Part shown: piece after piece, positions 1 to 64,000 of the stretch
Position numbering within the stretch: the stretch's first letter is position 1
Layout of the letters: each line of letters opens with the position of its first letter
From: Ranitomeya imitator
Taxonomy: Eukaryota
Assembly: GCF_032444005.1 (NCBI RefSeq)
Contig: NC_091282.1
Span: 669,228,001-669,292,000, forward strand
Direction of reading: 5' to 3'
Length of the DNA: 64,000 nt
Program-made: the position numbers and the translations under genes
The notes under the pieces: model-generated
Database searches by the model: none
What the model was told of the DNA's origin: nothing
The model's input: the letters and a program-made list of their open reading frames with translations, nothing else

Positions 1-516
1 TTAACGGGTATATGTAACAGATATTTTTGGTTGATGGGGGTCTAACCTCTGAGACCCCCACCAGTACGAAGCATGAAAGGATCTTGACACTAATTTTGTG
101 CTTCATAGTTTTTTTTTTCCCTAAACAGTCTTTATGGGAAAGGGTTGTGAACATGTTCTGTGAAATGTGCAGGGAGGTAGAGGAGATGAACTGGGTTATT
201 CACCGATAGTCCATGGTATGACCCGCTGTTAGTCTTTAGTTACCTTTATTTATATTCCTGCTTGAGATTATACAGCGATGACTGATTGGAAGCGTTCTCT
301 ATATTTCTTTGTCTCGGTCTATTAAATATTTCTCATGTAGTGCATGTTATGAATGCTTACTGGAGTTTTGGTGCTTCATAACATTTTTCAATATTAATTT
401 AAGTTTTCTTTGTCTCATATATTTAGAAAAAAATGTTTTTGATCATCTTATATTGCATTTCTTGTATTCTGCATAGATGTGTACTTACCATTTTCTTATC
501 ACCGCAGGTACTCAAA

Positions 517-558
517 ATGAGGACCATAATTGAAGAGGATCGTCATCTTCTCTGCTGA
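517..558 (+). promoter_or_regulatory. Short upstream ORF (MRTIIEEDRHLLC*) in the BAHD1 5' UTR
   Basis: Acceptor ttatcaccgcag|G puts the exon start at 508. ATG at 517 and TGA at 556-558 are out of frame with the main ATG at 612. Confidence 0.45.
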
Positions 559-611
559 ACAAGGAACCATAACTGTGTTTCTGTTGACCAAAGTGTCATG
601 CAGGAGACTCT

Positions 612-2112
612 ATGATGGATACCACCCAAACGAGCTACACAGGACAGATTTTTATCAAGAACTTATCTTGTCATGGACGACCTCAAAAGAGAGGGACAGG
701 AAACCAAGACTTAAGAAAATCATACCAACTGCGTGGACACCTCTCACCAAATATGAATGAGAAGACATGTACTGTTGTTCTCACTCGGCTGGAAGATGTA
801 ACGGGGTCCCGCATTATTGAAAGTCAGGGCAGGAAATCCTCGAATATCTCTTGTTGGGTAGATGAATTTGGAACTCTAAAAGTTCACACTGGGCTTCCCT
901 CAGAACCTAGAAGAATGGGTTCAAAAGGACAACTTTTCCCAGGGGCATCTACTGGAGACAGTTCAATAAAGGAGTTGCCAGAACCTCGAAAGAGAAGATT
1001 AGCTTCTCTCAACGCCGAGGCAGTGAATAATTTACTTTTTGAGAGGGATGATGGTTGTTCTTCCAGGAAACTTAATAAAGATTTAAGCAAAGTTGTCGAA
1101 AACCGCAAATCAATTGTGGACTGGACTTCTTTAAAAAAGCTGGATGACCACCCGTCCAGCAAAAAAAGCAAGCAGAGATGCATAGCCCAACATAGGTCAA
1201 CTTCAGACGACGTGTTTGACGACCGCATCAAGAGAGAAGCTAGCGAAGTGTCTTATCCTCCTGCGCCAAAGAGGTTGGCGAGTTTAAATGCCGTGGCATT
1301 CCTGAAGCTTAACAATGAGAAAGGTCATGCACTGAGACAAAGGAGCAAGTCGAATGGGGACAGTGGACGTTCTTCTGTCAATACTTGCTCGAAATCCAAA
1401 CTGAAGATAACAAAATCTCACAAAAAGAACTGCATAAAACCTAAAAAAGACTACCTTCATCAGAAAACAGAGGACTACCGTGGTTGGCGTGGAGGATCGG
1501 ACATTGGATTTTTACAACCGGAACGTCAAGCGTTGACAAAATGTTTGGGTAAAGTGGAGGGTGTTCACGTGGAACAGTCTTCCAAAAAACACAATGGCTC
1601 CGGACCTTTGTACCACAGACTGCCTTTAATGGGAGGGCAGGCTTCTATGAAGCCAGAGTATGGACGACCGGGCGAAAAGTCTCCCACTCCCAAGCAAGAC
1701 TTCCAGCAGCCTTCATTTCCAGTACAACAGCTTCATCATTTGCCGGTTCCAGGAAGCCACACAGATTGCATCTGTGACTGTGACTCCTCAAATCAAGCTT
1801 CTCTAGATGGAAGCTACATTTCTTATGGCCAAAGTGGATTACAACGTAATGGATACTCACATTACTCCTTGTATCCAAAGGACGAAGCGTTTTCACAGCC
1901 AGAGCACTGTGAGGAACTCTTAGCTTCACAGAGCTCTTTACATCCTAGTGCAATGTGTGAGCATCTTCCTTGGTGCAGTTCTCGCTACGCCTACGGAGAA
2001 GACACCGGCACAAATACAGATAGTCTTTGTGGACTGATAAGGCTGCCACTTGGCAGGGTTAGCACTCACATGGGACCTAGTACCTATCCATATAAAAAGC
2101 CTTTAACACCAG
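612..2112 (+). CDS. BAHD1: BAHD1 first coding exon (large N-terminal exon)
   Basis: Motifs PRKRRLASLNAEA, PAPKRLASLNAVAFLKL and LPLMGGQASMKPE match BAHD1. Donor CCAG|GTATGT at 2113 is phase 1. The start codon could be 612 or 615. Confidence 0.92.
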
Positions 2113-4427
2113 GTATGTTCATAAAGTCTAAAAATAAAAGCTGAAAGTTATATTTCTACTGAATTAGTTGATGAGCGGAAATCTTCACCGCCCCACTTAC
2201 GGGAATGTGTGCTACTGTTTTGTTCTGTCGTCCTCCTAATGTAATGTCATATCTTAGTAATACTCTGTCGCGAGATGCCGCTATAATGTATAGTGTGGAG
2301 TCAGCCAAGTCCCTGATCTGTAAGTTATTGTTTTTGCTCTGGTCCCAGTAGATCTGTTTCCAGCATTTGCTCCGTGTTCCTCTTTTGCGCTGTCCTCCCT
2401 TGTATAAGGCTTTCCCATTGACTATAAAGGTGCGGTTCCACAAAGGTTAGGACTGAAAAAGTGTAAAAGTTTTTATAGGTCTCTTCTCTATAGGAAAGAG
2501 AATGGAATATGCGGACACTGAGAACTTGTCGCTTAGGAAAAACCCTTTCTTCGGTAATTGCCAAGATTTGGCCACCTCCTCTACAGTGCAGATAGACGCG
2601 ATCTGTAGAGCTGCCATTTTTGGAGCAGATGGCTGTCAGTCAGCAATGCTATGTTATATTTGCAGCTTCCAAGATTTCACATATTCCCCAGTTCACAAGT
2701 CTGCGTAGTGTACTAGCGTGGGAACTAGAGTCCATTATGGGCAGACTTCTCCTGCAAATTCCAGTGATCAGGCCATGGAAGAAGCCATCACAGTATACGG
2801 CCAGCTCATGTCTATCCGTCCAAGGATTTACCGCCACATTTTGTTTTTTCATACATGCGGTTTAAGAGCTGTAAACTCTTTTCTCATTCAGTTACTCATG
2901 TCATTTTTGCCGCTTTTTTGGTGACACACGGGGCTCCCTTCTATGTCATTGTTGTATTCTTTTTTTTTTGGGGTGGGCTAATATTGGTGGAAATATGCAG
3001 GAAATAAGTGTCTTTTTTCCCATTTATTTATTCTGACAACTAAAACACTGTACATTTAAAAATGTGTTCCCCATTTGGTAACAAATGTATTTAAATATGG
3101 GAGACGTTATTTGTTTTTGGGGGGTTTTACGGGGCGGCGGCTAGTTACAGCTATTTGGATTGACGGTGGCATTTTAAAAAAAAAAAATTTTACCTGTTTT
3201 TTTTTTTTTTATTTGAATTATTTTTCATTTATTTTACATATGGATATAAAAGACTTTTGGGGGGCATTTTAAATATTGAAATATTTTTTTTATTTCCCTT
3301 GTAACTGGGGCTGGAATATTATCCCCAGTTACAGGGGAAATTCCGCCTCCTGATTGCATAGCAGTGCTGTGTGCGTCACCCATGACCCAGCAGCCCCGGC
3401 TCCCTCACTATACCGTGATCACATGACCGCTGTGTATGGCGGACGAAGCGCTGTCAGCACCTTCTGTTACTGCGTACACATCATTTTAGTGCTGTGTATG
3501 TAGCAATGGAGAAGACCATACGGTTATATTCCATCTCTGCCTTCTCCATGGAGACTCTGGCTCTCGCAGCTACTTGATCACATGTAGCGGTGATGCTATA
3601 CAATGGCATTTTAGAACACCACTGCAGAGTGGGAGCCGGACCGACTGGATGCTTAAAATCTATGGGCAGCAGAAGGTGTGACAATCATAAATGAGTGTCC
3701 GTTCTTCCACATAAGTTATCTAAAGGATCACTAAACCTGGAAATGAAGCTTGAAATTTAACAAGAAATGGAGTTTAGTTTGTCAGTTTTGTGATCCAGTA
3801 GTCAGTCATGTAGAAATCCTGCTTAAAACAAGTGTATGCCCCTCTAATCATTTCCACCTTCAATGGGTAACCGGCTAAAGCTCCAGCCCCAATCCATAGG
3901 GAGAGGGTTAGTGATGTTTTGTCCTAGTGCGGACAGTGAAGAGGGGGAGGCTCCTGCTGCAGCCAGTTGTCTTTCCGGAAGAGGAGGGACGTGGCTGTTT
4001 TCTGGGGACATGCATATTTTTTTTTTCTATTTCTCAGCTTTAATTGTAAGATAGAACAACTTAGTTTTCTCCTTTTTAAGTCTAAGGGATCATTTTTTGC
4101 CATATTGTATATTTTTGGACTTACAATGTTGTTTTTTTTTCTTAGCAATAAAATTGTGGGAGCTATCTGAAGTCAGCCCTCTCCTTACCACTTCCTTTGC
4201 CAGATCACTGAGAGAACTATGTTGGAATCATAGCCACACAGTTTCCTCTAGCCCCTATGGTCTATGTCAGGGGCGCACTCCCATGTCCACTGAGCACTGA
4301 TATGTTGGTGCAGTATATGACACGATCATGTGACTGTCATTGTTTTTAGGGACACTACCATAAATCATTAAAGGTAATAGACCCCTCTGCTTCCATGGAC
4401 CACGAGGCGATATTTTAATTTGTTCTA

Positions 4428-5738
4428 CCGTATGTACTCAAGTATAAGCCGAGACCCCTAATTTTGCCACAAAAACTGGGAAAACTTACTCGAGTATAAG
4501 CCTAGGGTGGAAAATGCAGCAGCTACTGGTAAATTTCAAACATAAAAATAGATACCAATAAAAGTAAAATTGATTGAGACATCAGTAGGTTACGGTAAGT
4601 GTTTTTGAATATCCATATTAAATCAGGAGCCCCATATAATGCTCCATATAGTTCATGATGGGCCCCATCAGATGCTCCATACAAAATATGCCCCATATAA
4701 TGCTGCATAAAAGGTTAATGATGGCCCCATGAGATGCTCCATATTAAAATATGCCCCATATAATGTTGCATAAAAGGTTAATGATGACCCCATAAGATGC
4801 TCCATATTAAAATATGCCCCATATAATGCTGCATAAAAGGTTAATGATGGCCCCATAAGATGCTCCATAGAATATTATGCCCCATATAATGCTGCACAAA
4901 TGTTGATGGCTCAATAAGATGCTCCATAGATTATGCCCCATATAATGCTGCACAAGGTTGATGGCTCAATAAGATGCTCCATAGATTATGCCCCATATAA
5001 TGCTGCACAAGGTTGATGGCTCAATAAGATGCTCTATAGATTATGCCCCGTATAATGCTGCATAAAGGTTGATGGCCCCATAAGATGCTCCATAGATTAT
5101 GCCCCATATGCTGCTGCCATTTAAAAAAAAAATGACATGCTCACCTCTCGTCGCTCAGTCCCCTGGCGCTTGCGATATTCACCTGTCCCCGTTCCACCGC
5201 CGCGCACCGCTCTATCTTCCGGCTCTCTACAGTGACTATTCAGGCAGGGGGCACGCACTAAACACATCATCGTGCCCTCTGACCTGATCGTCACAGCCAG
5301 AGGATGCGGAAGACGGTGCCCGGCGGTGGAACGGGGACAGGTAAATATTTCACGGCTCACCCTCCCGTCATACTCGCCCCCTCCCTGCTTCTCTGATGTA
5401 ATGGTCACTGGGGCCGGCAGCTTGTTCCTGTGTTCAGCGGTCACATGGTACCGCTCATTAAAGTAATGAATATGCGCTCCATCCCTATGGGAGTGGAGTC
5501 GTGTCCATATTCATTACTTTAATGAGCGGTACCACGTGACCGCTGAACACAGGAACCAGCTGCCGGCACCAGAGACAATCTGAGAAGCAGGGACCGTGCT
5601 GGGAGCAGGTGAGTATGATGTGACAGCCACTGCTCCCCCGCCGACCCCCTGGGACAACGACTCGAGTATAAGCCGAGAGGTGCACTTTCAGCCTAAAAAA
5701 TGGGCTGAAAATCTCGGCTTATACTCGAGTATATACGG
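4428..5738. mobile_element. Non-autonomous DNA transposon (MITE), TcMar/Tc2-like ends
   Basis: TA|CCGTATGTACTCAAGTATAAGCCGAG ... CTCGGCTTATACTCGAGTATATACGG|TA. Terminal inverted repeats, TA target duplication, no ORF. Confidence 0.8.
4626..5110. repeat. Minisatellite (~57-62 bp unit) inside the MITE
   Basis: About 8 tandem units of GCCCCATATAATGCTGCA...GATGGCCCCATAAGATGCTCCATA. Confidence 0.85.
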
Positions 5739-6043
5739 TATTTTTTTGTTGTTGCTAAAACCTTTGATGCATCTTCTAGTCCACAAACAATACAATACTT
5801 AGGTTTTTTGTGTGTACTTTTTTATGTTCGTTTTTTTTTTTTTAACAGGGGAATTCCAAATAAATAAATTGAGATCAGAAAAATGGGTCATGAGTGATCA
5901 TAGGTAACGCCAGATTATAGTGGGTTTTTCACCACATAGGAAGTGTAGGAGTCCATCTGCAACTGAGATACTAAAATAAGTATGGAGAGAGAGAGTGGAC
6001 CTCTGAAAAGCTGGAGGAGGAGGGTCTGGAGGGCCAACTTTAA

Positions 6044-7304
6044 CCCCTTAACCCCCGGAGCTTTATTTGGTTTTGCGTTTTTATTTTTCGCTCACCTCCT
6101 TCCCAGAGCCATATCTTTTTTATTTTCCTTCACAATGGCCATGTGAGGGCTTATTTTTTGCAGGACGAGTTGTACTTTTGAATACCATTGGTTTTACAAT
6201 GTCGTGTACTAGAAAACGGGAAAGAAATTCCAAGTGCGGTGAAATTACAAAAAAAGTGCAATCCCACACTTGTTTTTTGTTTGGCTTTTTTACTAGGTTC
6301 ACCAAATGCTAAAACTGATCCGATATTATGATTCTCCAGGTCATTACGAGTTCATAGACACCAAACATGTCTGGGTTCTTTTTTTATCTAAGTGGTGAAA
6401 ACAATGCCGAACTTTGCTAAAAAAAAATGCGCCATTTTCCGATACCCGTAGCGTCTCCATTTTTCGTGATCTGGGGTCAGATGAGGGCTTATTTTTTTTG
6501 TGTGCCGAGCTGACATTTTTAGTGATACCATTTTGGTGCAGATATGTTCTTTTGATCACCCGTTATTGCATTTTAATGCAATATCGTGGCGACAAAAAAA
6601 CATAATTCTGGTGTTTTGAATTTTTTTTTATGGCTACACCGTTTAGCGATCAGGTTAATCCTTTTTTTTTTAATTGATCGGGTGATTCTGAATGCAGCGA
6701 TACCAAATATGTGTCGGTTTGATATTTTTTTATTGTTTTATTTTGAATGGGGCGAAAGGGGGGTGATTTGAATTTTAATAATAATTATTTATTTTTTTCA
6801 TATTTTTAAAAACAATTTTTTTTTTAACTTTTGGCATGCTTCAATTGCCTCCATGGGGGACTAGAAGCTGGCACAACTGCCTCTGCTACATAGAGGTAAT
6901 GTTCAGATCGCTCCTATGTAGTAGAATTACAGCATTGCTATGAGCGCTGACCACAGGGTGGCGCTCATAGTAATCTGGCATCAACAACCATAGAGATCTC
7001 AAGGAGACCTCTGGTTGTCATGCCGACACACCGATGACTCCCAATCACATGATGGGGGTCACCGGTGCGCGCATTTCTGTCCGGAAGCGCTTGCTAAATG
7101 CCGCTGTCAGAGTTTGACAGCGGCATTTAACTAGTTAATAGGCGCAGGCGGATCGTGATTCCGCCCGCGCCTTTTGCGGGCACATGACAGCTGTTCAAAA
7201 CAGCTGACCTGTCCCGACTTTGATGCCGGCTCACCACCGGAGCCCGCATCAAAGTGGAGGATACTGCCAGCTGACTTATTATTCCGTCCGATGGCAGAGA
7301 GGGG
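6044..7304. mobile_element. piggyBac-like non-autonomous element
   Basis: TTAA|CCCCT ... AGGGG|TTAA ends. Internal sequence is shared with copies at 28858 and ~53300-54095. Confidence 0.7.
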
Positions 7305-8002
7305 TTAAAGTGAGTATGGCTTAGAAAAATGACTAAACTGCAGCAGAGATCCATTTTTCAAAGTGCAGCAGTTAAAGAGAATTTAATGGAATTTATAGGT
7401 CATGGTTATTAGAAAATAGGCGCTATCTATCAGATTTTGGTCCATGCCAGTTCTGAATTTATGGAGATGGTTATTGTCACCGACAGACCCTCCTGTTACG
7501 ATGACATGGCCATGTGGCTCGCCAAAAAAGATTAATGTACTGATGCTGGTTGCCAGGAGTACGTCCATGGACAATATATGAACTCACAAAATTGTAGTGC
7601 AAATGGTCTGCACAAAGAACATAACAAAACTGCACAGGTCTCCTAGATCAAAAGGGGGCAGTTTTTGCTGTTAATTATTCCCGTTGCTCCCCTGACGTTT
7701 TTTCTTGTTTTATATTTTTTCAAATCCCCCACACAGTTCTGGAGATATGGGCCTTTTTATTTGGTGCTGATTCTTATGGTCTTTTTCAATGGGGTGTGGC
7801 TCAAAGGGTAATTATGCACAGCAACCTTAAGACACGCCCCAGGGGATCTGTCAGCCATGCTCCTCTTCATAAAGACCGTATAAACCTCTGGAACCGTTTG
7901 GTGGATTTTTAGAAAACAAAAAATGGATTTCTCAGGGGAGCGGGGGGAATAAAAAGTGGGCAAAACCTGCTTACGTTTGACCCACCGTCAAGTCTTCTTT
8001 AA

Positions 8003-8453
8003 AGAAACCCTCCTCCTCCCATAAAAGTTTTTATACTGTTAATATATTGCAATCATCAGATTATACAGCACTGTGTACTTACAATTGCTCATTTTACCTT
8101 TCTACCCAGTTATTTCTTTGCTTTTCCATTAGGTCCATGACATCATGCAATTAAAAATTGAATATCTGAATCCTTCTAAGCTCTATGTAGAAACAGGAGG
8201 TCAATTTTCTATGCATGGCTCGTGAGTCGCTGCAAAAGTCCCTAGTAGGGGGAGGAGGGAACATCTGGGTCAGGAGGTGAAGAGGGGAATGATAAATGCA
8301 GGGACAAGAAACTTCCTGTTTCTATATAGAGCAGAGAAAAGAGAATAAGTAACTGGGTAGAAAGGAAAAATTAGCAATTGTAAGTACACAGTGCTGTATA
8401 ATGAGTGCAATATAGTAAGAAGAGAAAACTTTCATGGGAGGAGGGGGGCTTCT
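8003..8453. mobile_element. Kolobok/T2-type MITE
   Basis: TTAA|AGAAACCCTCCTCCTCCCAT...ATGGGAGGAGGGGGGCTTCT with long imperfect inverted arms (e.g. TTATACAGCACTGTGTACTTACAATTGCT and its reverse complement). Confidence 0.7.
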
Positions 8454-9195
8454 TTACTAGGAAATCCGGAAGGATCATAAGATTGGGGTGGTCTTCTGGA
8501 GAGGTTTCACTGTATGTTTGTACATTTACTGCAGGTACGATTGCTTTGCCTAGTATATACTAAAGTAAAATATAGACTATGGTATATATTAAAGTACAAT
8601 TATACTATATTACGTGAGTGACAAAATTAGAAATAATTTCAGTAATGGAGTTTGCCATGGCAACCAGAGTGTTTACACCTATCTGAGTTAAAATGTTGAA
8701 TATTCCCAGAGACGGCCCCTTTCAGGATGCAACGGGTCCTGCTCCTGGCCGCCATGACATCCAGCTGCTTTTTTCCAGGGTAATCTGGCCCAAGGAATCT
8801 GGTAACGAAGACTACTTGAGTCTGCCATACCGGGAGCTGCTTGTACAAAGGGCTCTCCATAGTGGAGTGGAGCAGGGAGCTGCCTCTTTATGATGTCCAT
8901 ATGCCTTAATTAATCTGCTAATTATTTTAGAAGGAGGATAAGGGGAAATGCCAAGTGTTACATTTTCAAATAAATGATTAGAACGGTGGTTATTTTTTTT
9001 ATTTTTCTTGATGTTTTTGCCCGATGTCTACAGGGCAGTAAAATTATAGTAGTGAGTAACTAGTTGGCCCGTGCGAAATTTTCGCATATTGGTTGTCGGG
9101 GGCGCAGGCAATTTCAGGAAAATCAAGCTGGTCAAATGTAAATGTATTTAATGAGATGATGAACACAGAGAGGTATGTGTCTCACGGATGGATAT

Positions 9196-9234
<39 letters not shown>

Positions 9235-9238
<4 letters not shown>

Positions 9239-10824
9239 GCCTACAAGTAGTATTCAACCCCCTGCAGATTTAGCAGGTTTAATAAGATGCAAATAAGTTA
9301 GAGCCTTCAAACTTCAAACAAGAGCAGGATATATTAACAGATGCATAAATCTTACAAACCAAAAAGTTTTGTTGCTCAGTTAAATTTTTATAAATTTTAA
9401 ACATAAAAGTGGGTCAATTATTATTCAACCCCTAGGTTTAATATTTTGTGGAATAACCTTTGGTTGCAATTACAGCTACTAATCGTCTTTTATAAGACCT
9501 GATCAGGCCGGCACAGGTCTCTGGAGTTATCTTGGCCCACTCCTCCATGCAGATCTTCTCCAAGTTATCAAGGTTCTTTGGGTGTCTCATGCGGACTTTA
9601 ATCTTGAGCTCCTTCCACAAGTTTTCAATTGGGTTAAGGTCAGGAGACTGACTAGGCCACTGCAACACCTTGATTTTTTGCCTCTTGAACCAGGCCTTGG
9701 TTTTCTTGGCTGTGTGCTTTGGGTCGTTGTCTTGTTGGAAGATGAAATGACGACCCATCTTAAGATCCTTGATGGAGGAGCGGAGGTTCTTGGCCAAAAT
9801 CTCCAGGTAGGCCGTGCTATCCATCTTCCCATGGATGCGGACCAGATGGCCAGGCCCCTTGGCTGAGAAACAGCCCCACAGCATGATCCTGCCACCACCA
9901 TGCTTGACTGTAGGGATGGTATTCTTGGGGTCGTATGCAGTGCCATCCAGTCTCCAAACGTCATGTGTGTGGTTGGCACCAAAGATCTCGATCTTGGTCT
10001 CATCAGACCAGAGAACCTTGAACCAGTCAGTCTCAGAGTCCTCCAAGTGATCATGAGCAAACTGTAGACGAGCCTTGACATGACGCTTTGAAAGTAAAGG
10101 TACTTTACGGGCTCGTCTGGAACGGAGACTATTGCGGTGGAGTACGTTACTTATGGTATTGACTGAAACCAATGTCCCCACTGCCATGAGATCTTCCCGG
10201 AGCTCCTTCCTTGTTGTCCTTGGGTTAGCCTTGACTCTTCGGACAAGCCTGGCCTCGGCACGGGAGGAAACTTTCAAAGGCTGTCCAGGCCGTGGAAGGC
10301 TAACAGTAGTTTCATAAGCCTTCCACTTCCGGATGATGCTCCCAACAGTGGAGACAGGTAGGCCCAACTCCTTGGAAAGGGTTTTGTACCCCTTGCCAGC
10401 CTTGTGACCCTCCACGATCTTGTCTCTGATGGCCTTGGAATGCTCCTTTGTCTTTCCCATGTTGACCATGTATGAGTGCTGTTCACAAGTTTGGGGAGGG
10501 TCTTAAATAGTCAGAAAAGGCTGGAAAAAGAGATAATTAATCCAAACATGTGAAGCTCATTGTTCTTTGTGCCTGAACTACTTCTTAATACTTTAGGGGA
10601 ACCAAACAGAATTCTGGTGGGTTGAGGGGTTGAATAATAAATGACCCCCTGAAAAGACTTTTCACAATTTAAAAAAAAAATAAACAAAGAAATAACATTC
10701 TTTTTTGCTGCAGTGCATGTCACACTTCCAGGCTGATCTACAGTCCAAATGTCAGAATGCCAAGTTAATTCCAAATGTGTAAACCTGCTAAATCTGCAGG
10801 GGGTTGAACACTACTTGTAGGCAC

Positions 10825-10826
<2 letters not shown>
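9235..10826 (-). mobile_element. Full-length Tc1 transposon, IR-DR type ends
   Basis: ~46-bp TIRs (TGCCTACAAGTAGT(A/G)TTCAACCCCCTGCAGATTTAGCAGGTTT). Inner direct repeats ATTATTCAACCCCT at ~9420 and reverse complement at ~10625. Flanked by TA microsatellites. Confidence 0.92.
9438..10469 (-). CDS. Intact Tc1 DD34E transposase (340 aa from the second Met)
   Basis: Uninterrupted ORF: paired-like HTH N-terminus, [22 protein letters not shown], with 34 residues between the second D and E. Confidence 0.93.
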   Translation of the reverse strand: MVNMGKTKEHSKAIRDKIVEGHKAGKGYKTLSKELGLPVSTVGSIIRKWKAYETTVSLPRPGQPLKVSSRAEARLVRRVKANPRTTRKELREDLMAVGTLVSVNTISNVLHRNSLRSRRARKVPLLSKRHVKARLQFAHDHLEDSETDWFKVLWSDETKIEIFGANHTHDVWRLDGTAYDPKNTIPTVKHGGGRIMLWGCFSAKGPGHLVRIHGKMDSTAYLEILAKNLRSSIKDLKMGRHFIFQQDNDPKHTAKKTKAWFKRQKIKVLQWPSQSPDLNPIENLWKELKIKVRMRHPKNLDNLEKICMEEWAKITPETCAGLIRSYKRRLVAVIATKGYSTKY

Positions 10827-10910
<84 letters not shown>

Positions 10911-10913
<3 letters not shown>

Positions 10914-12513
10914 TGGGGCAAAAAAGTATTTAGTCAGTCAGCAATAGTGCAAGTTCCACCACTTAAAAAGATGAGAGGCGTCTGTAATTTACATCATGGG
11001 TAGACCTCAACTATGGGAGACAAACTGAGAAAAAAAATCCAGAAAATCACATTGTCTGTTTTTTTAACATTTTATTTGCATATTATGGTGGAAAATAAGT
11101 ATTTGGTCAGAACCAAAATTTCATCTCAATACTTTGTAATATATCCTTTGTTGGCAATGACAGAGGTCAAACGTTTTCTGTAAGTCTTCACAAGGTTGCC
11201 ACACACTGTTGTTGGTATGTTGGCCCATTCCTCCATGCAGATCTCCTCTAGAGCAGTGATGTTTTTGGCTTTTCGCTTGGCAACACGGACTTTCAACTCC
11301 CTCCAAAGGTTTTCTATAGGGTTGAGATCTGGAGACTGGCTAGGCCATTCCAGGACCTTGAAATGCTTCTTACGAAGCCACTCCTTCGTTGCCCTGGCGG
11401 TGTGCTTTGGATCATTGTCATGTTGAAAGACCCAGCCACGTTTCATCTTCAATGCCCTTGCTGATGGAAGGAGGTTTGCACTCAAAATCTCACGATACAT
11501 GGCCCCATTCATTCTTTCATGTACCCGGATCAGTTGTCCTGGCCCCTTTGCAGAGAAACAGCCCCAAAGCATGATGTTTCCACCACCATGCTTTACAGTA
11601 GGTATGGTGTTTGATGGATGCAACTTAGTATTCTTTTTCCTCCAAACACGACAAGTTGTGTTTCTACCAAACAGTTCCAGTTTGGTTTCATCAGACCATA
11701 GGACATTCTTCCAAAACTCCTCTGGATCATCCAAATGCTCTCTAGCAAACTTCAGACGGACCCGGACATGTACTGGCTTAAGCAGTGGGACACGTCTGGC
11801 ACTGCTGGATCTGAGTCCATGGTGGCGTAGTGTGTTACTTATGGTAGGCCTTGTTACATTGGTCCCAGCTCTCTGCAGTTCATTCACTAGGTCCCCCCGC
11901 GTGGTTCTGGGATTTTTGCTCACCGTTCTTGTGATCATTCTGACCCCACGGGGTGGGATTTTGCGTGGAGCCCCAGATCGAGGGAGATTATCAGTGGTCT
12001 TGTATGTCTTCCATTTTCCAATTATTGCTCCCACTGTTGATTTCTTCACTCCAAGCTGGTTGGCTATTGCAGATTCAGTCTTCCCAGCCTGGTGCAGGGC
12101 TACAGTTTTGTTTCTGGTGTCCTTTGACAGCTCTTTGGTCTTCACCATAGTGGAGTTTGGAGTCAGACTGTTTGAGGGTGTGCACAGGTGTCTTTTTATA
12201 CTGATAAGTTTAAAAAGGTGCCATTACTACAGGTAATGAGTGGAGGAAAGAGGAGACTCTTAAATAAGAAGTTACAGGTCTGTGAGAGCCAGAAATCTTG
12301 ATTGTTTGTTTCTGACCAAATACTTATTTTCCACCATAATATGCAAATAAAATGTTAAAAAAAACAGACAATGTGATTTTCTGGATTTTTTTTTCTCAGT
12401 TTGTCTCCCATAGTTGAGGTCTACCTATGATGTAAATTACAGACGCCTCTCATCTTTTTAAGTGGTGGAACTTGCACTATTGCTGACTGACTAAATACTT
12501 TTTTGCCCCACTG
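10911..12513 (-). mobile_element. Full-length Tc1 transposon with ~200-bp TIRs (ZB-like)
   Basis: TA|CAGTGGGGCAAAAAAGTATTTAGTCAG ... CTGACTAAATACTTTTTTGCCCCACTG|TA. TIRs at 10911-11112 and 12310-12513 are nearly identical. Length 1603 bp. Confidence 0.95.
11126..12148 (-). CDS. Intact Tc1 DD34E transposase, 340 aa
   Basis: [14 protein letters not shown]... [23 protein letters not shown] with 34-residue spacing. No stops or frameshifts. Confidence 0.95.
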
Positions 12514-12619
12514 TATATATATATATATATATAGAAAAAAATTAAAAATTAGAACAGCATCATATCACCAAACTTGTGGTGGAAAGCTCTCCAAACCAAT
12601 ATTCCAATGGTTCCAATAA

Positions 12620-12796
12620 TATACGAAAAAAGGAAAACAGCACTCAAAAAAAAAAAATTTGAAAAAATGGGCTTTAATGCCTGGATGGCGTGGCAACGTT
12701 TCGGATTTCCAATCCTTTTTCAAGCCACGCCGTCCAGGCATTAAAGCCCATTTTTTCTATTATTTTTTTTGTGTGCTGTTTTCCTTTTTTCGTATA
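12620..12796 (-). ncRNA. Minimal type-I hammerhead ribozyme motif (Penelope-like element remnant) inside a long inverted repeat
   Basis: The minus strand reads GGCGUGGC-UUGAAAA-A-GGAUU gga AAUCC-GAAAC-GUU-GCCACGCC. Core at 12695-12723; arms at 12662-12694 and 12724-12756 (one mismatch); outer arms at 12620-12643 and 12773-12796. Confidence 0.7.
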
Positions 12797-12829
12797 TAAA
12801 AAAAAAAAAATATATATATATATATTATA

Positions 12830-13374
12830 CATTCTCTTGATGAGCTTCAAGAGGTAGTCGCCGGGATTGGTCTTCCAACAATCTTGAAGGAGTTCCCAGA
12901 GATGCTTAGCACTTGTTGGCCCTTTTGCCTTCTCTCTGCGGTCCAGCTCACCCCAAACCATCTCGATTGGGTTCAGGTCTGGTGACTGTGGAGGCCAGGT
13001 CATCTGGTGTAGCACCCCATCACTCTCCTTCTTGGTCAAATAGCCCTTACACAGCCTGGAGATGTGTTTGGGGTCATTGTCCTGTTGAAAAATAAATGAT
13101 GGTCCAACTAAACGCAAACCGGATGGAATACCATGCCGCTACAAGATGCTGTGGTAGCCATGCTGGTTCAGTATGCCTTCAATTTTGAATAAATCCCCAA
13201 CAGTGTCACCAGCAAAGCACCCCCACACCATCACACCTCCTCCTCCATGCTTCACGGTGGGAACCAGGCATGTAGAGTCCATCCGTTCACCTTTTCTGCG
13301 TCGCACAAAGACACGGTGGTTGGAACCAAAGATCTCAAATTTGGACTCATCAGACCAAAGCACAGATTTCCACT
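12830..13374 (-). pseudogene. Truncated DD38E (Intruder-type) Tc1/mariner transposase fragment
   Basis: WSDESK ... [42 protein letters not shown] gives 38 residues between D and E. One in-frame TAG at 13139-13141; both ends are missing. Confidence 0.8.
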
Positions 13375-13500
13375 TTAACGAGTCATGCAATATGACTTCG
13401 GATAAAAGCTAAATCAGTAACTCAATTCGCAGACATACATACATACATGCATGCATACATACATACATACATACATACATATGTATGTAATAAATAAATA

Positions 13501-14820
13501 TATATTCCCTGGAACTTTTCAACCTTTTCCCACATCCTGCTTTAATTTTTGGTGAAGAATCAACAACTAGTGGAACACAATTGTGAAGTTGAATGAAATT
13601 TATTGGTTATTTTAAATTTTTGTGGAAATTCAAATACTGAAAAATGGGGCGTGTAATATTATTCGGCCCCTTTAACTTAATACTTTGTTGCACCACCTTT
13701 TACTGTGATTACAGCTGCAAGTCGCTTGGGGTATGTCTCTGTCAGATTTGTACATCAAGAGACTGAAATTCTTGCCCATTAATCCTTGGCAAACAGCTCG
13801 AGCTCAGTGAGGTTTGATGGAGATCATTTGTGAACAGCAGTTTTCATCTCTTTCCACAGTTTCTCGATTGGATTGAGGTCTGGACTCTGACTTGGCCATT
13901 CTAACACCTGGATACATTTATTTGTGAACCATTCCATTGTAGATTTTTCTTTATGTTTGGGATCATTGTCTTGTTGGAAGACAAATCTCAGTCCCAGTCT
14001 CAGGTTTTTTGCAGACTCCCAACAGGTTTTCTTCAACAATGGTCCTGTGTTTGGCTCCATCCATCTGCCCATCAATTGTAACCATCTTCCCTGTCCTTGC
14101 TGAAGAAAAGCAGGTCCAAAGCATGATGCTGCCACCACCATGTTTGACAGTGGGATGGTGTGTTCAGGGTGATGAGCTGTGTTGCCTTTACGCCAAACAT
14201 ATCATTTGGCATTGTTGCCAAAAAGTTTGATTTTGGTTTCATCTGACCAGAGCACCTTCTTCCTCATGTTTGGTTTGTCTCCCAGGTGGCTTGTTCCAAA
14301 CTTTAAACGACACTGTTTATGGATATCTTTGAGAAATGACTTTCTTCTTGCCACTCTTCCATAAAGGCCAGATTTATGCAGTGTACGACTGATTGTTGTC
14401 CTATGGACAGACTGTCCCACCTCAGCTGTAGATCTCTGCAGTTCATCCAGAGTGATCATGGGCCTCTTGGCTGCATCTCTGATCAGTCTTCCCCTTGTTT
14501 GAGATGAAAGTTTAGAGGGACGGCCGGGTGTTGGTAGATTTGCAGTGGTATGATACTCCTTCCATTTCAATATGATCGCTTACACAGTGCTCCTTGGGAT
14601 GTTTAACGTTTTGGAAATCATTTTGTAGCCAAATGAAGCTTTAAACTTCTCCACAACAGTATCACGGACCTGCCTGTCGTGTTCCTTGGTCTTCATGATG
14701 CTCTCTGTGCTTCAAACAGAACCCTGAGACTATCACAGAGCAGGTACATTTATACGGAGACTTGATTACACACAGGTGGATTATATTTATAATCATTAGG
14801 CATTTAGGACAACATTGGAT
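13501..14820 (-). mobile_element. Degenerate Tc1 transposon (Passport-like)
   Basis: Fragments KWKEYHTTANLPTPGRPSKL...LHKSGLYGRVARRK and FQQDNDPKH...SPDLNPIE lie in broken frames; ends are eroded. Confidence 0.8.
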
Positions 14821-14830
14821 CCTATATATA

Positions 14831-16390
14831 GACTGATCAAAAAAATAAAGGGAACACTAAAATCCCACATTCTAGATATCACTGAATGAAATATTCCAGT
14901 TGTAAATCTTTATTCATTACATAGGGGAATGTGTTGAGAACAATAAAACCTAAAAGTGATCAATGTAGAACAACTAATATCCCACGGAGGTCTGGAGTTA
15001 GAATGATGCTCAAAATCACAGTGGAAAGTGAAGTTACAGGCTGACCCAACTTCAGTGGAAATGCCTCAAGACAAGGAAATTATGCTCAGTAGTGTGTGCG
15101 GCCTCCATGTGCCTGTATGACCTCCCTACAATGCCTGGGCATGCTCCTGATGAGGCGACGGATGGTCTCCTGAGGGATCTCCCACACCTGGACCAAAGCA
15201 TCTGCCAACTCCTGGACAGTCTGTGGTGCAACGTGACGTTGGTGGATGGTGCGAGACATGATGTCCCAGATGTGTTCAATTGGATTCAGGTCTGGGGAAC
15301 GGGCGGGCCAGTCCATAGCTTCAATGCCTTCATCTTGCAGGAACTGCTGACACACTCCAGTCACATGAAGTCTGGCATTGTCCTGCATTAGGAGGAACCC
15401 AGGGCCAACCGCACCAGCGTATGGTCTCACAAGGGGTCCGATGATCTCATCTCTGTACCTAATGGCAGTCAAGCTACCACTGGCGAGCACATGGAGGGCT
15501 GTGCGGCCCTCCAAAGAAATGCCACCCCACACCATTACTGACCCACTAACAAACCGGTCATGCTGAAGGATGTTGCAGGCAGCAGATCGCTCTCAACGGC
15601 ATCTCCACATTCTGTCACGTCTGTCACATGTGCTCAGTGTGAATCTGCTTTCATCTGTGAAGCGCACAGGGCGTCAGTGGCGAATTTGCCAATCATGTTT
15701 TGTGGCAAATGCCAAACGTCCTGCACGGTGTTGGGCTGTGAGCACAACCCCCATCTGTGGATGTCGGGCACTCAGACCATCCTCATGGAGTCGGTTTCTA
15801 ACCGTTTGTGCAGACACATGCACATTTGTGGCCTGCTGGAGGTAGTTTTGCAGGGCTATGTCAGTGCTCCTCCTGTTCCTCCTTGCACAAAGACTGAGGT
15901 AGCGGTCCTGCTGCTGGGTTGTTGTCCTCCTACGGCCCCCTCCACATCTCCTGGTGTACTGGCCTGTCTGATGGTAGCCCCTCTAGCCTCTGGACACTAC
16001 GCTGACAGACACAGCAAACCTTCTTGCCACAGCTCGCATTGATGTGCCATCCTTGATGAGCTGCACTACCTGAGCCACTTGTGTGGGTTGTAGAGTCCGT
16101 CTCATGCTACCATGAGTGTGAAAGCACAACCAACATTCAAAAGTGACCAAAAATCAGCCAGAAAAGCATTGGTACTGAGATGTGGTATGTGGCCCCCACC
16201 TGCAGAACCACTCCTTTATTGAGGGTGTCTTGATAATTGCCAATAATTTCCATCTGTTGTCTATTCCAACAGCATGTGAAATTGATTGTCAAACAGTGTT
16301 GCTTCCTAAGTGGACAGTTTGATTTCACAGAAGCTTGATTACTTGGAGTTATATTCTGTTGTTTAAGTGTTCCCCTTTTTTTGAGCAGTG
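14831..16390 (-). mobile_element. Degenerate full-length Tc1 transposon (DD34E, QDNARxH type)
   Basis: TIRs GACTGATCAAAAAAATAAAGGGAACACT and AGTGTTCCCCTTTTTTTGAGCAGTG with TA flanks. C-terminal ORF 15086-15535 contains MQDNARLH...SPDLNPIE. Confidence 0.85.
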
Positions 16391-16434
16391 TATGTATGTA
16401 TGTATGTATGTATGTATGTGTGTGTGTGTGTGTA

Positions 16435-16473
<39 letters not shown>

Positions 16474-16687
16474 TCAGCAATGAAGGCAGCACTCCAAGTC
16501 CTCATGAAGGTAAAAATGTGTCTTTTATTGAACCCACATCTCTGTGCGACGTTTCGGCTCACACTGAGCCTTTCTCAAGACTTGAGAAAGGCTCAGTGGA
16601 AGCCGAAACGTCGCACAGAGATGTGGGTTCAATAAAAGACACATTTTTACCTTCATGAGGACTTGGAGTGCTGCCTTCATTTGCTGA
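16474..16687. repeat. 214-bp near-perfect palindrome of a Penelope-like terminal fragment, with a hammerhead core in each arm
   Basis: Arms 16474-16579 and 16581-16687 surround a single A at 16580, with 2 mismatches and 1 indel. The plus arm reads C-UUGAGAA-A-GGCU cagugga AGCC-GAAAC-GUC. Confidence 0.8.
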
Positions 16688-16782
16688 TTTTTGTATTTAT
16701 GTGGGCAGATGAGTGGACCATTCTGCCCAGGAGGCCAGGCACCCACCGGTGAGCATTGTGCTGTTCCAATTTTTTACGATAT

Positions 16783-16855
<73 letters not shown>

Positions 16856-16861
16856 CACACA

Positions 16862-18469
<1,608 letters not shown>

Positions 18470-18787
18470 TGTATATATAGATAGATAGATATATATATCA
18501 ATTACATGCCCATTTTGCAAGCCGGAAAGAAAATCTCGCCATACGGATGTCATACAGATGTCACACGGATGCTTACATGCAGAAAATCGCATCCTTGCAC
18601 TGCACACAGATGACACATGGATCACTGTTCAGGGAACATTTCTGCGATTGTCGTCAGTGTAAAACGGACCGATTTTGTTTATACTGTATGTTGTGTGTGA
18701 CTCCAGCCTAAAGGAGATCCTCCAACATTAAACATAATGGTATTTTACTTCCTGATCAGAAGGGGTCTTATTGTCAGGACCTTTTAA

Positions 18788-19607
18788 AGGGAACCTGTCA
18801 CCCCGTTTTTTCAGATTGAGATAAAAATACTGTTAAATAGGGCCTGCGCTGTGCATTACAATAGTGTATTTTGTGTACCCTGATTCCCCACCTATGCTGC
18901 AAAATACATTACCAAAGTCGCCGTTTTCGCCTGTCAATCAGGCTGGTCAGGTCAGGTGGGCGTGGTGACATCGCTGTTTCTTCCCCAGCTTTCCGTTGGT
19001 GGCGTAGTGGTGGGCGCATGTCCAAGTGCCGAATCCACTGCACGCAGGTGAAGAAAAAGCGCGCGATCTGCGCTATTACCCTTGTCATTGGTGGGGGCGG
19101 CCATCTTCCTGAGGCCGCGCGTGCGCAGATAAAGATCGCGGCGGCCATTTTCCCAAAGTCGAGTTTGCATCTCGGCTTCAGGAAAATGGCCGCCGCGATC
19201 TCCATCTGCGCACGCGCGGCATTCCGCGGCCATTTTCCTGAAGCCCTGTGCAGCAGAGCACTCCATCTGCGCACGCGCGGCCTCTGGAAGATGGCCGCCC
19301 CCACCGATGACAAGGGTAATAGCGCAGATCGCGCGCTTTTTCTTCACCTGCGCGCAGTGGATTCGGCACTTGGACATGCGCACACCACTACGCCACCAAC
19401 GGAAAGCTGGGGAAGAAACAGCGATGTCACCACGCCCACCTGACCTGACCAGCCTGATTGACAGGCGAAGACGGCGACTTTGGTAATGTATTTCGCAGCA
19501 TAGGTGGGGAATCAGGGTACACTACATACACTATTGTAACGCACAGCGCAGGCCGTATTTAACAGTATTTTTATCTCAATCTGAAAAAACGGGGTGACAG
19601 GTTCCCT
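18788..19607. mobile_element. Kolobok/T2-type MITE, almost entirely palindromic
   Basis: TTAA|AGGGAACCTGTCACCCCGTTTTTTCAG ... CTGAAAAAACGGGGTGACAGGTTCCCT|TTAA with arms of more than 200 bp. Confidence 0.88.
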
Positions 19608-20428
19608 TTAAAAGAACAGGGGCAGCAGCATTTTTTTCCCCTCCACAGCAGCACTGCCATCTATCTGCAGTGTAGGGAAGTGCAACACAGCCCGATGTAT
19701 GTGAAAGAAGCAGCTCCCTGTACAGCAGTGCCACTTTGACAGTAAAAATGATGGAGAATTGACCCCATAACTGAGCGTATTTACTCCATTGTATAATAAT
19801 TGGGAATATCCCTTTAAAATAAAAAAGTAATATTTGCAGATTATTTAATAATACGGAAAATCTGATGGTTCAGAACCTAACCTGTCACTTTTAGGTTGCA
19901 TTCATTTATATCTTCAGTTTTAAAGCTGAAGTCTTAAACAGGTAAAGTTTTACTTTTATTCTTCTTCCACATATGTAGCAAATATTTTGTGTACCTGCCT
20001 GAAATCGGCTGGGGAAGGAGTTCGGCAAGATGGAAAGCCCCCAAGGCAAATGTTAGGATTTTTTTCAGCTTTGTGGTATTGTGCTTTAGGGTAGTGTGGT
20101 GCCACCTGCAGGTCATTTTTCCTTACTGCAGTTTTATGAAAATTAATATTTAAAATGTATTTTGTGATAACATCGTGGATGTGTGGTTTGTTTTGCTATT
20201 TTCTTACTGACAAGTTTACCTTTGAAATGGTGTATCGTGTGTGTGTGTGTGTGGGTGCAGAATGAACGGAGATACAAAGGAATCACAGTAATAGTGTTTT
20301 GAAATAATGTAGAAGGATTTATTTTACAAGTGGATGTAAAGGACATGCTGAGCTAAAACTAGTCTGGCCAGTTTTCACACTTCTAACATGTTAAGATAAA
20401 GCCTAAACTATCTAGAAAAAAGTGCGTG

Positions 20429-22014
20429 TGTAACAACTCTGCTGGCATCACGGCATGGCCTCACATCTCTCACACAATCTTACCCACTGCTCCAGGTCAT
20501 GATGTGGTTTCTGTTTCATGCCAGCTCCATGTTCTGTGTCTCTGCTCTCTGCATGCCTCATGGCTATGTGTATAGGGGGCCGGCGCCTGAACTCTCTGGT
20601 TCTTATAGGAATCGGGTGCATCTGTCCAATCAGTTCATGACCAATTATCAAGAGGCTTCCTGTATATAGTGCAGCTCCACCCTGTGCTCTGGGCCTGTGC
20701 AATGTGTTTGCTCAGTTAGTGTTTTGCTTCTGAGTTTGCCTGGCCTTGCTCTGTGTTGCTCCCTCTCTGGAGGCTTTTCTCTGTGCATTTGCCTTTATCT
20801 TTGTCCGCCCTCCAGGAGGCAGAATATCCTGGTCCCTGTGTCTTTGTCCTTGTGTCTTGTTCCATTGCCTTGTCTGTACTTGGTCTTGTCTCGGTCTCCT
20901 TGTGTGTGCCTTCCTTCCCTGCTGTGTCTTTCCTTGTGTTCTCGGTCTGCTTGCACTCCGCACTCTTGCGGCTCTGCCTGCTCTGCATCTTGGTGGCTTA
21001 GCCGCTGCTCCGCACTTCTGCGGTTCTGCTCCGTCTTGCTCTGCTCCGCTCCCGTTGCTGCAGAAACCTCTTGCTGCAATTCCTCTCTGCAATCCTTGCG
21101 GTTCCACTCTGCTTAGCTTCTGCAGTATCTCTTGCTGCAGCTTCTCTCCACATTCTTTGTGGCTCTGCTCAGCTTTTGTCGCTACGCTACCGCTTGCTGC
21201 TTTTCCATTCCTATCTGCAGTCTTTCATTCCTCTCCTGTGTGAACAGGTCCCTACCTGTTCCTCAACTATATATCCCTACCTGTTCCTTCATCTCACTCA
21301 CAATTGGACTGCACTCGGGTGTCATCTGAGTGCAGCCTGATTCTAATATTTCATCAGCTAGTCCTGTGTTTCCTGCCGTCCTAGCCAGTCCTGTCTCCTG
21401 CCGTCCTAAGTCAGTTCTGTCTCCTGCCGTCCTAGCAAGCCCTGTGTTCTCTGCCGTGTCTCTGCCAGCCCTGTGTTCCAAACTACAAATCTGTACCTGC
21501 ACGTCCAGTGTGAACAGGCCCTTACCTGTTCCTTCATATACCACATCAACCAGTCCTGTGTTCTCTGCCGTGCCTCCCAATCCTGTGTTCCTGCCAGTCC
21601 TGCCGTTCCTGCCCTGCCTTCCAGTCCTGTGTTCCTGCTGTCCTAGCCAGTCCTGTTTCCTGCCGTGTCTCTGCCAGCCCTGTGTTCTCTGCCGTGTCTC
21701 TGCCAGCCCTGTCTCAGCTGTGCCAGCCTACTCGTCTGTGTTCCAGCCGTGCTCTTCTGCCAGTCCTGCCTAATGCCCGCACCAATCCTGGTCTTCCTGT
21801 CTCCCAAGTGGGATCAGCAGCCACAGCCAGACACCACCCTGGAGTAGCACCTGGCAGCTGCCTGCTGCACAAGCCTGTCCTCACCATCAGAGGCTCCAGT
21901 GAAAACCCAGGCAGCTGTCATAGTCACGCCCCTTCCAGGGTAGTCTGGCTTGTGGCACAGTGGGGCCACAAAACCCCCGAGCTCACGCCCACCAGTCAGG
22001 GCGCGAGCGTAACA
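20429..22014 (+). repeat. 5' LTR (1586 bp)
   Basis: Direct repeat of 23993-25580. CCAAT boxes at 20626 and 20641, TATATA at 20663, and an internal CCAGTCCTGTGTTCCTGCC tandem array. Confidence 0.92.
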
Positions 22015-22028
22015 GTTTTGCACAGGCC

Positions 22029-23981
22029 ATGGCCTCCGCTGTATCCCATGTCCTACCGCTCGCAGAGCATGATGAACTTTCTTTCTACCAGTGTGAGCAA
22101 GCTGAAGAATTTGTTCCGCGCTGTGTCGTTCCAATTGAGGAGACCTCGGGCCCAATCATAATTTCTAATGCCCTCTACGATCAACTTCGGGCCTATGAGG
22201 AGGAGCACGACCCAGCTGACCCACCTAGGTTCTATGGGAATCCAGAGGAATGCCAAAGCTTCCTGGAACAGTGCTTGCGCTACATTCTGCAGAATGCAGC
22301 TTGTTTTCCCTCTGACCAGATTAAGGTGGCCTACATCATGTCCTACCTAGCAGGAGATGCGTTATTATGGATTTGTCCCCTCTGGGAAGCAGGGGATCCT
22401 ATCGTCATGAGTCTTGGGGCCTTCCTGGTGGCCTTCCGTAAAGTCTTTGACAAGCTTCGTCCTGCTGCTCCTGTGAAGTCTTCCCCATCTAGATCCGAGA
22501 GGCGCTCCAGACGGGCGAAACCCGTGAAGAAACCTCCACGTCAAGCCATGACTGTCTGTGATCCTCCAGTTCCTCTACCCGTTAAAGCAGCTACTCTAAT
22601 AGAACCCAAAAAGACTGTCAAGAGTGGACTGGCAAAGCATCAGTCTAAGACCAGTCGTAAGAAGGGCCTACTATGTCGCTGCTGTTGTGAGGAACACCTG
22701 GAAGACCTCTGTCCAGGGGATCTAAAGCTCCAAAACCTCGGGCCAGTAGGAGAGACTGCCCTTGGTGAGAATAACTCCCTTCCGCTAAAGTCTGAGTCTG
22801 TTCCAGTGCCTTGTGGGAGCTTCGGTCCTGCAGATGTGTTAAAGCTGCTAACCAGACGGAGTCTAAGTGTGATTCCTGTTCCACTGCTCCAGAATCCTGT
22901 GAAGGTGTTTGGTGATTGCCGAGTCCTACTTATGAACAGTCCAGTGTTGAAGGGACAACTACAGCTCCAAATCGGAGCATTGTATGCGGAGAGATTTGTT
23001 TTCCACTGGTTGACCAGTCCGCCCGTCGGTCGTTCTGAACCGGATACTCTGCTGCCCGTTCCGGTCCAAAGACCCAGCGTGGTTCTGCGTTTGGAACTAT
23101 CAAGTCTCCAGAAGTTTCTTGTTCCTAAACTGCTAGGTCAATCTACAGTGTTGATATCTTCTCCACCTAATCAGCTGGCTATTGAGTCACAGTGTGCTGA
23201 CCTCACTGAAGTAAAGAAAGCAGTGGCGTCCTCTCCGTACACCTCCAGTGACCAGTTCCCAGGAACATCCCTGTCACTTAAAAAATTTTCCCTGAACTTT
23301 GGGAAGAAGATGCTTCCTGTAATGATGCCTTCAGATTCCATGTGGCAGGTGGATGAAGAAGTTGAAGCTGAAGCTCTTCCATCTCTGTTCTTCACCAGTC
23401 CGGAGGAAGAGATGGTCCAGTTTTGTCTGAGTAACAAGCTGATGGGGCTTCCTGAATGTATGTCTTCTGCTTCCAAGTGGCTACTTGATACTAAGACAGA
23501 GACTTACTCATCCTCTAATCTAGAAGAGGAGGTCCAGTTTTTTCAGGGTACCAGGCTGAAGATGTTTCCTGTATGTATGCCTCCAGTTTCCATCTGGCTA
23601 TTTGGTGAAGATCCCAAGACAGAAGTATTCTCATCTCTGCTTTCCACCGGTCTAAAGGAGAAGGTCCAATTTTCTTGTAATGATGGGCTTAAGTTGGATC
23701 CAGTGAACGTGTCTTCAGTTCCCAAGGAATCACATTATGTTGTGGTCAAATCGCAAGCTTCCAAGTCCCTGCTTTCAATTAACCAGGTGAAAGAAGTCCT
23801 GGCCCTTGTGTCTTCTGTGTGGGAAGCTGATCGTACTGGACTCAAAGAGACTGAGCATCCTGAGATCTCTAATGTCTCAAATACCTCATTCTACGAGAGG
23901 AATGTTGTGATGGCTATGACTGTGTGCTCCTATCCTTCTTCTACAGGTTGTTCTGGCGGGCTTGAAGAGGAGGGGCCGTAA
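22029..23981 (+). CDS. Gag-like protein with long C-terminal extension containing degenerate ~40-aa repeats (650 aa)
   Basis: GCCATGG start 14 nt after the LTR. Capsid-like block PPRFYGNPEECQSFLEQC...VAYIMSYLAGDALLW...FLVAFRKVFD (PEG10/RTL1/sushi-type) and variant zinc knuckle CRCCCEEHLEDLCP. No PR, RT, RH or IN motifs. Confidence 0.8.
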   Translation: MASAVSHVLPLAEHDELSFYQCEQAEEFVPRCVVPIEETSGPIIISNALYDQLRAYEEEHDPADPPRFYGNPEECQSFLEQCLRYILQNAACFPSDQIKVAYIMSYLAGDALLWICPLWEAGDPIVMSLGAFLVAFRKVFDKLRPAAPVKSSPSRSERRSRRAKPVKKPPRQAMTVCDPPVPLPVKAATLIEPKKTVKSGLAKHQSKTSRKKGLLCRCCCEEHLEDLCPGDLKLQNLGPVGETALGENNSLPLKSESVPVPCGSFGPADVLKLLTRRSLSVIPVPLLQNPVKVFGDCRVLLMNSPVLKGQLQLQIGALYAERFVFHWLTSPPVGRSEPDTLLPVPVQRPSVVLRLELSSLQKFLVPKLLGQSTVLISSPPNQLAIESQCADLTEVKKAVASSPYTSSDQFPGTSLSLKKFSLNFGKKMLPVMMPSDSMWQVDEEVEAEALPSLFFTSPEEEMVQFCLSNKLMGLPECMSSASKWLLDTKTETYSSSNLEEEVQFFQGTRLKMFPVCMPPVSIWLFGEDPKTEVFSSLLSTGLKEKVQFSCNDGLKLDPVNVSSVPKESHYVVVKSQASKSLLSINQVKEVLALVSSVWEADRTGLKETEHPEISNVSNTSFYERNVVMAMTVCSYPSSTGCSGGLEEEGP

Positions 23982-23992
23982 AGGGGGGGTAC

Positions 23993-25580
23993 TGTAACAT
24001 CTCTGCTGGCATCACGGCATGGCCTCACATCTCTCACACAATCTTACCCACTGCTCCAGGCCATGATGTGGTTTCTGTTTCATGCCAGCTCCATAGTCTG
24101 TTCCTCTGCTCTGTGCATGCCTCATGGCTATGTGTATAGGGGGCCGGCGCCTGAACTCTCTGGTTCTTATAGGAATCAGGTGCATCTGTCCAATCAGTTC
24201 CTGACCAATTACCGAGCGGCCTCCTGTATATAGTGCAGCTCCACCCTGTGGTCTGGGCCTGTGCAATGTGTTTGCTCAGTTAGTGTTTTGCTTCTGAGTT
24301 TGCCAGGTCTAGCTCTGTGTTGCTCCCTCTCTGGAGGCTTTTCTCTGTGCATTTGCCTTTATCTTTGTCCGCCCTCCAGGAGGCAGAATATCCTGGTCCC
24401 TGTGTCTTTGTCCTTGTGTCTTGTTCCATTGCCTTGTCTGTACTTGGTCTTGTCTCGGTCTCCTTGTGTGTGGCTTCCTTCCCTGCTGTGTCTTTCCTTG
24501 TGTTCTCGGTCTGCTTGCACTCCGCACTCTTGCGGCTCTGCCTGCTCTGCATCTTGGTGGCTTAGCCGCTGCTCCGCACTTCTGCGGTTCTGCTCCGTCT
24601 TGCTCTGCTCCGCTCCCGTTGCTGCAGAAACCTCTTGCTGCAATTCCTCTCTGCAATCCTTGCGGTTCCACTCTGCTTAGCTTCTGCAGTATCTCTTGCT
24701 GCAGCTTCTCTCCACATTCTTTGTGGCTCTGCTCAGCTTTTGTCGCTACGCTACCGCTTGCTGCTTTTCCATTCCTATCTGCAGTCTTTCACTCCTCTCC
24801 TGTGTGAACAGGTCCCTACCTGTTCCTCCAAACTATATATCCCTACCTGTTCCTTCATCTCACTCACAATTGGACTGCACTCGGGTGTCATCTGAGTGCA
24901 GCCTGATTCTAATATTTCATCAGCTAGTCCTGTGTTTCCTGCCGTCCTAGCCAGTCCTGTCTCCTGCCGTCCTAAGTCAGTTCTGTCTCCTGCCGTCCTA
25001 GCAAGCCCTGTGTTCTCTGCCGTGTCTCTGCCAGCCCTGTGTTCCAAACTACAAATCTGTACCTGCACGTCCAGTGTGAACAGGCCCTTACCTGTTCCTT
25101 CATATACCACATCAACCAGTCCTGTGTTCTCTGCCGTGCCTCCCAATCCTGTGTTCCTGCCAGTCCTGCCGTTCCTGCCCTGCCTTCCAGTCCTGTGTTC
25201 CTGCTGTCCTAGCCAGTCCTGTTTCCTGCCGTGTCTCTGCCAGCCCTGTGTTCTCTGCCGTGTCTCTGCCAGCCCTGTCTCAGCTGTGCCAGCCTACTCG
25301 TCTGTGTTCCAGCCGTGCTCTTCTGCCAGTTCTGCCGAATGCCCGCACCAATCCTGGTCTTCCTGTCTCCCAAGTGGGATCAGCAGCCACAGCCAGACAC
25401 CACCCTGGAGTAGCACCTGGCAGCTGCCTGCTGCACAAGCCTGTCCTCACCATCAGAGGCTCCAGTGAAAACCCAGGCAGCTGTCATAGTCACGCCCCTT
25501 CCAGGGTAGTCTGGCTTGTGGCACAGTGGGGCCACAAAACCCCCGAGCTCACGCCCACCAGTCAGGGCGCGAGCGTAACA
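23993..25580 (+). repeat. 3' LTR (1588 bp)
   Basis: Direct repeat of the 5' LTR, followed by TSD GCGTG. Confidence 0.92.
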
Positions 25581-26506
25581 GCGTGTGTGTATATATACAC
25601 ACAGTAGGGGAAATAAGTACTGTTTTTAAGTATTTGATTATATATAAAATACATTTTTTTAATTTTATTTTTTAATACATTACAAAATGTTCAATTTTGC
25701 TATGTAATCTGACAGCAGCATGATGTAGGGGCAGAGACACAGATGACAACGATGTATCACTTACTAGGCTTTGTTTTGCAGTTTCAATACAATGTGTTTT
25801 ATCAGCAGGAGATTATCACTAATTACTAGATGTCTTGTAACTCCTGTTCCAACCACATCCTGACCACTGATTAGTCGTTACACAGCAGTACATCTGTAGC
25901 AAAGAAAACTGTGATTGTATCACCACTTCTGCACCCAATAAATAAAGGGATACATTGCTGGAATCTGGGTCTCTGCCCCTACATCCTGGTACTCTCAGAT
26001 GTGGTAGCTAAAACTAGGGAACAAATTCCCTTTAAGAAAACAATGGGAAGCCACTTTTCCAAATAACACTTATCTTCAAAACTGCTGGTAACCTGATTTT
26101 TCTTTTAAAGTTCCTCTCTCAAGTTGAAAGCCTGCAGTATGCAGTATTGTGGACTATCGCCAAACATCACTCAGTGCCGCAGCCTCCTTTACTGTCTATC
26201 TTTTTTTTATTTACCTGCCATACGTGCTTGTGACCACTGCAGCCAATCACAAGAACACCAAAGTCGGTGATTGGCTACAACAGTCATGTGGATGTAAGTG
26301 ATATCATTGCTGCAGGATAAGTAAACCGGGGACTGTAGAAAACCCCTTTAATGCTGGGACTATCTGCATTCGGGGTTGTACCAAAAAGCCTGATTGGGAA
26401 TCTGGTCTGCACTGTGAGTTAACCCTTTTAATATGATGACTTTTCTTTTTGGAATTACTCTAATTTCCCTTCTGTCCCAATATACATTCATAGGAGACCT
26501 CTTTAA

Positions 26507-26510
<4 letters not shown>

Positions 26511-26584
<74 letters not shown>
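26511..26584. repeat. (TA)37 microsatellite just upstream of a BAHD1 acceptor
   Basis: Pure TA run ending 34 nt before the exon start at 26619. Confidence 0.9.
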
Positions 26585-26589
<5 letters not shown>

Positions 26590-26618
26590 TATTTAGATTT
26601 TGTCTTTTTTCTTCTCAG

Positions 26619-26995
26619 ATGGATACAAATCCCTCGACCAGCTGAGTTTAACAATCCCCACAGCAGGTCACCCCGTGTCTCCTGCTCACCCACTCTCAGG
26701 ATGCCCAGTCCCAAGTGTCCCACCCGCTGCCGAGCCTGTCCCCTACCTACAGAAACCCAACTCAGAACCTCAGACAATGGCTATGCTGAAAACCGCCCGT
26801 GAATGCCCGCAGGGCTCCAAACCCCCGAGTGGCTCCAAATCCGGAGTCCGGAACACGTCGGGGTGCGTCCACGCTGCAGACAGCAAGACGAGCAAGGGCC
26901 ACAGTCATCCCAAGCAACAGAGAATAAGCAGGAGGAGAGCTACAAATGGCTGGATGCCTCTGGGGACGGCTTGCGAGAAGGCAGTTTACGTTGTG
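26619..26995 (+). CDS. BAHD1: BAHD1 second coding exon
   Basis: Acceptor ttcttctcag|AT; phase 1 gives GAT (Asp). [27 protein letters not shown]...[18 protein letters not shown]. Donor GTG|GTACGT is phase 0. Confidence 0.95.
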
Positions 26996-27636
26996 GTACG
27001 TGCCTCCATCTTACCCATCCTTCCATGCCCACAATTTGCAAGTTTTCCAGAAATAGGTCATGGCTCCCATCAGGATCTGCTGATTGTTGATGAACCCTTA
27101 AAACCCTTCTGTCCAAAGCGAAGAACCCCTTTCAGGACCTTTAATATTCTGCCTTTTTAGGTCCCAAATTCTGCATGAGATCGACCCTTATTTGCAGCAG
27201 GCGGCCATATTTCCTAAGAAGTAAGCAGATTGACCCCTACATAACAGTACAAGCTGTTTCCTGCCCTTATGTATGGAGCGGGCTCAGGAGCTGAGCCTGC
27301 ACCATGCAGTCAGGATCTGCCTGTGTCAGAGCCAGGATCTGCTTGCTTCGATCACTGCAATTTGGCCATTTTTTTTTTACTGACGGGGGCATTTAAATTA
27401 TGCCGATGGGTTTTCATGGCAGCCGGGGGCATGTTGTTTTTGTATCTTCACGTCCTTAAAAGCTGTAAATGCCGTTAAGACACTCATCATTAAGAAATGC
27501 ATCAATCCCACTTTTTTTTTTTTTTTTTTTTTTTTTGTAGCAGAAAGTCGAAATGGTGCACACGGCGGACGTATTCCTAAAACTTGGAATAAATGACATT
27601 TTTGAAATGCTTTACTTTTTTTTCCCCCTCCCTTAG

Positions 27637-27796
27637 AATGAACCTGAGCCTGCTCTCCGAAGGAGTTACCAAGCCGTGGAGAGGAATGGAGAAATCATCC
27701 GAGTCCGAGATACTGTCTTGCTTAAATCTGGTCCCAGGAAAAAATCCATGCCGTATGTGGCCAAAATATCTGCTCTCTGGGAAGAGCCCAAAACTG
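27637..27796 (+). CDS. BAHD1: BAHD1 third coding exon (BAH domain start)
   Basis: cccttag|AAT; [53 protein letters not shown]. Donor G|GTAACA is phase 1. Confidence 0.95.
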
Positions 27797-28723
27797 GTAA
27801 CAAAGACCTTTTTTTTTTTTCTCCTTTTTCCCCCCCCCCTTTTCTTAAAGCAGGTCTTTACCCCTACATCATTGTGTTCTCAGATTACATAGCAGAGACC
27901 CTGATTCCAGAAATATGTCACTTACTAGGGGGAGTTTCACTGTTTTAATAAAATGATTGTTTTATCAGCAGGAGATTATCACTACAGGACTAGATGTTTC
28001 GTGCCTCCTGGTCATTTGGTACATTTAACCCTGCCGCCACCACTGAGTAGCAGCTTTCTGTCGTCCATATACTATATACACAGAAAGCTGTCAATCAGTG
28101 GTGTGGGGGGCATGGTTACACAGGGCTCAGCATTCACAGCTCTGCTACATCTGCAACAGAAAACAGTGATTGTGTCACAGCTTCTGCACCCAGTAAACCT
28201 AGTGACACATCAGTGGAATCAGGGTCTGTACCCCTACATCAGGTTATATAATAAACACCTGCTGATAGAGTGCCCATTGTTTTTTTTGTTTTTTTTTAAT
28301 AGGACACATGAAATGTATCCGCTTCTTCACCCTCTTGGACTGCTCTTTCACTTAATAAACTCTTTATTCATTAAGATCGCTTTCCCCATTGCTGAGATAG
28401 GAGATGACAGTTGGTGCTCCTAAAGTTCTATGGAGGGGGAGGAGCTAGAGGCCGTCAGACATTCTGCTGCAAATTCCATAGAACTTTATGAGCACCAACT
28501 GTCATCTCCTTAAATACAAAGTTTTCAAAGTGAATAATCCGTCCAGGAGGAGAAAGAAGCAGAGTTCTCTGATGTATTATATGCACTGTTGATTTCTAAA
28601 ATAAAAATGAAAAACATGGTCACTCTTTAACATCCATATTAGATATGTTGTCTGGCTGTAGCTGTAGATCATGTATTTAAGCCGTTGGCACAGTGTGATG
28701 ACTGTCACCCATTTTTTTGCTAG

Positions 28724-28800
28724 GTGAGCTGATGATGAGTCTCTTCTGGTACTACCGGCCAGAGCACACTCAGGGAGGACGAAATCCCAGTATGCACCAG
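28724..28800 (+). CDS. BAHD1: BAHD1 fourth coding exon
   Basis: ttttgctag|GT; (G)[25 protein letters not shown]. Donor CAG|GTCAGA is phase 0. Confidence 0.95.
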
Positions 28801-28857
28801 GTCAGAGGCCATTCCTCTGTATGGAAATAATGTAATTGTAAAGTTGCATCTTTTTAA

Positions 28858-29566
28858 CCCCTTAACGACCAAAGGTATTTTTGGTTTTGCATTTTCATTT
28901 TTCGCTCCCAGAGCCATAACTTTTTTTTATTTTTCCGTCAATATGGCCATGTGAGGGCTTGTTTTTTGTGGGACGAATTGTACTTTTGAACAACACCATT
29001 TTAATGATACCATTTTGGTGCCGATCCGATCTTTTGATCACCCGTTATTGCATTTTAAGTATCGGGACCAAAAAACTGTAATGCTGGCATTTTGATTTTT
29101 TTTTTTCTTTTCTCGCTACGCCGCTTAGCGATCAGGTTAATCCTTTTTTTTTTATTGATAGATCGGACGACTCTGAACACAGCGATACCAAATATGTGTA
29201 TGTTTGACTTTTTATTTTTTTTTATTTTTATGTTTTTTAATGTTTTATTTTGAATGGGGCGAAAGGGAGGTAATTTAAATTTTTATTTTTTGTCACACCC
29301 ACCATCGATGACCCACAATCACGTGAAGGGGGCCACCGATGGGCGGGATTTCCGGCTTGATGGCCGGAAGTGCGAGTTAAATGTCGCTGTCAGAATTTTA
29401 CAGCGTCATTTAACGGGTTAATAGCCACGGGTGGATCGCGATTACACCTACGGCTGTTGAAAACAGCTGACATGTGCCGGGAAAGATGTGGGCTCAGCGC
29501 CAGAGCTCACACCAAAGGGAGGGAGTCTGACATCTGCGTAAATGTACGGCCAATGTCTGAAAGGGG
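28858..29566. mobile_element. piggyBac-like non-autonomous element
   Basis: TTAA|CCCCTT ... AAGGGG|TTAA; related to 6044-7304. Confidence 0.7.
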
Positions 29567-30547
29567 TTAAAGAGTACCCGTCGCCTGTCAAAATTGTCTA
29601 TTTTTTTTATCTTATTCTTTTCCCACTGCTCTTCTGTGTATTCCACACTTTTCTTTTCTAAAACTTCTACCATCCGATTCCAGACATATGGGCATTTTTA
29701 TTTAATGCAATTTTGGTCTATTATGGTCTTTAATAAAGGGGCGTGGCTTGTGAGGTAATTATGCAGAGCAACCTAAAGACACACCCCTGCGGAATCATGT
29801 GAGCAACGCCCCCTTAGAAAGACTATAAAAATTAGCACTCGTATATCTGTAACTAGTGGATTTAAAAACAAAAAGCAACATAATCAGGGGAACAGAATAA
29901 AATACGGTCAAAAACTGGACACTTTTGACCTCTTGAGAGGTTCTCTTTATTTTTTACTACGTAAAAATAATGTCAGGATCTGTAGTAAAATAAGCCGATT
30001 ACAGGGTGTCCTGCTCCTGCCATCAGCTGTTAATTTCTAGGGGTAATAAGCAGAAAGCACTCGGCTATCCTGCATTGCCCCCGCAGGGAAAATGAAGTAC
30101 TGCACAATTCTTTATCAAACCAGTGGGCTGCCTATGTAGTGGACAGTAGTACTGGGTCCTTCAAAGCCAGAAACTCTATTTTATATCCTCTTTCCAGCAT
30201 TGCTAACATTTAATTATCCTGTACTGTGCTTAGCTCAACCTTCCCAGGTCCGGTGCGAAGCCTCCGCTGCTGCTCTTGGTATCTGTTGTTGTCAGCAGCG
30301 CTGATGTCATGTTGACAGCGCTGCAGCAAATCCGTGAGTTTAGCGGCTCTGCCTGAGATGAGGGCAAGAGCTGCACAGGGCCACTGATCCTTCCCCAGGT
30401 CCACTCACTGTGCGTAGGTAAAACTGGTCCAGAGAATGAAAAATGAGGGGGGTTTCCTAGAGAGATGGGGAAGTTATATCCTGTGAGTTCCAGTTGACAG
30501 TCCTCCTACATGCCACAATGAAATGATCTTTTTTGACTCTTTTGCAG

Positions 30548-30639
30548 AATGAGATATTTGCATCCCGTCATCAAGATGAGAACAGTATTGCGTGCATCGA
30601 GGAAAAGTGCTATGTCCTGACATTTGCAGAGTACTGCAG
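30548..30639 (+). CDS. BAHD1: BAHD1 fifth coding exon
   Basis: cttttgcag|AAT; [30 protein letters not shown](R). Donor AG|GTAGGG is phase 2. Confidence 0.95.
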
Positions 30640-30851
30640 GTAGGGGGCAGTCTTGCACCATGTATTTCGCTGGGCCTGAATCGCCTGTGTATTATCTATC
30701 ACATCTAAGCCAAACTGTAGAACCAGAAAGGGATTTTATCTTATTAAAATGATAATTAATAAAAAAAAAATGGAAATATAACGTGAACAGTATTTATGTA
30801 AAATGCACTGACCTGTATATATGTGTATGCAAATGTATATATGTGTATATA

Positions 30852-32415
30852 CAGTGGGGAAAAGAAGTATGTGATACACTGCCGATTTTTGCAAGTTTTC
30901 CCACCTACAAAAAATGGAGAGGTCTGTAATTTTTTATCATAGGTACAATTCAACTGTGAGAGACGATTCTAGAATAAAAACCAGAAAATCACATTGCATG
31001 ATTTTTACGTAATTCCTTTGTGTTTTGTTGTATGAAATAAGTATTTGACTACCTACCAACCAGCAGGAATTCTGGCTCTCACAGACCTGTTAGTTTTTCT
31101 TTAAGAAGCCCTCCTACTCTGAACTCATTACCTGTATTAATTGTACCTGTTTGAACTCGTTCCCTGTATAAAAGACACCTGTCCACACAATCAATCACAC
31201 TCCAACCTCTCCACCATGGCCAAGACCAAAGAGCTGTCTAAGGACACCAGGGACAATATTGTAGACATGCAAAAGGCTGGTATGAACTACAAGACAATAG
31301 GCAAGCAGCTTGGTGAGAACACAACAACTGTTGGCACAATTATTACAAAATGGAAGAAACACAAGATAACTGTCAATCTTCCTCTGTCTGCAGCTTCATG
31401 CAAGATCTCGCCTCTTTGGGTAAAGACAATTCTGAGAAAGGTCAGGAATCAGCCCAGAACTACACGGAAAGACCTGGTCAATGACCACAAGATAGCTGGA
31501 ACCACATTCTCAAACATTACCATTAGTAACACACTATGCCGTCATGGATTAAAATTCTTCAGGGCACACAAGGTCCCCCTGCTCACGCCAGCACATGTCC
31601 AGGCCCGTTTGAAGTTCGCCAATGACCATCTGGATGATCCAGAGGAGGCATGGGAGAAAGTCATGGGATCCGATTAATCCAAAATAGTACTTTTTGCTAT
31701 TAACTCCATTCATCATATTTTGAGGAAGAAGGATGAGAACAGCCACAAGAAGAACACTGTACCAACCATGAAGCATGGTGGGGGATACATCATACATTGG
31801 GGGTGACTGCACTGTATTGAAGGGAGGATGGATGGGGTCATGTATCGCAAGATTTTGGCCAGCAACCTCCTGAGCAAGAGCAGTGAAGATGGGCCATGGT
31901 TGGGTCTTCCAGCATGAAAATGACCTGAAGCACACAGCCAGGACAACTAAGGAGTGGCTCCGTAAGAAGCATTTCAAGATCTTGGAGGGGCCTAGCCAGT
32001 CTCCAGACCTGAACCCAATAGAAAATCTTTGGAGGGAGCTGAAACTCAATGATGCACAATGACAGCCCCGAAACCTGAAAGATCTGGAGAAGATCTGTAT
32101 GGAGCAGTGGGCCAAAATCTGATCCAGTGTGTGCAAACTTGGTTAAGAACTACAGGAAACGTTTGACCTCTGTAATTGCAAACAAAGATTTTTGTACAAG
32201 TATTAAGTTCTGTTTTTCTATTGTAGCAAATACTTATTTCATGCAATAAAATGCAAATTAATTATGTAACAATCATACAATGTGATTTTTCTGGATTTTT
32301 TTAGATTCTGTCTCACAGTTGTATACCTACGATAAAAATTACCGACCTCTCCATTATTTGTAGGTGGGAAAACTTGCAAAATCAGCAGTGTATCAAATAC
32401 TTATTTTCCCAAATG
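30852..32415 (+). mobile_element. Degenerate full-length Tc1 transposon in the last BAHD1 intron
   Basis: TIR CAGTGGGGAAAAGAAGTATGTGATACACTGCCGATTTT and its reverse complement. ORF from ATG 31216 ([13 protein letters not shown]) stops at SD* (31675); later frameshifts. Confidence 0.88.
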
Positions 32416-32423
32416 TATGTATG

Positions 32424-32474
<51 letters not shown>

Positions 32475-33197
32475 TTGTCTATATGTATGCATACATTGCT
32501 GATAATAGTGTTCGTCTTATAATCCGGACGGGGGGCAGCTTCCTATGATCGAGGAGCATCTAAGTAGTGGGGCTGTTCTTTCCTCCTGCCCAACACTGAT
32601 TTGTCTGAATAGGGCCGGAGAGGAAGCTACAAGAACCTGCACAAATGCTGCATGTCCAGAGTACTTGAAGGACCTTGATTTTATCAGTCACAAGCCTGCA
32701 GATAGCTACAAAGTGTAGTAGTGTATAAAGTGTGTGTGCTGATGTAGCAGAGCTGTGTGTGTGAATTTTGATGTAGAAGAAATTACTGTATATGTATTAG
32801 ATCTTTTTGTGTATACATACAGCAGAGCTATGTGTAGCAGAGTTGTTTGTGTATGTAGCACGAACGGTGTGTGTGCGCATAAAGCCGAGTTGAGTGTATA
32901 TATAGCAGATGTGTGTGTATGTAGCAAATCTGAGTGTGTGTAGCAGTGTTGTGTTATTATGTAGCAGAGCTGAATATGTGGAAGTAGCTGAGCTGTGTGT
33001 GTACTGTAACAATAGACCTACTGTCTGTTATCTACATATTCTACCCCAGTGCATTTACAACTAGTGATAATGACCCCTCCACTTTACACTGCAGGAAAGT
33101 TTTTGTATTTTCTGCTGCCTAAACCTGGGGTGCGTCTTATAGTTATATCCTATGGTATATCATTATACTGTATTCTGTGTTGCCTTATTTTTTGCAG

Positions 33198-33387
33198 ATT
33201 TTGTGCCTTGGTGAAGCGTCGGAAGGAGGGCTGTCCAAACAGGAAAGCCTTGATCGTCCCTCCCTCAGAAGAATATTGCACCCCCATACATCGCAGGGCT
33301 CCAGACAGCACCGACCCAGAACTAGTATTCTTATGCCGGCATGTCTACGATTTCAGACACGGCCGCATCCTGAAGAACCCGCAGTAG
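33198..33387 (+). CDS. BAHD1: BAHD1 last coding exon
   Basis: tttttgcag|A completes [11 protein letters not shown]...[24 protein letters not shown] is the BAHD1 C-terminus. The joined CDS is 2397 nt (798 aa plus stop). Confidence 0.96.
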
Positions 33388-35138
33388 TAGAAGCTTCTGA
33401 AAGGAGACATCAACCTAAAAAGTCGGTGTCCGAGTTCAAGGCCTTCGCAGCCTAAGACTGCTTCAGACATCTTCCCAGCCACATCCCCGAGAAGAGAGGA
33501 GAGCTGGGAACTTCTTGTAGTAGCCCCTTCGGCTCTGGATTCAGGAACAGACACTGGTTACAGTACTCTGCAGTTGAAAGCACAGCACTTCGTTAGAGAT
33601 GAGCAGTAATTAAAAAGAAAAAACAAAGAAAAAGAAAATGAGAAAAAATATAACATATAAATATATATATAAATATAATAAAGTATATATATATATTATA
33701 TATATATATTGGGGAAGCATAAGCCAGTACATCAGGTCCAGAACCATGGTTGTAAGGTTGTGTAGGGATGTGTCAGTGCATGATTGGACCTCGTTTGGTC
33801 CAAATGCCTTAATATGTCACACAGGTCCCTTTCATACCCACACGATAATACTTCTGGATGTTCAGGCAGGTTTTTGTTTTTCCCCGTTTTTTTTATTTTG
33901 ATTTTGTAAGAACATAAATTGTTCTGTTTAATTAACTTATTGTGTAGCCCAGATCGCCCATCGATTCAGGTTGTCTGACAATATTACACACATTGCTCTT
34001 CTCATCAGTTGTATTAAGTATATTTTCCCCTTTTTGAATTGATTTTAAGCATTGGCCACGAGAAAGAGATCCAGACATAATTGTTTCTTGCAGACAAGCC
34101 TAACTCCTCACTGTATCGATGTAGTAAGTAGTTGTCTTAAAGAGCATCTGTCAGCGGGTAACGAATGAGTCCATGTTGGCTTACATTAGTCAGGTATAGG
34201 CCGATAGGATCAGCTGATCATCCACTAGGATGATGGGAATTATTTAAAGAGGACCTGTCACCATGGTCCAGTTTTTGCTCTTATTTTATTCCTGCTGCTC
34301 CCGTAAACGTTCTGGTTTTTGTGTTTTAAAAATTTGTCATACGGTTCCAGAGATATGGACGTTCTTATTTAGTATTAGTGTTACTTTTTTTTTGGTCTGT
34401 ACCTAGGGGGCATGGCTCCCAGACTCCTCTGGGGCGTGTCTTTAATTTGCTCTAGCATTATTACCCTATGAGTAATGTCCCCCTTGGTAAAGATCATAAA
34501 AGTTAGCTGCATAAATTGCGAGGAAAAAAAAAAGGACATTTTTTTTTCTTTGCTTTTATTTTCTGAAGAATAGACCTGTTACTACTTTTAATCGCTTGGT
34601 ATCTTTTGAAAGTCTGAAGCTGTTAAAAGATGCACAAAAGGACAGAACAGGAAGCATCAGAACAGGAAGTCTTTTTCTGCAAAAAAAAAAAGTGAAAATA
34701 TTAATTCTTTTGATCATTATTTATTTTTAGCTTTTTTTTGTGTGTGTGTGGCATTTTCAGTGCAGTGTGAACACGCCCTTACTCTTAACCAACGCAGCAT
34801 TTCACGGAAAATCTAATTGGCCAATAACAGCAAGAAGAGTCAAGGGGCTCCCCCTGCCTGGCTCAGTGACAGGTCCGTCACCTTTTATGTATAGTTAATC
34901 TTGTGAATTAATCTCCGCTTTATGTCTGCATGTCATATTGAGGGCATATGGATGTAAAAAGGGGGGCCAACCCAGAATGCACCTTCTAAGAAACTCTTCC
35001 CATAGTACAATATATTTTTATTGTATCATTCTAAAAAACCTGATTTAGTGACAGATGCTCTTTAATATGTTTGGCTTTTTTCCCCAGATAATTAAAATTC
35101 ACAATTTTTAAGGTTGCATTTTATAAAAGATTAATTAG

Positions 35139-35536
35139 AGGACCCGTGACAAGGAAAAAGTGGTCAGTTTTTGCTTTTATTTTCTTTTTTCTCGCAGCTT
35201 TCCTGAGTATTTTATTTTTGTTATATTTTTTTTAATTTTTAAAATCTGCCTTACAGTTCCAGAGATATGGGCCTTTTTATTCAGTGCTAATTTTTATGGT
35301 TGGAGGGCGTGGCTCACAGGGTAATTATGTAGAGGAGCCTAAAGACACGCCCCCAAGGAATCCTGTGAGCCACGCCCCCTTCGAAAAGACATTATAAACT
35401 AGCACTAAATACACAGGCCAATGTCTCTGAACCATATGGCGGATTTAATAAACGAAAAAAACACAGTAGTCAGGGGAACAACGAGTATAAAGTAAGATTA
35501 AAAAACAGCCATTCTTGATTTGGTGACAGGTCTGCT
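35139..35536. mobile_element. Kolobok/T2-type MITE (degenerate); related remnants at ~7640-7970, ~29570-29950 and ~34248-34510
   Basis: Shared CAGTTTTTGC...GTTCCAGAGATATGGGCC...GGCGTGGCTCACAGGGTAATTATG blocks; ends GTGACAGGTCTGCT|TTAA. Confidence 0.6.
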
Positions 35537-36459
35537 TTAAATGCCCCTGCCAAAAAAAAAAATCCCAAGTCCCATTTTCTGAAAACTGCTACCCGATTGC
35601 TTAATATATTTGCCATTTGCCTTATGTGTATACAATCTAGATACACTTTTCGTTATCAGAAGTCCAGATACTGAATTTTGCTAGCGAAAAAAAAAAATTA
35701 CACTTTAAAACAAAACAAAAAAAGAAAAACATTTTAAAAATTTTACAAAATCATCACAAAAAAGAAACCAAAGGACATTTTGTACCAGAAAACATTAAAT
35801 GGAATCTGAATAACTGGTAGATGATCTCCGTAGCTTGCACTAGTCCATTGACTAAATGATCATAGATCTGATTCTGTAATCACTGAATTAAATTATAATT
35901 CCGCATTTTCAGTTGTATTGCCCAAATTAGGCACATGAAAACCCAGGTTCTGGGAAAAAAAAAAAGTACGAGGGGGTGGATTGGGGATCGGATATTAATG
36001 AAACCAAAGACGTGTTCTTCCGTTATAGAGATTTACAACTGACCAGACACTTGGGATAAATCTTTAGGATCTAGAGACTTTATTTTTATTATTATTATTA
36101 TTTTTTCAACGTCCGTCCCAATTGGTTACCTATAATACCATGAGTATTTGTAAAGAAAGACACAAATAAGGTTCCACCTCTAAGATCTCGGCCAATTACC
36201 AGAGCAGGGGCTTGGAGAGGATGAGTTGAGTGGAGAGGCTGGCAACGCATGCATCCTGCTATTCTATTTAAAGTTTATGGCACCTACAAAAATCGGCGTA
36301 TCTTCAGGGCTATAGACTTAGAATCAAGCGGCACACCGCCTGTGCTATCAGTGGCTCCATTTATCTCTTCCTGACAATGGTCTTTTGTACACAGAATAAC
36401 CTGGGAAGCCATGAGTCTGCTTGTCCTGATGATTGTAGGGAGGGTACTAGCAGTAGGAT

Positions 36460-36975
36460 ACAAATCACTGTTCTGGTGATCAGTGGGGGTCCGAATGGTG
36501 GGACAAAGATCTCATGGTGCTGGTGATCAATGGAGGTCTGAATGGTGGGACAGAGATCTCCTGTTCTGGTCACCAGTGGAGGTCCGAGTCGTAGGACAAA
36601 GATCTCCTGTTCTAGTGATCAGTGGTGGTGGGAAAGAGATTTATTGTTCTGGTGATTTGTGGGAGTCCAAGCGGTTGGAACCAGTTCTTAAATTCTGACG
36701 ATCAGTGGTGATCCCAGTGGTGGGACACAGGTCTTCTGTTCTGGTAATCAGTGAGGGAAACGGTGGCATTGGGACACAAGCCTCCTATTCTAGTGATCAG
36801 TGGAGTCCCAGCTGTGGCATAGTCTCCTGTTCTAGAGATCAGTGGGGGTCCCAGTGTTGGAACAACAGTCTTCTGGTCTGGCCATTCCGAGTGGTGGGAC
36901 AGTTTTCCTGTTCTAGTAATCAGTGAGGGTAACAGGCATCGTTGAGACAAAAGTCTCCTGTTCTAGTGATCAGTT
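36460..36975. repeat. Degenerate minisatellite (~55 bp)
   Basis: About 9 units of CTCCTGTTCTAGTGATCAGTGGGGGTCC...GGTGGGACA. Confidence 0.75.
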
Positions 36976-39900
36976 GGGTCCATACCAATCATTTATTGCC
37001 TAACAAATGGCTAGGTGATAATTTAGGTAGACCTAAATGCCCCTTCAATTTTGCCTACTTCTAACTAATGAAGCCCGTTGTGTCCAATGGTTAATTGATC
37101 ACCAAACTCAGCTGCATCTTGTTCCTCTCTTGTGATCAGTGGACTCTATTTTTTGGGGTAATAGAAAAGGAGATGCCTTCATCCACTTGATTAAAGTGTG
37201 AAGTCTGAGAGATTCACTAAATTATAGAAACTAAACTACCGTATATAAAGTCAGATGGGAACATCAAGAGTAACAAAAAGATTGTTTTACCCCATCGTAT
37301 TAGATGAAAACAAAATTCTTTTTTTCATGATTGTGATCCGAGCAGGAGATGCTCCTGGAATCTGACAGGTCTTGTGAAATTTACTTTCCATTAGACATAA
37401 ATAAAATACACGTATGGGATTATATACACTTTATGTATCCAACAAAAAAAATCATCGGTGGATGTGTTGAGTCCATCTGGCAGCAGTAAGGACACCTTCA
37501 CAATTCTCCTTTTGTTAGATGGAACATTTGAGCTCATGCAATGATGTCACCAGATTAGAGTCTTTGTTGGGTCCAAAACTGTCTTTGATCCTCTTTGTAC
37601 CAGAATCTTCCCTTAATGACCACCTACTGAACAGAAATTGCAAAACGTTGTACAATTAAGTGGTGGCACCTCTGCACAATTTGGTACGGAGTCCTGAGAT
37701 ATGGCCACCTTTAGAAGTTCCTTCTGGAAACAAATTCCTTCTAGTCGAACCATCAACATAAGAGATTCCATGTTTCCTTTTCTACCGGCCTACAGGGTTC
37801 CTTACTGTTGCTTGTGGCACTGAAAATCCGCCCAAATTGACTGCCTTATGATTTTATGATGAATGCAATTCTGTGACCTCAGAAGAAGTGTCGAGGTGTC
37901 CCATGTGGTGGGCCCGCGAGGTCTATCCTGAGACAAACCCATTGAAAGTATTTTCTGAATTCGTAAACTTTGCAGTTTGTTTAATAATATAAAAACAAAA
38001 CCGGGCTTTACTCGCCCTCCCTAGGTCCAGCGCTGAGCCTCAGCTTCTGCTCCCTTTGTTATTGTTTGCAGCATTGACGATACATCGACAGCGCTGCAGT
38101 CGATCAGTGAGCTCAACCCCTCGTGCTGTCAGTGCGGAGCTCGATTATTTTCAGCGCTGCAGACGATACCAGGAGCACCAGGGGGAGACTCAGAGCTTGA
38201 CCAAGGGAGGGTGAGTAAATCACTGTTTGCTTTTGAAACAAAACAGGAGGACAGTGCTTTTCCAAAACCACTTTAATGTACTGCAGTAAAATCTAGCATT
38301 TGTGTAAGAACAGTACTAGTCTCAGCTCAAGTACTGCATCCTGGTTTCTTCCAAAAATTTGATATGTATTTATGTTGTATGTATGGTACCAAGAAAATGT
38401 CACATCCCCAATATGAACCATGGGGAAGGAAAGACAAATGTGAACTTGACTTGCCACATTGAAATAGTATTTTTCGAAATACCTATAAAAAATTAAATGT
38501 ACCAGAGTTTGACACGAAGCTTTAAGTGATGTAATGTTACCTGTTTATATTCTGTTACAATGACTAGTTTGGAAAACTTAGCAACTATGAGATTTGCGAG
38601 ATTTATCAATTGATTCCTTAGTTTTTTTTTCTTCTCTGGATAGTTTCAATGTATAGCACTTAGTTTGACTTCTTAATTATAAATTCTTGCTCCACCCCAT
38701 TAAAAAAAAAAAGATTTGGAATAGTTTATTTTTGCAAGCCATGCATGTTGTACACCTCTCATTCTTGTAGGAGACGTTCGTCCCCAAAAGTCGTCTAATG
38801 GAGACATAAAGGATGATCTGTGTGTGTCTGGAAAGCGTTAATGGTTCTCATTTCAGCAGCTACATATGATAAACCAACCTATGCATGATAAACCTTATAG
38901 CTGCAGAAGCTGCTTCCTCAAGCATTCGGAAAGACATTTGCTGTATAACCCTTTACAATATATGCCATCTATGAACCTAAAGTGATGCTCCAGCAGTGAG
39001 ATATTACACTGTGAAGTTCAGTCTGAAAATGCATTGGGTGGTGAGGACGCACTTACAGCTCCTTAGCCTATTTGTTTTGTATTCCCAAAATAGCGGCACC
39101 CTAAACTAAACAAATCATTACTATGGCAGTGTAGCCCTCTAAAATATATGCCAGTCAATACCTTTGTGAACCTAAGGTGATGCTCCAGCAGCGAGAAATT
39201 GCACTTTGAAGTTTAGCCTGAAAATGCATTGGGTTGTGACAATGCACTTACAGCTCCTTAGCCTCTTCTGTATTTCTGAAATTGTTCCACTCTCCCCTGG
39301 CTGAGTGACCACTCAGTAGCCAGTGTACCATAGCAAACGATCTGTCAATAAGCCAGGGGGAGGGTGTTGCTAGTTCAGGAACACAGACGAGGCGGAGGAG
39401 CTGTAGTGCATCATGACACCCCGATGCACTCCCAAACAAATACAAAACTCAGTTTCTCGCTAGTGGAGCATCACTTTGTAATCATAAGGTATTGACGGGT
39501 TTATTTTTTTTTTCAAGGGCTACCCTGTCCTATTAATGGTTTGGGGCAGGAGGGGGTAAACATTTCTGACAAGTTCCCTTTAAAAAGTTTTACCATCTTA
39601 ATAAGTGATGGCATTTCACTAGGAACTAAATTCACGTAATAATCAGGGTTTCTAGCCTCTCGAACCCTCCCTGATCCTGAGAAAAGTCCTACTTTAGTGC
39701 TACGTCCTCTTTTTCCTTTGCAGGGGTGTTCCCAGCATGGCCTACTTACATGAATTGATCTGTGTTGCAGAAGGTTTTCGGGAGCACGCCTATGCAGAGA
39801 ACACAGAGCAGGGTTTTCCCTTCCTTCTCAGCTTTGTCAGGGTCCTTGGGCTTGAACACCCAGAGATCATTATGTGATTTCTCCCATGCAGGCCTAAGTT

Positions 39901-40309
39901 TCTTTATAGATGCAAAAAAAAATCCATGGATTTATGGGATCCTGTTTTCCCAAGAAGCACAGTCAGTGGGAGGAGTAACACCCGACTACACACAGGCGTT
40001 GTCTGTAGCTATGGAGACACATAGGTCTGTGTATGAGCAGCATACACTTGGTGAAGACTTGCAAAATTACTTCATATTTTGTCATCACCAGATTACATCC
40101 TTTAGTGTTCTTACTCATGTCATGGGTCACATAGATGGAGTAGTGGGAAAGCGCGCCATACTCTGTATGAGTCTGCAGCACCTTTACAGTTGTGGTCAAC
40201 ATTATTGTCATCCCCGAGTATTTAGTACGCCATGTAAAAGATCTTCTGAAATAAAGTATTTCGTGAAACTGCATCCCGGCTTCTATAGTTCCAAATACTA
40301 CCAAGAAGA

Positions 40310-40770
40310 CTGCAATTCATGGGACAGTCAAGAACCTTCCAAGATGTGGTGGAAAGAGGGAACATGGATGAGAGAACCCTTCGAAAGTTGTCTTGAAATG
40401 TGGCAAAAAGCTACGTACAATGAAGAACTTCACACTGGAGACATCGGGATGGATGGTTTCAACCCACACAATACACCGAAAAAATATTTTATGGCCAAAG
40501 GCCAGAGAAGACCCCACTGCTTACAGAAAGTCCTAAGAAAGAGCTACTAATCCTCGGTGAACATTACGTAGACAGCCGCAATACTAACTGGAGAATGCTA
40601 TACAGGGAAATGAACCCAAACGAACGATGTTTAGGCAACATGTCATGTTTATAGACGAAAAGTAGGTGATGGATCCATAATGTTGTGCGGCAGCGTCGGG
40701 GACAAAAAGCCTTAAACGTTTTACAAGGGGCGTAGACATCAGAGCATTTTAGAGCAAAATGTTCTCCCAA
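40310..40770 (+). pseudogene. Highly degraded Tc1 transposase remnant
   Basis: An alternative frame gives HGTVKNLPRCGGKR, RPEKTPLLT and a GDGSIMLCG-like motif, separated by stops and frameshifts. Confidence 0.55.
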
Positions 40771-41517
40771 TTTAAAGGGAATCTGTCAGTAGGATCACCC
40801 CTCTAAGATATCTATATGGGCATGTAGGTCACGGGAAGCTGAATAAAATGATACCGTGATATCCGCAATCCGATAATTTATTCCAGAGAAATCCACGTTT
40901 TTCTTATATGTAAATGAGGTGTTAAGATCTTTGGGTGGGACATAGATCTCTCCGAGACTCCACCTCCAGCACTTACTATAAATGAAAGGGGAGTTATAAC
41001 TCATAAACGGCTGCAAATTTTAACAGTAAATTGTAAAAGTGCTTGTATTATATTTATAAGCTCTATGTGACCATAACGACCTATGAAGATGAGAATATAT
41101 GCCATTAAACCTTGTAAAATAATTATAGATTAGAGCAGAGTAAATCGATTTGCAGGAGCCTGGTCCAAAGGACACGTCAGTAAATTATATTGACTATTGT
41201 CACAAATTAATCTCACCTGCGATTGTTATAGAAATGTGAATTAACCTTCGATCCAGCTCGTGTCACATTATCTGTACATTGAGTGGTCCCATCATGCTTC
41301 CAGACCATCCCGTTTATGCAATAATGAATGTTAGGAGAATTACATAGATAATGGGAAATAAATATTAGAAATGAAAAGAAAAAATATCTGGACAGTCCTT
41401 AATGGGGTTGTCCACTACTTTGATATTGACGCCCTATCCTTAATAGAAGTCACTCTCTTCTCCTCTGAAAGTTTGGGTTTGCACATCTCTAGTTATCACT
41501 ACTGGAAAACCCCTTAA

Positions 41518-42076
41518 AGGGAACCTGTCACCCCGTTTTTTGAGATTGAGCTATAAATACTGTTAAATAGGGCCTGTGCTGTGTGTTCCTATAGTGTATG
41601 TAGTGTACCCCGATTCCCCACCTATGCTGAGAAATAACTTACCAAAGTCGCCGTTTTCGCCTGTCAATCAGGCAGGTCAGGTCAGGTGGGCGTGGTGACA
41701 TCGCTGGTTCTTCCTCAGCTTTACGTTGGTGGCGTAGTGGTGAACAAGCAGCGCGCGATCTGCGCTGTCATCCCTTTCGTCGGTGGGGGCGGCCATCTTC
41801 CTGGGGCCGCGCGTGCGCAGATCGAGTGCTCTGCTGCACGGGGCTTCAGGAAAATGGCCGCGGGATGCCGCGTGTGCACATTAGAGATCGCGGCGGCCAT
41901 TTTCCCAAAGCCGAGATGCAAACTGATTGACAGGCGAAAACGGCGTCTTTGGTAAGTTATTTCTCAGCATAGGTGGGGAATCGGGGTACACTACATACAC
42001 TATAGGAACACACAGCGCAGGCCCTATTTAACAGTATTTATAGCTCAATCTCAAAAAACGGGGTGACAGGTTCCCT
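41518..42076. mobile_element. Kolobok/T2-type MITE, shorter relative of 18788-19607
   Basis: TTAA|AGGGAACCTGTCACCCCG ... CGGGGTGACAGGTTCCCT|TTAA. Confidence 0.88.
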
Positions 42077-42080
42077 TTAA

Positions 42081-42515
42081 AGGGAATTTGTCAGCAGGTT
42101 TTAGCTATTTAATCTGAAAACAGCATAACGTAGGGGCAGAGAGCATGATTCCAGGCATGTGTCACTTATTAGGCTGCGTGCTGTAGTTTCAATACACTGT
42201 GTTTTATCAGCAGGAGATTATCACTGCAGGACTAGGTGTCTTTTGCCAGACAGTCCAGCTAATCTATGTAACCCCTCCCTCACCACTGATTGGCACCTTG
42301 CTGACCATATATATAAGCTGCCAATCAGGGCTGTGGGCGGGGTTTATACACAGCTCAGCAGTCTGCGCTCTGCTATATCTACAGCAGAGAAAACAGGGAT
42401 AGTATCAAAACTACACCAAGCAGCCCAGTAAGTGACACATTGCTGGAATCAGGGTCTTTGCCCCTACATAATGCTGCTTTCAGATTACATAGCAAAATTT
42501 GCTGACAGATCCCCT
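42081..42515. mobile_element. Kolobok/T2-type MITE sharing a TTAA with the previous element
   Basis: TTAA|AGGGAATTTGTCAGCAGG ... TTTGCTGACAGATCCCCT|TTAA. Confidence 0.78.
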
Positions 42516-42844
42516 TTAAGGCTGTGGTAACATCTGTCAAAAAATATCAGACCAAATAGAGCAGCATGCAGTTCTGTTTCATCCAGTAAAAGGAGTCTGT
42601 GTGGTCCTTCATGTACTTTTGGCAGCAGGTCCCATACGGATGTCATTTTTGTAGATCAGCTCCTATAATAAAGTACAACAACAGAAATGAAAAAAGGAGC
42701 CACAGTTGTGAACAGAGCTTAAGCTATAATCGGAGAACCAGAATATAGCAATGAATGCTCAGTTCCCCTGCAGCACCTCCGCAGAAGAAATGAAGCATTA
42801 CCTCGTTTTTAATTAACATAGGCTGAAATCTACTGGGTACTTAA

Positions 42845-43074
42845 AGGGACACTGTCACCTGAATTTGGAGGGAACAATCTTCAGCCATGGAGGCGGGGTT
42901 TGGGGGCAAGATTGCCTTGTGCAGGTGTGTACTACGGAGGACAGAGAATGAACTTCAATCCAATATTGCAGCCAGCATGCAGCCAGCGGGTAAGGAAAGG
43001 GTGAATCAAACACCCGAAAACCCCGCCTCAATGGCTGAAGATTGTTCCCTCCAAATTCAGGTGACAGTGTCCCT
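42845..43074. mobile_element. Kolobok/T2-type MITE
   Basis: TTAA|AGGGACACTGTCACCTGAATTTGGAGGGAACAATCTTCAGCC ... reverse complement|TTAA. Interior is related to 60277-60604. Confidence 0.85.
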
Positions 43075-44828
43075 TTAAGGAGAGAAACTTTGTGACCACT
43101 CAGTCCAACACCACATTTAGCTTATGCACATGTTTTGTGTATTACACCCTTTTCCTATTCTTCGAGCTGCTTATGTCCGGATCCTTAGAGCATCTTGGTT
43201 TTTTTTTTCTTTCTCGCCTTGTTTACCTGTTTCTCCTAAATTATGATACTGAAAATGCAGTGTGTACATGAAGTGGTGGAAATAAGAAATACATGTTTGT
43301 TCTATTTTAGTTGATGATTTTGTAAAACGCACTTTCTTTTTTTGTTTTTTCTTTTGTCTAACAGATCTGTATTTTTTAATGTTTATAGATGGAATGGCGA
43401 ACATTCCCGAAATCTTCAGTGAAAAAACGATATATCAGAAGTCATTCTATAAAATAAATGACAATGAATTTCAGCAATTCCATCGATTTAGAAATAGTTT
43501 GTTTGTGTTCACTTACTGTAAAAATCCAATTTCGTTTTTCAAGTCTCAGGGAACAAAAATAATTTTGCAATAAGCAGAATATTGCGAAGTGCGCCATACG
43601 ATAATATCCATCCATTTTTTTTATATGGAGCACTTCTGTACTTAAAGGGAATCTGTCAGCAGGTTTTTGCTATGTAATCTGAGAGTAACCTGTTGTATGG
43701 TCAGAGATCCTGATTCCATCTGGGCTACTTAACCCCTTTACCCCCAAAGGTGGTTTACATGTTAATGACCAGGCCAATTTTTACAATTCTGACCACTGTG
43801 CCTTTATGAGGTTATAACTCTGGAACGCTTCAACGGATCCTGATGATTCTGACATTGTTTTCTCATGATATATTGTACTTCATGATAGTGGTAAAATGTC
43901 TTTGATATGACTTGCGTTTATTTGTAAAAAAAAATGAAAATTGGCAAAAATTTAGAAAATTTTGCAATTTTCCAAATTTAAATTTTCATGCCCTTAAATC
44001 ACAGAGATATGTCACACAAATTAGTTAAATAACATTTCCCACATGTCTACTTTACATCAGCACAATTTTGGAACCAAATTTTTTTCCTCAGGAAGTTATA
44101 AGGGTTAAAAGTTGACCAGCGATTTCTCATTTTTACAACACCAATTGAAATGTGGTCCCTAAAAAAAATTGAAGTCACTTTGAGGGGTATATGTGATAGA
44201 ACCCACAAATGACACCATTCTAAAAGCTGCACCCCTCATGGTGCTCAAAACCACATTCAAGAAGTTTATTAACCCTTCGGGTTCTTCACAGCAATTTTTG
44301 GAATGTTTAGAAAAAAAAAACATTAACTTTTTTTCACAAAACATTTACTTAAGATCCAATTTGTTTTATTTTACCAATGTTAACAGGAGAAACTGGACCC
44401 AAAAGTCGTACAATTTGTCCTCAGTACGCTGATACCCCATTTGTGGGGGTAAACCACTTTTTGGGCGCACGGCAGAGCTCGGAAGGGAAGGAGCGCCATT
44501 TGACTTTTCAATGCAAAATTGTCTGGAATAGAGATCGGACGCCATGTCACATTTGGAGAGCCTCTGATGTGCCCAAACAGTGGAAACCCCCCACAAGTGA
44601 CACCATTTTGGAAAGTAGACCCCATAAGGAACTTATCTAGATGTGTGGTGAGCACTTTGAATCCCCAAGTGCTTCACAGAAATTTATAATGTAGAGCCAT
44701 AAAAATAAAAAATCATTTTTTTAGCCTCTAAACTTTGTATTTTCCCAAGGGTAACAGGAGAAATTGGACCCCAGAAGTTGTTGTGCAATTTGTCCTGAGT
44801 ATTTTGATAACCCATATGTGGGGGGGAA

Positions 44829-47800
44829 TGTTATGAACTGGTGATTCAGAACCACAATGGACCTGGTGGTTACGAGCACAGAAAATGACCTGAAAGTTAC
44901 TAATCACATAGGACGAGCTCTGAGACGTGGGAACTCTGCTGACCGCAATCCCTAATCCTATCACACCACACTAGAGGTAGCCGTGGAGCGCTCCTGACCA
45001 GACCTAGGTGCCTCGGGCACAGCCTGAGAAACTAGCTAGCCCTGAAGATAGAAAAATAAGCCTACCTTGCCTCAGAGAAATTCCCCAAATGAAAAGGCAG
45101 CCCCCCACATATAATGACTGTGAGTAAAGATGAAAATACAAACACAGAGATGAAATAGATTTTAGCAAAGTGAGGCCCGACTTACTGAATAGACCGAGGA
45201 TAGGAAAGATAGCTTTGCGATCAGCACAAAAACCTACAAACAACCACGCAGAGGGCGCAAAAAGACCCTCCGCACCGACTAACGGTACGGAGGTGCTTCC
45301 TCTGCGTCCCAGAGCTTCCAGCAAGCAAGACAAACCAATATAGCAAGCTGGACAGAAAAAATAGCAAACAAAAGTAACACAAGCAGAACTTAGCTTATGC
45401 AGGGCAGACAGGCCACAAGAGCGATCCAGGAGAGAGCAAGACCAATACTGGAAAATTGACTGGAGGCCAGGAACAAAGAACTAGGTGGAGTTAAATAGAG
45501 CAGCACCTAACGACTTAACCTCGTCACCTGAGGAAGGAAACTCAGAAGCTGCAGCCCCACTCACATCCACCAAAGGAAGCTCAAGGACAGAACCAGCCGA
45601 AGTACCACTCATGACCACAGGAGGGAGCTTGACCACAGAATTCACAACAGTACCCCCCCTTGAGGAGGGGTCACCGAACCCTCACCAGAGCCCCCAGGCC
45701 GACCAGGATGAGCCAAATGAAAGGCACGAACCAGATCGGCAGCATGAACATCAGAGGCAAAGACCCAGGAATTATCTTCCTGACCATAACCCTTCCACTT
45801 AACCAGGTACTGGAGTTTCCGTCTCGAAATACGAGAATCCAAAATCTTCTCTACTATATACTCCAACTCCCCCTCAACCAAAACCGGGGCAGGAGGATCA
45901 ACCGATGGAACCACAGGTGCCACGTATCTCCGCAACAATGACCTATGGAATACATTATGGATGGAAAAAGAAGCTGGAAGGGTAAAACGAAAAGACACAG
46001 GATTAAGAACCTCAGAAATCCTATACGGACCAATGAAACGAGGCTTAAACTTAGGAGAGGAAACTTTCATAGGAATATAACGAGACGACAACCAAACCAA
46101 ATCCCCAACACGAAGTCGGGGACCCACACAGCGCCTGCGGTTAGCGAAACGTTGAGCCTTCTCCTGGGACAATGTCAAATTGTCCACCACATGAGTCCAA
46201 ATCTGCTGCAACCTATGCACCACAGTATCCACACCAGGACAGTCCGAAGACTCAACCTGCCCTGAAGAGAAACGAGGATGGAAACCAGAATTGCAGATAA
46301 ACAGCGAAACCAAAGTAGCCGAGCTGGCCCGATTATTAAGGGCGAACTCAGCCAAAGGCAAAAAGGACACCCAATCATCCTGATCAGCAGAAACAAAACA
46401 TCTCAGATATGTTTCCAAGGTCTGATTGGTTCGTTCAGTCTGGCCATTTGTCTGAGGATGGAAAGCCGAGGAAAAAGACAAATCAATGCCCATCCTAGCA
46501 CAAAAGGCTCGCCAAAACCTCGAAACAAACTGGGAACCTCTGTCAGAAACGATGTTCTCCGGAATGCCAGGTAAACGAACCACATGCTGGAAAAACAATG
46601 GCACCAAATCAGAGGAGGAGGGCAATTTAGACAAGGGTACCAAGTGGACCATCTTAGAGAAGCGATCACAAACCACCCAAATGACCGACATCTTTTGAGA
46701 GATGGGGAGATCCGAAACAAAATCCATAGAGATATGTGTCCAGGGCCTCTTCGGGACCGGCAAGGGCAAAAGCAACCCACTGGCACGAGAACAGCAGGGC
46801 TTAGCCCGAGCACAAATCCCACAGGACTGCACAAACGAACGCACATCCCGCGACAGAGACGGCCACCAAAAGGATCTAGCCACCAAATCTCTGGTACCAA
46901 AGATTCCAGGATGACCAGCCAACACCGAACAATGAACCTCAGAGATAACTCTACTCGTCCATTTATCAGGGACAAACAGTTTCTCCGTTGGGCAACGGTC
47001 AGGTCTATTAGCCTGAAATTTTTGCAGCACCCGCCGCAAATCAGGGGAGATGGCAGACAAAATCACCCCCTCCTTGAGAATACCCGCTGGCTCAGGCAAA
47101 CCCAGAGAGTCGGGCACAAAACTCCTAGACAGGGCATCCGCCTTCACATTTTTAGAGCCCGGAAGGTACGAAACCACAAAGTCAAAACGGGAGAAAAACA
47201 GCGACCAACGAGCCTGTCTAGGATTCAACCGTTTGGCAGACTCGAGATAAGTCAAGTTCTTGTGATCAGTCAAGACCACCACGCGATGCTTAGCTCCCTC
47301 AAGCCAATGACGCCACTCCTCGAATGCCCACTTCATGGCCAGCAACTCTCGATTGCCAACATCATAATTACGCTCAGCAGGCGAAAACTTCCTGGAAAAG
47401 AAGGCACATGGTTTCATCACCGAGCCATCAGAACTTCTTTGCGACAAAACAGCCCCTGCTCCAATCTCAGAAGCATCAACCTCGACCTGGAACGGGAGCG
47501 AAACATCTGGCTGGCACAACACAGGGGCAGAAGAAAAACGACGCTTCAACTCCTGAAAAGCTTCCACAGCAGCAGAAGACCAATTGACCACATCAGCACC
47601 CTTCTTGGTTAAATCAGTCAACAGTTTAGCAATACTGGAAAAATTATTGATGAAGCGACGATAAAAATTAGCAAAGCCCAGGAACTTTTGCAGACTCTTC
47701 CGAGATGTCGGCTGAGTCCAATCATAAATGGCCTGAACTTTAACAGGGTCCATCTCGATAGTAGAAGGGGAAAAAATGAAACCTTCTGAACACCAAAGAG

Positions 47801-49379
47801 ACACTTTGACCCCTTCACAAACAAAGAATTCGCACGCAGGACCTGGAACACCATTCTAACCTGCTTCACGTGAGACTCCCAATCATCCGAGAAGACCAAA
47901 ATATCATCCAAGTAAGCAATCAGGAATTTATCCAGGTACTCTCGGAGGATGTCATGCATAAAGGACTGAAATACTGATGGAGCATTGGAAAGCCCGAATG
48001 GCATAACCAGGTACTCAAAATGGCCCTCGGGCGTATTAAATGCTGTTTTCCATTCATCGCCCTGTTTAATACGCACAAGACTATACGCACCACGAAGATC
48101 TATCTTGGTGAACCAACTAGCCCCCTTAATCCGAGCAAACAAATCAGACAGCAGCGGCAAGGGGTACTGAAATTTGACCGTGATTTTATTTAGAAGGCGG
48201 TAATCAATACAAGGTCTCAACGAACCATCCTTCTTGGCCACAAAAAAGAACCCTGCCCCCAATGGCGACGATGACGGGCGAATATGACCCTTCTCCAAGG
48301 ATTCCTTTACGTAACTCCGCATAGCGGCGTGCTCAGGTACAGACAAATTCAACAGTCGACCTTTAGGAAACTTACTACCAGGAATCAAATCGATAGCACA
48401 ATCGCAATCCCTATGCGGAGGTAGGGCACTGGACTTGGGTTCATCAAATACATCCCGGTAATCTGACAAGAACTCTGGGACCTCAGAAGGGGTGGATGAT
48501 GAAATAGACAGAAATGGGACATCACCATGTACCCCCTGACAACCCCAGCTGGACACAGACATTGATTTCCAATCCAATACTGGGTTATGGACTTGTAGCC
48601 ATGGCAACCCCAACACGACCACATCATGCAGATTCTGCAACACCAAAAAGCGAATATCCTCCTGATGGGCAGGAGCCATGCCCATGGTCAGTTGGGTCCA
48701 ATACTGAGGCTTATTCTCGGCCAAAGGCGTAGCATCAATTCCTCTCAATGGAATAGGATGCTGCAAGGGCTCCAAGAAAAACCCACAGCGCCTAGCATAC
48801 TCCAAGTCCATCAAATTCACCTGAGGAAGGAAACTCAGAAGCCGCAGCCCCACTCACATCCACCAGAGGAAGCTCATAGACAGAACCAGCCGATGTACCA
48901 CTCATGACCACAGGAGGGAGCTTGACCACAGAATTCACAACACTTTGCGGTCAGCACAAAAACCTACAAACAACCACGCAGAGGGCGCAAAAAGACCCTC
49001 CGCACCGACTAACGGTACGGAGGTGCTTCCTCTGCGTCCCAGAGCTTCCAGCAAGCAAGACAAACCAATATAGCAAGCTGGACAGAAAAAATAGCAAACA
49101 AAAGTAACACAAGCAGAACTAAGCTTATGCAGGGCAGACAGGCCACAAGAGCGATCCAGGAGAGAGCAAGACCAATACTGGAAAATTGACTGGAGGCCAG
49201 GAACAAAGAACTAGGTGGCATTAAATAGAGCAGCACCTAACGACTTAACCTCGTCACCTGAGGAAGGAAACTCCGAAGCCGCAGCCCCACTCACATCCAC
49301 CAAAGGAAGCTCAAGGACAGAACCAGCCGAAGTACCACTCATGACCACAGGAGGGAGCTTGACCACAGAATTCACAACA
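44829..49379 (-). mobile_element. Ty3/Gypsy chromovirus (sushi-like) LTR retrotransposon with gag deleted
   Basis: Full 3' LTR at 44829-45649, PPT adjacent, 5' LTR fragments at 48819-48942 and 48943-49379, 6-bp TSD GGGGAA. Confidence 0.92.
45642..48818 (-). pseudogene. pol (protease-RT-RNase H-integrase-chromodomain), frameshifted near 47780
   Basis: RT: LRPCIDYR, YLDD. RNase H: VDASEIGAGAVL, TDHKNL. Integrase: GHPG...C..C, SMDF, SDRGSQF, GQTERTNQ, GPY. Chromodomain: YIVEKILDSR...YLVKWKGY. The two ORFs are in different frames. Confidence 0.92.
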
Positions 49380-49561
49380 GGGGAACCACCGTTTGGGCGC
49401 ATGGCAGAGCTTGGAATGGAAGTGGGGACGTTTTGGAATGCAGACTTAGATGGAATGATCTGCAGGCGTCATGTTGCGTTTTCAGAACCACTCATGTGCC
49501 TAAACAGTAGAAACTCCCCACAAGTGACCACATTTTGGAAACTAGACGCCCAAGGAACTTA

Positions 49562-49910
49562 GGCTGGGTTCACACTGCGTTAGTGTGACCCTTTTAACGG
49601 ACTACGTTACATCACGGCATAACGCTGTGTAACGTAGTCCATTAACGCCGCCATTACTTTCAATGGTGGACGCATCGCTAGCGCATGCCCACCCTGGGCG
49701 TGCGCTAGCGATATGTCGTCATTGAGTGACGGACCCGAGACGCGGGCTGCAGCGTTTCTGGGTTCGTCACAGCTAGCGCACTGCTAGTGCAGATGGAGCT
49801 AGCAGATGCTCCATCTGCGCTAGCGCAGTGCCAAAGTCGGCACTTGCGTTAGTGCAGTCCGTTTAACAGATTTGTTGAACGGACTGCACAACGCAAGTGT
49901 GAACCTAGCC
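49562..49910. mobile_element. Harbinger/PIF-type MITE
   Basis: TTA|GGCTGGGTTCACACT ... AGTGTGAACCTAGCC|TTA. Removing it restores the host motif GGAACTTATCTAGATGTG. Confidence 0.82.
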
Positions 49911-50639
49911 TTATCTAGATGTGTTGTGAGAACTTTAAACCCCCAAGTGTTTCACTAAAGTTGATAACGCAGAGCCGTGAAAATAAAAAATCATTTTTTC
50001 CCACAAAAATGATTTTTTTAGCCTACAAATTTTTATTTTCATAAGGCAACAGGAGAAATTGGACCACAAAATTTGTTGTGGGGGTAAACTACTATTTGGG
50101 CGCACGGCAGAGCTCAGAGGGGAAGGACCACCATTTGACTCTTTCAATGGAAAATTGAGATTAGATGCCATGTCGCGTTTGGAGAGCCCCTGATGTGCCT
50201 AAACATTGGAAACCTCCCAATTCTAACTCCAACCCTAACTCCAACACACCCCTAATCCCAATCCAAACCATAACCCTGACACACCCCTCATCCTAATCCC
50301 AACCCCAATTTTAGCCCTAACCCTAATGGGAAAATGGAAATAAATTGTAGCAACCCTGCTGGCATCACTGCATGGCCTCCTATCCCCCACCTGCATTACA
50401 CTCAAACTCACTTCTCTGGGCCTTGTGGTGACTTCTCTCTGCTGCCAGCTCCATGCTGTGTGCCTCATGTCTGCTGTCTGCTCTGTGCATGCTCTGTCTG
50501 TGTGCATAGGGGGCGGCGCCGGCAACTCCTGTTTTTTATAGAGACTGTGTGCACCTTGCTAAGTTGTCCCTGGCCAATCGCCATGAGGCTTCCTGTATTT
50601 AAGACATCCCCACCCTTTGGTGGGGGCCTGTGCAACTAA

Positions 50640-51350
50640 AGGCCCTGTCACACATAGCGAGATCGCTAGCGAGATCGCTGCTGAGTCACAAGTTTTGTGA
50701 CGCAACAGCGATCTCAGTAGCGATCTCGCTATGTGTGACACGTACCAGCGATCAGGCCCCTGCTGTGAGATCGCTGGTCGTGTCGGAATGGCCTGGGCCA
50801 TTTTTTGATCGTTGAGGTCCCGCTGACATCGCTGAATCGGCGTGTGTGATGCCGATTCAGCGATGTCTTCGCTGGTAACCAGGGTAAACATCGGGTTACT
50901 AAGCGCAGGGCCGCGCTTAGTAACCCGATGTTTACCCTGGTTACCATCGTTAAAGTTAAAAAAACAAACGCTACATACTTACCTACCGCTGTCTGTCCCC
51001 GGCGCTCTGCTTCTCTGGTCTGGCTGTGAGCGGCGGGCAGCCGGAAAGCAGAGCACAGCGGTGACGTCACCGCTCTGCTTTCCGGCCGCTGTGCTCACAG
51101 CCAGAGCAGAGAAGCCCAGCGCCGGGGACAGACAGCGGTAGGTAAGTATGTAGCGTTTGTTTTTTTTAACTTTAACGATGGTAACCAGGGTAAACATCGG
51201 GTTACTAAGCGCGGCCCTGCGCTTAGTAACCCGATGTTTACCCTGGTTACCCGGGGACTTCGGCATCGTTGAAGACAGTTTCAACGATGCCGAAGTCTTT
51301 CCCCGGATCGTTGGTCGCTGGAGAGAGCTGTCTGTGTGACCTGTGGGCCT
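50640..51350. mobile_element. Harbinger-type MITE with nested internal palindromes
   Basis: AGGCCCTGTCACACA ... TGTGTGAC(ctgt)GGGCCT. Two copies of the hairpin GGTAACCAGGGTAAACATCGGGTTACTAAGCGC...GCGCTTAGTAACCCGATGTTTACCCTGGTTACC. Confidence 0.72.
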
Positions 51351-52439
51351 TTACTCCCTCAGTCAGTTCTTAGCTGCTGAGGTGCCAGGCCCTGTCTCGG
51401 TTACTCTCTCTTGTCTGCCACCCAGGGGGGCGTTGTACCCTGGTCTGTGTCCTGTGTAGCCACCCAGTGGGGCTTAGTACCCTGGCCTATGTTTTTGTGT
51501 AGCCACCCAGCGGGGCTTCGTACCCTGGCCTATGTCTGCCACCCAGAGGGGCATCGTACCCTGGCTTGTGTCTGTCTCTGTGTCTTGTCTCGTTCCTGAC
51601 TCTGTCTTAGTCTAGTCCTATTCCTCTGTCTGTTTATATCTCTGTCTTGGTTTGCCTGTTCTGCTGTGCATTCTCTGTGTCTTGCTTTGCTCCGCTTTCG
51701 GCTCCGCTCTCTGCGACCTTGCTTTGCTCCTTGCTCTGCAGTGACCTTGCTCGGCACTCTGTGTCTTGCTCTGCACTCAGCTCTGCACTCTGTGGCTTAG
51801 CTCTAGCTCTGCTCTCAGTAACTTTGCTCTGCACTCTGACCTTGCTATGCACTGTGGCTTCGCTCTGCACTCTGACCTTGCTCTCCACTCTGTGGCTTCG
51901 CTCTGCGGCTCCACTCCTTGCGGTTCTACCTGGCTCTGCTCTTTGCGGTTCTACTGCTCCAGCTCTTGGCTCCGCCTCCTGCGTTTCTGTGCTTGGCTCC
52001 GCCTCCTGCTCTTGGCTCTGCCTTCTGCGTTTCTGTTCCTATCTCTAGCTCCTGTGCTTTCGCTGTGCATCGGCTCTTGCGGTCTTCCCCTACCTTTTCT
52101 TAAGTCCTCCTGTCTGAACAGGTTCTTACCTGTTTTGCAGACCTGCCTGCAGTCTGGTCCCTACCGGTTCTTCCAGTGTACCAGCCTTGTCCACCTGTCT
52201 TGCCTGTGTCCCAGCCGTGCCCGCCTGTATGCTGGAGTGCCAGCCATGCCCGCTTGCCTGTCTATGTTCCGTTCCCCGGTGGGATCAGCAGCCACAGCCA
52301 GACATCACCCTGGAGTGGTACCTGGTAGCTTCCTATTGCACACGTCTGACCTCACCATCAGAGGCTCCAGCGAACACCTAGGAAGCTACTTAGTTACGCC
52401 CCTTCCAGGGAAGTTTGGTCTGTGGTCCAGTGGGGCCAC

Positions 52440-53185
52440 TGTTGTGAGTTCTGTTTTTGGGCTCCCTCTGGTGGTTACTGATGGTACTGGGTGACTTGTG
52501 TTCTCTGCGGTCTCTGGTGTCCACCTGTTCCATCAGGTTATGGGAGTTTCCTATTTAACCTGGCTTTTTTGTCATTTCCTCGCCGGCTAGCAATGTAATC
52601 AGCGTGTCTTTTTACCTCTGCTACCTGCGTCTGTTATCTTCAGGACAAGCTAAGTTTTGATTTTCCTGTTCTACGTTTTGCTTAATTTTTGTCTTAGTCC
52701 AGCTTGCAGATATGTGATTCCTTGCTGCTGGTTGCTCTAGTGGGCTGAAATTACTCCTCATGTTCCATGAGTTGGCACATGAGTTCAAGTAATTTCAGGA
52801 TGGTTTTTTGAAGGGTTTTTCGCTGACCGCGCAGTTCACTTTTGTATCCTCTGCTATCTAGCTTTAGCGGGCCTCATTTTTGCTGATTCTATTTTCATAA
52901 CTACGTATGTGCTTTCCTCTCATTTCACCGTTATTACATGTGGGGGGCTGCTATTTCTGTGGGGTGTTTCTCTGGAGGCAAGTGAGGTCTGTGTTTCTTC
53001 TAATAGGGGAAGTTAATCCTTCGGCTGGCACGAGACGTCTAGGAATCATCGTAGGCACGTTCCCCGGCTACTGCTAGTTGTGTGTTTAGGTTCAGGATCG
53101 CGGTCAGCTCAGGTTCCATCACCCTAGAGCTTGTTTTGTTTTTGTGCTTGTCCTTTTGTGATCCCCTGCCATTGGGATCATGACA
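52440..53185 (+). mobile_element. Solo LTR (TGTTGTGA... family)
   Basis: TG...CA termini, 6-bp TSD GGCCAC, and a start resembling the LTR of the 44829-49379 element. Confidence 0.8.
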
Positions 53186-54224
53186 GGCCACACCCCCGCA
53201 CGCCCGCGCCAACCAGTCTGGGCGCGTGCGTGACATAAATACATTTTTTTTTATTTTATTATTTTTCCATAAGAGGGTGATAAAGGGGGGTTTGGCGTAC
53301 TATTTATAGCAGGTTTTTATAGCGGATTTTTATGATTGGCAGCCGGCACACACTAAAAGACGCTCTTTATTGCAAATAATATTTTTTGCATCACCTCATT
53401 TTGAGAGCTATAATTTTTCAATATTTTGGTCCACAGAGTCATGTGAGGTCTTGTTTTTTGCGGGACGAGTTGATGTTTTTATTGGTAACATTTTCGGGCA
53501 CGTGACATTTTTTGATCGCTTTTTAATCCGATTTTTGTGAGGTAGAATGAACAAAAACCTGCAATTCATTAATTTCTTTTGGGGGAGGCGTTTATACCGT
53601 TCCGCATTTGGTAAAATTGATAAAGCAGTTTTATTCTTCTGGTCAGTACGATTGCAGCGATACCTCATTTATATATTTTTTATAATGTTTTGCCGTTTTT
53701 ATACAATAAAAACTATTTTATATAAAAAATAATTAGTTTTGCATCAATTTATTCTGAGAGCTATAACTTTTTTATTTTTCCGGTGATGGAGCTATATGGT
53801 GGCTTGTTTTTTGCAGGACAAGATGACGTTTTCAGCGGTACCACGTTTATTTATATCCTTCTTTTTGATCGCGTGTTATTCAACTTTTTGTTTGGCGGTA
53901 TGATGATAAAACATTTTTTTTTGCCTTTTTTTTTAATGGTGTTCACTAAAGGTGTTAACTATTGGGACAGTTTTATAGGTCGGGTCGTTACAGACACAGC
54001 AATACTAAATATGTGTACTTTTATTGTTTAGATTTTTTTTTTTAGTTCAAAAATTTATTTATTGACTGAATAGTACGTCCAATGCCAGAAAGGGGTTAAT
54101 GTCACTTTGATACAATCCTCCTTATTTTGCTTCAGATCTAGCAGAGCTTAAAGTGAACTTGTCGCCCCCAAAATCGAAGGTGAGCTAAGCCCACCAGCAT
54201 CAGGGGCTTATCTACAGCATTCTG

Positions 54225-55294
54225 TAATAAAGAATGGAGAGGTCTATAATTTTTATTGTAAGTACACTTCAACTGTGAGAGACAGAATCTAAAAATAAGA
54301 ACCAGAAAATCACACTGTATGATTTTTACATAATAAATTTGCATTTTATTGCATGAAATAAGTATTTGATACAATAGAAAAACAGAACCTTTATTTGTAA
54401 TTACAGAGGTCAGACTTTTCCTGCAGTTCCTGACCAGGTTTGCACACACTGCAGCAGGGATTTTGGCCCACTCCTCCATACAGATCTCCTCCAGATCTTT
54501 CAGGTTTCGGGGCTGTCATTGGGCAACATTGTGCTTCAGCTCCCTCCAAAGATTTTCTATTGTGTTCAGATCTGCGTGACCTTGCGTTCCCTGCAGGATT
54601 GTAATCCATGACGGCATAGTGTGATACTAACAGTAATGTTTGAGATTGTGGTCCCATCTCTCTTCAGGTCCCTGACCAGGTTCTCCCATGTAGTTCTGGG
54701 CTGATTCCTGACCTTTCTCAGAATCATCCTTACCCCACAAGGTGAGATCTTGAATGGAGCCACAGACTGAGCAAGATTGATAGTCATCTTGTGTTTCTTC
54801 CATTTTCTAATAATTGTGCCAACAGTTGTTGGCTTCTCACCAAGCTGCTTGCCTATTGTCCTGTAGCCCATCCCAGCCTTGTACAGGTCTACAATTTTGT
54901 CCCTGGTGTCCTTAGATAGCTCTTTGGTCTTGGCCATGGTGGAGAGGTTGGAGTGTGATTTATTGAGTGTGGACAGGTGTCTTTTATATAGGTAACGAGT
55001 TCAAACAGGTGCAATTAATACAGGTAATGAGTGCAGAGTAGGAGGGCTTCTTGAAGAAAAACTGACAGGTCTGTGAGAGCCAGAATTCTTGCTGGTTGGT
55101 CGGCAATCAAATACTTATTTCATGTAATAAAATGCAATATAATTATGTAAAAATCATACAATGTGATTTTTCTGGATTTTGTGTAGATTCTGTCTCTCAC
55201 AGGTGAGGTGTACCTACGATAAAAATTACAGATCTCATCATTCTTTGTAGGTGGGAGAACTTGCAAAATCGGCAGTCTATCAAATACTTATTTT
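54225..55294 (-). mobile_element. Internally deleted Tc1 element related to 30852-32415
   Basis: ORF 54566-54937 [18 protein letters not shown] is joined to a C-terminal remnant ([16 protein letters not shown]); partial TIRs. Confidence 0.82.
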
Positions 55295-56924
55295 GATACA
55301 TTTTTAATTAAAAATTTAGGAATAAATGTATATAAAAGCTTGGTGAAGAACCCAGTGGCCCTCACCCTCTTACTGGCCACCAGAGATGGTAGTTTTCCAC
55401 ACATTTGCTTGTGCAGACCCATTGTAAGTGGCGCGTTACAGGATTTGGTAAGTTTTGATGCCGCCCCTCACAGTGCGGCGTTCTGGCCCGAACCATGGCT
55501 GCTGATAGAGGAGCAATCGGCTACCCTCATTCAATAACTTTGTTGGTTTCTAATGTTGGGGCAACTGACGATCTTTTAAACAGTACATGACCAGGCCATT
55601 TAACCCATCTTTATGCACAACAACATTTTCGAGTTTTATCGTACACATGCATTTAGCATCTTTATAATTTATCCTCTTTTCAATAGTCAAATCATTTTTG
55701 CCTTTTTCGTGACATATATACGGCTTAACTACCGTAATTATGTCCTTTTTTGTTGATCTCTGTGAAGATGTGGAGAAAACTAGATATATAATATGTATCT
55801 GTTGTTCACTTTTTTGTTTTCATTATCACCACAGAGGACGTAAAAAGACATTTTAAATTGTGTTCAATTTTTAGTAGAAATTAATTTTTATACATTGGAC
55901 ATAAGGACAATTTTTTGATGGGGTGGGGCTAAAACTACAGTTTAGACTGGCAATGTCTTTCTTTTCTTAGTTTATTTTTGCTATTTTTAGTTATTTTCAT
56001 TGTTATACACTGCGCATAACAGACTTTTGGGGGAATTTTAACAAATCAATACATTCTTTTGTTTGCCGATATCCCTTGTAACTGGGGCTGGTGTATTAGC
56101 TCCAGCTGCAGGACAATTTCAGCCTACTGGCTGGGTTCCTAGGACACAGTAGCTCCTGTTCCGCCCTTACAACTAGTAATCACATTTCCTGGGTCCAGAG
56201 AAGGAAGCAGGGTAAGTGCTTCATAATCTATATACACAGCAGTTGTTCATCACTCTGTATACAGAGATGGAGAAGGTAAATATGGTAATAAACTGTGTAT
56301 ATCTTGTCTGTGGGGAGTCTGGTTGTGTCTGGGTTACCGTTTTGCAGAGTCCTAGAACACGGATGATGCTTGTGTAACCCTGTTTGGCTTTGTGGTGCAA
56401 ATCGACATTTGGCTGCATACTGGAAATATTAAAGTGTTGGTTCAGGCTAAGGATATTGATGACCTATCCACACGAAGGGTCATCAATATCTGATCAATAG
56501 GGGTCCAATGCTGGGCTCCTCCCACTGATAAATTTAAAAGTATAGGTGCTGCGTTGCAGTGTGGACAAGGCTGTGCTGTTCTGCTCCAGTCACTTCTTAC
56601 ATCCAGCTGATCAGTGGTGTCAGTCGGACCCCACAGATCTGATACTGATGATGACCTATCCTGGTATCAATATCCTAAGCTTGGACAATCCATGCACATC
56701 AGATCAACCTTTATTTGCATTCTTCCTAGCATGCACAAAATTTGGCTGTTAGTCGTCAGTTTATGTCATTTTTCTTCTGTAGACCTCCACTGGATTTATT
56801 TCACTTGTATAATTTAAAATATATTTCATTTTCTGACTTGTGATGTGACAGTACAAATAAAAAAACAAACAGAAAATACACAAAAAACACGGCGAATCCA
56901 AACAGTGCAAAGTGTATGTGCAAG

Positions 56925-57280
56925 GGGTGGGGGAAGATTTACGGTGATGGGGGTATTTAGTGTAACGTGCAGGTTGAAGAATTAAGGCCATGATGGTATT
57001 TAGTGTAACGGGCCTGGGAAGTGGGGAAGATTTACGGTGATGGGGGTATTTAGTGTAACGTGCAGGATGAAGAATCACGGCCATGGCGGTATTTAGTGTA
57101 ACAGGCCTGGGAAGTGGGGAAAATTTATGGTGATGGGGATATTTAGAGTAACAGGCGAGGGGAAGATTTAGTGATGGGTTATTTAGTGTAATGGGCAGGG
57201 GGAAGATTTATGGTGATAGAGGTATTTAGTGTAATGGGCCTGTGAAAGATTAACGGTGATGGGGGTATTTAGTGTAACAG
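56925..57280. repeat. Degenerate minisatellite
   Basis: Repeats of GAAGATTTACGGTGATGGGGGTATTTAGTGTAACG. Confidence 0.75.
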
Positions 57281-58242
57281 CCAATAATTTATTGAGGGGC
57301 TCAGCGCAGGACAGATACTTTTATTCAGGAGCATTATAATAACACTGCTATCTAAGGCTATGTGCGCACACTGCGTATTTGCTTGCAGAAATTTCTGCAA
57401 GGTTTCTGCATCTCTTGGCAGAAAAACGCAGCTGGAAATATGCACTTTTTTATGCGTTTTTGTAATTATGAAATTAATATTAAATAAAGACACACCAGCC
57501 TATGTAGGAGCATTAATATAATTAACCTACATATGCTGAAGAAAAAAAAGCAACTGTCAGAAATTGCGTGAAATGCAGTATCTGCTTAGCTTTTGAAAAA
57601 ATGTTTAAAAATTTTTTGTGGGTTCCCACATAATTTTAATAACCAGCAGAGGGAAAGCTGATGGCTGAGTGCAAGTGTTAATATTCTGGGAAGGAGCCAA
57701 TAGCCAAAGGTTACCAGGCTATTAATATCAGCTCACAACGGTTTGCTTAGCCTTTACTGGCTAGTTTACAAGGGAACCCCAGAAAAAAATTGACATGGGG
57801 TCACCCTATAAAAATCAAACCAGCAAAGGCTAGGAAGACAGCTGCAGACTGATATTAATAGCCTGGGAAGGGGCCATGGATATTGGCACCCCCTGGTTTA
57901 AAACATCAGCTCTCAACCGCCCCAGAAATGGCACATCTATGCACCAATTCGGGCACTTAGCCTTGCTTTTCCCACTTACCCTGTAGTGGTGGCAAGTGGG
58001 GTTAATGCCCATGGCTTAGTAATGGAGAGCCGTCTATAAGACACCTATCCATTACTAATCCTATAGTTAAATGATAAATAAACACACAGCCAGAATAAAG
58101 TCCTTTATTTGAAAAAAATCACAGACTGCTTTATTGAATCTAAATTTACCATATTTACCTAATCCCTGACGCCCTCATCTCCTGCAATCAAAAAATAATA
58201 AACCAACATATAATACTATCCTGTCCGATGTAGTCCAATTAA

Positions 58243-59810
58243 CCCCTTTACCCTCAAGGGTGGTTTGCATGTTAATGACTGGGCCAATTTTTACAATTCT
58301 GACCACTGTCCCTTTATGAGGTTATAACTCTGGAATGCTTCAACGGATCCCAGTGATTTTGACATTGTTTTCTCGTGACATATTGTACTTCATTTTAGTG
58401 GTAACATTTCTTTGATATTACCTGCATTTATTTGTGAAAAAGACAGAAATTTGGCAAAAATGTTGAAAATTTCGCAATTTTCTAACTTTGAATTTTTATG
58501 CCGTTAAATCACAGAGATGTCATGCAAAATACTTAATAAGTAACATTTCTCATATGTCTACTTTACATCAGCACAATTTTGGAACCAAAATATTTTTCTC
58601 ATTTTTTTTAAGGGACTACATCACATTTGAAGTCACTTTGAGGGGTCTATATGATAAAAAAATACCCAAGTGTGACACCATTCTAAAAACTGCACCCCTC
58701 AAGGTGCTCAAAACCACATTCAAGAATTTTATTAACCCTTCAGGTGCTTCACAAGAATTTTTGGAATGTTTAAAAAAAAATATGAACATTTAACTTTTTT
58801 TCACAAAAAAATTATTTTAGCTCCAATTTGCTTTATTTTACTAACAGTAACAGAAGTTGGACCCCAAAAGTTGTTGTACGATTTGTTCTGAGTATGCTGA
58901 TACCCTATATGTAGGGGTAAACCACTGTTTGGGCGCATGGCAGAGCTCAGAAGGGAAGGAGCGCAATTTGACTTTTCAATGCAAAATTGATTGGAAATGA
59001 GAGAGGACGCCATGTCGCGTTTGGAGAGTCCCCGATGTGCCTAAACATTGAAACCCCCAAGTGACACCATTTTGGATAGTAGACCCCCTATGGAACTTAT
59101 CTAGATGTGTGGTGAGCACTTTTAACGCCCAAGTGTTTCACTACAGTTTATAACGCAGTCGTGAAAATATTTTTTTTTTTTCCACAAAAATTATTTTTTA
59201 GCCCCTAGTTTTGTATTTTCCCAAGGGTAACAGGAGAAATTCGACCCCAAAAGTTGTTGTCTAATTTGTCCTGAGTATGCAGATACCCCATATGTGGGGG
59301 TGAACCACCGTTTGGGCGCATGGCAGAGCTTGGAAGGGAAGGAGCGGTTTGGAATGCAGACTTAGATGGAATGGTCTGCAGGCATCACATTGCGTTTGCA
59401 GAGCCTTTGATGTACCTAAACAGTAGAAACCCTGAACAAGTGACCCCATATTGGAAACTAGACCCCCCCAAGAAACTTATCTAGATGTGTTGTGAGAACT
59501 TTGAACTCCCAATTGTTTCACTACAGTTTATAATGCAGAGCCGTGAAAATAAAAAAACATTTTTTCCCACAAAAATGATTTTTTAGCCTCCAAATTTTTA
59601 TTTTCCCAAGGGTAACCAGAGAAATTGGACCCCAAAAGTTGTTGCCCAATTTGTCTTGAGTACGCTGATACCCCATATGTTGGGGTAAACCCCCGGTTTT
59701 GGCACACGGGAGAGCTCGGAAGGGAAGGAGCATTGTTTTACTGTTTCAACGCAGAATTGGCTGGAATTGAGATCGGACGCCATGTCGCGTTTGGAGAGCC
59801 CCGTGACCGC
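58243..59810. mobile_element. Partial second copy of the 43733 piggyBac-like family
   Basis: TTAA|CCCCTTTACCCTCAAGGGTGGTTTGC; colinear with 43733-44828 and 49380-50220. Right end not found. Confidence 0.7.
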
Positions 59811-59909
59811 TCCTGGCACTCCACTGCCCCTCCAAAAAAATGGTGGTGTTGGACAGTGGAAATGGCTACAGCACAAGCAATTTGGGGGTTAATCTTCCCT
59901 CCCTAACTA

Positions 59910-60262
59910 TATACCTTCTTCTGATGAAGCTGCAGCAACCTCTCCCTATGCTAAGATCGACAGAAGATGGCGGTCAGCATGCACGCCTCTTTATAGCCCC
60001 TGTGACGCCGCAGAAAGCAAGCCAATCACTGCCATGCCCTTCTCTAAGATGGTGGGGACCGAGACCTATGTCATCACGATGCCCACACTCCGCGTCCTCC
60101 TTCATTGGCTGAAAAATGGCGCTGAGTCATATGAAACGCGACTTTTGCGCGCAGATCGGCGACCTCATGGCCGATCCTACACTAGGATCGGGTTTCATGA
60201 ACCCCGACTTTGCCGAAAGTCGGCGATTTTTGAATTTGTCCGATCAGTTTCGCTCAACCCTA
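59910..60262. mobile_element. Fragment of a probable hAT-type MITE
   Basis: Ends CGCTCAACCCTA (reverse complement TAGGGTTGAGCG); the second end was not located. Confidence 0.4.
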
Positions 60263-60276
60263 GCTCCGGCAGTTAA

Positions 60277-60604
60277 AGGGAACCTGTCACCTGAATTTGG
60301 CGGGACTGGTTTTGGGTCATATGGGCGGAGTTTTCGGGTGTTTGATTCACCCTTTCCTTACCCGCTGGCTGCATGCTGGCTGCAATATTGGATTGAAGTT
60401 CATTCTCTGTCCTCCATAGTACACGCCTGCACAAGGCAATCTTGCTTTGCCCAGGCGTGTACTATGGAGGACAGAGAATGAACTTCAATCCAATATTCCA
60501 GCCAACATGCAGCAAGCGGGTAAGGAAAGGGTGAATCAAACACCCAGAAACTCCGCCCATATGACCCAAAACCAGTCCCGCCAAATTCAGGTCACAGAGT
60601 CCCT
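60277..60604. mobile_element. Kolobok/T2-type fully palindromic MITE
   Basis: TTAA|AGGGAACCTGTCACCTGAATTTGGCGGG ... CCCGCCAAATTCAGGTCACAGAGTCCCT|TTAA with ~155-bp arms. Confidence 0.88.
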
Positions 60605-61333
60605 TTAAGGAGTTGTCCAGGTCTGTGCTGTCTGCAGTCATTCTATGTGACCTGTCCTGACCACATCTCCATGGAGCACCTTATCTATCTCCTATCACAG
60701 GTGTGTATGGCGCTTTCTCCTCTGATGCAGACTCGTGGTATTGTCACTTATCCCCAAGACACTGTTCACACATACAGTGTAGTAATTTCTGAGGCGTTAC
60801 TTATGGTATTTTGGGCCCTTTCTGTAGGGTCAGTGATTACAGGTAGCTATTACATTAGTTTGCCCTTTATCATCTTGTAGCTGCCTCATGTGTCAGTACA
60901 CATTGCTAACATTCTAGTTCTGTTATTAGTTGGACTATTAGCTTTCCAGCATGGCAATCTCTTCCCCCGCCTGGAGGTGACTGGTATATTATATATTGTG
61001 ATTGGACTGTGGAGCCTTCCATTCCTGTCCTGCAGCCGTGACACGCGTGTCTGAGCATCAGTGTGTACACGCAGCACGTGACGGTGACGTGTTTCCTGGA
61101 GCTGAGCCCTCAACATCCCACCATTCCCTACATAGCCCCTCATCACCCCCCCCCCTATTCACCACACAGCCCATCATCCCCACATTCCCTAAACAGCCCC
61201 TCATCATCCTCCCATTCCCCACACACCCCCTCATCATCCCCCCTATTCTCCATACAGACCCTCATCATCTTCCCTTTGCAGCCCCACTCAAGTAACATCA
61301 ACCCCTTACCAAATTACATCCTCAGAGCACTCA

Positions 61334-61631
61334 GGGTATGTGCACACGTATTTATGAGGGCTGCGGATTTTTCCGCAGCTGATTTCATAAATCCGCAGGT
61401 AAAAGGCACTCCGTTTTACCTGCGGATTTTCCGCAGTTTTTTTGCTGATTTTGCGCAGATTCCACCTGCGGTTTTACACCTGCGGATTCCTATTATGGAG
61501 CAGGTGTAATCCGCTGCGGAATGTAACCTGCAGCGTTTCCGCGCATTTTTTTCCGCAGCTTGAGCACTGTGGATTGCGTTTTCCATAGGTTTACATTGCA
61601 CGGTAAACTCATGGAACGTGTGCACATAGCC
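61334..61631. mobile_element. Harbinger/PIF-type MITE
   Basis: TCA|GGGTATGTGCACACGT ... ACGTGTGCACATAGCC|TCA; internal CTGCGGATTTT repeats. Confidence 0.8.
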
Positions 61632-61722
61632 TCAGAGTCCTGCGTCCTCATTCCCGGGACGGACTAAACTGCATATTGGGATGATGGGATGATGGGATGA
61701 TGGGCTGCAATAATAGACTCCA

Positions 61723-61735
61723 CCACTAGATGGCA
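61723..61735 (+). promoter_or_regulatory. Candidate CTCF site
   Basis: CCACTAGATGGCA matches the CCASYAGRKGGCR core; motif match only. Confidence 0.4.
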
Positions 61736-61928
61736 TCACATTTTACAAATGACTTCTTGTAATATAGCAAGAAGGGAATTCAATGGAAATACTTAAATGA
61801 ATCAGAAAATCCACAGGGCTGGATTAAAGTTTAATAATAGAACCAGCGAAAAAAGATTGTAACTATATGGGATTATGTGTAGAATATCGGGTTACACACG
61901 CCTGGTGATATATCTCATCAACATCTCA

Positions 61929-64000
61929 TAGGAATATGGGTATATCTATTGTTCTGTATGGGGATTATGGGTGAAATATCACAAATACACATGCCCAGGA
62001 ACATATTTCATCTACTTCTGATAGGATTATGGGTATAATTATTGATCTGTATGGGGATTATGGGTGAAATATCACAAATACACATGCCCAGGAACATACT
62101 TCATCTACTTCTGATAGGAATATGGGTATAACTATTGTTCTGTATGGGGATTATGGGTGAAATATTACAAATACACATGCCCAGGAACATACTTCATCTA
62201 CTTCTGATAGGAATATGGGTATAATTATTGTTCTGTATGGGGATTATGGGTGAAATATCACAAATACACATGCCCAGGAACATACTTCATCTACTTCTGA
62301 TAGGAATATGAGTATAATTATTGTTCTGTATGGGGATTATGGGTGAAATATCACAAATACACATGCCCAGGAACATATTTCATCTACTTCTGATAGGAAT
62401 ATGGGTATATCTATTGATCTGGATGGGGATTATGGGTGAAATATCACAAATACACATGCCCAGGAACATATTTCATCTACTTCTGATAGGTATATGGGTA
62501 TATCTATTGTTCTGTATGGGGATTATGGGTGAAATATCACAAATACACATGCCCAGGAACATATTTCATCTACTTCTGATAGGAATATGGGTATATCTAT
62601 TGTTCTGTATGGGGATTATGGGTGAAATATCACAAATACACATGCCCAGGAACATATTTCATCTACTTCTGATAGGAATATGGGTATATCTATTGATCTG
62701 GATGGGGATTATGGGTGAAATATCACAAATACACATGCCCAGGAACATACTTCATCTACTTCTGATAGGAATATGGGTATATCTATTGATCTGTATGGGG
62801 ATTATGGGTGAAATATCACAAATACACATGCCCAGGAACATACTTCATCTACTTCTGATAGGAATATGGGTATAACTATTGTTCTGTATGGGGATTATGG
62901 GTGAAATATCACAAATACACATGCCCAGGAACATACTTCATCTACTTCTGATAGGAATATGGGTATAACTATTGTTCTGTATGGGGATTATGGGTGAAAT
63001 ATCACAAATACACATGCCCAGGAACATACTTCATCTACTTCTGATAGGAATATGAGTATAATTATTGTTCTGTATGGGGATTATGGGTGAAATATCACAA
63101 ATACACATGCCCAGGAACATATTTCATCTACTTCTGATAGGAATATGGGTATATCTATTGATCTGGATGGGGATTATGGGTGAAATATCACAAATACACA
63201 TGCCCAGGAACATACTTCATCTACTTCTGATAGGAATATGGGTATATCTATTGATCTGTATGGGGATTATGGGTGAAATATCACAAATACACATGCCCAG
63301 GAACATACTTCATCTACTTCTGATAGGAATATGGGTATAACTATTGTTCTGTATGGGGATTATGGGTGAAATATCACAAATACACATGCCCAGGAACATA
63401 CTTCATCTACTTCTGATAGGAATATGGGTATATCGATTGTTCTGTATGAGGATTATGGGTGAAATATTACAAATACACATGCCCAGGAACATACTTCATC
63501 TACTTCTGATAGGAATATGGGTATAATTATTGTTCTGTATGGGGATTATGGGTGAAATATCACAAATACACATGCCCAGGAACATACTTCATCTACTTCT
63601 GATAGGAATATGAGTATTATTGTTCTGTATGGGGATTATGGGTGAAATATCACAAATACACATGCCCAGGAACATACTTCATCTACTTCTGATAGGAATA
63701 TGAGTATAATTATTGTTCTGTATGGGGATTATGGGTGAAATATCACAAATACACATGCCCAGGAACATATTTCATCTACTTCTGATAGGAATTTGGGTAT
63801 ATCTATTGATCTGTATGGGGATTATGGGTGAAATATCACAAATACACATGCCCAGGAACATATTTCATCTACTTCTGATAGGAATATGGGTATATCTATT
63901 GATCTGGATGGGGATTATGGGTGAAATATCACAAATACACATGCTCAGGAACATACTTCATCTACTTCTGATAGGAATATGGTATATCTATTGTTCTGTA
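61929..64000. repeat. 93-bp tandem satellite, at least 22 units, continuing past the window end
   Basis: Unit TAGGAATATGGGTATATCTATTGTTCTGTATGGGGATTATGGGTGAAATATCACAAATACACATGCCCAGGAACATATTTCATCTACTTCTGA. Confidence 0.96.

What the first reader, a model, noticed from the sequence alone, without database searches (positions are those of the whole stretch)
20429..25580. Gag-only LTR retrotransposon with an intact 650-aa ORF and a repeat domain where pol should be
Seen: matched LTRs, TSD and PPT. A single ORF fills the interior, from 14 nt after the 5' LTR to a stop overlapping the PPT. After the capsid-like block and variant zinc knuckle there are ~400 aa without protease, RT, RNase H or integrase motifs. 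These include degenerate tandem units (EEEMVQF..LMGLPECM..SKW / EEEVQF..LKMFPVCM..SIW / KEKVQF..LKLDPV) spaced 39 and 44 aa apart (VQF codons at 23415, 23532, 23664). Established: gag-only non-autonomous LTR elements (TR-GAG) are described in plants, and sushi-type gag gave rise to PEG10/RTL genes. Inference: a mobile element that makes its own capsid with a novel appendage and borrows Pol. An open frame across non-homologous sequence suggests selection on the extension.
Basis: partly seen in the sequence, partly recalled or inferred. Interest (0 to 1): 0.82.

Follow-up and report, generated by a model that had tools for sequence, protein, structure and literature searches.

The report
Frog gag-remnant non-autonomous LTR retrotransposon
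This is a young, complete copy of a poison-frog jumping gene that has lost its copying enzymes but keeps one long, conserved gene made of half a capsid protein, a dead protease remnant and a frog-specific repeat tail, so it must borrow enzymes from a relative to move.

Summary
Two 1.59-kb LTRs (98.6% identical), a 5-bp target duplication (GCGTG), a polypurine tract and one 650-aa ORF filling the interior are all present at the stated coordinates.

New here:
- The element has a Tf1/sushi-type self-priming site. Eleven nt just after the 5' LTR are the exact complement of 11 nt lying 29 nt downstream of the LTR's TATA box.
- The 1.34-kb leader has only 2 ATGs, against about 12 expected.

The "gag" is only the N-terminal lobe of capsid (Pfam DUF4939). 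The C-terminal lobe, which multimerises, is replaced by a +17-charged linker, and the zinc knuckle is degenerate.

The "extension" is not wholly novel. Residues 282-331 are a weak but significant relic of the retropepsin domain, without DSG. The next block may derive from the PR-RT junction. The rest, including four tandem 40-44-aa units, matches nothing outside dendrobatid frogs.

Colinear open copies exist in Ranitomeya imitator and Dendrobates tinctorius at 37-93% amino-acid identity, which argues for purifying selection. No DNA of other copies could be fetched, so dN/dS is untested.

Verdict: a non-autonomous, TR-GAG-like member of the vertebrate Tf1/sushi lineage. It is a new variant of a known kind. 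Self-made capsids are unlikely.

The parts
20424..20428 (+). 5' target-site duplication GCGTG
   Evidence: Identical pentamer at 25581-25585.
20429..22014 (+). 5' LTR (1586 bp, TG...CA)
   Evidence: 98.55% identical to 23993-25580.
20429..20691 (+). U3 (inferred). Carries CCAAT boxes at 20626-20630 and 20641-20645 and TATATA at 20663-20668.
   Evidence: The boxes are conserved in a 70%-identical related solo LTR. 14 of the 23 LTR-LTR differences lie here.
20692..20702 (+). Inferred transcript start and self-primer GGCCTGTGCAA (start of R)
   Evidence: Exact reverse complement of 22018-22028. Lies 29 nt after the TATA box. Also present at 24256 and, unchanged, in the related solo LTR at 50625.
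20692..22028 (+). 1337-nt leader (R-U5 plus PBS), pyrimidine-rich and ATG-poor
   Evidence: 2 ATGs against 11.6 +/- 3.2 in shuffles. Tandem 25-53-nt repeats. No AATAAA or ATTAAA.
22018..22028 (+). Primer-binding site of the self-priming (Tf1/sushi) type, TTGCACAGGCC
   Evidence: 11/11 complementarity to 20692-20702. 8 of 2000 LTR shuffles contain any such 11-mer. There is no TGG directly after the LTR.
22029..23981 (+). Single ORF, 650 aa plus stop. Start context GCCATGG.
22221..22448 (+). Capsid N-terminal-lobe-like block (aa 65-140)
   Evidence: Pfam DUF4939, E = 5.7e-9. Aligns to full sushi-type gags with invariant F78, C82, S105, L107, G109, W114, F132.
22455..22673 (+). Basic Pro/Lys/Arg/Ser-rich linker (aa 143-215, net charge +17). 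Sits where the capsid C-terminal lobe should be.
22674..22712 (+). Degenerate zinc knuckle (aa 216-228)
   Evidence: In the alignment to CX2CX4HX4C knuckles, the second Cys, His and last Cys are kept, and the first Cys position is Leu with a Cys next to it.
22872..23021 (+). Retropepsin relic (aa 282-331), no D[ST]G
   Evidence: hhalign against a 52-sequence PR alignment: score 22.2, P = 0.004. Column shuffles give mean 11.6, sd 2.5, max 20.2 (n = 150). Spacing from the knuckle matches autonomous elements.
23193..23303 (+). Block resembling the PR-RT junction (aa 389-425). Duplicated 2-3 times in the diverged subfamily.
   Evidence: hhalign P = 0.06, z about 2.3. Colinear but suggestive only.
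23268..23783 (+). Four degenerate tandem units of 40-45 aa (aa 414-585)
   Evidence: The same unit type occurs in P0004 and P0005.
23784..23978 (+). C-terminal tail (aa 586-650)
   Evidence: Aligns to the tail of P0004 and P0005.
23980..23992 (+). Polypurine tract AAAGGGGGGG plus TAC
   Evidence: The same GGGGGGGTAC-TGT junction occurs in the pol-bearing element at 45650 (minus strand).
23993..25580 (+). 3' LTR (1588 bp)
25581..25585 (+). 3' target-site duplication GCGTG
50347..53236 (+). Solo LTR of a related subfamily, with TSD TAAAT. Interrupted by a palindromic insert and a nested solo LTR.

Best explanation
This is a recently inserted, structurally intact copy of a non-autonomous LTR retrotransposon family of dendrobatid poison frogs. 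The family descends from the Tf1/sushi branch of Ty3/gypsy elements.

Inferred cycle:
1. RNA polymerase II starts about 29 nt after the TATA box in a 263-nt U3.
2. The transcript carries a 1.34-kb ATG-poor leader, the 650-aa ORF and the polypurine tract.
3. The first 11 nt of the RNA fold back onto the complementary site just after the 5' LTR.
4. A partner element's RNase H cuts there and makes the primer, as in Tf1.
5. Reverse transcription and 5-bp-duplicating integration use RT, RNase H and integrase supplied in trans by an autonomous sushi-group chromovirus.

Shown: the ORF is a much-remodelled gag-PR. It has the capsid N-lobe, a strongly basic linker in place of the C-lobe, a degenerate knuckle, a dead protease relic and a lineage-specific repeat-bearing tail.

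Inferred: the ORF is under element-level purifying selection.

Most likely role (speculative): the protein binds the element's own RNA through the basic region and enters the partner's particles through the capsid N-lobe. It does not build a shell alone. The function of the tail is unknown.
For: Structure:
- LTR pair, TSD and PPT.
- 11-nt primer/PBS complementarity placed correctly relative to the TATA box, with the primer conserved in a 70%-identical subfamily LTR.
- Leader ATG depletion and a good start context.

ORF content:
- DUF4939 hit.
- Alignment to full sushi-type gags shows the missing C-lobe, which is the part matching PEG10 7lga and Ty3.
- No RT, RNase H or integrase by Pfam, BLAST, tblastx or hhalign.
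- PR relic.

Family:
- An exhaustive phmmer search of 1.84 billion representative proteins with the extension found only dendrobatid proteins.
- Colinear open homologues at 93%, 66-73% and 37-43% identity.
- Neutral-substitution simulations leave such stretches stop-free in only about 1% of runs.
- An abundant chromovirus pol family sharing the PPT junction lies in the same window.
Against: - No DNA of any other copy could be obtained, so dN/dS and copy number are unknown.
- All homologues are pieces of chimeric gene models. Gene predictors choose open frames, which biases the stop-free argument.
- The primer and PBS are 1.3 kb apart, far more than in Tf1.
- No canonical poly(A) signal was found in the LTR.
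- The transcript start was not measured.
- The partner is not identified. The ORF's gag is only about 25% identical to the gag of the neighbouring pol family, and the two interiors share nothing beyond the 12-nt PPT.
- The PR relic is statistically modest, and the PR-RT junction match is not significant.
Confidence: 0.75

Rival explanations
1. It is a passively decaying deletion derivative. The ORF is open only because this copy and its master are young, and the extension has no function.
For: The R-U5 parts of the LTRs differ by only about 0.5%. The P0001-level divergence (93%) would stay stop-free by chance in about 31% of simulations. AlphaFold gives no confident fold for the extension (pLDDT 28).
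Against: The extension is colinear and open at 37-43% identity in a diverged R. imitator subfamily, and at 66-73% in D. tinctorius. Only about 1% of simulations stay stop-free at that divergence. The leader is ATG-depleted and the start context is good.
Confidence: 0.12
2. The ORF product antagonises or freeloads on the partner. A capsid N-lobe-only protein joins the partner's Gag lattice and limits or redirects particle assembly. RTL8 is reported to do this to PEG10 (from memory, not checked here).
For: Only the N-lobe is retained and the multimerising C-lobe is gone. The basic linker could still bind RNA.
Against: There is no functional data. A self-harming inhibitor would not obviously help the element spread. 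Gag similarity to the only partner candidate seen is low.
Confidence: 0.15
3. The part of the extension after residue 425 is captured host coding sequence.
For: It has no similarity to any pol domain. LTR elements do transduce host fragments.
Against: The exhaustive protein search found no host-gene homologue in any organism. The only real hits are other copies inside chimeric frog gene models. The two non-frog hits are repeat or low-complexity matches.
Confidence: 0.07
4. It is a domesticated host gene of the PEG10/RTL/LDOC1 type rather than a mobile element.
For: It has a DUF4939 gag block and a long conserved ORF.
Against: It has near-identical LTRs, an intact TSD, a PBS and a PPT. Several dispersed copies and a related solo LTR exist.
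Confidence: 0.03

Closest known systems
TR-GAG elements of plants (terminal-repeat retrotransposons with a GAG domain; discussed in PMC13570524)
   Same: An LTR pair, PBS, PPT and one ORF that retains gag (sometimes gag/PR) but no RT, RNase H or integrase. Regarded as semi-autonomous and mobilised in trans.
   Different: Vertebrate host. Tf1/sushi ancestry with self-priming. The gag is cut down to the capsid N-lobe. The ORF is long (650 aa), with a conserved repeat-bearing tail that makes up two thirds of it. The LTRs are very long (1.6 kb) with a 1.3-kb leader.
Tf1/sushi group of Ty3/gypsy chromoviruses (Tf1 of fission yeast, sushi-ichi of pufferfish)
   Same: Self-priming PBS complementary to the first 11 nt of the transcript, a trait stated for this group in PMC6317226. 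DUF4939-type gag. Purine tract next to the 3' LTR. 5-bp TSD.
   Different: No RT, RNase H, integrase or chromodomain. The protease is reduced to an inactive relic. The capsid C-lobe is missing.
PEG10 / RTL / LDOC1 domesticated sushi-type gag genes of mammals
   Same: The same gag lineage. Fish relatives carrying DUF4939 include one named PEG10 by its source. Some family members are truncated gags.
   Different: Those are single-copy host genes without LTRs. This one is a multi-copy element with fresh LTRs and a TSD.
Parasitic or partner-dependent LTR elements such as LARDs, TRIMs and BARE2 (from memory)
   Same: Depend on an autonomous relative for enzymes.
   Different: LARDs and TRIMs are non-coding, and BARE2 has a defective gag. 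This element keeps a long conserved ORF.

Membership tests
LTR retrotransposon (structural definition) | Direct long terminal repeats with TG...CA ends, flanked by a short target-site duplication | tested here: met
   98.55% identical LTRs. GCGTG on both sides.
LTR retrotransposon (structural definition) | Primer-binding site after the 5' LTR and polypurine tract before the 3' LTR | tested here: met
   Self-complementary PBS at 22018-22028. AAAGGGGGGG at 23980-23989. No tRNA-type TGG PBS adjoins the LTR.
Tf1/sushi group | Self-priming: the PBS is complementary to the 5' end of the element's own transcript | tested here: met
   11/11 nt complementarity with a site 29 nt after the TATA box, conserved in a diverged subfamily LTR. 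The transcript start itself was not measured.
Tf1/sushi group | Placement by RT/integrase phylogeny, and an integrase chromodomain | not testable with these tools
   The element has no RT or integrase.
Tf1/sushi group | Sushi-type gag | tested here: met
   DUF4939, E = 5.7e-9, above the curated cut-off. The same domain occurs in fish gag-pol relatives.
TR-GAG-like non-autonomous element | A single ORF with a gag domain and no RT, RNase H or integrase | tested here: met
   Only a weak inactive PR relic lies beyond gag.
TR-GAG-like non-autonomous element | Mobilised by an identifiable autonomous partner | tested here: inconclusive
   A chromovirus pol family with the same PPT junction and similar U5 end is in the window and is abundant in R. 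imitator gene models. Gag identity is only about 25%, and no other sequence is shared.
Assembly-competent retroelement Gag | Both capsid lobes (N-terminal and C-terminal) | tested here: not met
   About 95 aa are absent. In full sushi-type gags this stretch matches the PEG10 CA C-terminal half (7lga) and the second half of Ty3 CA. No Retrotrans_gag or Ty3_capsid hit.
Assembly-competent retroelement Gag | Canonical CX2CX4HX4C zinc knuckle | tested here: not met
   The first Cys position is Leu. Extra Cys residues are nearby. The D. tinctorius copy reads CX2CX2HX4C.
Retropepsin (A2 aspartic protease) | Catalytic D[ST]G motif and recognisable fold | tested here: not met
   No D[ST]G in the ORF. 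No Pfam protease hit at E <= 10. Only a partial profile match to the middle of the domain.

The most novel reading that the evidence does not exclude
The conserved 415-aa region after the knuckle may be a pol N-terminus rebuilt into a new functional module, for example an adaptor. Such a module would let an element carrying only the capsid N-lobe load its RNA into the particles of sushi-type chromoviruses, or regulate those particles. That would be a previously undescribed semi-autonomous strategy for a vertebrate LTR retrotransposon.
Probability: 0.25. Interest if true: 0.65.

Novelty: new variant of a known kind. Interest (0 to 1): 0.45.

Why it matters
- Gag-retaining non-autonomous LTR elements are documented mainly in plants. 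Here a vertebrate example comes with a clear lineage (Tf1/sushi), an apparently intact cis-acting toolkit and a conserved ORF.
- That ORF has shed most of what is recognisable as Gag-Pol: only the capsid N-lobe survives intact, with a degenerate zinc knuckle and a weak inactive protease relic. If selection on it is confirmed, it becomes a tractable case for asking what minimal protein a parasitic retroelement needs in order to exploit a partner.
- It is also a free-living parallel to the truncated sushi-type gag genes that mammals domesticated (RTL8, LDOC1).
- For annotation, pieces of this ORF are already fused into Ranitomeya and Dendrobates gene models, where they appear joined to CSAD, a sulfotransferase and ATG8. 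Those models should be flagged.

Tried and rejected
- **DNA of other copies.** Look-ups for P0001-P0005 returned no DNA because the sample files were too large. The exact ORF is not on record. dN/dS could therefore not be computed.
- **Structure.** AlphaFold2 gave pLDDT 28 for the extension and 43 for the gag part. That is too low for a fold search, so none was run.
- **Sequence searches that found nothing.** PDB sequence search with the ORF. Pfam on the extension and its relatives at E <= 10. Rfam on the element. tRNA scan of the window.
- **Recent deletion derivative of the neighbouring pol element.** Rejected. BLASTP, blastn and tblastx show nothing beyond the 12-nt PPT.
- **Pairwise test of the PR relic.** Smith-Waterman against the neighbour's PR was not significant for the window copy (p = 0.14) and borderline for the D. 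tinctorius copy (p = 0.014). Only the profile-profile test was significant.
- **P0005 as evidence that the extension follows pol in an autonomous element.** Rejected. It is a 14.7-kb multi-exon model that also contains ATG8.
- **tRNA-type PBS.** I recognised no match from memory to the TGG-starting sequence at 22030. The self-priming reading fits better.
Full report
**1. Observation**

The region holds a textbook LTR-retrotransposon frame.
- The 5' LTR (20429-22014) and 3' LTR (23993-25580) align at 98.55% over about 1588 bp. Both start with TG and end with CA.
- GCGTG lies directly outside both ends.
- The interior is 1978 bp. One ORF occupies almost all of it: ATG at 22029, 14 nt after the LTR, and stop TAA at 23979-23981, running into the purine run AAAGGGGGGG-TAC that abuts the 3' LTR. 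This gives 650 aa.
- The adjacent frame has 34 stops, so the open frame is not a composition effect.
- I find a fourth, upstream unit (aa 414-458). The six unit pairs score z = 2.8-15 against shuffles.

**2. Host and family**

- The window carries Tc1/Sleeping-Beauty-type transposases and a Ty3/gypsy chromovirus pol.
- Protein searches with the ORF hit only dendrobatid frog proteins:
  - two Ranitomeya imitator gene models carrying ORF fragments at 75-93% identity (P0001, P0002);
  - a Dendrobates tinctorius model at 66-73% (P0003);
  - two R. imitator models from a diverged subfamily at 37-43% (P0004, P0005).
- All are chimeric models in which pieces of this ORF are spliced to host genes, including CSAD, a sulfotransferase and ATG8.
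- The neighbouring pol family matches dozens of R. imitator models at 92-96%. The window is therefore from Ranitomeya or a very close relative.
- A solo LTR of a related subfamily lies at 50347-53236, with its own TSD TAAAT. Together these show a multi-copy, multi-subfamily mobile family.

**3. Cis-acting signals (new here)**

- No tRNA-type PBS adjoins the 5' LTR. Instead, TTGCACAGGCC at 22018-22028, 3 nt after the LTR, is the exact reverse complement of GGCCTGTGCAA at 20692-20702.
- That 11-mer lies 29 nt downstream of TATATA (20663), which is where a transcript should start.
- Any such 11-mer complement appears in only 8 of 2000 LTR shuffles, before its position is taken into account.
- In the solo LTR, whose U3 is only about 70% identical, the CCAAT boxes, the TATA-like box and a 12-nt block containing this 11-mer are conserved while the flanks diverge.
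- This is the self-priming arrangement of the Tf1/sushi group. PMC6317226 states that self-primers are described for Tf1/sushi elements of yeast and vertebrates.
- It implies a 263-nt U3 and a 1.32-kb R-U5.
- The resulting 1337-nt leader has 2 ATGs against 11.6 +/- 3.2 expected. One of the two lies within the first 13 nt. The ORF's ATG sits in GCCATGG. This fits translation of the ORF from the full-length RNA.
- No AATAAA or ATTAAA exists in the LTR, so the poly(A) site is unexplained.
- LTR-LTR differences are very uneven: 14 in the 263-nt U3 against 9 in the other 1323 nt (Fisher p = 1.7e-6). Many are adjacent or transversional changes. The likeliest cause is post-insertion gene conversion of one U3 by another copy, or homogenisation of R-U5. 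The age estimate is therefore ambiguous, at about 0.5% or about 5% divergence.

**4. The gag part**

- Pfam finds only DUF4939, at aa 65-140 (E = 5.7e-9).
- Full sushi-type gags from fish and from the neighbouring frog family carry DUF4939, Retrotrans_gag and Ty3_capsid over about 160 aa, followed by a CCHC knuckle and PR.
- Aligned with eight such gags, the ORF matches from the PPRFYG... block to FRKVFD, with seven invariant positions. It then lacks about 95 aa and realigns at the EP motif and the knuckle.
- A profile of that alignment hits Ty3 Gag across both halves. It hits PEG10 chain 7lga precisely over the stretch that the ORF lacks. PMC10309623 describes 7lga as the C-terminal half of capsid, which mediates multimerisation.
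- In its place the ORF has a 73-aa linker with net charge +17.
- The knuckle keeps the second Cys, His and last Cys at canonical spacing but has Leu at the first Cys position. The D. tinctorius copy reads CX2CX2HX4C.
- The protein therefore has a capsid N-lobe and a nucleic-acid-binding-like region, but not the parts needed to build a shell alone.

**5. The extension**

- It shows no similarity to RT, RNase H or integrase by Pfam at E <= 10, by BLASTP, blastn or tblastx against the neighbouring pol, or by hhalign against RT and RH-IN alignments.
- An exhaustive phmmer search of 1.84 billion representative proteins with aa 236-650 gave five hits. Three are the frog copies and two are repeat or low-complexity matches. 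A captured conserved host exon is therefore unlikely.
- The front part is not foreign. A 4-sequence alignment of aa 236-385 against a 52-sequence retropepsin alignment built from hits gives an hhalign match of ORF 282-331 to PR positions 48-97. The score is 22.2 (P = 0.004), and none of 150 column shuffles reaches it (mean 11.6, sd 2.5, max 20.2).
- Its distance from the knuckle matches autonomous elements. The DSG and LGxPWL motifs are gone.
- The next block (aa 389-425), duplicated 2-3 times in the diverged subfamily, resembles the conserved DVF..A..LPPHR..D.AIDL junction before RT. This is colinear but not significant (P = 0.06, z about 2.3).
- From aa 426 onward nothing is recognisable.
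- AlphaFold2 with the shallow alignment gave pLDDT 28, so no fold search was run.

**6. Selection**

- dN/dS could not be computed, because no DNA of other copies was retrievable.
- Indirect evidence comes from the homologues. The extension, its two repeat types and its tail are colinear between this ORF and the 37-43%-identical subfamily. The D. tinctorius copy is open over 265 aa at 66%.
- I simulated neutral substitutions on the window's own codons down to those identities. The stretch stayed stop-free in 1.35% and 1.1% of runs, ignoring indels. For the 93% copy the figure was 31%.
- Caveat: gene predictors prefer open frames, so this argument is biased.
- Taken with the ATG-poor leader, I judge element-level purifying selection on the whole ORF likely (about 0.7).

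**7. Mechanism and partner**

- Shown: the frame, the signals, the domain content and the conservation.
- Inferred: transcription from about 20692, Tf1-type self-priming, and trans-supply of RT, RNase H and integrase.
- The only candidate partner visible is the chromovirus on the minus strand (pol ORFs 45642-48853). It shares the GGGGGGGTAC-TGT junction and a similar U5 end, and it is abundant.
- However, its gag is only about 25% identical to this ORF's N-lobe, and that copy is itself rearranged. The partner therefore remains open.
- The role of the protein is speculative. I favour RNA binding plus entry into partner particles through the N-lobe. An inhibitory role is the main functional rival.

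**8. Comparison and verdict**

- Functionally it resembles plant TR-GAG elements (PMC13570524). By descent it belongs with the vertebrate Tf1/sushi lineage, the same stock as PEG10 and the RTL genes.
- It fails the tests for an assembly-competent Gag and for an active protease.
- It is a real feature and a new variant of a known kind, of moderate interest.
The "own capsid with a novel appendage" reading needs changing to [quoted passage not shown].

Noticed in passing
window 44833-49380 (minus strand): Rearranged Ty3/gypsy chromovirus. The pol is split by a frameshift: PR-RT in 47618-48853, and RNase H, integrase, SH3 and chromodomain in 45642-47804. The 3' LTR starts at 45650. Upstream, a truncated LTR (49380-48943) abuts a second LTR start that runs straight into PR. 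Gag and the catalytic start of PR are missing.
   Followed up: partly
window 50347-53236: Solo LTR of a subfamily related to the studied element, with TSD TAAAT. It is interrupted by a palindromic MITE-like insert (about 50640-51330, arms 50874-51251). It also holds a nested solo LTR of the TGTTGTGA family (52441-53186, flanked by GGCCAC).
   Followed up: partly
window 20429-20691 compared with 23993-24255: The U3 parts of the two LTRs differ by 5.3% while R-U5 differs by about 0.5-0.7% (p = 1.7e-6). This suggests gene conversion with another copy after insertion, so LTR dating of this element is unreliable.
   Followed up: partly
window 21243-21262 and 21508-21527 (and the same sites in the 3' LTR): Two copies of a short hairpin motif, GAACAGG(T/C)-loop-ACCTGTTC, each preceded by GTGT, inside the long leader. 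Many 25-53-nt CCTGCCGT-type tandem repeats lie nearby. Function unknown.
   Followed up: no
window 9438-10469 (-) and 11126-12148 (-): Two intact Tc1/Sleeping-Beauty-type transposase ORFs (343 and 340 aa; HTH_SB, HTH_Tnp_Tc3_2, DDE_3). The second sits between 98%-identical inverted repeats (10891-11117 / 12305-12533), so it may be a recently active copy.
   Followed up: no
window 61800-64000: Satellite array of 93-bp units, at least 21 copies at about 92-94% identity, running to the end of the window.
   Followed up: no
window 612-2144 (+): A 510-aa open frame rich in Ser and Lys with an internal duplicated RLASLNA motif. No Pfam hit above threshold (weak EFF-AFF, E = 0.002) and no PDB sequence match. 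It may be a large host exon or another element's ORF.
   Followed up: partly
proteins P0001, P0002, P0004, P0005 (R. imitator) and P0003 (D. tinctorius): Public gene models fuse fragments of this retrotransposon ORF to host genes, including CSAD, a sulfotransferase and ATG8. These look like annotation chimeras.
   Followed up: partly

What the first reader, a model, noticed from the sequence alone, without database searches (positions are those of the whole stretch)
20692..22028. Self-priming primer-binding site visible in the gag-only element
Seen: no TGG tRNA-type PBS follows the 5' LTR. Instead TTGCACAGGCC (22018-22028) is the exact reverse complement of GGCCTGTGCAA (20692-20702), which starts 29 nt after the first T of the LTR TATA box (20663), at the expected transcript start. 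Established: fission-yeast Tf1 primes with the first 11 nt of its own RNA, and this was proposed for vertebrate Tf1/sushi elements. Inference: tRNA-independent priming is retained, so the element keeps the cis signals for mobilisation.
Basis: partly seen in the sequence, partly recalled or inferred. Interest (0 to 1): 0.7.

Follow-up and report, generated by a model that had tools for sequence, protein, structure and literature searches.

The report
Self-priming site in frog gag-only retrotransposon
A poison-frog jumping gene that encodes only a coat protein carries, right after its left repeat, an 11-base site that pairs exactly with the predicted first 11 bases of its own RNA; this is the self-starting trick known from yeast Tf1 and fish sushi elements, so it is a tidy new example and not a new mechanism.

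Summary
GGCCTGTGCAA (20692-20702) lies 29 nt after the first T of the LTR TATA box. It is the exact reverse complement of 22018-22028, which starts 3 nt after the 5' LTR and ends at the gag ATG. No TGG-type tRNA site lies next to the LTR.

- **Chance:** a match this good in this position is expected about 6 times in 10,000 (empirical null from the rest of the window).
- **Conservation:** a diverged solo LTR of a sister subfamily (50346-53235, U3 about 70% identical) keeps the 11-mer perfectly, again 29 nt after its TATA.
- **Structure:** stable hairpins sit just after the primer and just before the PBS. Folding gives the primer:PBS duplex in many contexts but not all.
- **Element:** it has a 5-bp TSD, TG..CA ends and a polypurine tract. 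A second copy of the same post-gag region exists in Ranitomeya imitator.

Best reading (about 0.7): Tf1/sushi-type self-priming kept in a non-autonomous element.

Not tested: the transcript start, covariation across copies, and the match to frog tRNAs. The LTR also lacks any canonical poly(A) signal.

This scan has already noted self-priming in other retrotransposon families of this genome. Verdict: new member of a known kind.

The parts
20424..20428 (+). Target-site duplication GCGTG, left copy
   Evidence: Sequence read; the same 5 nt lie at 25581-25585.
20429..22014 (+). 5' LTR (1586 nt), TGTAACA...CGTAACA. CT-rich, with only 13.7% A.
   Evidence: There are 23 differences from the 3' LTR; 17 of them lie in 20436-20747.
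20626..20645 (+). Two CCAAT boxes (20626-20630 and 20641-20645), about 65 and 50 nt before the predicted start
   Evidence: Sequence. The solo LTR also has a CCAAT upstream of its TATA. That these are promoter elements is inference.
20663..20669 (+). TATA box TATATAG
   Evidence: The solo LTR has TATTTAAG at the aligned place (50596).
20692..20702 (+). Predicted self-primer: the first 11 nt of the transcript (R start), GGCCTGTGCAA
   Evidence: Searches show the exact complement of 22018-22028. It is conserved 11/11 in the solo LTR at 50625-50635 with the same 29-nt spacing to the TATA. The start site itself was not mapped.
20710..20735 (+). Hairpin 7 nt after the primer, with stem GCUCAG/CUGAGU
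   Evidence: -8.7 kcal/mol, z -2.4. The solo LTR folds the same stem, with the closing G.U replaced by C-G.
21981..22008 (+). GC-rich hairpin at the end of U5, 9 nt before the PBS (U5-IR-like)
   Evidence: -18.1 kcal/mol, z -4.2, 0 of 200 shuffles fold as well. A hairpin also forms at the same place in the solo LTR (-20.6 kcal/mol, z -2.1).
22018..22028 (+). Primer-binding site TTGCACAGGCC. It starts 3 nt after the LTR and abuts the gag ATG.
   Evidence: The duplex with the primer is about -20.4 kcal/mol.
22029..23981 (+). Only ORF of the element, 650 aa. The Gag capsid domain is at residues 65-140. No pol domain is present.
   Evidence: One search gives the ORF. One search gives Pfam DUF4939, E 5.7e-9, 36.3 bits against a cutoff of 29. 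Residues 104-436 recur in the Ranitomeya imitator protein P0001.
23980..23989 (+). Polypurine tract AAAGGGGGGG. It overlaps the ORF stop codon and lies 3 nt before the 3' LTR.
   Evidence: Sequence.
23993..25580 (+). 3' LTR (1588 nt), carrying its own copy of the 11-mer at 24256-24266
25581..25585 (+). Target-site duplication GCGTG, right copy
50346..53235 (+). Solo LTR of a sister subfamily (TSD TAAAT). It is interrupted by a MITE and by a 747-bp foreign solo LTR. It keeps the 11-mer at 50625-50635, 29 nt after the first T of TATTTAAG (50596).

Best explanation
The element 20429-25580 is a non-autonomous, gag-only LTR retrotransposon of a poison frog. It most likely starts reverse transcription as Tf1 does.

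Proposed steps:
1. Pol II starts about 30 nt after the LTR TATA box, at 20691-20694 (inferred).
2. The first 11 nt of the RNA fold back over a 1.3-kb R-U5 leader and pair with the 11-nt site that follows the LTR (the pairing potential is shown).
3. An RNase H supplied in trans by an autonomous relative cuts after nt 11 (inferred from Tf1).
4. The freed 3' OH primes minus-strand DNA through U5 and R (inferred).
5. Plus-strand strong-stop DNA copies the primer, so the PBS is rewritten from the primer in every cycle. This would explain why the match is perfect in a young copy (inference).
For: - **Match and position:** the 11/11 complement is at the stated coordinates. The primer arm lies 29 nt after the TATA and the PBS arm 3 nt after the LTR.
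- **Chance:** the empirical probability for such a positioned pair is about 6e-4 (supporting figures).
- **No tRNA site:** no TGG occurs within 15 nt of the LTR. The TGG at 22030 would imply a tRNA that lacks the invariant T-arm bases (established tRNA knowledge).
- **Conservation:** the sister solo LTR is about 70% identical in U3 and unalignable in the middle. It keeps the 11-mer perfectly at the same TATA distance.
- **Hairpins:** they flank the duplex.
- **Folding:** the primer:PBS duplex is the minimum-energy structure with P about 0.99 when the RNA ends at or before 22060. It also forms in 3 of 4 two-strand folds of the conserved ends.
- **Retrotransposition:** the TSD, TG..CA ends and PPT show a genuine reverse-transcribed insertion. 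R-U5 of the two LTRs differ by only about 0.5-0.7%.
- **Family:** the gag domain belongs to Pfam DUF4939. An Atlas lead points to FAM127A/RTL8-like clusters of the sushi-ichi-related family (PMC11011659).
- **Literature:** Tf1 uses its first 11 nt, with an RNase H cut between nt 11 and 12 (PMC7175516). Self-priming has been proposed for vertebrate Tf1/sushi elements (PMC6317226, PMC4600332, PMC10085805).
Against: - The transcript start is not mapped, and G20691/G20692 is not a textbook initiator.
- With longer 3' contexts the duplex is not the minimum-energy fold. It costs 1-11 kcal/mol more, so folding gives no decision.
- The only other family LTR in reach is a solo LTR without a PBS, so covariation is untested.
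- The LTR has none of 12 common poly(A) hexamers. R, which strand transfer needs, therefore cannot be delimited.
- The CACAGG core of the PBS is the complement of CCTGTG, which I saw many times when reading the LTR. This raises the background, although the shuffles allow for it.
- The primer and PBS are 1315 nt apart. From memory the distance in Tf1 is far shorter, on the order of 100-200 nt.
- No autonomous partner with the same LTR was seen.
Confidence: 0.7

Rival explanations
1. The pairing is real and under selection but is not a primer. Closing the leader from the 5' end to the sequence at positions -11 to -1 of the gag AUG would control translation, packaging or dimerisation, and minus-strand synthesis would be primed by something else, such as an internal tRNA fragment.
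For: The PBS arm ends exactly at the ATG and covers the Kozak context CAGGCC-ATG-G. The duplex would bury both the cap-proximal bases and the start-codon context. GGCC is palindromic and recurs at 20742, 21964 and 22032, which allows alternative pairings.
Against: No alternative PBS is visible between the LTR end and the ORF, because the whole spacer is 14 nt. In a large plant survey, half-tRNA primers were found only in Ty1/copia lineages (PMC6317226). The geometry is the Tf1 geometry: an 11-nt duplex whose 3' end points into U5 (PMC7175516).
Confidence: 0.1
2. The TATA-like motif at 20663 is not the promoter. Transcription would start further upstream, for example after TTATAGG at 20603, and the 11-mer would lie at the 3' end of a short R, just before a GT-rich downstream element (TGTGTTTG, 20703-20710). 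The PBS would then pair with the end of R and not with its start.
For: A GT-rich stretch directly follows the 11-mer, as at many R/U5 borders (PMC3601003 uses such stretches to place U5). No poly(A) hexamer exists further into the LTR. TTATAG is also conserved in the solo LTR.
Against: Neither TATATA nor the solo LTR's TATTTAAG is a known poly(A) hexamer, whereas both are acceptable TATA boxes. Their distance to the 11-mer is exactly conserved, and CCAAT boxes lie at about -50 and -65. No LTR element is known to prime from the 3' end of R.
Confidence: 0.1
3. Chance: an 11-nt inverted match with no function, produced by a CT-rich, CCTGTG-rich LTR.
For: An unpositioned complement of 11 nt or more occurs in 0.65-1.8% of controls. 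Short inverted pairs are common in this genome: about 270 of 11-13 nt within 1.7 kb per 105 kb.
Against: With both positional constraints the expectation falls to about 6e-4. The 11-mer and its TATA spacing are conserved in a sister LTR whose U3 is 30% diverged. Earlier notes of this scan report the same signature in other families of this genome; I did not test them.
Confidence: 0.07

Closest known systems
Tf1 / Tf2 of Schizosaccharomyces pombe (and Tj1, Tosmo, Tcry1)
   Same: The PBS just after the 5' LTR is complementary to the first 11 nt of the element's own RNA, and there is no tRNA primer. Extra helices lie next to the PBS (PMC7175516, PMC10085805, PMC4600332). The duplex here is also exactly 11 bp.
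   Different: Here the primer and PBS are 1315 nt apart. The element has no RT, RNase H or integrase of its own. The three-duplex 'pretzel' could not be shown convincingly. The start site and the RNase H cut are not demonstrated.
Vertebrate Tf1/sushi elements (sushi-ichi of Takifugu and relatives; Butler et al. 2001, cited in PMC4600332, PMC6317226 and PMC10085805)
   Same: They are vertebrate Ty3/gypsy elements for which self-priming was proposed from the sequence. The gag here falls in the Pfam family of sushi-ichi-related Gag proteins. The LTR ends fit the published 3' motif CNTNACA (PMC3601003).
   Different: The group is defined by its pol phylogeny and an integrase chromodomain, and this element has no pol. 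Published Sushi LTRs show a clear AATAAA (PMC3601003); this LTR has none. I could not read the original paper.
Non-autonomous LTR retrotransposons that keep only gag or nothing (TR-GAG, LARD, TRIM; TRIMs in PMC6934838)
   Same: They have LTRs, a PBS, a PPT and a TSD but no pol, so they depend on an autonomous partner.
   Different: As I recall, the described examples use tRNA-type primer sites. Here the primer is the element's own RNA, so the partner's RNase H would have to cut a foreign RNA.
Self-priming signatures noted earlier in this scan in other families of the same frog genome (s1-294759, s1-288122, s1-274983)
   Same: They show the same signature: the sequence about 30 nt after the TATA pairs with the element's own PBS.
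   Different: They are different families on other DNA. I did not see their sequences, so they count as leads only.

Membership tests
Tf1-type self-priming LTR retrotransposons (mechanistic class) | The PBS directly downstream of the 5' LTR is complementary to the element's own LTR sequence. | tested here: met
   An 11/11 exact complement, with the PBS starting 3 nt after the LTR. The positioned chance expectation is about 6e-4.
Tf1-type self-priming LTR retrotransposons (mechanistic class) | The complementary stretch is the very 5' end of the transcript. | not testable with these tools
   This is only predicted: TATA+29, conserved in the sister LTR.
Tf1-type self-priming LTR retrotransposons (mechanistic class) | No PBS for a tRNA 3' end. 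| tested here: met
   No TGG occurs in the 15 nt after the LTR. The TGG at 22030 lies inside the ORF and does not fit the tRNA T-arm invariants (plus tRNA knowledge). There is no tRNA-like Rfam hit. A frog tRNA set was not available, so internal tRNA fragments are not excluded.
Tf1-type self-priming LTR retrotransposons (mechanistic class) | A multi-duplex 'pretzel' / U5-IR structure around the primer:PBS duplex (PMC10085805). | tested here: inconclusive
   A U5 hairpin lies 9 nt before the PBS (z -4.2), there is a hairpin in R, and a helix 20741-50/21959-68 appears in some folds. The global fold changes with the chosen 3' end.
Tf1-type self-priming LTR retrotransposons (mechanistic class) | RNase H cut between nt 11 and 12 releases the primer. 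| not testable with these tools
   This needs biochemistry. Only the 11-bp length of the duplex agrees.
Tf1/sushi group of chromoviruses (phylogenetic group) | RT/RNase H/integrase that group with Tf1 and sushi, with a chromodomain at the integrase C-terminus. | tested here: inconclusive
   The element has no pol at all, so this feature cannot be scored. Only the gag domain gives a link (Pfam DUF4939; FAM127A/RTL8-like Atlas lead). A chromodomain pol fragment lies at 45642-48853(-), but its LTRs are unrelated.
LTR retrotransposon (general) | Two LTRs with TG..CA ends, a target-site duplication and a polypurine tract. | tested here: met
   The LTRs are 98.55% identical, the TSD is GCGTG, and the PPT AAAGGGGGGG lies 3 nt before the 3' LTR.

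The most novel reading that the evidence does not exclude
The PBS arm occupies positions -11 to -1 of the only AUG and the primer arm is the cap-proximal 11 nt. The 1.3-kb fold-back could therefore act as a switch: an RNA that closes the duplex would be shut off for Gag translation and committed to priming. As the element has no RNase H, the cut after nt 11 would have to be made in trans on a foreign RNA. That would make this a case of parasitism on a self-priming machinery.
Probability: 0.15. Interest if true: 0.5.

Novelty: new member of a known kind. Interest (0 to 1): 0.3.

Why it matters
Self-priming has been shown experimentally only in fission-yeast elements. For vertebrates it rests on sequence signatures alone.

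This copy is young and compact: its internal region is just PBS, ORF and PPT. It gives a clean vertebrate substrate on which the start site, the 11-nt primer and the long-range fold-back could be tested.

It also shows that a non-autonomous derivative can keep this kind of primer site. The mechanism itself is not new.

Tried and rejected

There is therefore no start-site mapping and no read-based view of family variation.

**Searches for more copies**
- The one metagenome scan, with a conserved 20-mer from U5, returned a single GC-rich bacterial contig that matches only those 21 nt. It is a chance hit.
- The viral-contig scan with the Gag protein found nothing.
- Two word-based protein searches found only two chimeric R. 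imitator gene models.
- I did not run the large protein search, because the claim does not rest on absence of relatives.

**Other blank checks**
- A PDB sequence search of the gag domain found nothing useful.
- Rfam at E up to 1 gave only a meaningless lncRNA hit in the LTR.
- ARAGORN found no tRNA gene in the window, so the tRNA alternative could be judged only from general tRNA rules.

**Literature**
- Lin and Levin 1997/1998 and the Esnault-Levin review are not held. Butler et al. 2001 was seen only in the reference lists of other papers and was not looked up.

**Tests that could not decide**
- Whole-leader folding depends on the chosen 3' end.
- The chromovirus at 45-49 kb could not serve as a second test case, because its 5' part is rearranged and has no PBS.
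- I considered a tiny R consisting of the 11-mer alone and rejected it. Cleaving off the primer would leave no homology for the first strand transfer.

Full report
**1. What is there**

The window holds an LTR element at 20429-25580.
- Its LTRs are 20429-22014 (1586 nt) and 23993-25580 (1588 nt). They are 98.55% identical and have TGTAACA...CGTAACA ends.
- A 5-bp target-site duplication, GCGTG, lies at 20424-20428 and 25581-25585.
- The internal region is as compact as it can be. A 3-nt spacer (GTT) follows the LTR, then the 11-nt site 22018-22028, then an ORF from the ATG at 22029 to the TAA at 23979-23981.
- A polypurine tract, AAAGGGGGGG (23980-23989), overlaps the stop codon and lies 3 nt before the 3' LTR.
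- The 650-aa product has one Pfam domain, DUF4939, at residues 65-140 (E 5.7e-9, 36.3 bits against a cutoff of 29). There is no protease, RT, RNase H or integrase.
- An Atlas look-up gave Ty3-type capsid clusters and a chordate cluster named FAM127A-like, which carries DUF4939 (a lead only). From my own knowledge, FAM127A is RTL8C, and RTL8 belongs to the sushi-ichi-related SIRH/RTL family (PMC11011659).
- The closest database proteins are two chimeric gene models of the poison frog Ranitomeya imitator. One covers residues 104-436, gag end plus the post-gag region, at 85% identity over the 375-residue local alignment; the mismatches cluster at its far end. At least one further copy with this post-gag region therefore exists.

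**2. The observation**

It is correct to the base.
- GGCCTGTGCAA is at 20692-20702. Its exact reverse complement is at 22018-22028, and the 3' LTR has its own copy at 24256-24266.
- TATATAG begins at 20663, so the 11-mer begins 29 nt after the first T.
- Two CCAAT boxes lie at 20626-20630 and 20641-20645.
- The complementarity cannot be extended by a single base on either side, so the duplex is exactly 11 bp (about -20.4 kcal/mol).
- No TGG lies between the LTR end and the ATG.
- The first TGG (22030) is inside the ORF. Read as a tRNA site, it would demand a tRNA without the invariant T-arm positions C61, A58, C56, U55 and U54. This is an argument from established tRNA structure, not from a database comparison.

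**3. Is it more than chance?**

The LTR is CT-rich (13.7% A). When reading it I saw CCTGTG-like motifs many times, and these match the core of the PBS.
- An unpositioned match is not very rare. It occurs in 1.8% of dinucleotide shuffles of the LTR and for 0.65% of control 20-mers from the window.
- Position changes the picture. In about 105 kb of control sequence (both strands) I found about 270 inverted pairs of 11-13 nt within 1.7 kb. Only about 6 of them were non-low-complexity pairs with the 5' arm 26-34 nt after a TATA-like hexamer.
- That gives about 6e-4 for such a pair whose 3' arm also starts within 10 nt of an LTR end.

**4. Comparative evidence inside the window**

BLAST of the element against the window found a second, diverged LTR.
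- Once cleaned of two nested insertions, it is a solo LTR at 50346-53235 with TSD TAAAT.
- Its U3 is about 70% identical to the element's. The middle 1 kb is essentially unalignable, and the last 210 nt or so are about 85% identical.
- Within this divergence the block GGGCCTGTGCAA is perfectly kept. It again starts 29 nt after the first T of the TATA box, here TATTTAAG at 50596. The sequence between TATA and 11-mer, and the sequence just after the 11-mer, both differ.
- This is conservation, not covariation: a solo LTR has no PBS.

Two local structures are also retained.
- **Hairpin after the primer (20710-20735).** It lies 7 nt after the primer (-8.7 kcal/mol, z -2.4). Its closing G.U pair is C-G in the solo LTR.
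- **Hairpin before the PBS (21981-22008).** It is GC-rich and lies 9 nt before the PBS (-18.1 kcal/mol, z -4.2, 0 of 200 shuffles as good). A counterpart forms in the solo LTR.
- The second hairpin sits where Tf1 and retroviruses have the U5-IR stem-loop. I know this only from the titles and summaries cited in PMC4600332 and PMC10085805.

**5. Folding**

- For the predicted leader from 20692, the primer:PBS duplex is the minimum-energy structure, with pair probabilities of 0.7-0.996, when the RNA ends at 22031-22060.
- When more of the ORF is included, other pairings win by 1-11 kcal/mol out of about -400.
- Two-strand folds of the conserved 5' and 3' ends give the duplex in 3 of 4 contexts. 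It is flanked by the two hairpins and by a helix 20741-50/21959-68.
- I take this as compatible with the self-priming reading, and no more than that.

**6. Mechanism**

In Tf1, the first 11 nt of the RNA pair with the PBS within a three-duplex structure, and RNase H cuts between nt 11 and 12 to release the primer (PMC7175516, PMC10085805). Self-priming is regarded as a shared feature of the Tf1/sushi group, including its vertebrate members (PMC6317226, PMC4600332).

The frog element fits that scheme in every respect that sequence can show. What is shown:
- the pairing potential;
- its position at both ends;
- its conservation in the sister LTR;
- the hallmarks of a true retrotransposition event.

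What is inferred:
- the start site;
- the cut after nt 11;
- the use of the 11-mer as primer;
- the supply of RT, RNase H and integrase in trans.

One further inference follows from the mechanism. Plus-strand strong-stop DNA copies the primer, so the PBS is renewed from the primer at each cycle. A perfect match is then expected in a young copy.

**7. Points that do not fit neatly**

- **No poly(A) signal.** The LTR has none of 12 common poly(A) hexamers, so R/U5 cannot be placed. A GT-rich stretch follows the 11-mer directly. This permits a rival reading in which the 11-mer ends a short R. I rate that at 0.1, because both TATA variants are good TATA boxes, neither is a known poly(A) signal, and CCAAT boxes lie at the right distance.
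- **Uneven LTR divergence.** Of the 23 differences between the LTRs, 17 lie in 20436-20747 (5.4%) and only 6 in the remaining 1267 nt or so (0.5%). This looks like a conversion tract or an assembly mix of copies, not uniform ageing. It does not touch the 11-mers.
- **No partner found.** No autonomous element with these LTRs was seen. The chromodomain pol fragment at 45642-48853(-) has unrelated LTRs and lacks its 5' part.

**8. What could not be done**

- Scans of metagenome and viral contigs gave nothing related.
- As a result the start site, the covariation across copies and the comparison with frog tRNAs all remain open.

**9. Relation to earlier notes**

This scan has already recorded self-priming signatures in other Gypsy and BEL/Pao families of the same genome, and a snap-back product. 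I did not see those sequences and count them only as leads. They agree with the present reading and lower its novelty.

**10. Verdict**

It is a new member of a known kind. Confidence in self-priming is about 0.7 and interest is 0.3.

Noticed in passing
window 20436-20747 against 20748-22014 (and the matching parts of the 3' LTR): Differences between the two LTRs are very unevenly spread. Seventeen of the 23 lie in U3 plus the first 55 nt after the 11-mer (5.4%), and only 6 in the other 1267 nt or so (0.5%). This suggests gene conversion of one LTR's 5' part by another copy, or an assembly mix of copies.
   Followed up: partly
window 20429-22014: The 1.6-kb LTR is only 13.7% A and contains none of 12 common poly(A) hexamers. 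Where the transcript ends, and so where R stops, is unexplained.
   Followed up: partly
window 22015-23992: The internal region is nothing but PBS, ORF and PPT. The PBS abuts the ATG and the stop codon overlaps the polypurine tract. The ORF has a near zinc-knuckle (CX2CX3HX4C) within residues 215-230, and internal repeats of about 77% identity at 23406-23487 and 23523-23604.
   Followed up: partly
window 50639-51351: A palindromic MITE of about 0.7 kb, with TA target duplication and inverted ends of the form AAGGCCC...GTCACACA, is inserted into the solo LTR 1 nt after the conserved 11-mer.
   Followed up: partly
window 52440-53186: A 747-bp solo LTR of another family (TGTTGTGAG...ATGACA, TSD GGCCAC) is nested in the solo LTR. 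It shares about 70% identity over 300 nt with 44938-45246 on the opposite strand, beside the chromovirus fragment, and its first bases resemble the start of that element's LTRs.
   Followed up: partly
window 45213-49379, minus strand: A chromovirus fragment with RT, RNase H, integrase, Tf2-1-type SH3 domain and chromodomain (ORFs 47618-48853 and 45642-47804) but no gag or protease. The upstream LTR copy is cut short and is followed by a second 126-nt LTR start that runs into the RT ORF.
   Followed up: partly
window 9438-10469 and 11126-12148, minus strand: Two intact-looking Tc1/mariner transposase ORFs of the Sleeping Beauty type (HTH_SB, HTH_Tnp_Tc3_2, DDE_3).
   Followed up: no
window 61800-63956: A tandem array of at least 21 in-register starts at 93-nt spacing (period 93 nt), with about 92-94% identity between copies. 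It runs to near the end of the window.
   Followed up: no
window 612-2144, plus strand: A 510-aa ORF with no Pfam match.
   Followed up: no
window 21357-21474 and 21593-21712: The middle of the LTR holds internal direct repeats of about 120 nt (82% identical), built from CCTGTG/CTGCC-type units. This is the part that is not conserved in the sister LTR.
   Followed up: no
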